Shown: in pieces, positions 1 to 64,000 of the stretch
Numbering within the stretch: the stretch's first letter is position 1
Layout: each line of letters begins with the position of its first letter
Notes under the pieces: generated by a model
Seen by the model: the letters and a program-made list of their open reading frames with translations, nothing else
Told to the model about the DNA's origin: nothing
The model's database searches: none
Position numbers and translations under genes: made by a program
From: Candidatus Latescibacterota bacterium
Lineage (GTDB): Bacteria > Latescibacterota > UBA2968 > UBA8231
Reading direction: 5' to 3'
Length of the DNA: 64,000 bases
Assembly (NCBI GenBank): GCA_965243025.1
Contig: CBDETY010000003.1
Location: forward strand, 5,344,001 to 5,408,000

Positions 1-672
1 GACCCGTTCTGGATGGACCCGGAGTACGACCTGTGGTACAGGCTGCTCAACTGCGGCATCCGCCTGCCGGCCTCCACCGGGACGGACTGGTTCGTCTGCT
101 CGAACAACCGCGTCTACGTGCAGACCTCGGAGGAGTTCTCCTACGCCGCCTGGATCGAGGGCATGAAGGCGGGGCGCACCTACATCACCAACGGGCCGGC
201 GATCGACATGAAGGTCAACGGCGAGCCGATCGGTTCGACGGTGGCCTGCGCCGTGGGAGCGCGCGTCGAGGTCGAGGTTCCTTTCCGCAGCTGTTACCCG
301 GTCGACTCGGTGGAGATCCTGGTCAACGGCAGCGTCGTGGAGCGGTGCGAGTTTCCCGGGGGCGCCCGCGAAGGCTCGCTGAGGGGGGAGGCGGCAGTGG
401 AGGCGGACGGCTGGGTCGCCGCCCGGCTCTGGGGGAACTCGCGCGACAGCTTCGACCAGTCGATCTACGCCCACACCAGCCCCACGTACCTCGAGTGCGG
501 CCGCTTTCAGCTCGAGCGGGAGGCCGACGCCCGCTTCTTCGTCGAGGGGGTGGATCAGTCGCTTTCCTGGATCGACACGGTCGGCCGCTACAACGACGAC
601 CGCCAGCGCAACGACGTGAAGGAGCTGTTCCGCAGGGGCCGGGAGGCTTTCGAGGCCCTGTCCCGGCCTTAG
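1..672 (+). CDS. CehA/McbA-family metallohydrolase-like protein, C-terminal part (5' truncated by the window edge)
   Basis: WYRLLNCG..LPASTGTDW, RVYV, G.TYITNGP and AHTSP.Y motifs typical of this PHP-related family. Confidence 0.7.
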   Translation, partial: DPFWMDPEYDLWYRLLNCGIRLPASTGTDWFVCSNNRVYVQTSEEFSYAAWIEGMKAGRTYITNGPAIDMKVNGEPIGSTVACAVGARVEVEVPFRSCYPVDSVEILVNGSVVERCEFPGGAREGSLRGEAAVEADGWVAARLWGNSRDSFDQSIYAHTSPTYLECGRFQLEREADARFFVEGVDQSLSWIDTVGRYNDDRQRNDVKELFRRGREAFEALSRP

Positions 673-730
673 CTGTTGGCCCCCGCCGGCCTTCCGGGTG
701 GACGGGCAGCCTCGTGTGGCTGAGGCCGCC

Positions 731-1666
731 TCAGTGTGACAGGAACCGCTCCGCCTCGATAGCCGCCATGCAGCCGGTGCCGGCCGCGGTCACGGCCTGG
801 CGGTACACGTGGTCCTGGGCGTCGCCGCAGACGAACACCCCGGGGATGTTGGTCGCCGTCGAGTCCGGGGCGGTGACGATGTAGCCGTTCCCGTCCATGT
901 CGAGGAGCCCTTCGAACAGCTGCGTGTTGGGGACGTGGCCGATCGCCATGAACACCCCCCCGCAGTCCCGCTCCCAGGTCTCGCCGGTGTCGGGGTTCCT
1001 CAGGCGCACTCCGCTTACCGCCAACTCGCCGTTCGGCGACAGGATCTCCTCGACCACCGCCGGGGTGACGAAGTCGATCTTCGGGTTGTCCCGGGCGCGC
1101 TTGAGCATGATCCGCGAGGCGCGGAACCCGGAGCGGCGGTGCACGACGCTGACCCTGCTGGCGAACTTGGTGAGGAAGGTCGCCTCCTCCATGGCCGAGT
1201 CGCCGCCCCCGACGACGACCAGCTCCTTGTCGCGGAAGAAGAAGCCGTCGCAGGTGGCGCAGGCGGAGACCCCGTGGCCCATCAGGCGGGTCTCCGATTC
1301 GATTCCGAGGAGCCGCGCCGAGGCCCCGGTGGCGACGATCACGGCGTCCGCGGTGTAAACGGCGCCCTCGGCGTCGACGCGGAACGGGGTCCCCGAGAAA
1401 TCGACCGCGGTGGCGGTCCTGTAGAGGCACTGCGCCCCGAAGCGCACCGCCTGGGCCCGGAACTTGTCCATCATCTCCGGCCCCATGATGCCCTCGGGAA
1501 AGCCGGGATAGTTCTCGACGTCGGTGGTGATCGTCAGCTGTCCGCCGGGCTGGGCTCCCTCGAGCACGAGGGGGGCGAGGTCGGCCCGGGCGCTGTAGAG
1601 GGCGGCGGTGAATCCTGCGGGCCCCGACCCTATGATGAGGACGCGGTGGTGGTTCTCTTCAGACAT
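731..1666 (-). CDS. trxB: thioredoxin-disulfide reductase
   Basis: [11 protein letters not shown] motif, CATCDG redox centre, [15 protein letters not shown] motif, [12 protein letters not shown]. Confidence 0.97.
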
Positions 1667-1819
1667 TGTCCTGGCCGGAAAGGGAAAGTGGTTGGAGGAA
1701 TCGCGAGCGGCATACGGCGGTGCATCGGTCAGTCAACAACGTCGTTTCCAGGTTCCTTCCGGAGCCGGAAATGGGTCCATCGATGGCCTCGCCAACAGAC
1801 GGGAACCGGCAAGGCCCCC

Positions 1820-2854
1820 TCAGGCGATGCGGTACGGGACCTGCCGGCCCTCGAGCCCGGCGAACAGGTTGTCCACCGACATGCGCGACATCGCGTCGCG
1901 GGTCTGCCTCGTGGCGCTGCCGAGATGGGGGGCGATCACCAGGTTGTCGAGGGCCAGCAGCGGGTGGTCGCGCGGCAGCGGCTCGGGCTCGGTGACGTCG
2001 AGGGCGGCGGCGAAAATGCGCCGCTCCGTCAGGGTTTCCAGCAGGGCGTCGTGGTCGATCACGCCGCCCCGGGCGATGTTGATCAGCACCGCGGTCGGCT
2101 TCATCAGCCCCAGCTCGCCGGACCCGATCATGCCGCGGGTCTCGTCGTTCAGGGGCATGCACAGCATGACGAAATCCGAGCCGGACAGCAGCTCGTCGAG
2201 GGGAACCTTGCGGGCGCCGAGATCCCGCTCCGCCCTCTCGTTGCGGGTGCGGTTGTGGTAGAGAACGGGCATGTCGAAGGCGACGGCGCGCCTGGCGACC
2301 TGGTAGCCGATGCGGCCGAGCCCGACGATGCCCAGGGTCGCCCCGGTCACCATCTGCCCCAGCAGGATGGCCGGGTCGTAGACGGTGAAGTCCGGGCCCC
2401 GGGCGAAATGCTCGCCGACGACGAGGTTGCGGGCGGCGGCCATCATCAGGGTGATTCCCTGGTCCGCGGTGGTCGTGTCGAGCACGCCGGGGGTGTTGCC
2501 GACCGGCAGGCCGAGCTGCCTGGCCCCTTCCAGGTCTATGTGGTCGCACCCGACCCCGAAGTTGCTGATGATCCGAAGTTTCGGCATGCGGGCCATGAGG
2601 CCGCGGTCGACCCACATGTGGCTGTACACGTAGATCGCCTCGACCGCGTCGAAACGGGTGTCCGGCTCCGGTTCGGGCCGCGTCCACATCTTTATTTCGC
2701 AACGGTCTCCGAACAGGGGGATGATCCCCTCGTAGGGCTCGGTATCCGCCTGGAACAGCACCTGGTAGGGCAACAGCGATTCTCCCGCGTTCGACTCGAT
2801 GGCGGTCCGGTCTGGAAGGGCTGTCGAATATAGGTGGGCTCCCGGGTCCAGCAA
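1820..2854 (-). CDS. D-glycerate dehydrogenase/glyoxylate reductase (D-2-hydroxyacid dehydrogenase family); true start may be TTG at 2773
   Basis: GVG.DHID, NTPGVL, GLGRIG, INIARG, LDVTEPEP and PHLGSAT motifs. Confidence 0.88.
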   Translation of the reverse strand: MLDPGAHLYSTALPDRTAIESNAGESLLPYQVLFQADTEPYEGIIPLFGDRCEIKMWTRPEPEPDTRFDAVEAIYVYSHMWVDRGLMARMPKLRIISNFGVGCDHIDLEGARQLGLPVGNTPGVLDTTTADQGITLMMAAARNLVVGEHFARGPDFTVYDPAILLGQMVTGATLGIVGLGRIGYQVARRAVAFDMPVLYHNRTRNERAERDLGARKVPLDELLSGSDFVMLCMPLNDETRGMIGSGELGLMKPTAVLINIARGGVIDHDALLETLTERRIFAAALDVTEPEPLPRDHPLLALDNLVIAPHLGSATRQTRDAMSRMSVDNLFAGLEGRQVPYRIA

Positions 2855-2966
2855 GAAAGCCGGATGCGCAGCGGCCAGCCGCCACCCGTTGACGGGAAGG
2901 GGGAGACGCCCTCAGTTTGGAGCCAATCCGGAACCTGCCGGGCAACAGCCGCAAAAGCCGCAAACC

Positions 2967-3782
2967 ATGCTGATTCCCAACCCCCGCGGGCACTACCATT
3001 TCCTCAAGGGGATCGAGCCGTACTCGGCCGGCGTCATCGCCGATCCCGGATTCGAGATCGTTCACGTGACGCTGCGCGATCAGAACGTCGACTGGCGCAA
3101 CGGGTTCGACCTCATCGAGGCGCGGTTGCAGACGGAGGGCATCGAGCGCTCCGCCCTGTGCGGCGTCGAGCTGCGTTCCCCTGCTCCCTTCACCATGCCC
3201 GGATTCATCTCGTTCAACGACGGCTACTGCGGCGTGCTGGAACAGTGGGGGCTGTACGTCGGCGACATGAACCCGGTAGCGCGCACCAACGTCGCGCCTC
3301 ATTACTCTCCCCCGGAGTCGCCGACCCTGTACGGATTCTCCTACGTCATCCCCACCGACGAATCGGTGCCCCCGACCCTGGTGATCGCCGGGGCCGGGGA
3401 GTTGCGCGACGGCATTCTCGACGAGCGGGGGATCGTCCGCGCCGGCGATACCGGTCCGGAAGCGATCGCGGAGAAAGCCGCATTCGTCATGAAGGTGATG
3501 GAGGAACGGCTCCACGGGCTGGGCGCCCGCTGGGACCTGCTGCACGTGATCAACATCTACACGGTGCACCCCATCGACGACATCGTCGAACGCGTCATCC
3601 TCAACCGGCTCGGACCTGCCCGCGGCCGCGGCCTTCACTGGCACCGCAGCCTGCCTCCCGTCGAGGGTATCGAGTTCGAGATGGACATGAGAGGGGTTCG
3701 GCAGGAGTTGTTCAGCCAATCGGGGTTCGGTCAGTTGCAGTTGAGGGTCCATTCCCCGGCAGCGCAGTCCGCGCCGGCGTAA
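2967..3782 (+). CDS. CnbZ-like (2-amino-5-chloromuconate deaminase)/RidA-related protein
   Basis: GIEPYSAGV, ELRSPAPF, NPVARTNV, AGAGE and PPV..IEFEMD.RGV motifs; ATG at 2967 chosen over the upstream GC-rich extension. Confidence 0.7.
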   Translation: MLIPNPRGHYHFLKGIEPYSAGVIADPGFEIVHVTLRDQNVDWRNGFDLIEARLQTEGIERSALCGVELRSPAPFTMPGFISFNDGYCGVLEQWGLYVGDMNPVARTNVAPHYSPPESPTLYGFSYVIPTDESVPPTLVIAGAGELRDGILDERGIVRAGDTGPEAIAEKAAFVMKVMEERLHGLGARWDLLHVINIYTVHPIDDIVERVILNRLGPARGRGLHWHRSLPPVEGIEFEMDMRGVRQELFSQSGFGQLQLRVHSPAAQSAPA

Positions 3783-3824
3783 TCCTATCATTTTCCGGCC
3801 CTTCCGGCCGCCCCTATCTTTTTC

Positions 3825-3884
3825 AAGCCCCTTGGTAAAGTTGCTCTGCAGGCCGCGGCCCGGATGGACTTTTTCAACGGGCTG
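3825..3884. repeat. short, internally deleted copy of MITE-like element family 2
   Basis: Shares TAAAGTTGCTCTGCAG and GGCCGC(A/G)GCCCGGAT...CTTTT with 42111-42325; ends in TTTTTCAACGGGCTG. Confidence 0.55.
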
Positions 3885-3910
3885 TCAGCACTGCCAGGAG
3901 AAATGAAACG

Positions 3911-4774
3911 ATGAGACTGGGTGTCTGCGGCATGGTGCCTGGGGACTTTCGCGAGATCGAAGAATCGCATCTCGAGGCGGTCCGCGCCCTCGACCTGACC
4001 GCGGTGGCCTTTCACGGCGACGGCGAGCGCCTGCCGGATGTGACCCCGTCGGAGTGCCGCCGGGTGCGCGGCAGGATCGCCGGGGCCGGGCTCGAGCTGC
4101 CGCAGTTCGGCATCGGCTTCGGCGAGTGCCTTTTCGATCCCGACGCCGAGGTCAGGCGGCGGGTTATCGCGAAGATCGAGCGCGGCATCGAGGTCGGGGT
4201 GATGCTGAACACCCACGCGACTCTGATCCGAACCGGCAGCCTCAACCCGGCCGGCTCCTACAGCCCGGCGCGGGAAAACCACGAACCGGAATGCCGGGAG
4301 CGTCTCGTCGACACCCTGGGCAGCGTCGCCCGCAAGGCGGAAGCCGAGGGGATGACCATAGTCATCGAGACCCATCTCCTCACCATCATGAACTCTCCGG
4401 AGACCAACGCCGAGGTGGTGGCGGCCGTGGGGTCGGACCGCATCCGGGTCGTCATGGACTTCGTCAACCACTTCCAGACAGTGGCCCAGGTCTTCGACAG
4501 CACACCGCGGCTCGATCACATCTTCGACGTCATGGGGGAGATCGCGCCGGTCGGCCACGTCAAGGACATCCGCGTCGACTCCGGCCTGGTGCTGCATCTC
4601 AACGAAGAGGTTCCGGGCGAGGGGGAGCTCGACCTGGGGACGGCCCTGCGGCGCTGGCACCGGCTGCACCCGGACGGCTACATGCTGCTCGAGCACCTGC
4701 CGGCCGAGAAGTACCCGCGCGCCGCGGCGAACGTGCGACGGATCGCCCGCGAAGCCGGGGTGGAAATCCACTGA
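3911..4774 (+). CDS. sugar phosphate isomerase/epimerase (xylose isomerase-like TIM barrel)
   Basis: IETH, MDFVN, HVKD, PGEG.LD and LLEH metal-binding motifs. Confidence 0.85.
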   Translation: MRLGVCGMVPGDFREIEESHLEAVRALDLTAVAFHGDGERLPDVTPSECRRVRGRIAGAGLELPQFGIGFGECLFDPDAEVRRRVIAKIERGIEVGVMLNTHATLIRTGSLNPAGSYSPARENHEPECRERLVDTLGSVARKAEAEGMTIVIETHLLTIMNSPETNAEVVAAVGSDRIRVVMDFVNHFQTVAQVFDSTPRLDHIFDVMGEIAPVGHVKDIRVDSGLVLHLNEEVPGEGELDLGTALRRWHRLHPDGYMLLEHLPAEKYPRAAANVRRIAREAGVEIH

Positions 4775-4880
4775 GACCGCAACAGATTCATCGAACCACG
4801 GCGGTGCAACCGTAGAGGCCGGGGAACCCGGCCTGCGACTCGCCTGTCCCGCCGCCGCTTTAACGGAAACAGGAGCAGCA

Positions 4881-6077
4881 ATGATCAGACCTCACGGAGC
4901 GGAGACGCTCAATCCGCGCATTGTCGGCGACGCCGACCGGGCCGGCCTGGAAGCCGAGGCCGCGGACCTTCCCTCGGTGGTCGCCGCCTCGGGGGCCGCG
5001 GCTTCCGCGGTGATGCTGGCCTCGGGCTACTTCACCCCCTGCGACGGCTTCATGGACCTCGAGACCTCCCTGTCGGTCGCCGCGGACATGCGGCTGCCGG
5101 AAAGCGGGCTGCTGTGGCCGGTTCCAGTCGTCAACATCCTGCCGGCGAGCCAGCTGCCGCGCGGGCTGCAGTCCGGGGCGCGGCTGGCCCTGCGCGACCC
5201 CAACGTCGCCGGCAATCCGGTGCTGGCCGTGCAGGAGGTGACCGGGATCAGCGAGCTGACCGCCGACGACCGGGCGGCGATGGTCGAGAACGTCTTCCGC
5301 ACCTCCGATCCCGCCCACCCGGGGGTCGCCGCCTTCACGGCGATGGGGGATACCCTGCTCGCCGGGCCGGTCGAGGTCCTCAACTACTCCTACTTCGCCG
5401 ATGACTTCCCCGAAACCTTCCGCACCGCCGGCGAGATCCGCGCCGGGTTCGAGGAACGGGGCTGGGAGAAGGTGGTCGCCTTCCAGACGCGCAACCCCAT
5501 GCACCGGGCGCACGAGGAGCTGTGCCGCATGGCCCTGGAAGCGGTCGGCGCCGACGGCCTGCTGATCCACATGCTGCTCGGCAAGCTCAAGCCGGGAGAC
5601 ATTCCCGCCGACGTGAGAGACGCGTCGATCCGCAAGATGGTCGAGCTCTACTTTCCCCCGAACTCGGCGATGGTGACCGGCTACGGCTTCGACATGCTCT
5701 ACGCCGGCCCGCGCGAGGCGGTCCTGCACGCCATCTTCCGTCAGAACGCAGGCTGCACCCACCTGATCGTCGGCCGCGACCACGCCGGCGTCGGCGACTA
5801 CTACGGGGCCTTCGACGCCCAGACCATCTTCGACGACATCCCCGGGGACGCCCTGGAGATCGAGATCTTTCGGGGGGACCACACGGTCTGGTGCAACGAG
5901 TGCGGCGCCGTCGTGATGATCAGGGACTGCCCGCACGAGTCCGACGCCTACCTCATGCTGTCCGGCACGAAAGTCAGGGACATGCTGGCCGCCGGGGAAG
6001 CGCTGCCGCCCGAGTTCGCCCGTCCCGAGGTGGCCGCGATCCTGGCGGAGTACTACCAGCAGGAGGAAGCCGGCTGA
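4881..6077 (+). CDS. sat: sulfate adenylyltransferase
   Basis: AFQTRNPMHRAHE, YAGPREA.LHA and IVGRDHAGVG motifs; RBS AGGAG upstream. Confidence 0.96.
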   Translation: MIRPHGAETLNPRIVGDADRAGLEAEAADLPSVVAASGAAASAVMLASGYFTPCDGFMDLETSLSVAADMRLPESGLLWPVPVVNILPASQLPRGLQSGARLALRDPNVAGNPVLAVQEVTGISELTADDRAAMVENVFRTSDPAHPGVAAFTAMGDTLLAGPVEVLNYSYFADDFPETFRTAGEIRAGFEERGWEKVVAFQTRNPMHRAHEELCRMALEAVGADGLLIHMLLGKLKPGDIPADVRDASIRKMVELYFPPNSAMVTGYGFDMLYAGPREAVLHAIFRQNAGCTHLIVGRDHAGVGDYYGAFDAQTIFDDIPGDALEIEIFRGDHTVWCNECGAVVMIRDCPHESDAYLMLSGTKVRDMLAAGEALPPEFARPEVAAILAEYYQQEEAG

Positions 6078-6099
6078 GAGCCGGCCTCTGAGCAAGCGG

Positions 6100-7107
6100 C
6101 TACGGCCTCTGCACGGCGCTGTCGCGGCGCTCGTGCATGTTCTTCTCCATGGACTCCGGGTAGCGGTCCGGAAGGCGGGAGACTTCGTCCAGCCTGCCTC
6201 TGGCACCGGGGTCGAGAGTCCAGCCGGCGGCCTGCACGTTGTCGGCGAACTGCCCGAGAGTGCGCGCCCCGGCGATCACGGAGGTGACGGCGGGCTGTTC
6301 GAGGACCCAGCGCAGGGCGACCTGCGAGGGGGACCTGCCGGCCTCGGCGGCGACCTCGAGCAGGCACTGCAGCGACTCGTCGGCGTTGGCTGCGAAGTAG
6401 CTCTCGGGATATGCCCAGCCCTCCTCGGACCGGGTGCCCCGCACGGTGCGTTCCCCGGGGCGGTACTTCCCCGTGAGGAACCCCCCTCCCAGCGGACTCC
6501 AGACCACCACCCCCAGCCCCTTGTGCAGGCAGAGCGGGATCAGCTCCTGCTCGATGTCCCGGACCACGAGGCTGTACTGGGGCTGGAAGCACTCGAAGCG
6601 GGCCCAGTCGTTGGCGTCGCTGACCCACAACGCCTCGCACAGGCGCCAGGCCTGGTAGTTGCTGCAGGCGGTGTAGCGGACCTTGCCCTGGCGCACGAGG
6701 TCGTCGAGGGCGCGCAGCATCTCCTCCAAGGGGGTCTGCGTGTCGACGTGGTGGATGTAGTAGAGGTCGACGTGGTCCATGCGCAGGCGGCGCAGGCTCG
6801 CTTCGACGGCCTGCATGACGTGCAGCCGCGACATCCCCGAATCGTTGGGGCCGGTTCCCATCGGGTTGAAGAACTTGGTCGCCACCACGGCGTCGTCGCG
6901 GCGCCCCTCGAGGGCCCTGCCGAGCAGCACCTCCGACTCCCCCTCCCCGTAGGAGTTGGCGGTGTCGAAGAAGTTGACCCCGGCGTCGATGGCGGCGTCG
7001 ACGATCCGCCCCGACTCCGCCTCGCCGGTGCCGTGCCCGAAGGTCATGGTGCCGAGGCAGATCTCCGAAACCTTGAGGCCGGTGCGCCCCATTCTCCTGT
7101 ATTCCAT
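6100..7107 (-). CDS. aldo/keto reductase
   Basis: MEYRRMGRTGLKVSEICLGTMTFG, FDTANSY, SLRRL..D.VDLYY and WSPLGGG.LTGKY; RBS AAAGGAG. Confidence 0.93.
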   Translation of the reverse strand: MEYRRMGRTGLKVSEICLGTMTFGHGTGEAESGRIVDAAIDAGVNFFDTANSYGEGESEVLLGRALEGRRDDAVVATKFFNPMGTGPNDSGMSRLHVMQAVEASLRRLRMDHVDLYYIHHVDTQTPLEEMLRALDDLVRQGKVRYTACSNYQAWRLCEALWVSDANDWARFECFQPQYSLVVRDIEQELIPLCLHKGLGVVVWSPLGGGFLTGKYRPGERTVRGTRSEEGWAYPESYFAANADESLQCLLEVAAEAGRSPSQVALRWVLEQPAVTSVIAGARTLGQFADNVQAAGWTLDPGARGRLDEVSRLPDRYPESMEKNMHERRDSAVQRP

Positions 7108-7145
7108 CGCCGCGTCTCCTTTTGGAATTCGTTGTTCCCTGACGG

Positions 7146-8210
7146 TCAGGCGCGGTAGCGGTCCTCGTCTTCCGGTTCGGCGGCGACCTCGGCGAGCGCG
7201 ACTCCGAGGGCGCTTCCGCACTCCTCCAGCTCCGCCCAGGTACGGCGCGGGATCTCGATGCCGCCGCGCAGGCGCTCGACCCGGCTGCGGTGCTCGAAAT
7301 CGCCGGGAACGATCACCTCGTCGAAGCCGGGGGCCGGCGGTGTCGACTTGACGCGGTCGAGAAAGGCCCGCGCGGCCTCCCGGTACGGTTCCAGCGGCGT
7401 CATGCCCTCGACGTTCATCACCAGCATGACGTGGCCGAGGATGCGCCCCTCTCCCGCCTCGTGGTCTCCCGACAGCCCGCACAGCAGCCCGACGAGCAGC
7501 GACAGGGCGTATCCCTTGTGGCCGCCGAAGCCGGGCAGGTTTCCGCCCTCGAAGTAGGCTTCCGGGTCGTCGCTTGGGTTGCCTTCCCGGTCGACGATGA
7601 AGCGGCCGGGCAGGGGCAGGCCGCGGCTGCGGGCGAGCAGGGCCTTGCTGATGGCTATCCTGCTGGTGGCGTAGTCGAGGACGAAGGGCGGTCCCTCCGC
7701 GGTGGGGATCCCCGCGGCGATCGGGTTGGTCCCCAGGGCCCCTTCGGCGCCCCCCCAGGGAAGCGTGCAGGAGCCGCTGCCGCCGTAGAGGACGATGCCG
7801 ATGAACCCCTCCCGGGCCGCCATCTCCGCGTACTCCCCGAGCCGCCCCATGTGCTGGATGCGGCGGAAGCTGGCGCGGCAGATTTCCTGTTCCGCGGCCT
7901 TCTCGAGCAGCCTCCTCATGCCCCAGCGGGCAACGTAATGTCCGTGGCCGTCGCGGCCGTCGATGACCAGACTGGCCGCCGTCTCCCTGACGACCTCCGG
8001 CTCGGCGCCGGCGTCGAGCTGTCCGTCGGCAATCGATTTCAGGTAGCGCGGCAGGTGGAGGACCCCGTGGGAGTCGTGGCCCGCGAGGTTTGAGTTGACG
8101 AGCACTTCGGCGACGGCGTCGGCGATGTGCCTCGGCGTGGCCGCGGCCATCAGCAGACGGCGGATGAGGGCGTGAAGCCCGGGGGCCGTCAGTCTTGTCG
8201 AGGGGGACAT
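7146..8210 (-). CDS. Ldh_2 family (malate/L-lactate/sulfolactate-type) oxidoreductase
   Basis: GHDSHG, HMGRLGEY, GTNPIA, D.ATS and FGGHKGY motifs. Confidence 0.9.
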   Translation of the reverse strand: MSPSTRLTAPGLHALIRRLLMAAATPRHIADAVAEVLVNSNLAGHDSHGVLHLPRYLKSIADGQLDAGAEPEVVRETAASLVIDGRDGHGHYVARWGMRRLLEKAAEQEICRASFRRIQHMGRLGEYAEMAAREGFIGIVLYGGSGSCTLPWGGAEGALGTNPIAAGIPTAEGPPFVLDYATSRIAISKALLARSRGLPLPGRFIVDREGNPSDDPEAYFEGGNLPGFGGHKGYALSLLVGLLCGLSGDHEAGEGRILGHVMLVMNVEGMTPLEPYREAARAFLDRVKSTPPAPGFDEVIVPGDFEHRSRVERLRGGIEIPRRTWAELEECGSALGVALAEVAAEPEDEDRYRA

Positions 8211-8342
8211 TTTCGGTGCTCCACCAGGTGTGGTGGCGATAATCTCTTCCGGCGGGGCGCCGCTGCCAAATCGTGCGGGCAGGCAGGAAGACGTGGCAGG
8301 GGAATGCAGGTGGCCCTGGATCGTCTGAATCCTCTGCGGCGG

Positions 8343-8714
8343 TCATCCCCGGGCAAGGAAATGAATAACGAACCCGACGATACCGCCTGCGGCACCGCTG
8401 AGGGTGAGAACCAGCCCGATAACCTTCCACATGGTTTCGACCCCCATCTTGCCGGTCAACCCGGTGGCAAGCGTCTTGATGTCCCCGGCCTGGCGATGCA
8501 AGTCATCCTGAACGGCGTGCATCAGCAGATCGACGGTTTCCTTGTCCGATTTCTTTTCGATCTCGTGCTCGATAATGGAAAGACGAGTCTGAACCTCGCG
8601 GCGGTAATCTTCGAGGATGCCGCGGAATTCGTTGCGCCAGGTGTCGAATGTGTGGGCGAGGAGGCGCTCCCCCTGCTCACAGTCGAGGTCCGTGGAGAAA
8701 TGTGGTTTTTCCAT
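8343..8714 (-). CDS. hypothetical protein, coiled-coil with C-terminal transmembrane helix
   Basis: 123 aa ORF with RBS-like GAAGGA; hydrophobic C-terminus WKVIGLVLTLSGAAGGIVGFVIHF. Confidence 0.65.
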   Translation of the reverse strand: MEKPHFSTDLDCEQGERLLAHTFDTWRNEFRGILEDYRREVQTRLSIIEHEIEKKSDKETVDLLMHAVQDDLHRQAGDIKTLATGLTGKMGVETMWKVIGLVLTLSGAAGGIVGFVIHFLARG

Positions 8715-8910
8715 CGAGATCCTTCGTTTGAGTGAAATCAGACATCCGGATTCGCCTGAACCCAGTTGGAGATTTCAAGGGGAGTATGGAGATCCTGTGG
8801 TCAGGCCAACCCAATGCTTCAGGGGGTACTTACCGGATCGGGGGATAGGGTGTCGGAGACGCGGCAAAAGGAAAAAAAGTCTCTTAGAAAGGACCTCCCC
8901 ACAAAAAAAA

Positions 8911-8936
8911 CCGACACTTTTTCCGGGGTTCCGGTT
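8911..8936 (+). promoter_or_regulatory. putative island-sigma promoter, copy 1 (CCGACA-N14-CCGGTT), upstream of A1
   Basis: Same bipartite motif and spacing at 14131, 15437 and 21738. Confidence 0.6.
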
Positions 8937-9037
8937 AGTAAACACTTGCATCAACAAAACCCCGGCCGAGCGGAGCGTAACAAAACAGTTGTGACATCCC
9001 GCGGCCACCACACCCATAATAGGGGAGAACTTGAACC

Positions 9038-10216
9038 ATGCGACTTCTGCATCGCCCGGCAAGTCTCAAGGGCCTGAACATTCAGAGCCTCAAAAACCAG
9101 GGATTCGACGCCTACCAGCACGGATTCAAGCCGGAGGACCAGAACAACCTGGCCGCCATCTGGAGCCGAGTCACCGGTGCCGTTTCCAGCTTTCAGGACG
9201 GGAACCAGATGGACATCTGGCTGGCCCTGACCCTGGAAGGGGACGACCGTGTGTTTCCTCCTCCCAATACACACGACTGGAAAGCCCTGCAGCTGGAGAC
9301 CTACCAGCGGGAATCCTGGTACAACAACCCGAACCACGCCTTCTACAGCGACATCAGGGACATCGTCAACTACATCCGGAACAGCAGCCGCGCCGGGTCC
9401 AGGCTGAAGGGCATCCGCTGGAATCACGAATACGGGCCGGTGGTCTGGAAGCTGGGCAGCGAGTGGACCGACTATGCCCAGGAACACGCGGCGTCGGACT
9501 ACAATGTCTGCATGAACCACCGGGCGACCGAATGGTGGAACTTCCGCAAGGCCATCGCGCCGAACACGGACGAGCCCGAAGATCGGCAACTGAAGGCAAA
9601 CGCCGCCTACAACAACCCGACGGCTCCGTGGAACGGGTGCGAATATGCCGAATGTCGCAGGCTGTACAGGAAGCTGGTCGACTTCCAGTGCGATGTTCAG
9701 GCCAGGATGGTCGGCCATGTATCCGATCTTCTGACCAACATCAGCTCCAGCTTGAAGCTCATCGTCTACCCGCCGGCCCAGGGGCCGACCGTCCACGGCA
9801 AGACGGAATACACCCTGGACATGAGCCTGAACGGCTTGACCGACAAGCCGAACATCATTTGGGAAATGGGTGACTGGGATTTCCGCGAAGAACCCTACGT
9901 CGCTCTCAGGGCCTGGGCCCGCCAGGCATCGAACGCGGGCGCTCCCTACTTCTTCACGCTTCAGCAGTCCATAGAGCGGTCAGGGTTCCAGGCCCGGCGG
10001 GATCGCATCGAGCAGCTTGTCGCCAACCGGTTCCTAAAGGACGAGGACGGCAACGACCTGGAGAACACCGAGGGCATCACCCGGCCGTGGGACGATTCCT
10101 TCGGGTTTTGGAGCAATTGGACCACGTCCCTGGGAAATGACGGGAATAACATCGATGCCACCCAGCAGGCGGGCTACGTCTCCGACCTCAGGAGTGCGCT
10201 CAACGAACACGGGTAG
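9038..10216 (+). CDS. uncharacterised protein family 'A', copy 1; putative (beta/alpha)8 glycoside-hydrolase-like fold
   Basis: 392 aa; paralog of 15551 and 21998 (GIRWNHE, RLY..VxFQ, P.QGP, WE, FWS.W); no evident signal peptide. Confidence 0.8.
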   Translation: MRLLHRPASLKGLNIQSLKNQGFDAYQHGFKPEDQNNLAAIWSRVTGAVSSFQDGNQMDIWLALTLEGDDRVFPPPNTHDWKALQLETYQRESWYNNPNHAFYSDIRDIVNYIRNSSRAGSRLKGIRWNHEYGPVVWKLGSEWTDYAQEHAASDYNVCMNHRATEWWNFRKAIAPNTDEPEDRQLKANAAYNNPTAPWNGCEYAECRRLYRKLVDFQCDVQARMVGHVSDLLTNISSSLKLIVYPPAQGPTVHGKTEYTLDMSLNGLTDKPNIIWEMGDWDFREEPYVALRAWARQASNAGAPYFFTLQQSIERSGFQARRDRIEQLVANRFLKDEDGNDLENTEGITRPWDDSFGFWSNWTTSLGNDGNNIDATQQAGYVSDLRSALNEHG

Positions 10217-10258
10217 CAGGCAGGCAGGAACCCGACAGGGAAGACAAGGCTGAACGAG

Positions 10259-10302
10259 GAAGGCCCCACCCCCCAGGCAGGAGGTGGGGCCTTCTGGTTT
10301 TT
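10259..10302. terminator. intrinsic terminator between convergent A1 and TolB-like 1
   Basis: GAAGGCCCCACC...GGTGGGGCCTTC 12-bp stem followed by TGGTTTTT. Confidence 0.75.
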
Positions 10303-10316
10303 GTCCCGCATAGGAG

Positions 10317-11339
10317 TCATTCCAGATTCTGGGTTTTGACCTGGCCCCAGGTCCGGCTTCTGACGGCGGCCGTCGGGGGATCCTGCGAGGTCGGCAAGAA
10401 CTTCACGGAGTAACTCCTGCTCGAGACCGGACTGCTGAAGTAAGCGATCTGGTCTCCGGCCGGGCTCCAACTGGGCCGGAGGCTCCATTGTCCATCGGAC
10501 GTCAGTTGCCGGATGTCCTGCAGGTCCGGCCCCTGGGCCTGAAAGATTTCGTAGACATACCCTTCGAGCTTCAGGGAGAACGCCAGCCGTTGGCCATCCG
10601 GGGACCAGGACGGGGCATAGATTCCGGACAGGTTGTCGCCGATCTCCCAAAACTCGCCCCCGAACCACTCATGGCCGAACCAATCCCAGACGTAGAGGCG
10701 CGTGCTTGGAACGAAACCGTCGTCGAGGCCGTAGTCCGGTTGTGTGTAGAAAAACGCCAACCGCCCGGACGCAGGCGACCAGCTGACGGTCTCAGGCTCG
10801 CAATCCGGCGTTGCACGATGCCGGCCGGTTTCGGGATCCACAACGCCGGCGTACCCGTGCTGAGCCGTCCGCATGCCCCACCCTTCGACAGTCAGGTACA
10901 GGATGCCGATGGACCACCAGGCAGTCACGTCATAATCCAGGTAACTCAGGGCAATCTCCTGGGTGTTCTGGCCGTCGACCGTCTGCAAGTAGACGACGGG
11001 AACGATTTCACCTTCCCGTATTTCACTTTGCCAGCGGGCAATGCGGTCTCCATCTGGAGACCAGTCCACGGCCCGTCCGTCTCCGACAGGCCGGCGGGGG
11101 CTGTTTTCCGCTGGTTCCTGAACGAAAACCTGCTCCATGTGGTGGAACAGGATCAGGTCCCCTGCGGGAGACCATTTCGGATGCTGCCCGGGCCCCAGGA
11201 TCGTTTCCTCATGGCTGTAGGCGTCCATTACTACCAACTGGCCGTCGATGTCGTGGACCAGTCGGTCGCCGGAAGGGGACCACGACAGGCTTTCCGCGCA
11301 GGCGGAAACAGCGGCCAGGACCAGAAAAGCAGTTATCAT
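10317..11339 (-). CDS. secreted TolB-like (PD40 repeat) beta-propeller 1 with WGxxK tail
   Basis: Signal peptide MITAFLVLAAVSACA, repeated WSP(D/A)G motifs, C-terminus PTAAVRSRTWGQVK. Confidence 0.85.
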   Translation of the reverse strand: MITAFLVLAAVSACAESLSWSPSGDRLVHDIDGQLVVMDAYSHEETILGPGQHPKWSPAGDLILFHHMEQVFVQEPAENSPRRPVGDGRAVDWSPDGDRIARWQSEIREGEIVPVVYLQTVDGQNTQEIALSYLDYDVTAWWSIGILYLTVEGWGMRTAQHGYAGVVDPETGRHRATPDCEPETVSWSPASGRLAFFYTQPDYGLDDGFVPSTRLYVWDWFGHEWFGGEFWEIGDNLSGIYAPSWSPDGQRLAFSLKLEGYVYEIFQAQGPDLQDIRQLTSDGQWSLRPSWSPAGDQIAYFSSPVSSRSYSVKFLPTSQDPPTAAVRSRTWGQVKTQNLE

Positions 11340-13444
11340 GAAGGCGACCCACCTCCGGGAGCTTCGGGCTTTCTTCGTTGACCGGCTTGCTTGGACACGG
11401 CTGCTGTTGCCGAATGCGGGCCAGGTGGTTTTGCCATGCGGTAGCCGACGCGATTCACAGTGAAGACAAACGTGGGATTGCGTGCATCGTCGCCCAGCTT
11501 CTGGCGAATGTCCTTTATATAGGCGCGTATGACCTGCGGATTTGTGGAGTGATCCGAACCCCAGACCCGTTCTCCCAATTGACGGTGGGTCAACACCCGC
11601 CCGGCTTTGATGGAAAGCTCGAGAAGCAGCCTGTATTCCGTCGGGGACAGCTGCACCGCATGGCCGGCCAGGGTCACGGAGCGTTCGTCGTAGTCGATCG
11701 TCAGGTCTCCCAGGCGAAAAGGTGAAGGGGTAACAGCTTGCGGGTATTGCGGGTCGTCGACTGCCTCAATGCGCGACCACTCTGTTCCGCTCTCACCTTG
11801 GTACGAGAGTGCGGACTGCCCGCCGCCTTCCTCGGCAACGGGAATGGTGAAGGTGATTCGCGTCCCCCCTTTGGGTACGTCGCTCTCCGCCCATATCCGG
11901 CCGCCGTGGGCTTCGACTATGCCCTTGCAGATCGCAAGATCCAGACCGCTGTTCCCTGCGTCTTCCTCCCCGTCCTCGCGATCCCTCCTGTAGAATTTCG
12001 TGAACAGGTTCTGCAGGTGCTCCGCAGATACACCCCTGCTTTCGTCTGCTACAGAGATCGCCACGTGGAAATCCGAAGCCCGCGCGGTCACCCTGATAGT
12101 GGACGTATCGGGCGAGTACCTCGAGGCGTTGGCAAAGAGTTTGTCCAGCACCTGGAGGATGCGAAGCTTGCCCGCCTGGATGCGGGGCAGGTTGGGCGGG
12201 AGGTCGAACTCGATGCTGTTCCCCGCCCCACCGCCCAGGAAGGTGCTTCTCGCGTGATCGACCAAGTCATTGAGGTCCGCCGGCTCGGGCGTTAACGACA
12301 GGGCCCCGGTCTCGAGGTGGGTCATGTCGAGAAGGTCGTTGATCAGGCCACGCAGAAGGTCCGCCTGACCGTCGATGATCTGAAAAAGCTGACGCGCCTC
12401 CTCAGGATCAGGGGGAGACGGGGCGTCCAGGGCCATGGCCGTCGAACCCTTGATGGCGGAAAGCGGCAGCCGCAGCTCGTGGCTCGCCTTGGAGAGTAAC
12501 TCGGAGCGCACCTTTTCCAACTCTCCCAGCGGCGTGATGTCCTGGATGACGGCAACAGCGGACAGGATCTGCCCGTCTTGCGAGTAAATCGGGGTGGCGT
12601 TTACGAGCGCGGTAACCGTCTCGCCGTCGGCATGATGGAAAACCAGCTGTTCGGCGCGCACGGTCGCTCCCTTGTCAAGCACCCGCTCCAGAGGGAGCTC
12701 ATCGGTCGCCACCGGATTTCCGGAAGGACGGCTGCAGGTCATCGCCTCGCGGTACTGATCCAGGGTAATGCCGGGCTCTGGAAGGACCCCCATGATCCGC
12801 TCCCCCTCGTAATTGACCGAGAGGACGGTCCGCGTCTCCGCGTCGACGACCAGCACCCCCACGGGCGAGGTGCTGATCAGCGCCTCCAGGTCCGCCCGGG
12901 CCCGATGTTCGCAGCTGTACCTGCGGGCGTTGGCGATGACGGCTGCCGCGTGCGACGCGAACAGTACGAGGATCTCTTCGTCCTCTGGAGTGAACTCCTG
13001 CCCGCCATCCTTCTCGGTCAGATAGAGGTTGCCGAAATTCTTTCCGAGATGCCGGATCGGAATCCCGAGGAAGGTATTCATCGGCGGGTGGTTTTCGGGA
13101 AAGCCGACCGATTCGGGATGCTCGCGGAGATTTGCCAGGCGCAACGGTTTCTGACTCCTGTTCACGTACCCGAGCAGCCCCCTCCCCCCCGGCCCCTCCT
13201 CCTTTATACGTTGACGTTCCTCGGGAGTGATGCCGGAGGTGACGAACTGCTGCAAATCCCTGGTGCCGTCGAAGACCGCAAGCGCGCAGTAACGGGCGTT
13301 GATCAGCAGCCGTGCGTTGTCTACAACCTCTTTCAGGATGGTAACGAGGTCGAGGCTCAGGGCGGTGCGGAGGCTGGCCTCGCTCAGCCGGGAGATCCGA
13401 GCTCCACGCATGTCGTTTCCTGTGCTCCAACTCGGTCCGGGCAT
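11336..13444 (-). CDS. GAF-PAS histidine kinase fused to an OmpR-type winged-helix DNA-binding domain, receiver domain largely deleted; start uncertain (13444 or 13411)
   Basis: GAF (GFPENHPPMNTFLGIPI), PAS, H-box SHELRLPLSAIKG, HATPase (GSGL-like and GGRIW), C-terminal LSPTEYRLL...RQKLGDD..NP...T..RVGYRM. Confidence 0.88.
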   Translation of the reverse strand: MPGPSWSTGNDMRGARISRLSEASLRTALSLDLVTILKEVVDNARLLINARYCALAVFDGTRDLQQFVTSGITPEERQRIKEEGPGGRGLLGYVNRSQKPLRLANLREHPESVGFPENHPPMNTFLGIPIRHLGKNFGNLYLTEKDGGQEFTPEDEEILVLFASHAAAVIANARRYSCEHRARADLEALISTSPVGVLVVDAETRTVLSVNYEGERIMGVLPEPGITLDQYREAMTCSRPSGNPVATDELPLERVLDKGATVRAEQLVFHHADGETVTALVNATPIYSQDGQILSAVAVIQDITPLGELEKVRSELLSKASHELRLPLSAIKGSTAMALDAPSPPDPEEARQLFQIIDGQADLLRGLINDLLDMTHLETGALSLTPEPADLNDLVDHARSTFLGGGAGNSIEFDLPPNLPRIQAGKLRILQVLDKLFANASRYSPDTSTIRVTARASDFHVAISVADESRGVSAEHLQNLFTKFYRRDREDGEEDAGNSGLDLAICKGIVEAHGGRIWAESDVPKGGTRITFTIPVAEEGGGQSALSYQGESGTEWSRIEAVDDPQYPQAVTPSPFRLGDLTIDYDERSVTLAGHAVQLSPTEYRLLLELSIKAGRVLTHRQLGERVWGSDHSTNPQVIRAYIKDIRQKLGDDARNPTFVFTVNRVGYRMAKPPGPHSATAAVSKQAGQRRKPEAPGGGSPS

Positions 13445-13786
13445 GGGTTTGCCCGTCCGTGTTTCGTGGATTTGCCGGTTGAGGATATATCCCACACTTC
13501 CGCATAGCTCATATAACGCGTAACAATTGGTGAGTGTCAAGAATACATTGCCAAGTTATCGCAAAACCCTGAATTAATGGAGATAGTAACGGATTTGAAT
13601 CTTACCTGGTCCGTACTGAGGGCCTATGATTTCACTATGTATCCCCTATATGTATGAGCATGTTTCACTATAGTCTCTGAAAGTCGCTGCTCCTGAAAAC
13701 AATCTTGAAAAACTCCATTTGAACTGACCTTAAGTCGGCCATAGGTTTTCATTTTTTCGAAAATGGGATCTATGGAGGAGGACGGA

Positions 13787-14125
13787 ATGACGGACGAGGT
13801 AACCAAGGCGGCCCTGACTCCTGCCAGGCGCCGCCTGGTGGAAATGATGCAGGAGATCAATTTCGGACGCATAGAAAGACTGGACGTACGGGAAGGGGAA
13901 CCGTTATTCGATCCACCGCCGATGGCGGTGCGTCAAATGGTGTTCGGGAAGAAAAACGGGCCGAACCAGATTCGGAGCCAGGACGGCTACGCACTTAAGA
14001 AGAAGGTGGCGGAATTGTTCGAGGTATTCGACCGGGAGCAGACGTTCCGGGTTCTGGAGCTCGTGATCGACGACGGGCTGCCCCTCCGCATGACCGTGGG
14101 GGAAGGCTCTACTGATTGTTGCTGA
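13787..14125 (+). CDS. small uncharacterised protein 'B', copy 1
   Basis: RBS GGAGGA; highly similar to 14228-14560 (LTPARRRLVEMMQEINFGRIE...KKVAELFEVFDREQTFRVLELVIDDG). Confidence 0.8.
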   Translation: MTDEVTKAALTPARRRLVEMMQEINFGRIERLDVREGEPLFDPPPMAVRQMVFGKKNGPNQIRSQDGYALKKKVAELFEVFDREQTFRVLELVIDDGLPLRMTVGEGSTDCC

Positions 14126-14130
14126 AAAGG

Positions 14131-14156
14131 CCGACACTTTTTCCGATTTGCCGGTA
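14131..14156 (+). promoter_or_regulatory. putative island-sigma promoter, copy 2 (CCGACA-N14-CCGGTA), upstream of B2-sigma
   Basis: Motif shared with the upstream regions of the three A genes. Confidence 0.6.
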
Positions 14157-14227
14157 TGGAACGGTAGCTGAACCGGGATCAAGGAAACCATGGAATTGCA
14201 CGGCGTGACCCCGACGGATCACAAGGC

Positions 14228-14560
14228 ATGACGGATGGTATAACCAGGGCGGCCCTGACTCCTGCCAGGCGCCGCCTGGTCGAAATGATGCAGGAGATCA
14301 ACTTCGGGCGCATCGAAGGGCTCGAAGTACGCTACGGGGAGCCGGTGCTGGATCCACCGCCAAAGGCCGCCCGCCAGATGGTATTCGGCAGGAGGAACGG
14401 GACGAACGCGGGGGACGCCAACCATGGAATTACACTCAATAAGAAAGTGGCGGAATTGTTCGAGGTCTTCGACCGGGAGCAGACGTTCCGGGTCCTGGAG
14501 CTCGTGATTGACGATGGCATGCCCGTCCGCATGACCGTGGCGGACGGGGATCGGACCTGA
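14228..14560 (+). CDS. small uncharacterised protein 'B', copy 2
   Basis: 110 aa tandem paralog of B1. Confidence 0.8.
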   Translation: MTDGITRAALTPARRRLVEMMQEINFGRIEGLEVRYGEPVLDPPPKAARQMVFGRRNGTNAGDANHGITLNKKVAELFEVFDREQTFRVLELVIDDGMPVRMTVADGDRT

Positions 14561-14593
14561 ATCCGGGCCCCAGACAATAGACACGGTATCACA

Positions 14594-14677
14594 CCAGACA
14601 ACCGGCTGGCCGCAGAAGCGGAGGTCGTTGTGGGTGTCGCCAAACCGGCGCCTCACAAGGCTTCCGCTTCTTTGTTT
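14594..14677 (+). promoter_or_regulatory. structured leader/attenuator-like RNA upstream of the sigma gene, copy 1
   Basis: CCAG/CTGG hairpin, then a long stem GAAGCGGAGG..TTGTG..CGCC/GGCG..CACAA..CTTCCGCTTC followed by TTTGTTT. Confidence 0.5.
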
Positions 14678-14741
14678 GAGGCGGCCTTGCCGGTCCAGGT
14701 CGACCCCTGCGCCCGCTTCTGCCCGGCCCGGAGGAGGCGCA

Positions 14742-15332
14742 ATGAGTTTCGACGCCAGGCAAGGCGGCATCGACCGCTATGCCGTTCAGCACATCCGGTT
14801 CAAGGCCCGGCAGCTGGCCGGGCAGGCAGGTTTCGCGGCCAGCGAGCGCAAGGACCTGGAACAGGAGCTGTTCCTGGACCTGTTGACCCGGCTTCCCCAG
14901 TAGGACCCCGAGCGCGGGCGGCGCACCACCTTCATCTCCCGGGTGGTGGCCAACCGGGTTTCCACCCTGATCGAGTCACAGAAGGCGGGTTTGCGGGATT
15001 ACCGTCTCCGCGGCGGTTCGTTGAACGAATGCCTGGAGGACGAGGAAGGGGGTACGGTGGAGCGGCTGGACACCCTGGATGGGGAGGACCACCTGCTGCG
15101 CACCGGGGCGGTGTCGCGGCCGTGGGAGGAGCGGCAGGCCCTGGCCATCGACCTGGCGGCGTTGATGGAAACCCTTCCGCCGGAGTGGGCAATGCTGTGC
15201 CGTCGTTTGCGAGTGGAGACGGTCTCGGAGATTTCCCGGGATACGGGGATTGCGCGGGGGACAATTTACGAGTGGATGGGGAAGCTGCGGCAGATCTTCG
15301 AGGAGGCGGGCCTGAGGGAGTACCTCGATTAG
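14742..15332 (+). pseudogene. sigma-70/ECF-like sigma factor, nonsense-disrupted
   Basis: Colinear with 21044-21634 but TAC (Tyr) is TAG at 14901-14903. Confidence 0.85.
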
Positions 15333-15436
15333 GTACCGAAGTTCGGGCTTCCCGATATAGGAAAGGGGAAAGGTGGTTCGGGGGGCTCAAGTGGGTCGTG
15401 GGCTTCGAGATGGTCCGGGGAAAGAGGAAAGGAGTC

Positions 15437-15462
15437 CCGACACTTTGCTTGTGGTTCCGGTA
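15437..15462 (+). promoter_or_regulatory. putative island-sigma promoter, copy 3, upstream of A2
   Basis: CCGACA-CTTTGCTTGTGGTT-CCGGTA. Confidence 0.6.
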
Positions 15463-15550
15463 AGAAACAAGCGCATACGTAAACAGCGGCAGGGGGGCAC
15501 AAACCTGTTGTGTCGCCCCTTTTCCGAGACACCTCCCAAGGAGGAAAAGA

Positions 15551-16630
15551 ATGAAAGCGCTTTACGGACGAGGAATACTAGTGGACCTGGAAGTTCGGGA
15601 CGCCAGTGAGTACGGCTTCGACACCTTTCAGTTGAATCAAATTCATTCGGGCACGGATATCGATGACATAATCGGCGAGGAGGTGGGAAATATCGATGGT
15701 TGGTTCAATGCTGGAGGTCCTTACAACCTCATTCTCCCCATCCAGTTCTGGGGCGATCCATACGCCTGTCCCAATTACACCAGTGCAAGTGCCGCAAGCG
15801 GTCAAGTAAACATAATTGACCGGGAGGAATGGTACGATAACACCGCCCATGCTTTTTACACGGATCTGAAAATCCGTATCGAAGAGGTGGAAGAATTGGT
15901 TGGATGTCGATTGGTGGGGATACGGTGGAATCATGAAATCGCGCCCAATCTGTTCAAAGAAGGACCGAGGTGGCATGATCACGCTTTGGAAAATCATGAA
16001 ACGGAATACAATTCAGTGTATGAAAACAGTAATGGGGAGGAACTGTGGGAGCAGTGGCGAGAGGCCGTTCCTTCGATTGGATCCAAAAACGCTTATGACG
16101 GGACAAATCTTCCCCAGATTTGGGCACAGTTCCACCCCGAAGTGCCAAGGCTTTACCGCCGGTTTGTGGATTACCAGGTGAATTTACAGAAGACAATGAT
16201 CGAAATCCTGCGTAGCAAGATCGCCAGTGTAAACAGCGATCTGAAATTCATTGTCTATACGCCGCAGCAAGGACCCAACTCGGTCTATGCGAAAGAGGAG
16301 TATACCCTGGACCTGGATGGAGTAGGAAGTCCGGCCAACCCGGTTTGGGAAATCTCTGCCTGGGACTCAGGTTCCCAAGCGGGAAATAAAAGTCTAATCG
16401 ACAATTGGGCAGGACAGGCAGGAGGCAACGATTACTACTTCGTAATGCAGCAGGGGAGCAGCCTTTCGACTGAAAGTGTGGTATCTTACATCGAAAACCT
16501 CCAGAACCCTGGAGTAACCAATCAGCCAGATCACTTTGCTTTCTGGTCAAAATGGAGGAGATTACAAGATCCGGATGCACTATCCGAGCAGAGACAGTAC
16601 ATGAACAAGGTCAAGGAGGCCTTGGGGTAA
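15551..16630 (+). CDS. uncharacterised protein family 'A', copy 2 (most divergent)
   Basis: RBS AAGGAGG; GIRWNHE, RLYRRFVDYQ, IVYTPQQGP, KEEYTLD, WE and FWSKW shared with A1/A3. Confidence 0.8.
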   Translation: MKALYGRGILVDLEVRDASEYGFDTFQLNQIHSGTDIDDIIGEEVGNIDGWFNAGGPYNLILPIQFWGDPYACPNYTSASAASGQVNIIDREEWYDNTAHAFYTDLKIRIEEVEELVGCRLVGIRWNHEIAPNLFKEGPRWHDHALENHETEYNSVYENSNGEELWEQWREAVPSIGSKNAYDGTNLPQIWAQFHPEVPRLYRRFVDYQVNLQKTMIEILRSKIASVNSDLKFIVYTPQQGPNSVYAKEEYTLDLDGVGSPANPVWEISAWDSGSQAGNKSLIDNWAGQAGGNDYYFVMQQGSSLSTESVVSYIENLQNPGVTNQPDHFAFWSKWRRLQDPDALSEQRQYMNKVKEALG

Positions 16631-16808
16631 CGGGTTTGCGGCACCCTATCAACCCCCCACACCACTTCAACCTTCGGAGCCGCTTGGGAGACCCATAGCC
16701 CAGGCAGTTGTAAAAAAATGAACTTGCGGAAGGTAAGAAAAGGATAGGTTGCTGATGCTTTTGTGGATGGATTTCGTCACATGGATCCTGACCAGGAGAT
16801 GACCGGCG

Positions 16809-17756
16809 GTGGAACCAGGAACAGTCTTCACACCAGACAACAATCACGGAAACAAATTGCACATCGCGTCGATCGCCATTGTCCTGTGCCTGGTTCCAGG
16901 GCTGGTCATCGGTAATCCTGAAAAAACGGTGGATCTGCCTTCCGGCAGTTCCATGAGGTTTGTGCGCATTGAGGCGGGTTCCTTTCTGATGGGGACCGCG
17001 GAGAACCGCCAAGAAGAGATTGGTAAGTACGCCGGCAATTATCGCGAATTCCCCCAGCACCGAGTCACCCTCACCAAGGGGTTTTACCTGGGGAAATACG
17101 AGGTCACCCGGGAGCAGTGGGTGGCGGTGATGGGAACAGAGCCTGAAGAGTGGAAAAACTTTCCCGCTTCGTGGAGAGGATCCCAGAGACCTGCTACGAC
17201 AATTTCCTGGTTGCAGGTTCAGGAGTTCATGGGCTTTCTAAGTGAATTCTCCGGTAGGACGTTTCGGTTGCCCACCGAGGCGGAGTGGGAATACGCGGCA
17301 CGAGGGGGAACGGAGACGCTCTGGGTATCGGGAGACGACCAGTCCGAGGCATGGAAACACATGTGTAGACGCACCCTTCGATGCGATGTCGGAAGCGACC
17401 CTTTGTTCGGTAACCCCTGGGGGTTGTTCGACATGCAGGGGAACGTGTGGGAGTTAGTGTTCGATGGCCACTTCAGGGAGTATGCTGAAGAAGTTGTGGA
17501 CCCGGTCGGACCTTCTGCCCGGTTGGAAGGCTTGGCAATTACCCGAGGGGGGGACTCTGGTAACGTAGGAACTGATGATCAACCAGAGTATGTTGTCATT
17601 TATCACTCCCGACCTGCATTCCGTGGTTTATGGGGCATTGATCGGGAAGGTGGTTCCTGGGTCGGCTTTCGCGTCTTGTTAGAGCTCGAAGAAGACCCCA
17701 CGTCCGTTGAAATTCAGGGGTGGGGTGCCATGAAAGAGTCACAGCTTTCGAAATAG
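16809..17756 (+). CDS. formylglycine-generating enzyme (SUMF1/FGE-sulfatase) domain protein with WGxxK tail
   Basis: GSFLMG, E.PQH.V, GKYEVT, RLPTEAEWEYAARGG, NPWGLFDM.GNVWE and GFRV; hydrophobic N-terminal segment; tail PTSVEIQGWGAMK. Confidence 0.9.
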   Translation: MEPGTVFTPDNNHGNKLHIASIAIVLCLVPGLVIGNPEKTVDLPSGSSMRFVRIEAGSFLMGTAENRQEEIGKYAGNYREFPQHRVTLTKGFYLGKYEVTREQWVAVMGTEPEEWKNFPASWRGSQRPATTISWLQVQEFMGFLSEFSGRTFRLPTEAEWEYAARGGTETLWVSGDDQSEAWKHMCRRTLRCDVGSDPLFGNPWGLFDMQGNVWELVFDGHFREYAEEVVDPVGPSARLEGLAITRGGDSGNVGTDDQPEYVVIYHSRPAFRGLWGIDREGGSWVGFRVLLELEEDPTSVEIQGWGAMKESQLSK

Positions 17757-17783
17757 TCCTGCCGAAATACCCCAGATAGATTT

Positions 17784-17890
17784 ACACCAGACAACCGGCT
17801 GGTCGGGGAAAGCTGTTCCTGGACCTGTTGACCCGGCTTCCCAGTACGACCCGGAGGGCGGGCGGCGCACCACCATCATCTCCCGGGTGG
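17784..17890 (+). pseudogene. internally deleted remnant of a third leader-sigma cassette
   Basis: ACACCAGACAACCGGCTGG (leader) joined to AGCTGTTCCTGGACCTGTTGACCCGGCTTCCCAGTACGACCC...TCCCGGGTGG (sigma interior). Confidence 0.85.
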
Positions 17891-17944
17891 GTTGAAAAAG
17901 GTTCGCAAAATCCAAGAGTTGGCAACGCCTTTCGGGGGACAGAA

Positions 17945-19051
17945 TCATGGCTGTATGTACAACGGTAAGGCCTTCTTGGTTTCACCCCAACTCCGGGGTT
18001 CGACTCGGGTGGGATGAGAAGAAAGACCAGAAACGTCAATCACAATTAAACGGGGACCGCGAAAAAAGGCGATCTTGTCTCCCCGGGGGCTCCACTCGGG
18101 AACCCGTTCCTGTTCTTCAGAATGGGTTATTCGGGTCAGCCCCGTTCCATCCGATCCAACGATGAATATCTCTTGATTGTTCCTTTCCATCCTTCCCGCA
18201 AAAACCAGGCGCCGGCCATCAGGAGACCATGAAGGGAACGAGACAGATTCCATGTCGGTTACTTTCGCTGTACTGGCATGGTACTCCCAACTACGGCGAT
18301 CCAGCGAAAGATCTATCATGTGAATCCCAACATCCAAGCCCAGGTGACTCAACCGGTATTTTGGATCCGATTCTTTGCCGGGCACGGGAAATGCCAATTT
18401 TTCAGATGCTGGCGACCATACGCCTCTATACTGCAATGGGGTGCCAGGATTGAACTTTATCTCCGGGTTCCCTACCCTCGAATCGACGTGCGATTTTTTT
18501 TTCAGATCGATAAGGTGTTCTGAAGTTCCCTCCGGGATAAGGTTCCAGACTTCATACGCAATACCCATGGGCCACCAGGCGTATATGTCGAGCGGCTCAA
18601 TGAAAGGGCCCCATACTTCGAAAGCTTCCCTCGGATTGTCTCCATTGGAATCTGCCAGGTGAACAACCATCGCATCCAATTTATGGCCCCTGTCGTTTAC
18701 CTGTTTTCTCGTCGAGAAGGCAAAGCGAGTGCCGTCGGGTGACCACAGAGGAGTTTGTCCTGTGGCCACCGGGAGGGGGTCCGAGCCGTCAGCGTTGACA
18801 AGGAAGATCCTTCCTGAGAGAACGAACAAGATCTGATCGCTGGTTGGAGACCATTTCGGCGCCCATCCAACGCCGATCTCGATGCTTTGTAAGGCATCCA
18901 CATCGACAACGGTGAGGTTGAAATTGAGCGAGTGAACCAGCCTGTCCCCTTTGGGCGACCACGATATCGATTGACCTTGGGCCGCGGAGTTGAAAGCGAA
19001 CAGGAAGACCAGGAAGGTGTTTCGGAGGGGTCCCAACTTCCGTTTTTCCAT
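17945..19051 (-). CDS. secreted TolB-like beta-propeller 2 with WGxxK tail
   Basis: Signal-peptide-like MEKRKLGPLRNTFLVFLFAFNSAAQG, WSP repeats, tail PTRVEPRSWGETK. Confidence 0.83.
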   Translation of the reverse strand: MEKRKLGPLRNTFLVFLFAFNSAAQGQSISWSPKGDRLVHSLNFNLTVVDVDALQSIEIGVGWAPKWSPTSDQILFVLSGRIFLVNADGSDPLPVATGQTPLWSPDGTRFAFSTRKQVNDRGHKLDAMVVHLADSNGDNPREAFEVWGPFIEPLDIYAWWPMGIAYEVWNLIPEGTSEHLIDLKKKSHVDSRVGNPEIKFNPGTPLQYRGVWSPASEKLAFPVPGKESDPKYRLSHLGLDVGIHMIDLSLDRRSWEYHASTAKVTDMESVSFPSWSPDGRRLVFAGRMERNNQEIFIVGSDGTGLTRITHSEEQERVPEWSPRGDKIAFFRGPRLIVIDVSGLSSHPTRVEPRSWGETKKALPLYIQP

Positions 19052-19205
19052 GCTCAAGCCAATTCTCAAATCTGAGGTTACCCCGGCCGGAATTCCGGGG
19101 GATATGGGCCCTTTGATTTCGGCATGGTTGGACATCCTCCTTTTCTCTTCTTCAAGAAATGAAGTGTCCACGAAATCGGGTCAACTCCTGTCTAAATTCC
19201 CTGGA

Positions 19206-19252
19206 GAAAGCAGAAAGGCCGTCCGCTCCGCCCGGATGGCCTTTCTGCTTTC
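19206..19252 (-). terminator. long hairpin/terminator between TolB-like 3 and TolB-like 2
   Basis: GAAAGCAGAAAGGCCGTCCG / CGGATGGCCTTTCTGCTTTC, ~20-bp stem. Confidence 0.65.
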
Positions 19253-19268
19253 CCACCATCAGAGCCGG

Positions 19269-20351
19269 TCAACGAGGCTGATTTTTGAGAGTGCCCCATC
19301 CGGTGGACTCGACTCCGGACGCAATAAGAGGGTCTACGTCTATCCACTCCACAGACCCGGTACAGGAGTCGCAGTAGTAGGCGATCTTGTTTCCAGTCGG
19401 ACTCCAACTGGGCTGGGAATCCCAGCCGGGCCGGGCTGTCAGGCGCGTCAGGCCCGAGCCGTCTGCGCCGACAATGGATATCTTCCGGGCATCGTCTTCT
19501 TCTATCCAGTGATTGATAGCCAAGTACCTGCCATCGGGAGACCAGGCAGGTCTGAAAAGGCCGGTCAAGTCGGTAACCTTGAAAACGTCGCCTTGGCGAA
19601 TCCTGTTATCCATCTGCTCGAAACTCCCCGAACCATCTACTACATAGGTGCCGTTTTCAAGCAGGGGCGTAGGTCCAGGAAATTCCTTTGCAAAATCTTC
19701 ATCTGCAAAAAAGGCCAACTTGCCCGAGGCCCCCGACCAACTTGCCGTATATGGTACCCACCCACGATTTCCTGTTTCCGGATCAAACACTTCTGAATTG
19801 TATTCATGGAACTCTATATTTCCCCAAAAATGTCTGAAATTGATACCTATGGACCACCAGGCGCTGATACCTGATACCCCTTCGCAAAGCAGGGAATGCT
19901 CCTGCCGGTTTCCTCCATCCTCATCCTGGATAACTACCACGAACTCAGGTTGGTAGCCGGTGTCGTAGCATCTTGCCTGTCGTATGAAGGAAAAGGCAAG
20001 GCGTCTGCCATCAGGAGACCAATGGGGGGACCCACCTGTTTCTGCTATCAGGCGGCGGTCCGTGCCGTCTGCATTGATGACAAACACAGGCCCCGGAGGC
20101 TCAGGCCAGGAATCGACGACGACGAACAGAATCCGATCGCCTGCCGGAGACCAATTCGGACCAGATCCCCTGCCGAGAGAAAGGGATTGACGGGTGTGGA
20201 CGTCAACGACCGTGAGTTCCTGTTCTTCCGGGAGCGAATAAACCAACCGGTCTCCTTGGGGAGACCATGAGATTGGTGTATTGGCTGCAAGCGGACAGAG
20301 GAGGACGATGACGATCAGTGTGCAGGAAACGATTTGGACAATCATTATCAT
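19269..20351 (-). CDS. secreted TolB-like beta-propeller 3 with WGxxK tail
   Basis: Signal peptide MIMIVQIVSCTLIVIVLLCPLAA, WSP repeats, tail SGVESTGWGTLK. Confidence 0.83.
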   Translation of the reverse strand: MIMIVQIVSCTLIVIVLLCPLAANTPISWSPQGDRLVYSLPEEQELTVVDVHTRQSLSLGRGSGPNWSPAGDRILFVVVDSWPEPPGPVFVINADGTDRRLIAETGGSPHWSPDGRRLAFSFIRQARCYDTGYQPEFVVVIQDEDGGNRQEHSLLCEGVSGISAWWSIGINFRHFWGNIEFHEYNSEVFDPETGNRGWVPYTASWSGASGKLAFFADEDFAKEFPGPTPLLENGTYVVDGSGSFEQMDNRIRQGDVFKVTDLTGLFRPAWSPDGRYLAINHWIEEDDARKISIVGADGSGLTRLTARPGWDSQPSWSPTGNKIAYYCDSCTGSVEWIDVDPLIASGVESTGWGTLKNQPR

Positions 20352-20515
20352 CCTGTTTCGGTCTGTTATAAAAAAGAATGAAAAAAAACCAACTCCTTGT
20401 AAGGGAGGTAAACTACCGAGTGGCCTCCGTAATATCATACTTTTGGACCGTCACAGGCAACGCCCTTTACTGACCGCCCGAACCGCCGCTATCATTATCC
20501 GCCATGCCCCCGACC

Positions 20516-20736
20516 ATGGACGCGAACAGGATCTGCGAGCTGCACGTACACATCGGCGGCTGTTTTACGCCGAGGATCTGATCCGCTTCGGCCGCGGCGT
20601 TTTCGAACAGGTCGACTGGACCAGCTTCTGCGACAGGTACGAGCACGCCTACGGCGAGGGGCCCGACGTTGCCCGACTGTATCGGAACGCCCTGTCGGGG
20701 TCCCCCGGCGGCGCCGACGGCTTCTGCCGCCACTTC
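20516..20736 (+). pseudogene. duplicated 5' fragment of the adenosine-deaminase-like gene (frameshifted)
   Basis: Matches 24849-25069 with scattered substitutions and T4 instead of T5. Confidence 0.88.
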
Positions 20737-20745
20737 TGCAAGAAT

Positions 20746-20862
20746 AAAGTGGCGGAATTGTTCGAAGTCTTCGACCGGGAGCAGACGTTCCGGGTTCTGG
20801 AGCTCGTGATTGACGATGGCATGCCCGTCCGCATGACCGTGGCGGACGGGGAACGGACCTGA
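20746..20862 (+). pseudogene. 3' fragment of protein 'B' (copy 3)
   Basis: KVAELFEVFDREQTFRVLELVIDDGMPVRMTVADGERT, almost identical to the B2 C-terminus. Confidence 0.85.
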
Positions 20863-20895
20863 ATCCGGCCCCCAGGCAATAGACACGGTCTCACA

Positions 20896-20979
20896 CCAGA
20901 CAACCGGCTGGCCGCAGAAGCGGAGGTCGTTGTGGGTGTCGCCGAACCGGCGCCTCACAAGGCTTCCGCTTCTTTGTTT
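20896..20979 (+). promoter_or_regulatory. structured leader upstream of the sigma gene, copy 2
   Basis: Same hairpins as 14594-14677; the only change seen is in the apical loop (CAAACC vs CGAACC). Confidence 0.5.
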
Positions 20980-21043
20980 GAGGCGGCCTTGCCGGTCCAG
21001 GTCGACCCCTGCGCCCGCTTCTGCCCGGCCCGGAGGAGGCGCA

Positions 21044-21634
21044 ATGAGTTTGGACGCCTGGCAAGGCGGCATCGACCGCTATGCCGTTCAGCACATCCGG
21101 TTCAAGGCCCGGCAGCTGGCCGGGCAGGCAGGTTTCGGGGTCAGCGAGCGCAAGGACCTGGAACAGGAGCTGTTCCTGGACCTGTTGACCCGGCTTCCCC
21201 AGTACGACCCCGAGCGCGGGCGGCGCACCACCTTCATCTCCCGGGTGGTGGCCAACCGGGTTTCCACCCTGATCGAGTCACAGAAGGCGGGTTTGCGGGA
21301 TTACCGTCTCCGCGGCGGTTCGTTGAACGAGTGCCTGGAGGACGATGAAGGGCGTACGGTGGAGCGGCTGGACAGCCTGGATGGGGAGGACCACCTGCTG
21401 CGCACCGGGGCGGTGTCGCGGCCGTGGGAGGAGCGGCAGGCCCTGGCCATCGATCTGGCGGCGCTGATGGAAACCCTTCCGCCGGAGTGGCGCATGCTGT
21501 GCCGCCGTTTGAGAGTGGAGACGGTCTCGGAGATTTCCCGGGATACGGGGATTGCGCGGGGGACAATTTACGAGTGGATGGGGAAGCTGCGGCAGGTCTT
21601 TGAGGAGGCGGGCCTGAGGGAGTACCTCGATTAG
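21044..21634 (+). CDS. sigma-70 family (ECF-like, regions 2 and 4) RNA polymerase sigma factor, intact
   Basis: RBS GGAGGAGG; region-2-like DLEQELFLDLL.RLPQYDPERG..TTFISRVV and a region-4 HTH TVSEISRDTGIARGTIY. Confidence 0.82.
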   Translation: MSLDAWQGGIDRYAVQHIRFKARQLAGQAGFGVSERKDLEQELFLDLLTRLPQYDPERGRRTTFISRVVANRVSTLIESQKAGLRDYRLRGGSLNECLEDDEGRTVERLDSLDGEDHLLRTGAVSRPWEERQALAIDLAALMETLPPEWRMLCRRLRVETVSEISRDTGIARGTIYEWMGKLRQVFEEAGLREYLD

Positions 21635-21737
21635 GTGGTACCGAAGTTCGGGCTTCTATAGGAAGGGTGGGCTACATGGCGCGTGGACTCCAGTGGGTCG
21701 TCGATTCGAGATAGGTCGGGAAAAGAGGGAAGGAATT

Positions 21738-21763
21738 CCGACACAATGCTTGAGGTTCCGGTA
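21738..21763 (+). promoter_or_regulatory. putative island-sigma promoter, copy 4, upstream of A3
   Basis: CCGACA-CAATGCTTGAGGTT-CCGGTA. Confidence 0.6.
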
Positions 21764-21997
21764 AGAAACAAGTGCATCCAACAAAATCACGACTAGGCAG
21801 CCAAGTAAAAAAATGCTGCGGGTCTCGTTTACTGGCCAACACGAAAGGAGAGGATGATCCAATTGGGAATTATATACCAAAGTCATCAGAGGAAAATATA
21901 TATATATGAAATGAATACACACTAAACGATGCATTGAGGCAGGTTGTTTTTTTTTCCGATCCCAACGTAGCACACAACTCGAAAAAGGAACAAAAAA

Positions 21998-23179
21998 ATG
22001 AGACTTCTCCACCGACCCGGAAGCATGAAGAACCTGGGTATAGCCTCCCTGCGGGATCAGGGATTTGACACATTCCAGTCCGGGGCCAAACCCGACGAGG
22101 CCGGGGGTGTGGATGACATCTGGACCAGAATGCAAAACGAGGTTTCCGCCTTCGATGACGAGGACCCTCTGGACATCTACTGGGCCCTCAACCTCGAAGG
22201 AGACTCCCATGTGTTTCCCAACGGGTACACTTGGAAGGGGATGCAGTTGGAGACGTACGACAGAAACGGGTTTTATGATTCTCCCAGCCACCAGTTCTAC
22301 TCCGACGTCCGCACGATCGTTACCGACCTGAGAGACTCCTCTCGGGCCGGGACCCGACTGAAGGGAATACGGTGGAATCACGAATACCGTCCCGTGGTGT
22401 GGAAACTCGGCACCGATTGGGCCACGTACGCCATGGAGCACAACCCGGAAGATTTCCAGACTGTAGCCGTGCACCGAGCAACCGAATGGGAATATTATCG
22501 CAGGGCTTGCGCTCCCTACACCAACGTGATCGATGACCACAAGCTGGGCAGCAAAGACGCCTACGACGGGCCGGACTGGGCGCCATGGAACGGTTCCAAC
22601 TACGTCGCGGTCAAAAGGCTCTACAAGGATCTGGTTCATTTTCAGGCCAATTGTCAGGCAAAGATGATCGGGCACATAGCCACCATCCTCGGTACTATCG
22701 ACTCGAGTCTCAGGCTGATCGTCTTTCCGCCGGCGCAAGGACCTTCCGATTGGGGCTTGAAGGAGAATACTCTGGACCTGACCCGGAACAGCCTCGCTGC
22801 CAGAACAAACATCAAATGGGAGTTCACCGACCAAGACGGCCTCGGCGACGGACATATCGTCAACTACAAGGCATGGGCAAGACAGGCCATGGACGCTCAT
22901 GACCACGTCGAGTATTTCTTCACCCTGAAGCAGCTGATCAGTGCGGACGATTTCCAGCAACGGCTCGACAGGGTGGAGAAGCACGTGGCCAACTGCTTCT
23001 TCAAAGACGAAGACGGGAATGCTCTTCCAGGCACAAGTGATCTGGACAGACCCTGGAACGAGAGCTTCGGATTCTGGAGCCGGTGGCTCTCTTCTAACGC
23101 TGGCAACCCCAACATTTCCGTGGCCCAGCAGACGGAATATGCTCAGGAACTGAGAGACGCGCTGAACGAGCACGGCTAG
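21998..23179 (+). CDS. uncharacterised protein family 'A', copy 3
   Basis: 393 aa, colinear with A1 from MRLLHRP to ALNEHG. Confidence 0.82.
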   Translation: MRLLHRPGSMKNLGIASLRDQGFDTFQSGAKPDEAGGVDDIWTRMQNEVSAFDDEDPLDIYWALNLEGDSHVFPNGYTWKGMQLETYDRNGFYDSPSHQFYSDVRTIVTDLRDSSRAGTRLKGIRWNHEYRPVVWKLGTDWATYAMEHNPEDFQTVAVHRATEWEYYRRACAPYTNVIDDHKLGSKDAYDGPDWAPWNGSNYVAVKRLYKDLVHFQANCQAKMIGHIATILGTIDSSLRLIVFPPAQGPSDWGLKENTLDLTRNSLAARTNIKWEFTDQDGLGDGHIVNYKAWARQAMDAHDHVEYFFTLKQLISADDFQQRLDRVEKHVANCFFKDEDGNALPGTSDLDRPWNESFGFWSRWLSSNAGNPNISVAQQTEYAQELRDALNEHG

Positions 23180-23204
23180 CAGGTTCCGTTTCTTATGGGG
23201 AACG

Positions 23205-23245
23205 AAAAGGGGGTGGCTGTGTCCCCAGCCACTCCCGTTTTTATT
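23205..23245. terminator. bidirectional-type terminator between A3 and TolB-like 4
   Basis: AAAA-GGGGGTGGCTG...CAGCCACTCCC-GTTTTTATT. Confidence 0.7.
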
Positions 23246-23257
23246 CAGATTGCTTTT

Positions 23258-24322
23258 TCATTCCATGGGCAAAGCCAGCGACTTCTTGATTTCGCCCCAG
23301 CTGCTTGGCCTGATTCCGGTGGGCGTATCTACCTGCACGAACTTCAGGATACGACGCAGCGCCTGCCGGTCTGTCTGGCTGAAGTAGGCGATCTGATCGC
23401 CGGCAGGGCTCCAGTAGACTCCGACCTTATGTTGCGAATCGAACGTCAGGTGCCTGATCTGCTGAAGCGAATCACCTGAAGCAACGAGGATCTGTCCCTC
23501 GAGACTGAATGCCAGCCGTTGGCCGTCGGGAGACCAGGAAGAATTGGTATATCCCAGGTTTTGACCGATTTCCCACGGTGTCCCGCGCAGCTCCTTTACG
23601 AAGAGTCCGTGGGGGGGGACCCAATCGTCAGGCATCCCGAGCTCGGCATTCGAGAAAGCGTAGGTTTGTGTCCTGAAGTGATAGGCCAATCGTGAAGTGG
23701 CTGCCGACCAGCTCATGCTTCCGGGGCTGCATTCTGCTCCATCCACCACTCGCCGGTACGGATCCGGATCCGAATCCGGATCCAGAATCCTCGTGGATTT
23801 GTGCTCGGATGCACGTATCGCCCATCCATCCACGGATTGGTAGACGATTCCCAGCGACCACCAGTCGGTCACGTCGTAATCGAGGCGGTCCAGGACGACT
23901 TTCTTGTGGAGTTCTCCTTCGAGGTTTTCTATGAAGATCACCGGGGCGGGTTCTTCGTATTCCGAGTTTCTAACGGGCAGAAGCTGGGATTGCCAGTAGG
24001 CATAGCGGTCTCCGGACGGGGACCATCCCACCGCCTTGCCCTCCCCGATTCGTCGACGCCCCGAACCGCCCGCCTGCACGATGAACGTCTCCCACGTCAG
24101 TGTATTCCCCGTCCTGCTCTTGAGGGTGAACAAGATCTGGTCTCCGACCGGCGACCACGTCGGATCAGACCCGGGTCCGATGGAAGTGACCTGATGGCTG
24201 TAGGCGTCCACCACGAACAGCTCTTCTTCATCCACATATACCAGGCGATCTCCTTGCGGAGACCACGAAAGTTTTTCTGCCGAAACAGAAGTCGCGGCAA
24301 TGACTAGCAGAACAGTAATCAT
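23258..24322 (-). CDS. secreted TolB-like beta-propeller 4 with WGxxK tail
   Basis: Signal peptide MITVLLVIAATSVSA, WSP repeats, tail PTGIRPSSWGEIK; closest to TolB-like 1. Confidence 0.85.
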   Translation of the reverse strand: MITVLLVIAATSVSAEKLSWSPQGDRLVYVDEEELFVVDAYSHQVTSIGPGSDPTWSPVGDQILFTLKSRTGNTLTWETFIVQAGGSGRRRIGEGKAVGWSPSGDRYAYWQSQLLPVRNSEYEEPAPVIFIENLEGELHKKVVLDRLDYDVTDWWSLGIVYQSVDGWAIRASEHKSTRILDPDSDPDPYRRVVDGAECSPGSMSWSAATSRLAYHFRTQTYAFSNAELGMPDDWVPPHGLFVKELRGTPWEIGQNLGYTNSSWSPDGQRLAFSLEGQILVASGDSLQQIRHLTFDSQHKVGVYWSPAGDQIAYFSQTDRQALRRILKFVQVDTPTGIRPSSWGEIKKSLALPME

Positions 24323-24324
24323 TT

Positions 24325-24590
24325 GGGTGTCCCATTTCCTGGGAACTGTAAGCCGTTGTGGTGTAGGGAGTTGCGATCTTAAAAAAACTAGCGTAGGACC
24401 CCTGTGATGCCTAACATTGAGTATCGAACTTCATGTACGGCTCCCCGGAAAGGGCACAAAGGTCCTACGATGCGAAATGTACGATCAAGAAGCGCTGGTG
24501 GCACAGGCACAGCAGGGGTTTGAGCAGCTGGAGACCTTCGTGGTAGAAGGAGCAGCCGGGCAGGAACTGCATGAGGTGGATCTCAAGTAG
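24325..24590 (+). mobile_element. possible ISKra4-like IS left-end remnant
   Basis: Begins GGGTGT; internal inverted repeat CGTAGGACC/GGTCCTACG; 37-codon ORF 24477-24590 (QAQQGFEQLETFV...HEVD) recalls ISKra4 transposase N-termini. Confidence 0.35.
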
Positions 24591-24773
24591 ATATATGATT
24601 GAGTTGGGTGCTGCTTAATGGCTGGGGCACAGGCTGCTCATGGCGCAGATGCGCCAGGGCCGTGCGCGTGACTGGGCTCATTGCGCGCTGACTACCGTCG
24701 GCGAAGCCTGTCGAGCCGTGTCGCGAGAAACGCTCAGTTAGACCATCTTCCGGGTAGCGGACCAAGCTACAAT

Positions 24774-24826
24774 AGGGGTCAAAAGGGGTCAAACTTTTTC
24801 AGGTTCCTTTTTTTTCAGGTTCCTTT
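24774..24826 (+). repeat. tandem duplications (AGGGGTCAAA)x2 and (TTTTTCAGGTTCCTTT)x2 at the island right junction
   Basis: Read directly from the sequence. Confidence 0.8.
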
Positions 24827-24841
24827 AAGGTTTAAAGGACC

Positions 24842-26197
24842 ATGCATCTGGACGCGAACAGGACCTGCGAGCTGCACGTACACATCGGCGGCTGTTTTTA
24901 CGCCGAAGATCTGATCCGCTTCGGTAGCGGCGTTTACGACCAGGTCGACTGGACCAGCTTCTGCGACAGGTACGAGCACGCCTACGGCGAGCGGCCCGAC
25001 GTTGCCCGACTGTATCGGGACGCCCTGTCGGGGTCCCCAGGCGGCGCCGACGGCTTCCGCCGCCACTTCGTGTACACCCCCGAGGACGGCCCGGACTTCC
25101 ACCGATTCCTCGCCAAGTTCCAGTTTTTCCTTTGCCTCGCCCGCCACTATGCGGCGGTCGGCAGGGAAAGCGAGCTGTTCGCCGCGGCTGTCGAGCGCCA
25201 CCGCTCCGAAGGTCTGCAGTACGTCGAGTACCGGGCCATGGACAACCGCGGCGTCGGCAACCCCGATGGGTTCCTCTCCTTCCACAGGGTCAACGCCGAG
25301 ATCATCCGCCGGGCTTCCGCCCGCGGCTTCACCGGCCGCTACGTGATCTCGCTGCCGCGCTGGGAGCCCCTGGAAGCCTATGCGCTGGTGCAGCGTCTGC
25401 TCGACCAGTCCCCCGAGCTGGTCGACACCGTGGTCGGCCTCGACTTCTGCCACGTCGAGGAGGGGTTCCCGCCGAAGAGCGCCAGGCCCCTGTTCGACCG
25501 GGTCGCCGCCGACAACGTCCGGCGTCCCGGGCGCGCCCTCGAGATCGTCTACCACGTCGGGGAGTCGTACTACGACAAGTCGCTGGAGAGCGCGGTGCGC
25601 TGGTGCCACGAGGCCGCCGACCTTGGGGCCCGCCGGCTCGGCCACTGCCTGGCCCTCGGCCTCGACCCGGCGATCGCCGTTGGCCGCCGCCCGCGCGCCC
25701 ACGAGGAGGAGCCGGTCTCGGAGCGGCTCGACCAGATCGGCTACGACATCGCCCATGCCGGGGCCCTGCGCAGGTACGGTATCGGGGTCGACGAACAGGC
25801 CCTGGAAAGGGAGAGGTCGGAGCTGCGCCGGAAGGAGGCGGGGGACCTGGTATCGCAACCCTACGACTGGGGCCGGCTGGAGGCGGTCAGGAAACGGCAG
25901 AGGTTCGCCCTCGACGCCGTAGCGAAGTCGGGAGTCGTGATCGAGACCTGCCCGACCTCCAACCTCTGCATAGGGGGGGTGCCGGACCCGGAGGCCCACC
26001 CGGTGCGGCGGTTTCTCGAGTCCGGGGTGAACCTCGTGGTCGCCGCCGACGACCCGGGGATCTTCGATTCCCCCCTGGCCGCCGAGGTCGACTGGGTGCT
26101 GCGCCACTCGGGGATGGATGCCGCCGGACTGGCGGCGCGCCTCGGGGACCCGAGGCGGTTCAGGCTGGGCGGGCGGCGCCCGGGTCCGGCAGGTTGA
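24842..26197 (+). CDS. adenosine deaminase-like amidohydrolase
   Basis: ELHVHIGG, HVGE, RLGH, ETCPTSN and AADDPGIF motifs. Confidence 0.85.
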   Translation: MHLDANRTCELHVHIGGCFYAEDLIRFGSGVYDQVDWTSFCDRYEHAYGERPDVARLYRDALSGSPGGADGFRRHFVYTPEDGPDFHRFLAKFQFFLCLARHYAAVGRESELFAAAVERHRSEGLQYVEYRAMDNRGVGNPDGFLSFHRVNAEIIRRASARGFTGRYVISLPRWEPLEAYALVQRLLDQSPELVDTVVGLDFCHVEEGFPPKSARPLFDRVAADNVRRPGRALEIVYHVGESYYDKSLESAVRWCHEAADLGARRLGHCLALGLDPAIAVGRRPRAHEEEPVSERLDQIGYDIAHAGALRRYGIGVDEQALERERSELRRKEAGDLVSQPYDWGRLEAVRKRQRFALDAVAKSGVVIETCPTSNLCIGGVPDPEAHPVRRFLESGVNLVVAADDPGIFDSPLAAEVDWVLRHSGMDAAGLAARLGDPRRFRLGGRRPGPAG

Positions 26198-26789
26198 TCT
26201 CCCCCGCGGCGATTCTCCGCAGGGTGTCGGGGAACAGGCGGTGCTCCTGTTCCAGGACGCGCGCCGCCAGGGTTTCCGGGGTGTCCCCGGCCAGCACCGG
26301 AACCCGGACCCGGGCAAGCACCGGGCCGTGGTCGTAGAGCTCGTCGACGAGGTGCACGGTGGCCCCGGTCTCGGTATCGCCGGAGGCGAGCACCGCCTCG
26401 TGCACCGCCCCGCCGTAGAACCCGCGGCCCCCGTATTTCGGCAGCAGCGCCGGATGGATGTTGAGGACGCGGCCCTCGAAGGCACGCAGGGTGCGCGGGC
26501 CGACCAGCTTCATGTACCCCGCCAGGCAGACGAGGTCGGCGCCGCAGCGGCCCAGCACCGAGGCGATGGCTGCATCGAGCGCGTCCGGGTCGGGGTGGGT
26601 GCGGCTGCTCAGGTGAAACGCCGGGATCCCCTGGCGGCGGGCCCGCTCCAGCGCCCGGGACCGCGAGTTGTTTCCGACCGCGACCACCGGCTCGGCGGGC
26701 AGGCGCCCGTCCCTGCAGGCGTCGACGATCGCCTGCATGTTGGTGCCGCTGCCGGAAGCGAGGAACCCGAGCTTCATGTCCGCGCGCAT
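26160..26789 (-). CDS. purN: phosphoribosylglycinamide formyltransferase
   Basis: ASGSGTNMQA, LAGYMK, NIHPALLP and GATVH.V...YDHGP. Confidence 0.96.
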   Translation of the reverse strand: MRADMKLGFLASGSGTNMQAIVDACRDGRLPAEPVVAVGNNSRSRALERARRQGIPAFHLSSRTHPDPDALDAAIASVLGRCGADLVCLAGYMKLVGPRTLRAFEGRVLNIHPALLPKYGGRGFYGGAVHEAVLASGDTETGATVHLVDELYDHGPVLARVRVPVLAGDTPETLAARVLEQEHRLFPDTLRRIAAGEINLPDPGAARPA

Positions 26790-26804
26790 TCGGCGGAGCC
26801 GCGG

Positions 26805-27155
26805 TCAGATTATCTCTAGCACCTGCTGCGGCGGCCGTCCGAGGCGGGCGCGGCCGCCGGCGACGACTATCGGGCGCTCGATCAGGATCGGGTGGGCGGC
26901 CATCGCCGCGATCAGCGCCTCGCGGTCGTCGAGCCTGGCGGCGAGGCCGAGGTCGGCGTACTCCTCCTCTTTCGAGCGCAGCAGGTCCGCCGGTCCGATC
27001 TCAAGGAGGCGCAGCAGGCGCTCGAGGGTCTCCTCGTCGGGGGGGGACTTCAGGTACTCGACGACCGTCGGCTCGATGCCGCGCTCGCGCAGCAGCGCGA
27101 GGGTCTCGCGGCTCTTGCTGCAGCCGGGGTTGTGGTAGATGGTGACGTCCGTCAT
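26805..27155 (-). CDS. arsC: arsenate reductase (glutaredoxin-type)
   Basis: IYHNPGCSKSR, HPILIERPIV and GRPP. Confidence 0.92.
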   Translation of the reverse strand: MTDVTIYHNPGCSKSRETLALLRERGIEPTVVEYLKSPPDEETLERLLRLLEIGPADLLRSKEEEYADLGLAARLDDREALIAAMAAHPILIERPIVVAGGRARLGRPPQQVLEII

Positions 27156-27261
27156 GGTTCCTCGCAGGGCCGGTGAAGTTTGTGAAGTTTGACAGTCGCG
27201 GCGGATTGCGATAATTAACCGCCCCTCCTGACCGAGCTGATTTCTGCAGAAAGGTCGATCG

Positions 27262-28230
27262 ATGTCCTTCAAATTCGTGCTTCTGCCGCCTCCGGGCGAC
27301 TTCCTGCACCGCATGGCCGCCAGAATCGAGGCGGCCGTTCCCGAGGCGAACGTCGTCGTCTGCGAGGACCGCGCCCGGGCGCTCGAGGAGCTGGCCGATG
27401 CGCCGGCTGCCTTCGGATTCATGGACCCGGAGCTGCTGGCGACCGCCGGCGGCCTCAAGTGGCTGGCGTGCCCTGCGGCCGGCCCCGCCCCGAGCTTCTA
27501 TTTTCCCGAGCTGGTCGCCAGCGACGTCGTCGTCACCAACACGCGCGGCATCTACTCCGACCATATCGGCGTCCACATCATGGCTTTCGTGCTGGCGTTC
27601 GCCCGCCACCTGCACGTCTACCTTCCGGCGCAGCAGCGGGGGGAGTGGCGTCCCGGCGGCGAAGGGGGGGCGTCGATTCACCTTCCCGAGGCCACGGCCG
27701 TCATCATCGGGGTCGGCGGCATCGGGTCGGAAACCGCCCGGCACTGCTCCCACTTCGGCATGCGCGTGATAGGAATCGATCCGCGGGTTGCCGAGGCGCC
27801 CGAAGGGGTCGACGAGCTGTACTCCCCGGAGGCGCTCGACGAGCAGCTCGGCCGCGGGGATTTCGTCATCCTGACGGCCCCGCAGACGCCCCGGATGGAG
27901 CGGCTCATCGACAGACAGCGGCTCGCGTGCATGAAGACCAGCGGCATTCTCATCAACATAGGACGGGGCGCCAACGTCGTCATCGAAGATCTCGCCGACG
28001 CCCTGTACGAAGGCAAGATCGGCGGCGCGGCTCTCGACGTCTTCGAGATCGAGCCGCTGCCGCCGGGACACCGGCTGTGGACGGCGCCGAATTTCCTGAT
28101 GACTCCCCACACCGCCGCGTCCGGCCCCTACCTGGAGGAGCGCCGCTTCGAGCTGCAGGTCGAGAACTGCCGGCGCTTCGCCCGCGGCGAGCAGCTGGCA
28201 AACGTCGTCGACAAGGCCAACTGGTTCTGA
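27262..28230 (+). CDS. D-2-hydroxyacid dehydrogenase
   Basis: GVGGIG, INIGRG, LDVFEIEPLP and TPH. Confidence 0.9.
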   Translation: MSFKFVLLPPPGDFLHRMAARIEAAVPEANVVVCEDRARALEELADAPAAFGFMDPELLATAGGLKWLACPAAGPAPSFYFPELVASDVVVTNTRGIYSDHIGVHIMAFVLAFARHLHVYLPAQQRGEWRPGGEGGASIHLPEATAVIIGVGGIGSETARHCSHFGMRVIGIDPRVAEAPEGVDELYSPEALDEQLGRGDFVILTAPQTPRMERLIDRQRLACMKTSGILINIGRGANVVIEDLADALYEGKIGGAALDVFEIEPLPPGHRLWTAPNFLMTPHTAASGPYLEERRFELQVENCRRFARGEQLANVVDKANWF

Positions 28231-28257
28231 GATCTGCCCTGCGGGCAGGCGCAAAGG

Positions 28258-28917
28258 TCAGGAGGTCGAGGGGAAGCGCAGGGAGGAGCCTTTCACCGGG
28301 AGGCTTCCGATTATCAGCAGCCAGCCGCTTGCCTTCGGCTCCTCGACCGACCACTCCTTGATCTCGCCGCCGAGCTTCTTCTGCGCCCTCTCGCACACCT
28401 CGTCGAACGGGGGCCTCCCCGGGTCGGCGATGACAATCTGCTGCACCCCCGCCTTCAAAGCCTTGCGGATCGCCTTGTAGAGCGGGTCGATCATCTCGTC
28501 CCAGAAACAGATCTCGACGCCGATAATCAGGTCGTACCCCGCCATCTGCTTTTTCTTGAGATTCTCGAAGCGCGATCTCCGGTGCGACAGGTCGACGCCG
28601 TTGATCTCGGCGTGGAGGTGCATGTAGGGGAACACGTTGGGGTCGGCGTCGACGCCGGTGACGCTGGCGCCGAACTCCCTGGCGCAGTAGATGCCGGCCA
28701 AGCCCCAGCCGCAGCCGAGCTCCATCACCTTCGCCTGCTCCGGAAGGCCCTGGCGCCGCAGGTAGTCCATTACCAGGAAGCTGGTCTTCCAGAACCGGTC
28801 GCCGTGGATTTCCGGCTCGTTCTCCCTGCTCAGGGCCCGCATCCGGGGGTGTGATTTCTTGAGGATCGTCAGTCCGAACGCGGACCGCTCCGTGCTTCTG
28901 GCCTTCTTTTTGCCCAT
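28258..28917 (-). CDS. class I SAM-dependent methyltransferase
   Basis: ELGCGWGLAG motif I and IADPGR. Confidence 0.85.
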   Translation of the reverse strand: MGKKKARSTERSAFGLTILKKSHPRMRALSRENEPEIHGDRFWKTSFLVMDYLRRQGLPEQAKVMELGCGWGLAGIYCAREFGASVTGVDADPNVFPYMHLHAEINGVDLSHRRSRFENLKKKQMAGYDLIIGVEICFWDEMIDPLYKAIRKALKAGVQQIVIADPGRPPFDEVCERAQKKLGGEIKEWSVEEPKASGWLLIIGSLPVKGSSLRFPSTS

Positions 28918-29067
28918 GAGAAAACGGGGTGGATGGATTAGATTAACCGGCTTGCCTGCCGCTTCGCCGGGAACGCCCGCCGCGGGCCGCAGAAACTACG
29001 AAACCATCCCCTCCCTGCAAGAAATCCGCGGCCCCCGGAAGCCGGCCGCCGAAGGACCTCATACCGT

Positions 29068-30477
29068 TTGATCAACTACCTTGTCGAGCGCTGGCGCGCC
29101 GAGGGCGGTTACCGCGAGTTCCTCGTCATCGCGTTCCCGCTGATCCTCAGCACCGCGGCCTGGAGCGTCCAGCACTTCGTCGACCGCATGTTCCTCACCT
29201 GGTATTCGACGGAGGCGATGGCGGCAGCGCTGCCCGGCGGCATGACGAACTTCGTCTTCGCCAGCTTCTTCATCGGCGTCGCCTCGTACGTCAACACCTT
29301 CGTCGCCCAGTACAACGGCGCGGGACGGCGCCGGCGCGTCGGTCCGGCCCTCTGGCAGGGCGGCTACCTCGCCGTCATCAGCGCCGCCGCCGCAGGCATC
29401 CTCATCCTCCTGGCGCAACCGATCTTCGACCTCATCGGCCACGAGGCGTCGATCCGGGAACAGGAGGTGACCTACTTCAGCATCCTCTGTTTCGGCCATC
29501 CGCCGCTGATCCTGGCGACCGCCCTGTCCTGCTTCTACAGCGGCCGCGGGAGGACCTGGATGGTGTTCAACGTCAACGTCGCCGCCACCGCGGTGAACAT
29601 CGTTCTCGACTACGGCCTCATCTTCGGCAAGTGGGGGCTGCCGGCCTGGGGAATTCGCGGCGCCGCCTGGGCCACCAACCTCGCCGAGGTCTTCGCCGCC
29701 CTGGTTTTCTGCGCACTGCTGTTGCAGGAAAGGTACCGGCGCGAGTTCGCCACCCTTTCCGGCTGGCGCTTCGACCGCGACCTGTTCGGCCGCCTGCTGC
29801 GGTTCGGCGGGCCCAACGGCGTCAACTTCATGTTCGACATGATGTCGTTCGCCCTCTTCATCCTCATCGTGGGCCGCGCCGGGATTCTCGAGCTCACCGC
29901 GACGAACCTCGCCTTCAACATCAACACCCTGGCCTTCATGCCGCTCATCGGCGCCGGCATCGCCGTGTCGACGATGGTGGGACAGCGTCTCGGACAGAAC
30001 CGGCCGGAAGCCGCCGCCTATGCGACCTGGTCCGGCCTGCACCTCGCCCAGCTTTACATGGGCGCCATGGCCCTGGCCTATTTCACCGTGCCGCAGTGGT
30101 TCCTGATGCCGTACGGCATCGGGGCGTCGGGTGAGGACTTCGAGGCCGCGAGGGAGATGGCGCTGCTGCTGCTCAACATCGTCGCCCTGTACTGCCTTTT
30201 CGACGCCGGCTACATAATTTTCACCGCGGCTCTGAAGGGGGCCGGCGACACGCGCTTCATCCTTTTCGCCGCTTTCGCCGCGGGCTGGCTGGTCATGCTC
30301 ATACCTGCGTACGCGGCGCACGTCCTTTTCGACGCCAGCCTCTACGTCCTGTGGGGCTTCCTGTGCGCCTACATCATCACCGCGTCGGGCATCTTCTACT
30401 GGCGCTTCCGGCAGGGCAAGTGGATGCAGATGCGGGTCATCGAGGAAGAGCCGCTGGCCGGGGCGGCGGGAGGGTGA
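29068..30477 (+). CDS. MATE family efflux transporter
   Basis: About 12 TM segments; VDRMFL, VAQY.GA, GIRGAAWAT and LKGAGDT. Confidence 0.92.
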   Translation: MINYLVERWRAEGGYREFLVIAFPLILSTAAWSVQHFVDRMFLTWYSTEAMAAALPGGMTNFVFASFFIGVASYVNTFVAQYNGAGRRRRVGPALWQGGYLAVISAAAAGILILLAQPIFDLIGHEASIREQEVTYFSILCFGHPPLILATALSCFYSGRGRTWMVFNVNVAATAVNIVLDYGLIFGKWGLPAWGIRGAAWATNLAEVFAALVFCALLLQERYRREFATLSGWRFDRDLFGRLLRFGGPNGVNFMFDMMSFALFILIVGRAGILELTATNLAFNINTLAFMPLIGAGIAVSTMVGQRLGQNRPEAAAYATWSGLHLAQLYMGAMALAYFTVPQWFLMPYGIGASGEDFEAAREMALLLLNIVALYCLFDAGYIIFTAALKGAGDTRFILFAAFAAGWLVMLIPAYAAHVLFDASLYVLWGFLCAYIITASGIFYWRFRQGKWMQMRVIEEEPLAGAAGG

Positions 30478-30480
30478 GCC

Positions 30481-31380
30481 ATGGCTGACCTGGTATGGGG
30501 CATCGACCTCGGGGGAACGAAGATCGAGGGCGTCGTGCTGCCCTCGCGGGACTCGGCCGAACCGCTGTGCCGGCTGCGCGTGCCGACCGGGGCCGAGGGG
30601 GGTTACGTCCAGGTGCGCCGCCGCATCTGCGGGCTGGTCGAGGACATGAAGGCGGAGGTCGGCGAGGCCCCGCGGGCAATCGGCATCGGAACTCCGGGGG
30701 TCCTCGATCCGGAGACCGGGCTGATCAAGAACAGCAACACCACCTGCCTGATCGGGGAGCCGCTGCGCGCCGACCTGGAAACCGAGCTCGGCGTAGAGAT
30801 CGCCATGGCCAACGACGCCAACTGCTTCGCCCTGGCCGAGGCGGCCCTGGGAGCCGGCCGGGGGGCGGAGACGGTCTTCGGCATCATCATGGGAACGGGA
30901 GTCGGCGGAGGCGTCGTGGTCGACGGCCGCGTCCTCTACGGCTGCCAGGGGATCGCCGGGGAGTGGGGCCACAACCTCCTCGACCCCGCCGGGCCGGACT
31001 GCTACTGCGGCCGCCGCGGCTGCGTCGAGACCTTTCTTTCGGGCCCCCATCTCGAGCGCTTCTACGAGCAGGCGGCCGGCCGGCGCCGCTCACTGGCCGA
31101 AATCGTCGATCTCCATCGCCTGGGCTCGGACCCGCACGCCACGGCCGCGGTCGAGCGCCTGCTCGACTACTTCGGCAGGGCGCTGGCGGTGGTCGTCAAC
31201 CTGCTCGACCCCCACGTCGTCGTCCTGGGGGGAGGCGTCAGCAACGTCGACCTGCTGTACAGCGAGGGTCCCGGGCGGCTCGCCCGGTGGATGTTCAACG
31301 ACCGCTGCGAGACGCGGATCGCCCGCAACCAGCTCGGGGACAGCGCCGGGGTCTTCGGCGCCGCCATGCTGGTGGCGTGA
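30481..31380 (+). CDS. ROK family sugar kinase (Mak/fructokinase-like)
   Basis: GIDLGGTKIE, NDANCFALAEA, GTGVGGG and GEWGH..C.CG..GCVE. Confidence 0.92.
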   Translation: MADLVWGIDLGGTKIEGVVLPSRDSAEPLCRLRVPTGAEGGYVQVRRRICGLVEDMKAEVGEAPRAIGIGTPGVLDPETGLIKNSNTTCLIGEPLRADLETELGVEIAMANDANCFALAEAALGAGRGAETVFGIIMGTGVGGGVVVDGRVLYGCQGIAGEWGHNLLDPAGPDCYCGRRGCVETFLSGPHLERFYEQAAGRRRSLAEIVDLHRLGSDPHATAAVERLLDYFGRALAVVVNLLDPHVVVLGGGVSNVDLLYSEGPGRLARWMFNDRCETRIARNQLGDSAGVFGAAMLVA

Positions 31381-31389
31381 ATTCCGGGG

Positions 31390-32100
31390 CTACCGCCGCC
31401 GCCGGCGCTTCCACTCCTCGAACTCGGCGAGGGTGCGCTCGTCCGGGGGGTAGTTGCCGACGATGCTCGCCCCGGAGCGGATGCGCTCGAGAATGAAGTC
31501 CTCTCTCTCCTCCATCTCCTCCGCCTCGGCGGCGGCGGTGTCGGCGAGATGCCGCGGGATGACGACCACTCCCTCGCTGTCGCCGACGACGATGTCGCCG
31601 GGAAACACCGCGACCCCGCCGCAGGCGACCGGTACCTGGATCTCGCTGGGATGGTGAATGGTCTTGTTGCTGTGGGCGTTCATCGCCGCCGCGTACGCCG
31701 GGATGCCGATTTCGGCGATCGCCGGGGAGTCTCGGTAGGCGCCGTCGGTGACGATGCCGGCGCCGCCCCTGGCGTGAATCCGCGTCGCCAGGATGTTGCC
31801 CATGGTGCCCGCCGAGGTCTCGCCGCGGGCGTCGATGACGAACACCTCCCCGGCGGCCAGCCGTTCAATGCCGACGCGCTGCGGGTCGGTGAGGTTGTCG
31901 ACCTCGCCGGAGTCGAGGTCTTCGCGCGCCGGGATGTAGCGCAGCGTGTACGCCGGCCCGGCCATCTTCATTCCGGGGCGCAGCGGTTCGACTCCCCGCA
32001 TGAAGGTGTTGCCGAGGCCGTGCGCCTTCAGCACCGAGGTCAGGGTGGCGGTGCTCGGAACCTGGAGCTTTTCGAGGGTTTCCCGGGATACGCCGGTCAT
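31390..32100 (-). CDS. RraA-like/HMG aldolase family protein
   Basis: GPAYTLR, VIDARG, G.VTDG..RD and PGDIVVGD.EGVVVIP. Confidence 0.88.
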   Translation of the reverse strand: MTGVSRETLEKLQVPSTATLTSVLKAHGLGNTFMRGVEPLRPGMKMAGPAYTLRYIPAREDLDSGEVDNLTDPQRVGIERLAAGEVFVIDARGETSAGTMGNILATRIHARGGAGIVTDGAYRDSPAIAEIGIPAYAAAMNAHSNKTIHHPSEIQVPVACGGVAVFPGDIVVGDSEGVVVIPRHLADTAAAEAEEMEEREDFILERIRSGASIVGNYPPDERTLAEFEEWKRRRRR

Positions 32101-32192
32101 GGAAAGGTCCGTGGGTTGCGGATGAGCGGTTGCGGAATGCCGTACAGTAAAGCCCGGCCGCGGACCGTCAAGCGGGCCGGGGAGCCCGGCTC

Positions 32193-32762
32193 ATGCCGCT
32201 AGCGCTGGAACCGGGGCGCCCGGTGCTGGCGCTGTGCGCGGTCATGGCCCGGCCCCCGCTGCTCGACGGCGTCGCCGCCGACCTGGAGAATGAGGTCGGT
32301 CCCGTCGGCTGCCGGGGTCCCGTCTACCGGTTCGACTACACCAGCTACTACGAGGAGGAAATGGGCGGGGACCTCTGCAAGCAGGTCCTCGCCTTTGCGG
32401 ACCTGGTGCCCCCCCACCGCCTCGCGGAACTGAAGGGGCGGGCCATGGAGATCGAGCGGCGCCTGGCGCTGGAAGACGGCGGCCGGGGCCGGCGGCGGAG
32501 CGCCAACATCGATCCGGGGCTGCTGTCGGAGAGCTCCCTGGTTCTGGCGACCGCAAAGTACGGCCGCCACCGCATCGCCGTCGCACCGGGGCTGTACGCC
32601 GAGATCACCCTGCTGTTCGAGCGCGGCCGCTACCGCCCGCAGCCCTGGACCTACGCCGACTACAGGAGCGGAGAGATGCAGGCTTTCCTGCTGGGGCTGC
32701 GGCGCGACCTGCTGGAGCGGCGGCGGCGCGAAAGGCGCCAGCCTCCCGGGCAGGCGAGGTAA
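32193..32762 (+). CDS. DUF4416 family protein
   Basis: FDYTSYYEEEMG, NIDPG, LATAK..HRI and PWTYADY. Confidence 0.8.
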   Translation: MPLALEPGRPVLALCAVMARPPLLDGVAADLENEVGPVGCRGPVYRFDYTSYYEEEMGGDLCKQVLAFADLVPPHRLAELKGRAMEIERRLALEDGGRGRRRSANIDPGLLSESSLVLATAKYGRHRIAVAPGLYAEITLLFERGRYRPQPWTYADYRSGEMQAFLLGLRRDLLERRRRERRQPPGQAR

Positions 32763-33911
32763 TCAGCCGGCCGCGGGGGGCCGGCGCCCGGCAAGCGGCA
32801 CGAACGGCCTCGGGTCCTCCCCGGTGTAAATGTGCCCCGGGCGGATCAGGCGGTTGTTCCCGTGCTGCTCGATGACGTGGGCGGCCCAGCCGGCGGTGCG
32901 GCTGGCGACGAAGATCGGCGTGTACAGGGGGATCGGTATCCCCATCATGTAGTAGGTGTAGCCGCAGGGAAAATCGACGTTGGGGTGGATCCCCTTCTCG
33001 CGTATCATCGTCGCCTCGACGATCTCCCCCATCTCCACCCACATCGATTCTCCGGTCGCCGCGGAGACGGCGCGGGCCACCTGCTTCATCGAGGGGACGC
33101 GCGAGTCGCCCGACTTGTACTCGCGGTGGCCGAAGCCCATGATCTTCTTCTTCTCCGCCAGGGCGTCGAGCACCCACTGCTCCGCTTTCGAGGGGTCGCC
33201 GATCTCGAGCAGCATCGCCATGGCCTGCTCGTTGGCGCCGCCGTGCAGGGCCCCGGCGAGGGCGCCGATGCCGCTGGTAACCGCGGCGTGCAGGTCGCTC
33301 AAGGTCGAGGCGGTCACGCGCGCCGCGAAAGCGGAGGCGTTGTACCCGTGCTCCGCGTAGAGGATCAGGGATACGTCCATGGCCGAGGTTTCGTGCTCCG
33401 CCGGGACGGTGCCCTTGAGCATGTACAGCAGGTTCTCCGCGTGCCCGAGGCCGCCGTCGGGAGCCACCGGATCCTCCCCCCTGCCCAGGCGGTAGCCGGC
33501 GGTGAGCAGGGTGGGGGCCTTGGCTATGAGCCGGACCGCCTTGCGGAGGTTGGCCTCGCGGCTGTTGTCCCCGGCGTTCGGGTCGTGGAGGGCCAGCGCC
33601 GAGATTCCGGTGCGCAGCAGGCTCATCGGGTGCGCGCCGGGCGGCGCCTGCGCCAGGATATCCATCACCTCCCCGGGGAGGGTGCGTTCCGCCGCCAGGG
33701 CGGCGTTGAAGCGGTCGAGCTGCCCGGCGTCCGGCAGGTCTTCGTGGAGAAGCAGGTAGGCGACCTCCTCGTAGCTCGCCCCTTCCGTAAGGGCGACGAG
33801 GTCGTATCCGCGGATGATCAGGCGGTTGCGCTCCACGTCGATCCGGGAGATCGCGGATTCGCCGCCGATCACCCCCTCCAGACCGGGGCTGTAGACTGGC
33901 GTTTCAGACAT
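32763..33911 (-). CDS. prpC: 2-methylcitrate synthase/citrate synthase
   Basis: GLEGV, YAEHGYNAS, LHGGANE, MGFGHR and PNVDF; adjacent to prpB. Confidence 0.85.
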   Translation of the reverse strand: MSETPVYSPGLEGVIGGESAISRIDVERNRLIIRGYDLVALTEGASYEEVAYLLLHEDLPDAGQLDRFNAALAAERTLPGEVMDILAQAPPGAHPMSLLRTGISALALHDPNAGDNSREANLRKAVRLIAKAPTLLTAGYRLGRGEDPVAPDGGLGHAENLLYMLKGTVPAEHETSAMDVSLILYAEHGYNASAFAARVTASTLSDLHAAVTSGIGALAGALHGGANEQAMAMLLEIGDPSKAEQWVLDALAEKKKIMGFGHREYKSGDSRVPSMKQVARAVSAATGESMWVEMGEIVEATMIREKGIHPNVDFPCGYTYYMMGIPIPLYTPIFVASRTAGWAAHVIEQHGNNRLIRPGHIYTGEDPRPFVPLAGRRPPAAG

Positions 33912-33926
33912 CGATCAGCGGTCCTG

Positions 33927-34088
33927 GTGTCCCGTCGCAGAAAAAGATTGACAAAATCGGGATGCCGAGGCGCCCGGCTCACCAGGCGCCTGAGCGAGTC
34001 GTACCGAGGGTGTACGGCGAGCGAAGGCAACGCCGTGAGCCGGGATGGATCGGCGTCCCAATGTCGAGAAATTCCTGCGACGGGGCAC
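33927..34088. mobile_element. MITE-like element family 1, long copy
   Basis: Terminal inverted repeats GTGTCCCGTCGCAG / CTGCGACGGGGCAC, nested internal palindromes, homolog at 44890-44983; abuts the prpB TAG stop. Confidence 0.7.
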
Positions 34089-34996
34089 TATGATGGTTTT
34101 TCCGGGTGCGCCCCGGCGAGGTCGGCGTCCGTCTTCAGGTACTCGTCGTAGCGCAGCAGGTCGTACAGCTCCCGGCGCGTCTGCATGCGGTCCTTCAGGG
34201 CGCTCGGGGTCCCCCGCTCCTTGAGCTCGGCGAGCACCCCTTCGACCGCTTTCATCATGACGCGGAAAGCCGTCATCGGGAAGATCACCATGCGGTAGCC
34301 GAGGTCGCCGAACTGTTGCGCCGTGAGGTCGGGCGTCTTCCCGAACTCGGTCATGTTGGCCAGCAGGGTCCCCTGCACGAGGTCGGCGTAACGCCCGAAC
34401 TCCTCCTCGGTTTCCAGGGCTTCGATGAAGATCGCGTCGGCTCCGGACTCGAGGTAGCGCCGCCCGCGCTCCACCGCCGCGTCGAACCCCTCGACGGCGC
34501 GCGCGTCGCAGCGCGCGATCAGGGCGAAGTCCGGGTTCTCGCGGGCCGCGGCGGCCGCCGCGAGCTTGCGCTGCATCTCCTCCGTGGAGATCAGGGTCTT
34601 GCCCTCCAGATGGCCGCAGCGCTTGGGGGCCTGCTGGTCCTCGAGGTGGATGCCGGCGAGGCCGGCGCGCTCGAAGGCCTGGACGGTCCGCATCACCTGC
34701 AGGGCCTCGCCGAAGCCGGTGTCGGCGTCGCAGATCGCCGGGATCTCGACCGCCCGGGCGATGTACCCGGCCTCGCGGACCACCTCCTCCATGCCGAGCA
34801 GGCCGATGTCGGGGAAGCCCGCGGTGCCGTTGATCAGCCCCGCCCCGGAGATGTAGAGCGCCTCGAAGCCGGTGCGCTCGGCGAGCATGGCCACCGGGGC
34901 GTTGAACACCCCCGGCATGACGACGGTCCTTTCGGCGATGGCGCGGCGGAACGCGGCGCACTTGCGGGCCGGTGATTTTCGCGGCCTCAGAAGCAA
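34088..34996 (-). CDS. prpB: methylisocitrate lyase (start approximate, TTG at 34996)
   Basis: D.DTGFG, HLEDQ..PKRCGH and ANMTEFGKTP. Confidence 0.92.
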   Translation of the reverse strand: MLLRPRKSPARKCAAFRRAIAERTVVMPGVFNAPVAMLAERTGFEALYISGAGLINGTAGFPDIGLLGMEEVVREAGYIARAVEIPAICDADTGFGEALQVMRTVQAFERAGLAGIHLEDQQAPKRCGHLEGKTLISTEEMQRKLAAAAAARENPDFALIARCDARAVEGFDAAVERGRRYLESGADAIFIEALETEEEFGRYADLVQGTLLANMTEFGKTPDLTAQQFGDLGYRMVIFPMTAFRVMMKAVEGVLAELKERGTPSALKDRMQTRRELYDLLRYDEYLKTDADLAGAHPEKPS

Positions 34997-35099
34997 CGGC
35001 AGGGACCTTGGGCAGGATTGTTTCGCATCGTCAGCTCCGGGAACACGAACACCCCCGTGCCATGGACGAGGGCCGCCCGGCAGCAATGGTGAAGCGGCA

Positions 35100-36398
35100 T
35101 CACCGGCCGCCTTCCAGGCCGGCGCCCGCAATCGTCGCGTCGCGGTCGGCCCCGACCGAGACCAGCGACACCGGGGCGCCGCTGAGCTCGCTGATGCGCC
35201 CGACGTAGCCGCGCGCCGCTTCGGGAAGCTCCTCGATTCTGCGGGCGCCGGTGGTCGGGGTGCACCATCCGGGCAGCTCCTCGTAGATCGGGGTGCAGCG
35301 CTCGAGCACGCCGGAATCCATCGGGAACTCCTCGACCGTCTCGCCCTCGAGCCGGTACCCCGTGCACAGCTTCAGCCGGTCGACGGTATCGAGGATGTCG
35401 AGCCGGGTGATCGCCAGGCTCGTCAGGCCGTTGACGAGCCGCGCCCGGCGCAGGATCGTCGCGTCGAACCAGCCGCAGCGCCGCGGCCGCCCGGTGGTCG
35501 CCCCGTACTCCATGCCGAGCTCGCGAATGCGGTCCCCCTCCCTGCCGAGCAGCTCGGTCGGGAAGGGGCCGTTGCCGACCCGGGTCGTGTACGCCTTGGT
35601 GACCCCGATGACCTCGTCGATACGCGTCGGCCCGATGCCGGTGCCGGTGCAGGCGCCTCCCGCGGTCGTGTTCGACGAGGTGACGAACGGGTAGGTGCCG
35701 TGGTCGATGTCGAGGAGGGTTCCCTGGGCGCCCTCGAACAGCACAGTCCTGCCGTCGTCGAGCATGCGGTTGAGCAGCACCGAGGTATCGGTCACGTAGG
35801 GGCGCAGGCGCTCGGCGCTGGCGAGGCAGGAATCGATGATGGCCCCTTCGTCGAGAGGCTCCTGCCCGTAGATGCGGGTGAGGATCCGGTTTTTCGCCCT
35901 GACCGTGCCGGTCAGCTTCTCCCGCAGGGGACCGGCGTCGAGCAGGTCGATCACTCTCAGGCCGTGGACCCTTTCTACCTTGTCGCGATAGGAGGGCCCG
36001 ATGCCGCGCAGGGTCGTGCCGAGCTTCTCGTTTCCCCGGCTCTCCTCGCCCGCCTTTTCGAGCACCTTGTGATACGGCATCACGAGATGGGCGGTGGCGC
36101 TGATGAACAGGCGCCCGTCCACCGAGACCCCGCGCCCCGACAGTTCGTCGAGCTCCTGCAACAGCGCCTCCGGGTCGAGAACCACCCCGTTGCCGATGAC
36201 GCAGGTCTTGCCGGGGTGCAGGATGCCGGCGGGAATGACGTGAAAGATGAAGACGTCGTCCCCGACCTTGACGGTGTGCCCCGCGTTCGCACCCCCCTGG
36301 TAGCGCACCACGCAGTCCGCATCGACGGTGAGATAGTCGACGACCTTGGCCTTTCCCTCGTCTCCCCATTGGGCGCCGAGAACCACTTTGGTCGGCAT
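35100..36398 (-). CDS. purA: adenylosuccinate synthase
   Basis: GAQWGDEGKAK, GGANAGHT, EGAQG.LLD.DHGTYP and GATTGRPRRCGW. Confidence 0.98.
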   Translation of the reverse strand: MPTKVVLGAQWGDEGKAKVVDYLTVDADCVVRYQGGANAGHTVKVGDDVFIFHVIPAGILHPGKTCVIGNGVVLDPEALLQELDELSGRGVSVDGRLFISATAHLVMPYHKVLEKAGEESRGNEKLGTTLRGIGPSYRDKVERVHGLRVIDLLDAGPLREKLTGTVRAKNRILTRIYGQEPLDEGAIIDSCLASAERLRPYVTDTSVLLNRMLDDGRTVLFEGAQGTLLDIDHGTYPFVTSSNTTAGGACTGTGIGPTRIDEVIGVTKAYTTRVGNGPFPTELLGREGDRIRELGMEYGATTGRPRRCGWFDATILRRARLVNGLTSLAITRLDILDTVDRLKLCTGYRLEGETVEEFPMDSGVLERCTPIYEELPGWCTPTTGARRIEELPEAARGYVGRISELSGAPVSLVSVGADRDATIAGAGLEGGR

Positions 36399-36424
36399 GG
36401 CTGCTCTCCTACCTGCCTCTCATG

Positions 36425-38014
36425 TCACAGGCCGACCCGGGTCGCCCACTTGACGTCGTCGCTCGCGAGCAGTTCGTCGAGGACGCCGTCGGGTATGGGG
36501 CTGTCGACGTTGAGGATGGTAAGGGCGCGGCCGCCGACCTGCTGCCGGCCGCAGGACATCTGCGCGATGTTGACCCCATGAGACCCCATGATGGTGCCGA
36601 CCCGTCCGATGACCCCGGGAATGTCCTCGTTGGTGTAAAAAAGCATGTTTCCTTCGGGGACGGCGTCGAAGTGGTAGTCGTCGAGGCGCACGATGCGCGG
36701 GTCGCTCTTGCCGAATATCGTTCCCGAAAGCACCCGCTCGCTGCCGGCGTGGTAGACGACGGTGATCATGCTGGCGAAGTCCTCGGGTTCGCTGCTCTTC
36801 AGCTCGTCGACCGAAAGGCCCCGTTCCTGGGCGAAGATCGGGGCGTTGACGTAGTTGACGATCTCGTTGGAAATCGTCTCCATGAGGCCTTTGAGCACCG
36901 CCGCGGTGATCGGCGAGGTGGGGTGGTTGGTGACTTCCCCGTGGTATTCCACCGTGATCCGTTCGAGCTGCCCGGTGCCCAGCTGCGCCTGAATCCGGCC
37001 CATGCGCTCGGCGAGGTCGAGGTAGGGTTGCAGCGCCCGGTACACCTCCGGCTCGACCGAGGGCAGGTTGACGGCGTTGCGCACCGGCATGTCGGGGTCG
37101 GACAACGTCTCGCCGACCTGTTCGGCAACCTGAAGGGCCACGCTCGCCTGGGCTTCCTCGGTGGAGGCGCCGATATGGGGGGTGCAGATGACGGCCTCGT
37201 GGCGCACCAGCGCGTTCTCCTCGCCGGGGGGTTCCCGCTCGAGCACGTCGAGGGCGGCCCCGGCGACCTTCCCGGAGTTCAGCGCCCCGAGCAGGGCCGC
37301 TTCGTCGACGATGCCGCCGCGGGCGCAGTTGATGATGCGCACGCCATCCTTGCAGGAGGCGATCTGCTCCCGGGAGATGTAGTGCCGCGTCTGGTCGGTC
37401 AGGTGAAGGTGGACGCTGATGAAATCCGACTCGGCCCAGAGCTGTTCGAGCGGGACCAGCTGGGCTCCGTGCGAAAGGGCGGCCTCGGCCGAGACGTAGG
37501 GGTCGTGCCCGAGAACGCGCATCTGAAAAGCTCCGGCGCGATGCGCCACCTCGCGGCCGACCTTGCCGAGACCGATGATGCCGAGGGTCTTGCCGGCGAG
37601 CTCGACCCCGGTGAAACTGCTGCGCTCCCAGCCGCCGGCGCGCACCGAGGCCGAGGCCCCGGGAATCCGCCGGGCGAGCGCCAGGATCAGGCCGAAACAG
37701 TGCTCGGCGGTGGAGGTCGAGTTGCCCCCGGGGGTGTTCATCACCACGATCCCGCGGCGGGTCGCGGCGGCGACGTCGATGTTGTCGACCCCCGCGCCGG
37801 CGCGCCCGATCACCCTGAGGCGCTTGCCCGCACCGATCACCTCCTCGGTGACCTCGGTGCCCGACCGCACGATCAGCCCCTCGTAGTCGCCGATCGCCTC
37901 GAGGAGGCCGGCGTGAGTCAGGTCGGTGCGCACCTCGACCGAAATTCCCTGGAAGCGCTGCAGCAGATCGACGCAGCCGGGATCCATGCGGTCGCTGATG
38001 AGGACTTTCATCAC
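36425..38014 (-). CDS. serA: D-3-phosphoglycerate dehydrogenase (long form with ACT domain)
   Basis: GRAGAGVDNID, NCARGG, TPHIGAST.EAQ and a C-terminal ACT domain. Confidence 0.96.
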   Translation of the reverse strand: MMKVLISDRMDPGCVDLLQRFQGISVEVRTDLTHAGLLEAIGDYEGLIVRSGTEVTEEVIGAGKRLRVIGRAGAGVDNIDVAAATRRGIVVMNTPGGNSTSTAEHCFGLILALARRIPGASASVRAGGWERSSFTGVELAGKTLGIIGLGKVGREVAHRAGAFQMRVLGHDPYVSAEAALSHGAQLVPLEQLWAESDFISVHLHLTDQTRHYISREQIASCKDGVRIINCARGGIVDEAALLGALNSGKVAGAALDVLEREPPGEENALVRHEAVICTPHIGASTEEAQASVALQVAEQVGETLSDPDMPVRNAVNLPSVEPEVYRALQPYLDLAERMGRIQAQLGTGQLERITVEYHGEVTNHPTSPITAAVLKGLMETISNEIVNYVNAPIFAQERGLSVDELKSSEPEDFASMITVVYHAGSERVLSGTIFGKSDPRIVRLDDYHFDAVPEGNMLFYTNEDIPGVIGRVGTIMGSHGVNIAQMSCGRQQVGGRALTILNVDSPIPDGVLDELLASDDVKWATRVGL

Positions 38015-38622
38015 CAGGTCTCGACGGGCGTGCTTTCCCGCCCCTCGAGGGTATCGAGAATCCAGCTCCAGATGTCGTCGCGGCCTTCTCCGCTTACCGC
38101 CGAAAACGACACGAACGAGGCGCCGGCGAGCTGTTCCCCGTCTGCGACCTGCCGCAGCTGCCGGTTGCGCTGGCTCCGGGACATCTTGTCCACCTTGGCG
38201 AAAGCGACAAGACAGGGGATGCGATGGCTGCTGAGCCAGTCGGTCATCAGCAGGTCGAGCTCTCCCGGTCCGCGCCGTATGTCGATCAGCTGGACCACTG
38301 CCTTCAACTGCTCCCGATTGTTCAGGTACGAGTCCGTCAGCCGCCCCAACTCAGTCCTCAGGGTCTTTCCTCCCCGAACGTATCCGTACCCCGGAAGGTC
38401 TACGAGATAGAACCGCCGGTTGACGCGGTAGTAGTTGAGCTGCCGGGTCTTCCCCGGGGTGGAGCTCGTCTGCGCCAGTTTCCGGCGCTGGACCAGCCGG
38501 TTGATCAGGGAGGATTTGCCGACGTTGGAACGGCCGGAGAAGGCGATGTCCGGAAGCCCGTCGGAGGGTGTATCGGCCGCATCGGCGGCCCCGATGACGA
38601 ACTCGGCGCTGTGAATCTGCAT
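38011..38622 (-). CDS. engB: ribosome biogenesis GTPase YihA/YsxC
   Basis: GRSNVGKSSLIN, PGKT and DLPGYGY. Confidence 0.96.
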   Translation of the reverse strand: MQIHSAEFVIGAADAADTPSDGLPDIAFSGRSNVGKSSLINRLVQRRKLAQTSSTPGKTRQLNYYRVNRRFYLVDLPGYGYVRGGKTLRTELGRLTDSYLNNREQLKAVVQLIDIRRGPGELDLLMTDWLSSHRIPCLVAFAKVDKMSRSQRNRQLRQVADGEQLAGASFVSFSAVSGEGRDDIWSWILDTLEGRESTPVETW

Positions 38623-38644
38623 AGCTTGTGGGGCCAGGTCCCGG

Positions 38645-39892
38645 TCATGCCCGCTGGCGCATGAATTCGTCGTCGTCGTCGATGTTTCCGACCCCTTTCA
38701 GGATCATCTCGGAGGTCACCACGACCTCCTTGACGCTGTCGTGAGAAGGGGTGTCGTACATGGTGTCCATCATCGACTGCTCGAGCACGGAGCGCAGACC
38801 GCGTGCCCCCGTACCCTTCCTGACCGTCAGGTCAACGACCGTGTGAAGCGCTTCTTCGCTGAAATCGAGGATGACGCCGTCGATCTCGAACAGCCTGCAT
38901 ACCTGCCTGACAATGGCGTTCTTCGGTTCCGTCAGGATGCGGAACAGATCATCCTCGCTGAGCGGGTCCATGGTGGTCACTACCGGGACGCGGCCCACGA
39001 ACTCGGGAATCAGCCCGTAGGCGAGCAGGTCTTCCGGGTGGACCTCGCTCAGCACCGCCATCTGATCCGCCTCGGCTGCCTCCCGCTCGTTGGCGGCGCC
39101 GAATCCCAGGGTCCGGCGTCCAACCCGTTGCGAGATGATCTTCTCCAGTCCCTCGAAGGCGCCGCCGCATATGAACAGGATGTTGCCGGTGTTGATCTGG
39201 ATCATCGACTGCTCGGGATGCTTGCGCCCTCCCTTGGGCGGGATGTTGGCGACCGTGCCCTCCAGGATTTTGAGGAGGGCCTGCTGCACACCTTCCCCCG
39301 ATACGTCCCGGCTCACGGCCGGGGTGGCGGACTTGCGCGCGATCTTGTCGACCTCGTCGAGGTAGACGATCCCCTTCTCGGCGCGGGCGACGTCGTAGTC
39401 GGCGGCCTGCAGCAGTCCGACGAGGATGTTCTCGACGTCCTCGCCGACGTACCCCGCTTCGGTAAGAATGGTGGCGTCGGCGATGGAGAAGGGCACCTGG
39501 AGCACCTTCGCCAGGGTCTGCGCCAGCAGGGTCTTGCCGGTCCCGGTCGGGCCGACGAGCATGATGTTGCTCTTCTCGAGCTCGACGTCGTCGAGGGAGA
39601 CGTTGGAGCGGATGCGCTTGTAATGGTTGTAAACGGCAACCGAAAGGATCTTCTTGGCCCGTTCCTGTCCGATGACGTAGTCGTCGAGAAACGATTTGAT
39701 TTCGAGCGGCTTGGGAAGCGCCCCGGTTTCCCAGGGGGTCTGCTTGCGGTTCTCCGCGAGCACCTCGTTGCAGAGCTTGACGCACTCGTTGCAGATGTGC
39801 ACGGACGGACCGGTGATGATCTTCTCGACCTGGGAGGCGCCGCGGGTGCAGAAGGAGCATTTCGGGTCGGTCTTGGAAGGACGCCGTCGCAC
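38645..39892 (-). CDS. clpX: ATP-dependent Clp protease ATP-binding subunit
   Basis: CSFC...ICNEC zinc finger, [14 protein letters not shown] and [14 protein letters not shown]; GTG start inferred. Confidence 0.97.
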
Positions 39893-39918
39893 TCTGATTT
39901 CCGCTGCTCGAAGGGGTG

Positions 39919-40530
39919 TCAGCCGGCCGCTTCTGCGGACTGGGCGATCCCTGTGGGCAGGATGATCTCGTCGATGATGCCGTACTCGAGCGCTTCTTCG
40001 GGACTCATGAAAAAGTCCCGTTCCGTGTCCCTGCGGATGGTCTCGAGATCCCTGCCGGTGCGGTCGGCGAGAATGTCGTTGATCTGCTCGCGGATCTCGA
40101 TGATTTCGCGAGCGTGAATCTCCATGTCGGAAGCCTGGCCGCCGATGCCGCCCATCGGCTGGTGGAGAAGTATTCGCGCGTTGGGCAGGCTCTGGCGCTT
40201 CCCTCTGGCGCCTCCTGCCAGGAGCACAGCCGACATGCTCGAGGCCTGGCCGATGCAGATGGTTGCGATGTCGGGCTGGACGTACTGCATGGTGTCGAAT
40301 ACCGCCATTCCCGCGGTAACGGATCCGCCCGGGCTGTTGATGTACAGGGAAATGTCCCGCTTGGGGTCTTCGGAGGCGAGGAAAAGCAACTGGGCGATGG
40401 CGAGGTTGGCAATGCCGTCGCCTATCGGCGTGCCGATGAAGATGATGCGCTCCTTGAGCAGGCGGGAGTAAATGTCGTACGAGCGCTCGCCTCTGCCCGT
40501 CTGCTCTATGACCATGGGTATGAGGGACAC
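39919..40530 (-). CDS. clpP: Clp protease proteolytic subunit
   Basis: [20 protein letters not shown] and HQP.GG. Confidence 0.98.
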
Positions 40531-41795
40531 TATACCGACTCCTCGCTGATTTCGGCGCGTTCGCCAAGGTACTCGAAAATCTTCTCGTTCTCCAACTCCC
40601 GCCTGATGTCGTCGGCGCGGGGGGACCTTTTCAGGTCGGCCGCCTGGAATCCGAGCTGCTGCGCCCGCCGTTCGAAGAATTCGGTTGTCTCTTCCTCGGT
40701 GACCTCGGGATTCAGCTTCTTTCTCAGGCCGTCCAGCAGCAGGGAAGTCTTGAGGCTCCTGATAACCGAGATCCGCTCCTCGCCGGTTATCTCGGGGGGG
40801 TCTTCATCCCCGTCGCCGTCGGCATCCCGCTCCTCCTTCACCCGCTCGATATAGCTCTCTACCAGACGGTCCGGCAGGTCGAACGGGTTTCCCCTGATGA
40901 GGCCGTCGACCAGATCGCTTCGCTCTTTCCGCCGCGCCAGCGAATCCCAGGTCTCCTGAAGCTGCCGGCGCAGGTACTCGCGCAGCCCCTCGAGACCGTC
41001 GAACTGGTCTCCCAGGTCCTTGGCGAACTCGTCGTCAAGCACGGGAAGGGTGCGCTCCCTGATCTCCCTGACGGTTACGTTGAAAGACCGTTTCTGTCCG
41101 GCGAGCTCCTTGTTGGGCAGATCCTCCCGGTAGGAGAAGTCGACACGCCGTTCTTCGCCGGGGCCGATGCCGATGAGTGCCTCTTCGAACTCGGGGCTCG
41201 GGGCGTCGTCCGAGCCGATGAGGAAATAGCGTTCCTCGTAGCGGTCGCCGATCAGGGCAACCCCGTCCTCGTTCAATCCCTGCAGGTCGGCGACGAGCAC
41301 GTCCCCCTTTTCGAGGGGCCGCTCCACCGACATCTCGGTGGCGTTCCGTTCCCTCAGTTTTTCGAGCTCGCGGTCGACCTCCTCGTCGCTGACCTCGTGG
41401 GTCATCCTCGAAACCGCGAGCCGTTCGTAGTTCTCGACATCGATCTGCGGCCAGATATCCATGGTGGCCTTGAAGGTGAGCGGCTTGCCGGGTTCGTGGT
41501 CACTCAGGGTGATCGTCGGCGTGCTTGCCGGAACGATGTCTGCCGACTGAGCGGCTTCCTGCACCAGGTCGGGAAGCATTCGGCTGACCACCTCATGGCG
41601 GATCGACGGGCCGTACCGCGACTCGATGACTTTCATCGGGACCTTGCCTTTGCGAAATCCAGGGATTTCGAGCCTTTTGCGGTACCTGCGGAACGCGGTG
41701 GCCACTTCCGAGTCGATGCGCTCGGCAGGAACCTCGACCTCGAGCTCGCGTTCCCACTGGCCTTTCTCAATTACGTTGGTTCTGACTTCCGACAA
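40530..41795 (-). CDS. tig: trigger factor
   Basis: [10 protein letters not shown] signature; tig-clpP-clpX synteny. Confidence 0.95.
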
Positions 41796-41918
41796 GGGGG
41801 GCCTTGATGCTTATGGAGATTGCAGAAAAACAGGTTCCGTGGACGATCCGGAAATGTGATTGAGAGGGAGCACCGCGGTTTTTTGCGCGGCGCAGTCTGT
41901 GGGGTGGAGTGTTTTCCG

Positions 41919-42002
41919 TGCGGAAGGGGGGATTCGAACCCCCAAGCCCGTTAGGGCACCAGATCCTAAATCTGGCGCGTATGCCAGTTCCGCCACTCCC
42001 GC
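41919..42002 (-). tRNA. tRNA-Leu (anticodon TAG)
   Basis: Reverse complement GCGGGAGTGGCGGAACTGGCATACGCG-CCAGA-TTTAGGA-TCTGG, long variable arm, GGGGGTTCGAATCCCCC-CTTCCGCA; lies upstream of tig. Confidence 0.96.
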
Positions 42003-42110
42003 TTGCGACCGGCTGAATTTCGCCTCCAAACTAAAATTACCAACGCCCCGACCGGAACGTTGGCATTTATGCTGGAATCGACAATATAGGTTTGCCCCTC
42101 TGGGGGGTCA

Positions 42111-42325
42111 ACAGCCCGCTGATAAAGTTGCTCTGCAGACGAGGCCGGGTCATGGCGGTCGAACTTGGGGCAGAAAAATCCCGAAATCGAATCCGACCCC
42201 TTCCTTGGATTTCCTGCCCCAACATGGCGTGCGACCGAGGCGGATCGAGGGGATTCGGGGAGGGAGCGCAACGCCGTATTCGACCGCGGGCCGGCCGCAG
42301 CCCGGATCGGCTTTTACGACGGCTG
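42111..42325. mobile_element. MITE-like element family 2, long copy
   Basis: Starts CAGCCCGCTGATAAAGTTGCTCTGCAG and ends GGCCGCAGCCCGGATCGGCTTTTACGACGGCTG; both ends match 3825-3884. Confidence 0.55.
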
Positions 42326-43699
42326 CTGATCGGGGTGCCTCCAGCTGGCGGTGCGGCGTGCGATTTCAGCGGCCAGACGATCGATTGCTACCCGGTCCTG
42401 ATCCATGGAATCCCGTTCCCGAAGGGTGACGGTTCCGTCCTCGAGAGTCTGCGAATCGACGGTCAGGCAGAACGGTGTGCCGACCTCGTCCATGCGGCGG
42501 TAACGCCGCCCGATTGCCCCGCCTTCGTCGTAGAAAACCCTGAACTCGGAACGCAGGTCTCCGACGATCCGGCGCGCCACGTCGGGCATGCCGTCCCGTT
42601 TTACAAGGGGCAGAACCGCTGCCTTGATCGGGGCGATCTTCGGATGGAAGCGCATCACCACACGCCTTTCCCCCCGGACCTCTTCCTCGGAGTAGGCGTT
42701 GACCAGGCACATCATCGCCGAACGGGTGGCGCCGACCGCGGTTTCCACCACCGCAGGCAGGAGCTTCTCGCGGGATTCCTCGTTGAAGTAGCGCAGCGCC
42801 TTTCCCGAGAACTCCTCGTGCCTGCCGAGATCGAACTGGCCGCGGTTGTGGACCCCTTCGATTTCACCCCACCCGAAAGGGAATTCGTACTGGATGTCGA
42901 AGGCCTTGCTCGCGTAATGGGCGAGCTCGGCGCCGACGTGTTCATGCCAGCGCAACTTCGCCCCGGGAATACCGAGGTCGGCGAACCAGTTCCAGCGCTG
43001 CTCCTTCCAGTAATCGAACCATTCGTCTTCGGAGCCAGGCTCGACGAAGTACTGCATTTCCATCTGCTCGAATTCCCGCACGCGAAAAAGAAAGTTCTTC
43101 GTGTTGATCTCGTTGCGGAACGACTTGCCTATCTGGGCGATGCCGAAAGGAAGCTTCTGGCGCATGGCGGTCTGCACGTTGAGGAAGTTGACGAAGATCC
43201 CCTGGGCGGTCTCCGGCCGCAGGTAGGTGACGGAGGCATCGTCCTCAACGGGGCCGACGTGGGTCTTGAACATCAGGTTGAAATGCCGCGGCTCGGAGAG
43301 CTCGTTTCCCTTCGGGCTTTTTATGGCGAGTTCGGACAGTTTCGCCGCCATCTGCTCGAAGCTCCAGCCGGTGGGGTCGACCCCGTTCTCCTCGAGAACG
43401 TGATCGAGACGGAAGCGCTCGTGGGTTTTCCTGTCTTCGACGAGGGGGTCGTGAAAACCGTCGACGTGCCCGGAAGCCTCCCATACCCGCGGGTGCATCA
43501 GTATGCTGGCGTCGATGCCCTCGACGTCCTCGCGCCAGGTCATCGCCCGCCACCACGACTCCTTGATGTTGCGCAACAGCTCGGCGCCGAGGGGACCGTA
43601 GTCCCAGCAGCCGTTGAGACCCCCGTAGATTTCGGAGCTCTGAAAGATGAACCCCTTGCGTTTGCAAAGGGACACGACCTTTTCCATTACCTGTTCCAT
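42314..43699 (-). CDS. glyQS: glycine--tRNA ligase (alpha2 type)
   Basis: WDYGPLG, YLRPETAQGIF, GKSFRNEI and REFEQME. Confidence 0.97.
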   Translation of the reverse strand: MEQVMEKVVSLCKRKGFIFQSSEIYGGLNGCWDYGPLGAELLRNIKESWWRAMTWREDVEGIDASILMHPRVWEASGHVDGFHDPLVEDRKTHERFRLDHVLEENGVDPTGWSFEQMAAKLSELAIKSPKGNELSEPRHFNLMFKTHVGPVEDDASVTYLRPETAQGIFVNFLNVQTAMRQKLPFGIAQIGKSFRNEINTKNFLFRVREFEQMEMQYFVEPGSEDEWFDYWKEQRWNWFADLGIPGAKLRWHEHVGAELAHYASKAFDIQYEFPFGWGEIEGVHNRGQFDLGRHEEFSGKALRYFNEESREKLLPAVVETAVGATRSAMMCLVNAYSEEEVRGERRVVMRFHPKIAPIKAAVLPLVKRDGMPDVARRIVGDLRSEFRVFYDEGGAIGRRYRRMDEVGTPFCLTVDSQTLEDGTVTLRERDSMDQDRVAIDRLAAEIARRTASWRHPDQQPS

Positions 43700-43712
43700 A
43701 CCTGCCGATTCC

Positions 43713-44546
43713 TCAATGCAAGAATTCCAGGGCCTTCAGGCGGCCGCCCGCACCGCCGTGGTGCTCCAGAAAGCCGCTTAAAATCGCGCGTATCTCCCCG
43801 CACCCGGGAGGCAGGGGCGGAATCGCCTCTTTCCTGTACGTGCGGACGTTCTGCAGGCGCGCCAGAAAACCGAGGCTGTCGGGGGCGACGCGATGACCGC
43901 CGTTGCGCGAATAGCGGGCCAATCGTTCATCTTCCATCGCTCGATTCCACTGGTAGCCGCCATCCTCCGGCACGTCCTCGGCGCGGTGGCAGTCGCTGCA
44001 AAGGCCGCCGCCCAGACCGGCGCTGAAGTAGGGTGCTTCGCAGCCTGCCAGCGGGGTGTTGCAGGAGACGCAGCCGCTGAGCTCGGGACGGTAGCCCAGC
44101 GCCTCGGCGAGGCGCAGCTGGAAATACCAGAACAGCGACTCGATCTGTTCAGGGTCCACTTCCTCGAGAGCGGCCAGGACTCCGGTCAGGCATCTGTAGA
44201 GCCGCTGATTCGGCTCCTGCTCTATGGCGATTCGGTCAATGGACTCGCAGGCGGCGCTGGCGAAGGACAGGCGCCGGAAGTCGCGCAGCAGGGCGGGGAA
44301 GGACTGCACGACGTCGCATTCGCTCAGCGTCTGCAGGTCGCGATCCTCCCGCAGGTAGCAGACCGCCTGCACCTCCGTCATCACTTCGAGGGCGGCGCCG
44401 AACTTGCTTTTCGGGCGGCGCGCCCCTTTTGCGACAACCTTGAGCTTGCCGAACTCCTCGGAGTAGAGCGTCGCCAGCTTGCTCGTCTCTCCCATGCGCC
44501 GGCTGCGCACGACGACGGCCCGCGTCTTGACGATCTGCCTGCCCAT
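43713..44546 (-). CDS. recO: DNA repair protein RecO
   Basis: ETSK...Y..EFGK..VVAKGARRPKSKF and a CxxC..CxxC zinc finger. Confidence 0.93.
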   Translation of the reverse strand: MGRQIVKTRAVVVRSRRMGETSKLATLYSEEFGKLKVVAKGARRPKSKFGAALEVMTEVQAVCYLREDRDLQTLSECDVVQSFPALLRDFRRLSFASAACESIDRIAIEQEPNQRLYRCLTGVLAALEEVDPEQIESLFWYFQLRLAEALGYRPELSGCVSCNTPLAGCEAPYFSAGLGGGLCSDCHRAEDVPEDGGYQWNRAMEDERLARYSRNGGHRVAPDSLGFLARLQNVRTYRKEAIPPLPPGCGEIRAILSGFLEHHGGAGGRLKALEFLH

Positions 44547-44549
44547 TCC

Positions 44550-44876
44550 CTATTCGGCCTTTCCCCCCTCGTCCGGAATGCGGTAGATCTGTTCGCCCGG
44601 CCTTTTCATTCCGTATTCCTCGCGCGCCACTTTTTCGAGATACCCGGTGTCGTTCCGCAAAAGCTCCAGCAGGGTGCGCAGACTGTCGTTCCGGGCGCGA
44701 AGCGATTCGACTTCGTTTTGCAGAAGCTGCAGCTCGGTGCGCCGCGCCTCCACCTGCAGGTAGCCGCTTTCTCCCGCCAAAAGGACGTACACACCACCGG
44801 CGAACAGGGCGAGAAACAACAGCTGTTTCCACCTGCGGTGGGATCGCGCCGCCAGCTTGTCGGTGCCGCGGTTCAC
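44550..44876 (-). CDS. ftsB: septum formation initiator (FtsB/DivIC)
   Basis: One TM segment, coiled coil, LEKVAREEYGM.RPGE; GTG start chosen because the upstream ATG lies inside a MITE. Confidence 0.85.
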   Translation of the reverse strand: MNRGTDKLAARSHRRWKQLLFLALFAGGVYVLLAGESGYLQVEARRTELQLLQNEVESLRARNDSLRTLLELLRNDTGYLEKVAREEYGMKRPGEQIYRIPDEGGKAE

Positions 44877-44889
44877 ACCGCCCCCGTCG

Positions 44890-44983
44890 GTGTCCCGCCG
44901 CGGAGACAGATTGAAAGAACCGGGACGCCGCGAGCCGGGATGGATCGGCGTCCCCATGGCGGCATGTTTCCGAGACAGAACAC
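44890..44983. mobile_element. MITE-like element family 1, short copy (internal deletion)
   Basis: Shares GTGTCCCG...AGATTGA and GAGCCGGGATGGATCGGCGTCCC with 33927-34088; abuts the proB TAG stop. Confidence 0.7.
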
Positions 44984-46155
44984 TAGAAGAGCACGAGATC
45001 GTCGCGGTGGATCACCTCGATGGCGGGCCGGCCAAGGGCGGCCTCCACGTCCGCGGAGCTTTTCCCGAGGACGCGGGCGATCTCCTCGGAGTCGTAGCGC
45101 GTCAGCCCGCGTGCGACCTCCGCCTTGCGGCGGTTCTCGACGCGGATGACGTCGCCCGGCTTGAACTCGCCGCTGCAGCCGACCACCCCGGCGACCAGCA
45201 GGCTTTTTCCCATATCGCGGATGGCGCGCTCGGCTCCCTTGTCGATGGCGACGCTCCCCTTGCAGGGTGAGGCGAACCCGATCCAGCGCTTGCGGCTTCC
45301 GAGCCGCTTGCGCGAGGGAAGGAAAAGGGTGCCGATTTGCCTTCCCGCGAGTATCTCGGGCAGCCGGTGCTTGCGGGCGTGGGCGATCACCGTCATCTCG
45401 CCGCACCTCATCAACAGGCGCGCGGCGCGGATCTTGGTCTGCATGCCCCCGCGGCCGAGCTGGTTGCTCGAGGTTCCGACGGCGGTCTCTATATCTGTAT
45501 CCTCCTCGACCTCGTGGATCAGTTCTCCGGCAGGACCATCCGGTCCATAAGAGGAGTACAGACCCTCGACGTCCGAAAGAATCACGAGCAGCTCGGCGTG
45601 GACGAGGTTGGCGACATACGCGGCCAGCGAATCGTTCTCGCCGATCGTCAACTTCAGCTCGGCGACGCCGACGCTGTCGTTTTCGTTGATCACCGGAACG
45701 GCGCCGAAGGAGAACAGGGAGCGGAAGGTATTGCGAAGGTTGAGATAGCGCTGCCGGTCGTCGAGGATGTCCTCGGCGGTGAGCAGCACCTGGCCGACGG
45801 CGATGCCGTGGCGTTTGAAAGCCGCCTCGTAGCGGTTCATCAGCAGGTTCTGTCCGACTGCGGCGGCAGCCTGCAGACCGGCGATGGCGCGCGGCCTCTC
45901 ACCCAGGCCGAGACGCCCCATTCCCGCCGCCACCGCTCCTGAAGAGACAATGGCGACTTCCAGTCCCTGCCGGCGAAGGTCGGCGACGTCGGCGGCCAGC
46001 TGGTTGATGACCTTGCCATCGAATTCGCTGGAGCCGCCCCGGGTGAGGCTGCTGCTGCCGATCTTGACGACCAGGCGTTTGACCGGTCCCAAACGCTCGC
46101 GTCCGGTTGCGGCTGCCGGGTCTTTGTGGTCCTCGAGCGCCTCGAAGTCTGTCAC
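44983..46155 (-). CDS. proB: glutamate 5-kinase
   Basis: [28 protein letters not shown] and a PUA domain. Confidence 0.96.
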
Positions 46156-46940
46156 TGGTCGTCCGGGACCTGGTGGCCTCGTACCAGGACGCCCCGCTCA
46201 TCGAGAAAACGCTTTACTTCGGGAATGCTGTACTCCTCGTAGTGGAAGATCGAGGCGGCGAGGGCCGCGGATGCCTTGCCCTCGGTCAGCACTTCAAAGA
46301 TATGTGCGCAGTTGCCGCAACCTCCCGAGGCGACGATGGGAACGTCGACGCGCTCGGCGACGGTGCGGTTCAGCTCGAGGTCGTACCCTTCGCGCGTTCC
46401 GTCGGCGTCGATGCTGTTGAGCACGAGCTCTCCCGCGCCGCGGCCGACGAGCTCCTCCACCCAGCCGACGGCGTCCAGCCCGGTCGCCTTGCGGCCCCCG
46501 TTGACGTAGATCTCCCAGGCGGGCTCGTCCCCGCCGGAGGTGCGCAGCGCGTCGATTGCTCCGACGATGCACTGGCTGCCGAAGCTTTCGGCGCTCTCGT
46601 TGATTATGCCGGGATTCTCAACCGCCGCGGAGTTGATCGATACCTTGTCGGCACCCGACTTGAGAATCTCCCGGACGTCGGCGAAGGAGCGGATACCGCC
46701 GCCGACGGTGAGCGGGATGAAAACCTGCTCGGAAACCTGCTGCACCAGGTCCATGACGATGGCGCGGCCGTCAGCCGACGCCGTGATATCGTAAAAAACC
46801 AGTTCGTCCGCCCCTTCGGCGTCGTAGCGCGTCGCCAGCTCGACGGGGTCGCCGGCGTCCCGGTCGGCCGAGAACTTCACCCCGCGAACGTTGCGGCCGT
46901 TCTTTACGTCTAGGCAGGGTATGATCCGTTTGGCAAGCAT
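46152..46940 (-). CDS. hisF: imidazole glycerol phosphate synthase, cyclase subunit
   Basis: [21 protein letters not shown] and [11 protein letters not shown]. Confidence 0.98.
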
Positions 46941-46943
46941 CGG

Positions 46944-47546
46944 TCAGTTGGCGGATGCGAAGTTGCGCAGCAGTCTCAACCCGACGTGCTGGCTTTTTTC
47001 GGGATGGAACTGCACTCCCCACATGTTGCCGCGAGCAGCTATCGAGGTGTAGTCCAACCCGTAGTCCGTCGTCGCCAGGCAGTCGCTCGGTTCCTCGCAG
47101 TCGACGTAGTACGAGTGCACGAAATAGAAAAAGCTGCCTTCGGGAACGCCGCAGAGGAGGTCGTCCTCTTTTTTCTTGGCGATCTGGTTCCAGCCGATCT
47201 GCGGCACCCTTTCGCCGCTCGGGAATCGAACCACGCGTCCCGGAAGCATGGACAGGCCGCGATGTCTGCCGCGTTCCTCGCTTTCGGCGAACATCAGCTG
47301 CAGTCCGACGCAGATACCGAGAAACGGTTTCCCCGCTTCCACCTCGCGCAGCAGGAATTCATCCCAGCCGCGCTCGCGAATGTTGCGCATCGCATCCCCG
47401 AAAGCTGCATCTCCCGGCAACACGAGGTGACTGGCGCCGCGCGCTTCTGCCGGACGTTCGACGATGGCGGCAGCGAAACCGAGGTACTCGAAGGCTTTCT
47501 GCACGCTGCGCAGGTTGCCCATACCATAGTCGATGACGGCGATCAT
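46944..47546 (-). CDS. hisH: imidazole glycerol phosphate synthase, glutaminase subunit
   Basis: IDYGMGNLRSV, GICVG.Q, YFVHSY and QFHPEKS. Confidence 0.97.
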   Translation of the reverse strand: MIAVIDYGMGNLRSVQKAFEYLGFAAAIVERPAEARGASHLVLPGDAAFGDAMRNIRERGWDEFLLREVEAGKPFLGICVGLQLMFAESEERGRHRGLSMLPGRVVRFPSGERVPQIGWNQIAKKKEDDLLCGVPEGSFFYFVHSYYVDCEEPSDCLATTDYGLDYTSIAARGNMWGVQFHPEKSQHVGLRLLRNFASAN

Positions 47547-48352
47547 CGCCCCAGCTCCCGGGAACGCGCCGTGGCGGCCTGCACCGCGCTTATCAGGGCG
47601 CCGGCCAGTCCCTTGTCCCTGAGCGCCCGCAGTCCGGCGACGGTGGTGCCCTTCGGAGAGGTGACTCGAGCTCTGAGATCGGCAGGCTTCTCTCCGGTTT
47701 CGAGTACGGTGTGAGCCGCCCCGAGCACTGTCTGGGCGGCAAGGGCAGTGGCAACGTGCTCCGGAAGGCCCACGGAAACCCCTCCCTCTACGAGGGCTTC
47801 TATAATTGAATACACGTATGCCGGGCCGCTTCCCGACAACCCGGTTACGGCGTCCATCTGATGTTCTTCGACGACGACGGTGGTTCCGACCTGGTCGAAC
47901 AGTTCCCTGGCCAACTGGAGCTGTTCTGTACCGGTGTGTGCTCCGGGGCAGACAGCCGTTGCCGCGACGCCGGCAAAGGCGAGCAGCTGAGGCATGGAGC
48001 GAACGACCGCGACCTCCCCTCTCAGCCTCGCCTCGATGGCTTCCGTGGTTACCCCGGCCATTACGGAGATCAGCAACTGGGCGGGAGTGATGGAAGGAGA
48101 AAGTCGGTCGACCAGACCGGGAGCGATCTGAGGCTTTACAGCCAACAGAACGACATGTCTGCCTGCGATCGCCGCTGCGGGATCGGAGGTGGTATTCATT
48201 CCCAGTTCCGCAAGCGGGGCCAGCGCAGTCTCGTCGATGTCGGAGGCGGTGATGTTTCCAGCAGGGACGCGTTGGCGCGAAACGATTCCCCGAAGCAGGG
48301 CGGCACCCATATTTCCGGCGCCGATTACAGCGATTTGGGATTGCTCGATCAT
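47543..48352 (-). CDS. proC: pyrroline-5-carboxylate reductase
   Basis: IGAGNMG, LAVKPQ, SGSGPAY and VTSPKGTT. Confidence 0.96.
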   Translation of the reverse strand: MIEQSQIAVIGAGNMGAALLRGIVSRQRVPAGNITASDIDETALAPLAELGMNTTSDPAAAIAGRHVVLLAVKPQIAPGLVDRLSPSITPAQLLISVMAGVTTEAIEARLRGEVAVVRSMPQLLAFAGVAATAVCPGAHTGTEQLQLARELFDQVGTTVVVEEHQMDAVTGLSGSGPAYVYSIIEALVEGGVSVGLPEHVATALAAQTVLGAAHTVLETGEKPADLRARVTSPKGTTVAGLRALRDKGLAGALISAVQAATARSRELGR

Positions 48353-48562
48353 ATCACAGGGCGGAACAGACTGACAGGGGGGATGTAAAGCAGCGGGCCC
48401 ACTCGGGGCGGGAGAGGATTTATGATAGAGTGCCCATTACGGCCTGTCAATTTCGGTCCGGTGAGGGATTCACAAAAATCAAGAAACCCGCGACGGGTTG
48501 CGGAGATCGCTACATGTTGTACATCCAACCTGTTTCAGAGAGAAAATCGGCACAATTTCTGC

Positions 48563-48592
48563 TTGACGGATTTGTTTCAGCAATGGTACATT
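48563..48592 (+). promoter_or_regulatory. putative sigma70 promoter for the H1-like/SWIB gene
   Basis: TTGACG-N18-TACATT with a TG extended -10, in an AT-rich intergenic region. Confidence 0.5.
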
Positions 48593-48767
48593 TTGCACAA
48601 TGTGTTTATGGGCAAAGGTTAGGCAATTCGGCTGAGTTGGCTATTCGCCGGACACCGAGGGAGGAGGTGATCAAGTGAAGCCCGGCGATCCTGTCACCCA
48701 GTTGGTTTGGATGGGTTCGCGATTGAGCGAAACCGAGTGCCGGCCGTACACGTAAAGGAGAGAGAGA

Positions 48768-49328
48768 ATGGCCAAGAAGAAGGCCGCCAAGAAGAAGGCC
48801 GCCGCCAAGGGCAAGGCCGCTAAGAAGAAGACCGTCAAGAAAGCAGTAAAGAAAAAGGCAGCCAAGAAGAAGGCCGCCCCGAAAGCCAAGGTCGCCAGGA
48901 AGAAGGCGGCAAAGAAGAAGGTGGTAAAGAAGAAGGCCGCGAAGAAAAAGGCAGCCAAGAAGAAGGCCGCCAAGAAGAAGGCAGCTCCGAAAGCCAAGGT
49001 CGCCAGGAAGAAGGCCGCCAAGAAAAAGGCAGCCAAGAAGGCGGCAAAAAAAAAAGGCGGTAAGAAAAAAGTGAAACGTCAACCGAACGCCGCTTTCATG
49101 AAACCGCTGCAACCGGATGAAGCCCTGGGTGCCGTCGTCGGCAACAAGCCCTTGCCCCGGACGCAGGTGGTCAAGAAGCTGTGGGCTTACATCCGCAAGA
49201 ACAATTTGCAGGACGCGAAGAACAGGCGCATGATCAACGCCGACGACAAGCTCAAGGCTGTCTTCGGCGGGCAGAATCAGGTCAGCATGTTCGAGATGAC
49301 CAAGCTGGTCAACAAGCGCCTCAGCTAG
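48768..49328 (+). CDS. histone H1-like Lys/Ala-rich protein fused to a SWIB/MDM2 domain
   Basis: About 100 aa of KKKAA repeats followed by AAFMKPLQP...LPRTQVVKKLWAYI.KNNLQD..NRRMINAD. Confidence 0.92.
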   Translation: MAKKKAAKKKAAAKGKAAKKKTVKKAVKKKAAKKKAAPKAKVARKKAAKKKVVKKKAAKKKAAKKKAAKKKAAPKAKVARKKAAKKKAAKKAAKKKGGKKKVKRQPNAAFMKPLQPDEALGAVVGNKPLPRTQVVKKLWAYIRKNNLQDAKNRRMINADDKLKAVFGGQNQVSMFEMTKLVNKRLS

Positions 49329-49374
49329 GCAGAGGGGACGGCCGTCGCCGGCTGCTGCCCTTCCTGCCTGTAAT

Positions 49375-49408
49375 GAATGGGGGCTCTCTTTCGGGAGAGC
49401 CCCCATTC
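49375..49408 (+). terminator. hairpin/terminator after the SWIB gene
   Basis: GAATGGGGGCTCTC-TTTCGG-GAGAGCCCCCATTC, perfect 14-bp stem. Confidence 0.65.
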
Positions 49409-49514
49409 TCATGTACTCCCGGTCCGGATTCTTGCCCGTATGAGCTCTGCTTCTATATTCCGGACTGCATCTGCAAGTGGTTGCATCCACAACCCCATCT
49501 CTCGACACAACAGC

Positions 49515-50603
49515 ATGAAAGCATTGGTCGCCCTCGAGGACGGTACCGTTTTCGAGGGCAACGCCGTCGCCGCCGAGGGCGAGGTGCTCGGTGAAATGGT
49601 GTTCAACACCAGCATGACCGGCTACCAGGAGATTCTCACCGATCCTTCGTATGCCGGACAGATCGTCACCATGACCTATCCGCACATCGGCAACTACGGT
49701 GTCAACCCTGCCGACGCGGAATCGGAACGTCCGCACGTAAGGGGATTCGTGATGAGGGATTGCTGCCGGCGTCCGAGCAACCACGCGGCAACCCAGAGTC
49801 TGATTGAATACCTCGTCGAGCACGAGGTGATCGGTATCGAGGGGATCGATACGCGCGAGCTCACCCGCCGCGTGCGCATCCAGGGCGTCATGAATGCCGC
49901 CATCTCCACAGTCGATCCGGATCCCGGGGATCTCCTCAGGAAAGCCCGGGAATGGGAGGGTCTGGAGGGGGTCGACCTCGTTCGCGAGGTCTCCTGCAAA
50001 TCGCCTTACGTCGTCCCTCCCGAGGGAAGCGTCCGTTACCGGGTCGCCGCCTACGACTTCGGGATCAAGCGCAACATCATCAACAAACTGACGGAGCTGG
50101 GGTGCGAGGTCACCGTTTTGCCTGCAACGACGCCCTGCAGCGAGGCGCTTGCCCTCGACCCGGACGGGATCTTCCTGTCCAACGGGCCTGGAGATCCCCG
50201 GGCGGTCGAATACGCCATCGCTGCCACCCGGGAACTGGCCGAGTCGGGCAAGCCCATCTTCGGCATCTGTCTCGGCCACGAGATCCTCGGGCTGGCCTTC
50301 GGGGCCGAGATCTTCCATCTGAAGTTCGGGCACCGCGGCGCCAACCAGCCGATAAAGGAGAACGACACGGGGCGCATCCTGATCACTTCCGAAAACCACG
50401 GCTGGGGTGTCAGTTCCGAGAACCTTCCCGACTGTCTGGAGATCACCCGCCAGAATCTCAACGACGGCTGCGTCGAAGGCCTCCGCCACCGCGAGCTGCC
50501 GATTTTTTCGATTCAGTGTCATCCGGAAGCATCGCCGGGCCCCCATGACAGCTTCCACCTCTTCGGCCATTTCGCCGAGCTGATGCGGAAGAACGCCGCC
50601 TGA
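49515..50603 (+). CDS. carA: carbamoyl-phosphate synthase small subunit
   Basis: GE.VFNT.MTGYQE.LTDPSY, LSNGPGDP, GICLGH and HPEASPGPHD. Confidence 0.97.
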   Translation: MKALVALEDGTVFEGNAVAAEGEVLGEMVFNTSMTGYQEILTDPSYAGQIVTMTYPHIGNYGVNPADAESERPHVRGFVMRDCCRRPSNHAATQSLIEYLVEHEVIGIEGIDTRELTRRVRIQGVMNAAISTVDPDPGDLLRKAREWEGLEGVDLVREVSCKSPYVVPPEGSVRYRVAAYDFGIKRNIINKLTELGCEVTVLPATTPCSEALALDPDGIFLSNGPGDPRAVEYAIAATRELAESGKPIFGICLGHEILGLAFGAEIFHLKFGHRGANQPIKENDTGRILITSENHGWGVSSENLPDCLEITRQNLNDGCVEGLRHRELPIFSIQCHPEASPGPHDSFHLFGHFAELMRKNAA

Positions 50604-50686
50604 AGCCGCCCCCTGCCGCGAGGTCGCCGGCCGGGGATCCTGAAAAGAGAGGAGAGGCGAACGTCCGTAACCGAACGGCCGGACGG

Positions 50687-53380
50687 TCAGGTCGAGACGC
50701 CGAGACGTCCGCGCGTGATCTGGAAATCCGAGTTGCCGCGGGCGGACAGCTTCGGAGAGATGGTCCCGGCCGCCGCCGCCGCCAGGCATTCGAGGAGCGC
50801 CCGCGCGATTGATTCCGGTGCCTGGGAACCATCGATCGACAGGTCGAGATCATCCCGGAAATCCGCTTTGACGCCGTCGCTGCCGCTCACCTGAACCACC
50901 GGCACCAGCGGGTGCGTCTGCATCGGGTGTTCGCCGGCGTGGGCGAGCACGACCTCCACCCCGGTCGCTCCAAGCCCGGTCAGGGTTTCGACCCAGTGAT
51001 CCGAAGGGGTTTCCATCGAGTAGAATCCCGGCCGGGAAAGGCGCTCCCCGTGCCCGAGGTTGGGAGGCAGCCCGTCTGTGTCCAACCCGGCGGTGAATGC
51101 CGGGTTCGCTCCCAGACCCGAGTTTTCGGCGATGACGACGGTGCCCCCCGCCCCGGCGATCCACCGGCACAGCTGTGAAAAGGCTGCGGCGGTGCTGTCG
51201 GCGAGCGGTCCGGAGCAGATCATTCCCAGGCGCAGGCTTTCCAGCCCCACCTCGGCGTAGCGGGGCTTTTCCATCGTCTCGATCCGGTCGGAGAACCACG
51301 ACTCGACGCGGTTCATCACCGACTCGATGCCCCCGTCCATCTGCACGCTGGCCCAGCCGAACTCCGCTTCGGAGCGGCCCATTTTCTTAAGCTGTTCGCG
51401 GAAGTAGTCGTTGTGCGTCTTTTCGCACCCGTGCTCCATCAGCAGTCCGAGGCTGACCAGCGGATGCGAGAGGTAGCCGACGAGGGTGCGGGCGTAGATC
51501 CCCTCGGTGTCGTAGCCGGTGACGCCGCACCCTTCGGTATGCACGAGACTGACGAACCGCGTGATCCCCTTTTCGGCGCCGACGGCGCGGGCGTTCAGCC
51601 GCTCGGCGGTCAGGCGGGCTATCTGGCCGGCGCAGAGACTGGTGGGCAGCACGAGGCCGACGCGGCCGGTTGCGGTGGATCCATCCCCGCCGACCGCCGC
51701 CTTGAAAAGGATTTCCGGGGGAGTCTCGGTGGCGATGGGGTGCGGTTCGCCGCTGGGGACCGGGGCGGCCAGCAGGGTATCGAGGTTCGACTTGTCCCGC
51801 TGCGGCCAGTTGCGCCAGATGGAGACCTGCGAGTGCCCGGCCTGCTCCCCGCGCGACCGCTTTCCGGAGGCGACCTCCCGGGTGCGCGCGAAGAGTCCGG
51901 CGGCGAGCTCCTCCATCGGTGTGCCTTCCTGGTAGGCCCCGGCATCGACGTCCATGTCTTCCGCCAGCAGCCGGAAGCGCTGCGAGGTGGTGACGATCTT
52001 GATCGTCGGCACGAACGGAAAGTTGGTGATCGAGCCGTTGCCGGTGACGAAGAAGATCATGTTGCTTCCGGCCGCGACCTGACCGGCGATGCTCTCGAGG
52101 TCGTTGCCGGGGCTGTCCATGAAGTAGTACCCCGGCTCGCGCATCGGCTCGGCGTAGTCGATGGCGTGGTCGAGGCGCACGTCCGGGTCCCGTTTGCGCG
52201 CCGCCCCGATCGACTTGAGCACGATGTTGTAGAGACCGCGGAACTTGTTGCCCCCGGATGGATTTCCCTCCGCGGTGGAGCCGTGCCAGGCGACGCGCTC
52301 CTTGAAGCGCTCGACCATGTGCAGGAACCGTTCCGCGGTTTCCAGGTCGCGAACGTTCTGCAGGACGTACGGCTCGGCGCCGATCAGCTCGTCCGTTTCG
52401 GCGAGATTGGCCGCGCCGCCGTGGCGGATCAGCTCCCGCGCCACCCGCGCCGCCAGCGGGTTTCCCGAGATGCCGGAGAAGGCGTCCGAGCCGCCGCACT
52501 GGAGCGCCAGCTTCAGCCGCGACAGCGGCTGGTCGCTGCGCTCGGTCCGGGTCAGAGGATCGAGCCATCCCCTGACCACTCTCTCACCCTCGGCGAGAGC
52601 GTCGTCGAAACTGCCGGAGATCGACAGGAAGGCGTGGGGCATTTCGTCGATGGCGTAGCCGCCGGCACGCAGGTACTCGCGCAACTGCGCGTTCGAGACC
52701 GATTCGCTGCCGTAGTCGACGGCGAGCAGGGCGCCGACGTTGGGGTGGACGGCGAACCCCGCCAGGGTGCGCAGCAGCAGCTCCTTGTTGTTGGGAGTGC
52801 CGGGGCCGCCTCCCTCGGTATGGGCGATCGCCACAACACCGTCGAAGTTGGCGCCTCCGGCGTCCTGAAAGCGCGCCGCAAGCAGGCGGGCGTAGCTGGC
52901 GGTCCGGGAGGTCGTTCCCAGGACGACCGCGTAGTTGCGGGTGCCGGCGCCGCGCCGTCCCCGCGCGAACCCCGAAAACGTGCCCGGCTGCTCGAGGAGG
53001 GGCACCTGCCGGCCCGCCAGGAAGCGGTCCCTGTCGAGCTCGTAGGGCCGGATGCGATCCTCGAAGTTCGGGGCGCCCGGGAGCTCGAAGTCGATCCTGC
53101 GGCCGTTCAGCGCTTCCAGCATACCCGGGTTGCAGACGTACGACCCGGGCCGGATGCCGGCGGTCGCGACGCCGAAAGGGAGACCCCAGGACAGCAGCTC
53201 CGCTCCCGGCGCGACCGCCTCCACGGCGAAGCGGTGGCCCTCCATCACCGTGTAGTCGAGCTCGAAGCGCTCGGTCCCGCGAAGGATGGCCGTACCCTGC
53301 TCGAGCCGGCGCGAGGCGATGGCGACGTTGTCTCCGGCGGCCGGCAGGCGGCCGGCCTCGTCGAAACTGATTTCGGTCAT
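50687..53380 (-). CDS. UxaA family (altronate/galactarate dehydratase-like) protein, long duplicated-domain form
   Basis: SAF domain, HTEGG, QCGGSDAFSG.S.NP and a second HTEGCG repeat. Confidence 0.85.
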   Translation of the reverse strand: MTEISFDEAGRLPAAGDNVAIASRRLEQGTAILRGTERFELDYTVMEGHRFAVEAVAPGAELLSWGLPFGVATAGIRPGSYVCNPGMLEALNGRRIDFELPGAPNFEDRIRPYELDRDRFLAGRQVPLLEQPGTFSGFARGRRGAGTRNYAVVLGTTSRTASYARLLAARFQDAGGANFDGVVAIAHTEGGGPGTPNNKELLLRTLAGFAVHPNVGALLAVDYGSESVSNAQLREYLRAGGYAIDEMPHAFLSISGSFDDALAEGERVVRGWLDPLTRTERSDQPLSRLKLALQCGGSDAFSGISGNPLAARVARELIRHGGAANLAETDELIGAEPYVLQNVRDLETAERFLHMVERFKERVAWHGSTAEGNPSGGNKFRGLYNIVLKSIGAARKRDPDVRLDHAIDYAEPMREPGYYFMDSPGNDLESIAGQVAAGSNMIFFVTGNGSITNFPFVPTIKIVTTSQRFRLLAEDMDVDAGAYQEGTPMEELAAGLFARTREVASGKRSRGEQAGHSQVSIWRNWPQRDKSNLDTLLAAPVPSGEPHPIATETPPEILFKAAVGGDGSTATGRVGLVLPTSLCAGQIARLTAERLNARAVGAEKGITRFVSLVHTEGCGVTGYDTEGIYARTLVGYLSHPLVSLGLLMEHGCEKTHNDYFREQLKKMGRSEAEFGWASVQMDGGIESVMNRVESWFSDRIETMEKPRYAEVGLESLRLGMICSGPLADSTAAAFSQLCRWIAGAGGTVVIAENSGLGANPAFTAGLDTDGLPPNLGHGERLSRPGFYSMETPSDHWVETLTGLGATGVEVVLAHAGEHPMQTHPLVPVVQVSGSDGVKADFRDDLDLSIDGSQAPESIARALLECLAAAAAGTISPKLSARGNSDFQITRGRLGVST

Positions 53381-53402
53381 GGCTTCTTGCAGGGGAGTGT
53401 TT

Positions 53403-54650
53403 TCAGAAAAGCTCGAAGTTGCCGGCGTCGACCCTCTTCGACTGGTGCGCCAGCACCGCATCCATCAGCTCGATCGCCATGCGCGATTCCAGGGTCACGC
53501 CGGCGCGCACTCCCACGCAGGGGTCGTGCCGGCCCTTCTGCAGCTGGAACTCGGTTTCGCTCAGGTCCTTGCGCACCGATTGCTGCGGCGGGCGGATGGT
53601 CGAGGTCGGTTTGAAGGAGACCCGGCAGACCAGGGGCATGCCGGTGGCGACGCCGCCGATGATGCCGCCGTGGTGGTTGCCCTGGTAGCCCGAGCGCCGG
53701 ATCCGGTCGTTGTTCTCGCTGCCCCGGCGCGGCACGACCTCGATTCCCGAGCCGACCTCGCAGGCCTGCACGGCGTGCAGCCCGCCGAGCGATCCCATCA
53801 GCCTGACCTTGAGGCTGTCGTAGAGGGGTTCTCCCGCCAGCGGCGGAACGTTGGCGGCGACGACCTCTATGGACGCTCCGACGGAGTCCCCCTGCCTGCG
53901 GGTCTCGGCGATCAGGTCGGCGGCGGCGCGCCCGAATTCGGCGTCGAGGGTCCGGATCTCCGGTTCTTCCAGTGCCGCCTCCAGCTCCTCGAGCGCGGCT
54001 GCGGGAACCCGGCCGTCTCCGCCTGCGGGGAGCTGCGCCACGCGGTCGGCCAGCCGCCGCCCGCAGCGCAACTCGCCGACCTGGCATATCGACGACAGGA
54101 AGGCGGTCCCGAACCGGTCGCGCAGGAACAGGCGGGCGATGGAGCCGCCGAAGACGTCGGAGATGGTCGACCGGTAACTGGAGCGCCCCCCGCCGCGGGG
54201 GTCGGCGAAACCCCGGGACTTGTGGTGCTTTACGAGGTCGGTGTGGCCGGGGCGCACGTCCCCTGAGGGGCCGAGGAACTGCGCGTAGTCCGCGGTGCGC
54301 TTCGCCGCCGACAGGACGACCGCGGCAATCGGCTCACCGGTGGCGAAGCCTTCCTCGTAACCCGGCGCGGAGACCTCCTCCTCGCCGACGGCCGCGGCGA
54401 TCCGCGAGCCGGACAGGAGAAGGTCGTGGTCGTCGGAGTACACACCGGACAGGATCACCACCTTGTCCCCCTCACGCCTGGGGGTGCCCAGCTTGTTCGA
54501 ACCGGGCCTGCGCCTGTCGAGGAAGCCCTGGATCTCGGCCCGCGAGACCCTCTGGCCCGGGGGGCAGCCGAAGACGATGGTGGTGATGGCCGGGCCGTGC
54601 GATTCCCCGGCTCCGGCCACGGCGAACAGGGAGCCGCCGAGGATTTCCAT
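53403..54650 (-). CDS. aroC: chorismate synthase
   Basis: [30 protein letters not shown] and GRHDPCV. Confidence 0.95.
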   Translation of the reverse strand: MEILGGSLFAVAGAGESHGPAITTIVFGCPPGQRVSRAEIQGFLDRRRPGSNKLGTPRREGDKVVILSGVYSDDHDLLLSGSRIAAAVGEEEVSAPGYEEGFATGEPIAAVVLSAAKRTADYAQFLGPSGDVRPGHTDLVKHHKSRGFADPRGGGRSSYRSTISDVFGGSIARLFLRDRFGTAFLSSICQVGELRCGRRLADRVAQLPAGGDGRVPAAALEELEAALEEPEIRTLDAEFGRAAADLIAETRRQGDSVGASIEVVAANVPPLAGEPLYDSLKVRLMGSLGGLHAVQACEVGSGIEVVPRRGSENNDRIRRSGYQGNHHGGIIGGVATGMPLVCRVSFKPTSTIRPPQQSVRKDLSETEFQLQKGRHDPCVGVRAGVTLESRMAIELMDAVLAHQSKRVDAGNFELF

Positions 54651-54823
54651 GGTGTCGCGCCGTCTCTGGTGCGGCGATGCCGGCGAAGGGAAAAGGGACG
54701 TTTCGAATGTACGCCCTCGTGCCTGCCCGCGTAATCGAGCGTGTGAACGAAGGCAGCCCCGCGATCCGGCTTCAGTCCAGGCAGCCCGTTGGAAAAGTCG
54801 GCGCGGCTCGGCTCAACTGGCTG

Positions 54824-56179
54824 TCAGGGACCGCCGAGAAGCCGCTCGATATTGGCGCGGGCAACGGCGAGGTCGTGGCGCGTCCTCACCCGGCTGCTGC
54901 GCGCCTGGGTGAAGTTGACCTGGGCGTCGAGCAGCTCGAGCAGGGTGCCCTGGCCCACCTCGTAGCTCTCCTTGGCGAGCTTGAGGTCTTCCCCGGCGAC
55001 CTCGAGGGTGCCCTCGCTGATCTCGAGAATCTTGGCGAGGCGAGCCAGCTCGAGATGGGCGGTCTCGACGGCGAGGGCGACCTCGCGCCGCTGCTGGTCG
55101 AGGTTGAAGCGGGTGTTCTCCAGGGCGATGCGGGAGCGCTGGATGCCGGCGCTGCGCACCCCCCCGTCGAAGAGGTTGTAGGTAACCGACAGGCCGGCGT
55201 TGATGCGGTAGTTCTGGCCGAAGTCCTGGTAGACGCGGTCGAACACCTCGTTGTTGCGGCCGTAGGAAAGGTTGGTGCTGAGGCGCGGATGCCAGGCCGA
55301 CTTTGCCGACGACAGGTCGTGCTCGGCGGCAAGGTGGGCGTATTCCAGTTGCCTGATGGCGTGATTGGAGCTCTCGGCGGCGCGCAGCAGATCTTCGAGG
55401 GACAGCCCGGCGAGTGGAAACGCGGCGTTCTCGACGGGAGCGGCCGTCAGCGGCTCGGAGATCCCCCTTCCCATGAAGTGGTTGAGGCTGGCGCGCGCCA
55501 GAACGACCCCCTGCTCGGCATTGATCAGGTCGGCCTCGGCATTGCCTACCGCCACCTTCAGGCGCAGCACGTCCGCCCTCACGCCGGCTCCCACCTCGAG
55601 GCGCATGGCGGCGCCCTCGAGCTGTTTCTCGCTGAGCTTCAGGGCCTCGCGCTGGACTTCGAGGAGATCCTGCGCCTTGAGCAGGGCGAAGTAGCGCTGT
55701 CTCACGCCGAAGACCGTTTCCGCCCGCTGCGACTCGAGAGCGGTCTCCGCTGCGTGAAGCCCCTGGCGCGCGGCGTTGTGGGCATGGCGGCGGCTGCCCC
55801 CGTCGTACAGGGTCTGGCTGACCGATGCGTTCAGCGAGAACGAGTTGCGGTCGATTGCCGGTATCTGGGTCGTCTCCTCCCGGAAGATGCGCTGGCCGGT
55901 CTCGGGGTCGAAACGGTCGGTCGGGTTTTCCTGGATGCGGACCGACGGTCCGGTGCGCGACCGGGAGAAGTTCAGCACCGAGAGGTTGACGCTGGGCAGC
56001 CTTCCGGCCATTGCGGACTTGACGTCCATCTCGGAGCGGCGGACCGCCTGGGCCGCCAGGCGCATCTGGTTGTTGTGCTCCAGGGCCTGCCGGATGCACT
56101 CGTCGAGAGTGAGGGTGCCGGCACTTGCCGCGGTTGCCGCGGCGGCCAGCAGGGCGAAGAGGGCGATGCTGGGTATCAT
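54824..56179 (-). CDS. TolC family outer membrane protein
   Basis: Signal peptide, two OEP repeats (LFDGG, YEVG..T.LELLDAQ); in operon with RND genes. Confidence 0.92.
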   Translation of the reverse strand: MIPSIALFALLAAAATAASAGTLTLDECIRQALEHNNQMRLAAQAVRRSEMDVKSAMAGRLPSVNLSVLNFSRSRTGPSVRIQENPTDRFDPETGQRIFREETTQIPAIDRNSFSLNASVSQTLYDGGSRRHAHNAARQGLHAAETALESQRAETVFGVRQRYFALLKAQDLLEVQREALKLSEKQLEGAAMRLEVGAGVRADVLRLKVAVGNAEADLINAEQGVVLARASLNHFMGRGISEPLTAAPVENAAFPLAGLSLEDLLRAAESSNHAIRQLEYAHLAAEHDLSSAKSAWHPRLSTNLSYGRNNEVFDRVYQDFGQNYRINAGLSVTYNLFDGGVRSAGIQRSRIALENTRFNLDQQRREVALAVETAHLELARLAKILEISEGTLEVAGEDLKLAKESYEVGQGTLLELLDAQVNFTQARSSRVRTRHDLAVARANIERLLGGP

Positions 56180-56276
56180 GGGGTGTTTCCCTGGTTGCTG
56201 GCTTCAGCGAGGACGCCGGAGCGCCGCGGTCCGGGCGGCCTGGCGAATGATCCGAGGTAGTTCGCGCCTCCGGGCA

Positions 56277-59200
56277 TCACTTCCTCCCGGCGGCGTGGAC
56301 GACCCTGCGGAACCACAGCGCGAGGTCGTCGAGAAGGGAGTATAGAGTAGGAGCCAATACGAGGGTCAGCACGGTGGAGCAGATCAACCCGCTGACGACG
56401 ACGAGGCCGACCGGACCCCAGCGCCTGGAGAACCCTTCCGAGGTTCCGTAGACCATCGGCAGAACCAGCGGCATCAGGTTGAGAACGGTGGTCGTGGCCG
56501 TCATCAGGATCGGACGCAGGCGGTTCTGGCCGCCGCGCAGGATCGCCTCGGTACGGGCCATGCCCTCCCGGCGGTAGTGGTTGATGTGATCGACCAGCAC
56601 GATGCCGTTGTTGACGACGATGCCGAACAGGATCAGCAGCCCCAGGATGCCGTTGTTGTCGAGGGGCACGTCGAGCAGGTAGAGGCCGGCCGAGACGCCG
56701 ATGAGGGAGAAGGGGATGGCCAGCATGATCGTGAAGGGGTGGATCAGCGACTCGAACAGGGAAGCCATGATCAGGTAGATGAGCAGCAGCGCGAACAGCA
56801 GCGTGAAGGTGTTGGCCTGGGTGTCCTGCTGCATCCAGCGCGCCGCCCTCCCCAGGTCCCAGGAGTACCCCGCCGGCAGGGAGAAACCGGCCATCATGCT
56901 GCGCACCGTTCCCATCAGGCCGAACGCCTGCATGCGGTTCTCGGTGTTGGCGAAGATGTTCATGGTGTGCTCCCGGTCCTCGCGCACCAGGTTCTTCGGA
57001 CCTTCGGCTACCTGGAAGTCGGCGACGGCGGCCAGCTGGATGCGCGTTTCGTCGCGGCCGTCGAAGCTGCTGTTCTTCAGCTGCTCGAGGTCGACCCGGT
57101 CCTCCTCCTCGAGCTGCAGAACCAGGTCGATCTCGCGGTCCTCCGCCTTGAAGGTCGAGGTGCGCCGGGTCCCCAGCGCTGTGGATATGGTGGTGGCGAC
57201 GTCGCGCGGCGACAGCCCGTACTCCAGCGCCTGCTCGCGGTCTACGGAGACGCGGATCTCCTCCTCCCCGTCCTCGAGGCTGGTGTCGACGTCCTTGACG
57301 CCGGGCAGCTGTCCGAGGGCGGATTCGATGTCTTCGGCGAGCAGGGCGAGCACGTCCTGGTCCCGCCCCTTCAGCTGCACCTCGACTCCCAGCATGTTCC
57401 CCTGCCAGCTGCGCCGCCGCCCCATCCTCCAGGTCACCCCGACGGTTTCGGGCAGCAGCGCCTTGATGGCCTCTCCCGCCTCGGCAGTCGTCATGCTGCC
57501 GTCGTCGGCATCGACGAGACGGGCGGTGATCCTGCCGCGGCGCTGGCGGAAGTTGGTGTTGAGCGACTCGATGTCGAGCTCCCCGGCGCGCGCCAGCAGC
57601 CGCTGCTCGATGTCGCCGAACATCGCTTTCACCTCGTCGAGGGAGTAGTTCCGGTCGATCTCGGCGGAGATGTCGACGCGGCGCTCCGGGGTCCAGGGAG
57701 TGCCGCGCTGCTCGAGCTGCATGAACAGGTAGATCCCGGTTCCCATCAGCAGGGCGGAGGCGAACAGGGTGGCGAGGCGGTGCGACAGGGTCCAGCGGAG
57801 GAGGCCGACGTAGGCGCCGCGCATGCCGCGGCGGCGGCACTGCCAGGCGGCTGCCGCGGTGACCGCCCCGGCTGCGGCCAGACCCGCCGCGGTCGTCCAC
57901 TGCATGCCGGCGACCCTCTCGGCGAGACGGCTGCCGGTGCGGCCCGCCCAGGCCGTCAGGCCTTCCCAGGTGAGCTCGTGGAGGCCCAGGGAAGCCAGGA
58001 CCAGCAGGGCCAGCAGCACCAGGCCTTTCAGCACGCGGTCGAAACGGTCGTAGCGCTGCTTGAAGAGGCGCGAGCTGGCCAGCGGGATGAGCGCCAGGGA
58101 AACCACCGTCGACACGGCCACGGCAAGGCAGATCGCCAGCCCGGCGTCCCTCATCCAGGCCGTCATGCGGCTGCTCGACAGGAAGAAGAAGGGAATGAAC
58201 ACGACCATGGTGGTAAGGGACGAGGCGATCACCGCCATGCCGATCTCGCGCGCCCCCGACAGCGCCGCTTCGCCCGGCTCCGCTCCTTCCTCCTGGCGCC
58301 GGCGGAAGATGCTCTCCAGCGTCACAACCGCGGGGTCGACGAGCATGCCGACCGCCAGCATGAGGCCGGTCATGGTCACCATGTTCAGGGTCACCGTCGA
58401 CCCGAAGAACTCGCGGGCGGCGAAGAGCCCGGTGAACACGCACAGGACAGACACCGGTATGGCGACCGATATCACCAGGGTGCTGCGGATGTTGCGCAGG
58501 AACAGGAAGATGATGCCGACCGCCAGGACCGCCCCGAGCAGGGCCGAGTCGGAGAGCTTGTCCACTTCCCGCAGCACCTGCTCGGAGCGGTCGCGGACGA
58601 TCTCGATTTCCAGGTCCCCGCCGTACGACAGCTCGATCTCCTCCAGGGCCGCCCTGACGTCGGCGGCCATGTCGACGAGGTTGGCGGTCGAGGACTTGTA
58701 CACCTCGACGGTGACGGCGTCGGCGCCGTTGAGGCGCTCGTAGCGCTTCTTCTCGGGGTAGTCGTAGTTGACCGGGCCGACGTCCTCCAGCCTCAGGGAG
58801 GTGCCGGCCAGCGGCAGCTCGCCGATCTCCCCGGCGCGGGCGAACTCGCCGAGAGCCCGCACCTGGTAGCGCTGGCCGCCGTCCAGCACGCGGCCGAGAG
58901 AGACGTTGACGTTGTTGTCCCGGACCTGCCGGGAGAGATAGGGCAGCGACACGTCGTGGTCCTGCAGCCGCTGCTGGTCGAGCTCGACGATCAGCTGCTT
59001 TTCCTCGACGCCCTCGACGGTGACGTTGGCGACCCCGTCGAGGCGCAGAAGCTGCGGCTCGATGACCTTGCGGTATATGTCGAAGAGGCGGTCCCCCTGT
59101 CCGCGCCAGGCGACGTTGGCGTAGACCGACGGGCGCTCGTCGCTCTGCCAGCGGCGGATGCGCACGTTCCGGACGTCGGCGGGAAGGTTTCCCCTGACCG

Positions 59201-59540
59201 CCTCGACCCGCTCGCGCACCTCCATGGTGGCGATGTCCATGTCGGTGCCGGCCTTGAACTCGACGCGCACCGACGAGTTGGAGGAGGTGGAGGTGGCGCT
59301 GATGCGGTCGATGTTGCCGAGAAGGGCCACCGACTCCTCCAGTGGCCGGGTGATATCCCGCTCCACTTCCTCGGGAGAGGAGGACGGGTAGGAGACGTTG
59401 ACGTTCACCCCGAGCGAGGAAATGCTCGGGAACGACTCCAGCGGCAGGCGCGTGAGGGAGATGACCCCGAGCACGATCATGCTCAGGGTCGCCATCACCA
59501 TTGTGATCGGCCGCGCCACGGCGAATTCGGCGAGTTTCAT
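56277..59540 (-). CDS. RND (AcrB/AcrD/AcrF family) permease 2
   Basis: RPIT..M, GMLVD, GIVVNNGIVLVD and RLRPILMT. Confidence 0.93.
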   Translation of the reverse strand: MKLAEFAVARPITMVMATLSMIVLGVISLTRLPLESFPSISSLGVNVNVSYPSSSPEEVERDITRPLEESVALLGNIDRISATSTSSNSSVRVEFKAGTDMDIATMEVRERVEAVRGNLPADVRNVRIRRWQSDERPSVYANVAWRGQGDRLFDIYRKVIEPQLLRLDGVANVTVEGVEEKQLIVELDQQRLQDHDVSLPYLSRQVRDNNVNVSLGRVLDGGQRYQVRALGEFARAGEIGELPLAGTSLRLEDVGPVNYDYPEKKRYERLNGADAVTVEVYKSSTANLVDMAADVRAALEEIELSYGGDLEIEIVRDRSEQVLREVDKLSDSALLGAVLAVGIIFLFLRNIRSTLVISVAIPVSVLCVFTGLFAAREFFGSTVTLNMVTMTGLMLAVGMLVDPAVVTLESIFRRRQEEGAEPGEAALSGAREIGMAVIASSLTTMVVFIPFFFLSSSRMTAWMRDAGLAICLAVAVSTVVSLALIPLASSRLFKQRYDRFDRVLKGLVLLALLVLASLGLHELTWEGLTAWAGRTGSRLAERVAGMQWTTAAGLAAAGAVTAAAAWQCRRRGMRGAYVGLLRWTLSHRLATLFASALLMGTGIYLFMQLEQRGTPWTPERRVDISAEIDRNYSLDEVKAMFGDIEQRLLARAGELDIESLNTNFRQRRGRITARLVDADDGSMTTAEAGEAIKALLPETVGVTWRMGRRRSWQGNMLGVEVQLKGRDQDVLALLAEDIESALGQLPGVKDVDTSLEDGEEEIRVSVDREQALEYGLSPRDVATTISTALGTRRTSTFKAEDREIDLVLQLEEEDRVDLEQLKNSSFDGRDETRIQLAAVADFQVAEGPKNLVREDREHTMNIFANTENRMQAFGLMGTVRSMMAGFSLPAGYSWDLGRAARWMQQDTQANTFTLLFALLLIYLIMASLFESLIHPFTIMLAIPFSLIGVSAGLYLLDVPLDNNGILGLLILFGIVVNNGIVLVDHINHYRREGMARTEAILRGGQNRLRPILMTATTTVLNLMPLVLPMVYGTSEGFSRRWGPVGLVVVSGLICSTVLTLVLAPTLYSLLDDLALWFRRVVHAAGRK

Positions 59541-59658
59541 CTTTTACGCTCCTCCGGCGGTTCTGCCCGCCCGTGAAAGCGCAGGGCGGCCGGGTGAGAG
59601 AGCGGGACAGGCAGGGGGCAAGACACCCGCGTCCGTCGGGACTCAGTTGCAACCGGGT

Positions 59659-62807
<3,149 letters not shown>

Positions 62808-62811
<4 letters not shown>

Positions 62812-64000
62812 CGCTCCCTGCCGGGGCCGGAAGCGCCCGCCGAATCCCCTTCCGTTCTCGCGGCCATGCGCGACTTCAAGCGCTTCCAGGACTCGACCGC
62901 TTCGGCCTCGCTGAGACCGCGGCGCTCCTGCATGCGGGCGACGAAGGCGGCCGAATCCGGCATCTCACCGTCGCGGCCGAAGGGGCCCCCTCGGAAGCCG
63001 CCCCCTCCGGGGCGGCCGCCGCCGAAGTCCGGAGGCCGCCGCCCGCCGGGAGGCCCGCCTCCGGATTCGGCGTTCTCTACCGCGGCCGCGGCCATCTGCG
63101 CCGCCTCGCTGCCGACGGTGCGCACCGCGGAGCCGTCCTTCAGGCCCTGCTGGCCGATAGTGATGACCGCCTCCCCCTCCGCGAGCCCGGAGACCACCTC
63201 GACGAGATCGCCGCTGACGTACCCCAGCTCGACCCCGCGGCGCCGGGCGCGTCCCTCCTCGATCACGAAGACGTCATCCTCGTCGGTCTCCAGCACCAGC
63301 GCCTTCTTGGGGATGACCAGGGTTCCGGCGTGCACGTCGGTGATCAGCCGCACGGTGACGAACATTCCGGGCTTGAGCCCGGTTCCTCCCGATACCTCGA
63401 GGGTGACCTTCACCGTGCCGCTCTGGGGATCGACACCGGGGTTGATCATCCGCACCTGCGCCGTCACGGGATCTTCTTCGCTGCCGGCCGCGGTGATCTC
63501 GGCGCGCTGGCCGACCTGCACCTGCCGCACCCGTTTTTCCGGGATGCGGATGCGCGCCAGCAGCGGTTCGAGGTCGGCTACGGCGAACAGCTCCTCGTTG
63601 GCGCGCACGAGATCGCCGACCTCGACGTTGCGCTGCATCAGCAGGCCGGCGATCGGGGCGCGGATGTCCGCGTAGGCGAGGTTGAGGCGCGACTCCTTGA
63701 GCGCGACCTCGGCGTTGGCCAGCTGGTTGCGGGCGCTCTCGTAATCCTCCTCGCTGAGAAGCTGGCGTTCGAAAAGGGCCTGCCGGCGGCTGTGGGAGGC
63801 GCGCGCCTGGCCCAGCGCCACCTCGTCCTGTTCCACGCGCAAGCTCAGCTCGGCCTTGTCGAGACGGGCGAGCAGCTGCCCCTCGCCGAGGCGGTCTCCC
63901 TCCTCGACGAGCAGCTCCTCGAGGGGCCCCTGGGTGCGCGCCACCACAGTCACCCAGCGCTCCGCCTCGAGGCGCGCGTGCGTCTCGATGTAGCTGGAAA
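62808..64000 (-). CDS. RND periplasmic adaptor (MFP), 5' truncated by the window edge
   Basis: VEEGD....G..LA.LD, IRAPIAG, I.P.VDP.SGT and LKPGMF; Gly/Pro-rich C-terminal extension. Confidence 0.92.

Follow-up and report, generated by a model that had tools for sequence, protein, structure and literature searches.

A two-box motif in a duplication-rich Latescibacterota island is probably the promoter of a divergent ECF-type sigma factor from a provirus-associated family

The window that we analyzed is a stretch of 64,000 nucleotides from the genome of a Latescibacterota bacterium, and it contains an island with three paralogous, glycoside-hydrolase-like A genes, several copies of a small B gene, and copies of a gene for a sigma factor (Table 1). 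The island is rich in segmental duplications. Neither the island itself nor its flanks include genes for phage structural proteins, replication, or an integrase. A search for related loci among genome contigs found no relatives of the A genes; their homologs came from a search of genomes.

Table 1. Genes, motif copies, and terminator-like hairpins of the island, with positions counted from the first nucleotide of the window.
Feature	Position	Strand	Description
U123	8343..8714	-	123 aa; hydrophobic, transmembrane-like C-terminal stretch
Motif copy 5	8831..8856	-	CCGACAC-N13-CCGGTA, then AGTA; putative U123 promoter; 54 nt from the A1 copy, back to back
Motif copy	8911..8936	+	Putative A1 promoter
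A1	9038..10216	+	392 aa; glycoside-hydrolase-like (beta/alpha)8 barrel, invariant RWNHE
Terminator-like hairpin	10278..10296	+	Hairpin and T run after A1
B1	13763..14125	+	120 aa; orphan copy of the B family; stop codon 5 nt ahead of the next motif
Motif copy	14131..14156	+	Putative promoter of the B2-sigma1 operon
B2	14228..14560	+	110 aa; partner of the sigma, conserved in phages
sigma1	14742..15332	+	ECF-type sigma copy; in-frame TAG at 14901-14903 in the assembly
Motif copy	15437..15462	+	Putative promoter of A2, perhaps also of the downstream FGE-like gene
A2	15551..16630	+	359 aa; A1 paralog, 32% identity
FGE-sulfatase-like gene	16809..17756	+	3' of A2
Third sigma gene copy	17784..17890	+	Relic fragment; duplication families D6, D12, D13
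Chimeric ORF (B3 relic)	20281..20862	+	Duplicated 5' part of the adenosine-deaminase-like gene, fused to the C-terminal portion of a B gene; duplication families D2, D3, D16
sigma2	21044..21634	+	Intact ECF-type sigma, 196 aa; ORF start possibly as early as 20930
Motif copy	21738..21763	+	Putative A3 promoter
A3	21998..23179	+	393 aa; A1 paralog, 54% identity
Terminator-like hairpin	23209..23236	+	Hairpin and T run after A3

The initial annotation had reported four copies of a bipartite motif, all on the plus strand, with an exact 14-nt spacing between two boxes. All four are present as exact matches to CCGACA-N14-CCGGTW. There is also a fifth match, on the minus strand ahead of U123, which had been missed, so the statement about strand holds for the four copies that were listed but not for the island. 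We found no matches at all in 100 dinucleotide-preserving shuffles (mean 0.00). In an alignment of the island copies that includes flanks of 80 nt, invariant columns are concentrated in CCGACAC and CCGGT; all five copies share the longer first box CCGACAC, which has 7 nt. The distance from the last base of the motif to the start codon is 116 nt for U123, 101 nt for A1, 71 nt for B2, 88 nt for A2, and 234 nt for A3, in agreement with the range of 70-235 nt that had been given. The three A-linked copies do continue with a similar A-rich segment, as had been described, which reads AG(T/A)AACA...(T/C)GCAT. The ortholog in a related genome (G103) has an A-rich run that resembles it.

In the whole genome (6.8 Mb), CCGACAC-N13-CCGGT has nine matches, five of them inside the 13-kb island stretch, and the reversed control has none. 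Given the base composition, we estimate that about 3-4 matches would be expected by chance, and the other four matches have G+C-rich spacers and are located within long open frames. Sigma-70-like promoters are uninformative: we found 5 in the island, and the mean for shuffles was 5.0. We also considered a sigma-54 (-24/-12) promoter, for which the consensus is TGGCAC-N5-TTGCW, with GG and GC doublets 10 nt apart. The conserved boxes CCGAC and CCGGTA, 14-16 nt apart, disagree with this in both sequence and spacing.

Segmental duplications are so abundant in the island that the motif might be the relic of a repeat or a recombination site (an att site or a transposon end) that moved along with them. 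Indeed, the copies at 15437 and 21738 share a duplicated block, as both lie inside one duplication with a spacing of 6.3 kb (families D1 and D11). But the flanks of the other island copies are unrelated, and only the boxes are conserved among them, not the spacers. Also, the same boxes with variable spacers are found in hundreds of unrelated contigs, and the copies in proviruses (described below) lie ahead of operons rather than at the ends of the element. The initial annotation had raised the possibility of a relic; the differing flanks and the copies that head operons largely refute it, and we consider it extremely unlikely.

If the motif is a promoter, then the obvious candidate to read it is the island's sigma. 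ECF (group 4) sigma factors such as RpoE or SigE have sigma2 and sigma4 domains and recognize bipartite promoters whose boxes are about 16 nt apart. They usually have such a promoter before the operon that contains the sigma gene, and AAC and CGT are common promoter words. The product of the intact gene, sigma2, matches Sigma70_r2 from Pfam (26.3 bits, with a cut-off of 24), as do 30 of 30 members of its family (E <= 0.01). The best match in PDB for a profile of the family is the ECF sigma RpoE (2q1z; E = 1.2e-6), and this alignment covers both the sigma2 and the sigma4 domains. Sigma70_r4_2 matches just 4 of 30 family members, and the island protein is not among these; other helix-turn-helix families match weakly. 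Residues 130-180 of the profile align to the sigma4 domains of RpoE and SigE with 13.7-20 bits. The protein has no match in Pfam to region 3 or to region 1, and at 196 aa it fits the small size of group 4 factors. Because the protein is sigma-like yet its score for TIGR02937 from NCBIfam (38.5 bits) is below the curated cut-off of 42.9, we describe it as divergent ECF-type. It differs from bacterial ECF sigmas in other ways as well: the boxes of the motif are not the AAC and CGT words, and the family is found mainly on proviruses. No anti-sigma family was detected in either B or U123.

The predicted island sigma, then, is a divergent ECF-type factor whose family is common on proviruses, with 186 relatives in IMG/VR. 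Among annotated phage records, only Wolbachia phage WO had matches (seven records, 23-29% identity). One of these is annotated as "RNA polymerase sigma factor" and another as "sigma-70 domain protein," but they are very distant from the island sigma. Members of the family reside in phages and prophages, while the island's sigma genes do not.

Does the motif travel with this family? The initial annotation had proposed scanning the genome and the neighborhoods of homologous sigma genes, and we find that the motif, besides being enriched in the island, adjoins sigma stop codons elsewhere. Across 80 metagenome loci that have a sigma homolog (38-60% identity), CCGAC[AG]-N14-CCGGTA has 71 exact matches in 64 of the loci, of which 69 are on the same strand as the sigma gene; the reversed control has none. 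In 60 of the 80 loci, a match lies between -37 and +15 nt from the stop codon of the sigma gene, and the commonest position is +5. Another 80 loci, from IMG/VR, contain 62 matches (spread over 52 loci; 61 have the orientation of the sigma gene; reversed control, 0). Positions that were not part of the search pattern are also conserved: among 75 distinct sites, we see G28 in 95%, T29 in 93%, and A30 in 92%, and the full consensus is CCGAC(A/G)-yTTy-N8-yT-CCGGTA-N-GTA(a). In three of the five island copies, this GTA is replaced, by GGA (before B2) or by GAA (before A2 and before A3).

The presence of the exact motif at the sigma stop varies with the similarity of the sigma: 36/42 loci with at least 55% identity have it, as do 59/71 with 45-55% identity and 14/44 with under 45%. 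One divergent clade of sigmas has CCGTCA...CCGGGTAAGTA at the same site by the stop codon; variant boxes accompany divergent sigmas.

Proviruses carry more than one copy. There are five exact copies in provirus G168 and seven in provirus G170, and within each provirus, all are on one strand. G170 encodes an integrase, terminase, portal, major head, and tail sheath. Its copies of the motif head the operons for integrase-B-sigma, replication/recombination, large terminase, and portal/head, and further copies lie before methyltransferase/major head genes, the tail sheath, and one unknown gene of 84 aa. One phage sigma may thus drive the lytic genes, and with them the sigma operon, in a large group of temperate phages. 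Hundreds of family members are found on proviruses from several phyla. The motif offers a simple rule for annotating the operons of such phages.

As the motif begins within a few nucleotides of the sigma stop in most loci, it could act as RNA instead, by forming a leader structure or by terminating transcription of the sigma gene. However, RNAalifold reports just -0.98 kcal/mol for 88 distinct sites, with three pairs that involve invariant bases only and no compensatory changes. Rfam has no matches in 8000-25000 of the window, and many copies of the motif are not behind a sigma gene. We give this idea almost no credence.

A more serious issue is that the motif tracks another protein besides the sigma. 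B adjoins the sigma gene in 140 of 160 foreign loci (66/80 from metagenomes and 74/80 viral), and it has no known fold or family. The motif might be the binding site of B, or of some phage regulator, which activates a promoter for a host sigma, and the island's sigma would be a mere neighbor. We doubt it, and consider it decidedly unlikely. The site is asymmetric, its two boxes are separated by 16 nt, and its orientation strictly follows that of the genes downstream, all of which is the form of a promoter rather than that of a dimeric operator. Also, no helix-turn-helix family was detected in B, and the sigma-70-like promoters that this scenario needs are no more frequent in the island than in shuffles. 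We caution that genomics alone cannot assign which protein contacts the motif, as B is found with it about as frequently as the sigma is.

The motif might also be the target of an alternative sigma that the host encodes outside of the island. These genomes presumably encode further alternative sigmas, and the geometry of the boxes is generic for ECF promoters. Nevertheless, this seems very improbable: the motif tracks the presence of the sigma family across phyla and viruses, the genome's matches outside of the island are those in long open frames, and two relatives that lack the sigma, G102 and G104, do not have a motif cluster either. G102 does contain A genes, but we did not find the motif near them, and they have TTGACT-N17-TACGTT instead. 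More broadly, in 168 genomes from the host phylum, the extended motif has 18 matches, versus 4 in the control. All five genomes with a strong match to the sigma contain it, with 14 matches, and four good matches are in three genomes without a sigma, but these relatives are not independent and represent about three lineages.

We conclude that the motif is most likely the promoter that the island's divergent ECF-type sigma recognizes. That the island's own sigma reads it had been proposed in the initial annotation, and the comparative evidence (co-inheritance, strict orientation, copies that head operons, and covarying variants) supports this. We propose that CCGAC-N16-CGGTA comprises two boxes, one -35-like and one -10-like, spaced as in ECF promoters, and that core RNA polymerase with the sigma would bind them via the sigma4 and sigma2 domains. 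Transcription would start a few bases past CCGGTA, either within the conserved GTA or immediately behind it. Together with its upstream partner B and the promoter, the sigma would form an old transcription module of prophages, in which a promoter lies right at the sigma stop and more co-oriented copies head the lytic operons. This prophage origin had not been recognized earlier. The island would retain only the regulatory module, without the structural, replication, or integrase genes, and the module would be wired to five units: A1, A2, A3, U123 (divergent from A1), and B2-sigma1. The shared promoter would explain the co-regulation of an otherwise opaque island of paralogs, and the island would cleanly illustrate how a regulatory module can outlast the phage that it came from.

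The initial annotation also envisioned a positive-feedback loop. There is a motif before B2-sigma1, and G103 has a syntenic copy (of the one at 14131), as feedback would require. On the other hand, sigma1 contains an in-frame TAG in this assembly, and we found no motif upstream of the intact sigma2, so whether there is positive feedback in the island is uncertain. Where sigma1 has this TAG, both sigma2 and the relic copy have TAC. Contigs from short reads that cover 14600-15500 match the sigma2 paralog at 12 of 12 discordant letters, so they are not decisive about the TAG. As for selection, dN/dS is 0.28-0.40 for the sigma copies relative to G103 and 0.48 for sigma1 versus sigma2. For the family as a whole, feedback is plausible because the motif precedes the integrase-B-sigma operon in provirus G170.

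The roles of B and U123 are less clear. For B, we found no match to a known fold (the best hits were E = 0.64 from Foldseek and Z = 3.1 from VIA-align). The atlas clusters for both proteins are unnamed and about half viral. U123 did not fall into any family; it has a score of 0.88 for XhlA in the atlas, which is a weak lead only. U123 is found only in the host's bacterial family, adjoining the sigma, and in 0 of 160 foreign loci. Copies of the motif that are syntenic with 8831-8856 lie 5' of the U123 homologs in G103, G106, and G107. Relative to G103, dN/dS is 0.33 for B2 and 0.22 for U123.

In the literature accessible to us, we did not find any paper about the motif or this sigma family, so we regard them only provisionally as undescribed. 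A close likeness is to Salmonella phage 7-11, whose sigma-like protein, SaPh711_gp47, sends the host's RNA polymerase to bipartite promoters before gene clusters; eight late promoters with a spacing of 16 nt have been mapped by experiment, with the consensus GTAAtg-(16)-aCTA (PMC8948821). The likeness is in the layout of the promoters. Phage 7-11 is virulent and phiEco32-like (PMC8948821), whereas the elements that carry the island's sigma family are proviruses (as classified by IMG/VR) and their CCGAC-N16-CGGTA is known from sequence alone. In phiEco32, a small cofactor, gp79, stimulates transcription by the sigma gp36 (PMC12276001, PMC8948821). This pair may be a model for the conserved pair of B and sigma. 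The gp36 promoters have a single element, tAATGTAtA, unlike our two-box motif (PMC12276001, PMC8948821).

A pair of sigma and promoter that is defined purely by comparing sequences, with about 15 informative bases, and that is so widely distributed could also be useful. A sigma with such a long and rare promoter word, along with its small partner B, is a candidate for an orthogonal expression switch. An unlikely extension of our model is that the island is a domesticated phage switch, with the B-sigma-promoter circuit retained and wired to U123 and the lineage-specific A genes. Because the promoters are phage-type, they would also be fired by the sigma of any such phage that enters the cell or is induced there. 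If so, the island could encode a response that senses phage (for example, abortive infection or remodelling of the cell envelope) rather than an ordinary stress regulon.

We also note some features around the A genes. The total number of terminator-like hairpins in the island is not above that of shuffles, but the placement of two of them right after A1 and A3 is suggestive. And in G106 and G107, as in the island, FGE genes adjoin the A genes.

The initial annotation had proposed that the bipartite motif CCGACA-N14-CCGGT(A/T) is a promoter read by the island's own ECF-type sigma factor, and the comparative evidence that we describe here strongly supports this reading. The four copies it listed, at 8911, 14131, 15437, and 21738, are exact matches on the + strand. 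The motif is not confined to that strand, as we found an additional match on the minus strand at 8831-8856. No match at all arose in 100 dinucleotide-preserving shuffles. The first box is 7 nt (CCGACAC) in all five copies, and if the copies are aligned with 80 nt of flanking sequence, the invariant columns are concentrated in the two boxes. Similar flanks are seen only for the pair at 15437 and 21738, which lies within a duplicated block. The units downstream, after gaps of 71 to 234 nt, are U123 (a small membrane protein), A1, B2-sigma1, A2, and A3, where A1-A3 are glycoside-hydrolase-like paralogs, B2 belongs to a family of small proteins (B), and sigma1 is one of the island's two sigma genes. 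The copies for U123 and A1 are divergent, with 54 nt between them.

Across the 6.8-Mb genome, CCGACAC-N13-CCGGT has 9 matches (reversed control, 0), of which 5 fall in a 13-kb stretch of the island. The other four are within long open frames, and their spacers are G+C-rich. The chance expectation for the genome, as estimated from base composition, is about 3-4, and these four would be about the number so predicted.

The window is about 69% G+C, and this drops to 53-61% from roughly 8 to 26 kb. The flanks of this island are housekeeping genes, and no integrase, phage structural gene, or phage replication gene is present either among them or within the island. There are strong terminator-like hairpins 3' of A1 and of A3. 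The 234-nt leader of A3 differs from the rest of the island in having an A+T-rich stretch (window 21850-21960) with an (AT)5 run in it.

Genes of the island and an adenosine-deaminase-like gene, with window coordinates
Feature	Position	Strand	Remarks
U123	8714-8343	minus	123 aa; hydrophobic (transmembrane-like) C-terminal stretch
A1	9038-10216		
PD40 propeller gene	10317-11339	minus	
Sensor protein	11336-13540	minus	734 aa; GAF-PAS-HisKA-HATPase_c-Trans_reg_C, the last an OmpR-type DNA-binding domain
B1	13763-14125		
B2	14228-14560		
sigma1	14742-15332		in-frame TAG
A2	15551-16630		
FGE-sulfatase-like gene	16809-17756		
sigma relic	17784-17890		
Two PD40 genes	17945-20438 (17945-19171, 19269-20438)	minus	
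Chimeric ORF	20281-20862		B C-terminus at its end
sigma2	21044-21634		intact
A3	21998-23179		
PD40 gene	23258-24322	minus	
Adenosine-deaminase-like gene	24842-26197		

The sigma2 protein scores 26.3 bits against Pfam's Sigma70_r2, which is above the cut-off of 24, and all 30 members of the sigma family that we tested pass as well. The top PDB match of the family's profile is the ECF sigma RpoE (2q1z, E = 1.2e-6), with the sigma2 and sigma4 domains both aligned. Because the sigma2 protein is below the curated cut-off for TIGR02937 (38.5 vs. 42.9 bits) and region 4 is atypical, we term it a divergent ECF-type sigma. Apart from the two in the island, no copies of this family are present in the genome. 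There is no frameshift in sigma1; it has a TAG in frame at 14901-14903, where the codon is TAC in both sigma2 and the relic. At this site, the short-read contigs bear the letters of sigma2 only, and their depth is about twice that of the unique flank, so the TAG may be real, a variant of the strain, or an artefact of assembly. The positive feedback that had been suggested from the copy before B2-sigma is uncertain in this genome. Relative to G103, a genome from the same genus, dN/dS is between 0.22 and 0.48 for sigma, B2, and U123, which indicates purifying selection.

The A family is rare: 5.8 billion proteins yield just 7 clusters, of which this genome accounts for 3, and the family occurs in 5 of the phylum's 168 genomes, all within one family. 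In G103, the motif is at syntenic sites before U123, B2, and A. Two genomes from another genus (G106 and G107) have a variant, GCCGACG-N13-CCGGTA(A/T)GTA, before A genes, directly after a relic of the sigma's 3' end, and before U123; the gene order in G106 is sigma, motif, U123. In G102 there are 10 matches to A, including several of full length; no sigma was found at E <= 1e-8, and there is no motif near its A genes, which instead have the sequence TTGACT-N17-TACGTT. An extended motif, CCGACR-N14-CCGGTA-N-GTA, has 18 matches in 8 of the 168 genomes (reversed control, 4), and 14 of these are in the five genomes with a strong match to the sigma, all of which have it. A sixth genome above the sigma threshold, G010, has a weak partial match (1e-22) and no extended motif. 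G037, from another family, has five co-oriented copies, one of them 10 nt 3' of its sigma, in the order B, sigma, motif, and a gene that we call YRY. The remaining 4 matches are in three sigma-less genomes of the host's own family. These are good matches (L197 in G098, L198 in G105, and L199 in G154), and no sigma was found in these genomes; the sites could be orphan promoters, or a sigma could be missing from the assemblies. The G105 site has a U123-type leader and adjoins an FGE-like gene.

At E <= 1e-5, homologs of the sigma form 46 clusters, and we found 218 relatives in metagenomes and 186 in IMG/VR. The initial annotation had envisaged a scan of the neighborhoods of homologous sigma genes, and the motif is present there in both collections. 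In the best 80 of the 218 metagenome loci (38-60% sigma identity), CCGAC[AG]-N14-CCGGTA occurs exactly 71 times in 64 loci, with 69 of 71 on the sigma's strand and none for the reversed motif. In 60 of these 80 loci, an exact motif lies -37 to +15 nt from the sigma's stop codon, most commonly at +5, and most of the others have a version with one mismatch at the same position. The best 80 of the 186 IMG/VR loci have 62 exact matches in 52 loci, 61 of 62 on the sigma's strand (control, 0). In a frequency matrix built from 75 distinct sites, positions that were not selected for are conserved: 8-10 are T-rich, 19-20 are yT, and G28, T29, and A30 are at 95%, 93%, and 92%. Among the 157 of 160 loci that were usable for this tally, the exact motif is at the sigma's stop in 36 of 42 with at least 55% sigma identity, 59 of 71 with 45-55%, and 14 of 44 below 45%. 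A divergent clade of sigmas (38-43% identity) has CCGTCA...CCGGGTAAGTA rather than CCGACR...CCGGTA at the same place after the stop (L161, L162, L164, L166, and others), which possibly reflects co-evolution of sigma and promoter.

We considered other readings of the motif. A sigma factor of the host might read it, which is unlikely because the motif tracks this sigma family and, apart from that, is no more frequent in the host genome than the background. A relic of repeats or recombination can be rejected because unrelated contigs have only the boxes in common and the copies are ahead of operons. We also rejected an RNA structure: RNAalifold on 88 sites gave -0.98 kcal/mol with no covariation, and Rfam gave no match. 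Genomics does leave room for another protein of the module, above all B, to contact the motif DNA, but an asymmetric site with two boxes, a 16-nt spacing, and strict orientation has the form of a promoter.

B homologs are directly upstream of sigma in 66 of the best 80 metagenome loci and in 74 of the best 80 viral loci. U123, A, and PD40 genes are found in 0 of these 160. In long loci, a LexA-like or IrrE-like repressor and two unknown genes precede B and sigma, and downstream are the conserved YRY protein (about 105 aa), a PD-(D/E)XK nuclease, and AAA_24/Sak4-like, D5-type primase, ERCC4, and ParB-like genes. In a metagenome subgroup (L080 at 3189, L084 at 222, and L087 at 3152), a second motif lies 11 nt before a gene of about 95 aa upstream of B-sigma; further upstream, L080 and L087 encode a protein of 820-836 aa with a Sigma54_activat AAA+ domain.

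The five whole records that we searched, which IMG/VR classifies as proviruses, have 5 (G168), 7 (G170), 4, 3, and 2 exact copies of the motif, on one strand within each. In G170, the copies precede, in turn, an integrase-recombinase-B-sigma operon; a YRY-exonuclease-Sak4-SSB-ERCC4-helicase-primase operon; an 84-aa gene that matches no family; an operon whose last gene is the large terminase; portal and head-morphogenesis genes; methyltransferase and major head protein genes; and an operon that continues into the tail sheath gene. Such a layout is what one would expect of a phage sigma's regulon.

Phage-encoded sigmas with their own promoters are a known kind of system. Such promoters have been mapped in phiEco32-like phages (PMC8948821; PMC12276001); the sigma of phage 7-11 reads eight bipartite promoters, GTAAtg-(16)-aCTA (PMC8948821); and in phiEco32, the small protein gp79 boosts transcription by the phage sigma gp36 (PMC8948821; PMC12276001). 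A literature search of limited coverage yielded no paper on the consensus or on the sigma family described here. What seems to be new is that the B-sigma-promoter module comes from prophages and is widely distributed, that the consensus can be extended, that B regularly accompanies the sigma as a conserved partner, and that the module persists in a chromosomal island from which phage structural, replication, and integrase genes are all missing.

As for the other proteins, A is confidently predicted to fold as a (beta/alpha)8 barrel (pLDDT 83, pTM 0.86), and its closest structural neighbors are GH14 beta-amylases (E ~4e-6, TM 0.47-0.53), with GH5, GH35, and GH164 also found. RWNHE is invariant in A, and its Asn-Glu pair may correspond to the acid/base motif of clan GH-A. 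The predicted fold of B is confident (pLDDT 81) and has no recognizable relatives in a fold comparison. U123 has only a weak lead, to XhlA. The sensor protein, in which we did not detect a receiver domain, adjoins A genes in G103 and G106 too, and it could be an input that controls the island. The four PD40/TolB-like beta-propeller paralogs are all on the minus strand, and each is convergent with or adjoins an A gene; homologs are also present in relatives' A islands and are absent from phage loci. The 5' part of the adenosine-deaminase-like gene is duplicated (20517-20736 vs. 24849-25069, 95-98% identity), and the chimeric ORF directly upstream of sigma2 is this duplicate fused to the segment of a B gene that encodes its C-terminus. 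Finally, the A3-like gene of the sister species G103 (L026) is in two pieces, 13096-13602 and 15066-15743, with about 1.46 kb of inserted DNA between them.
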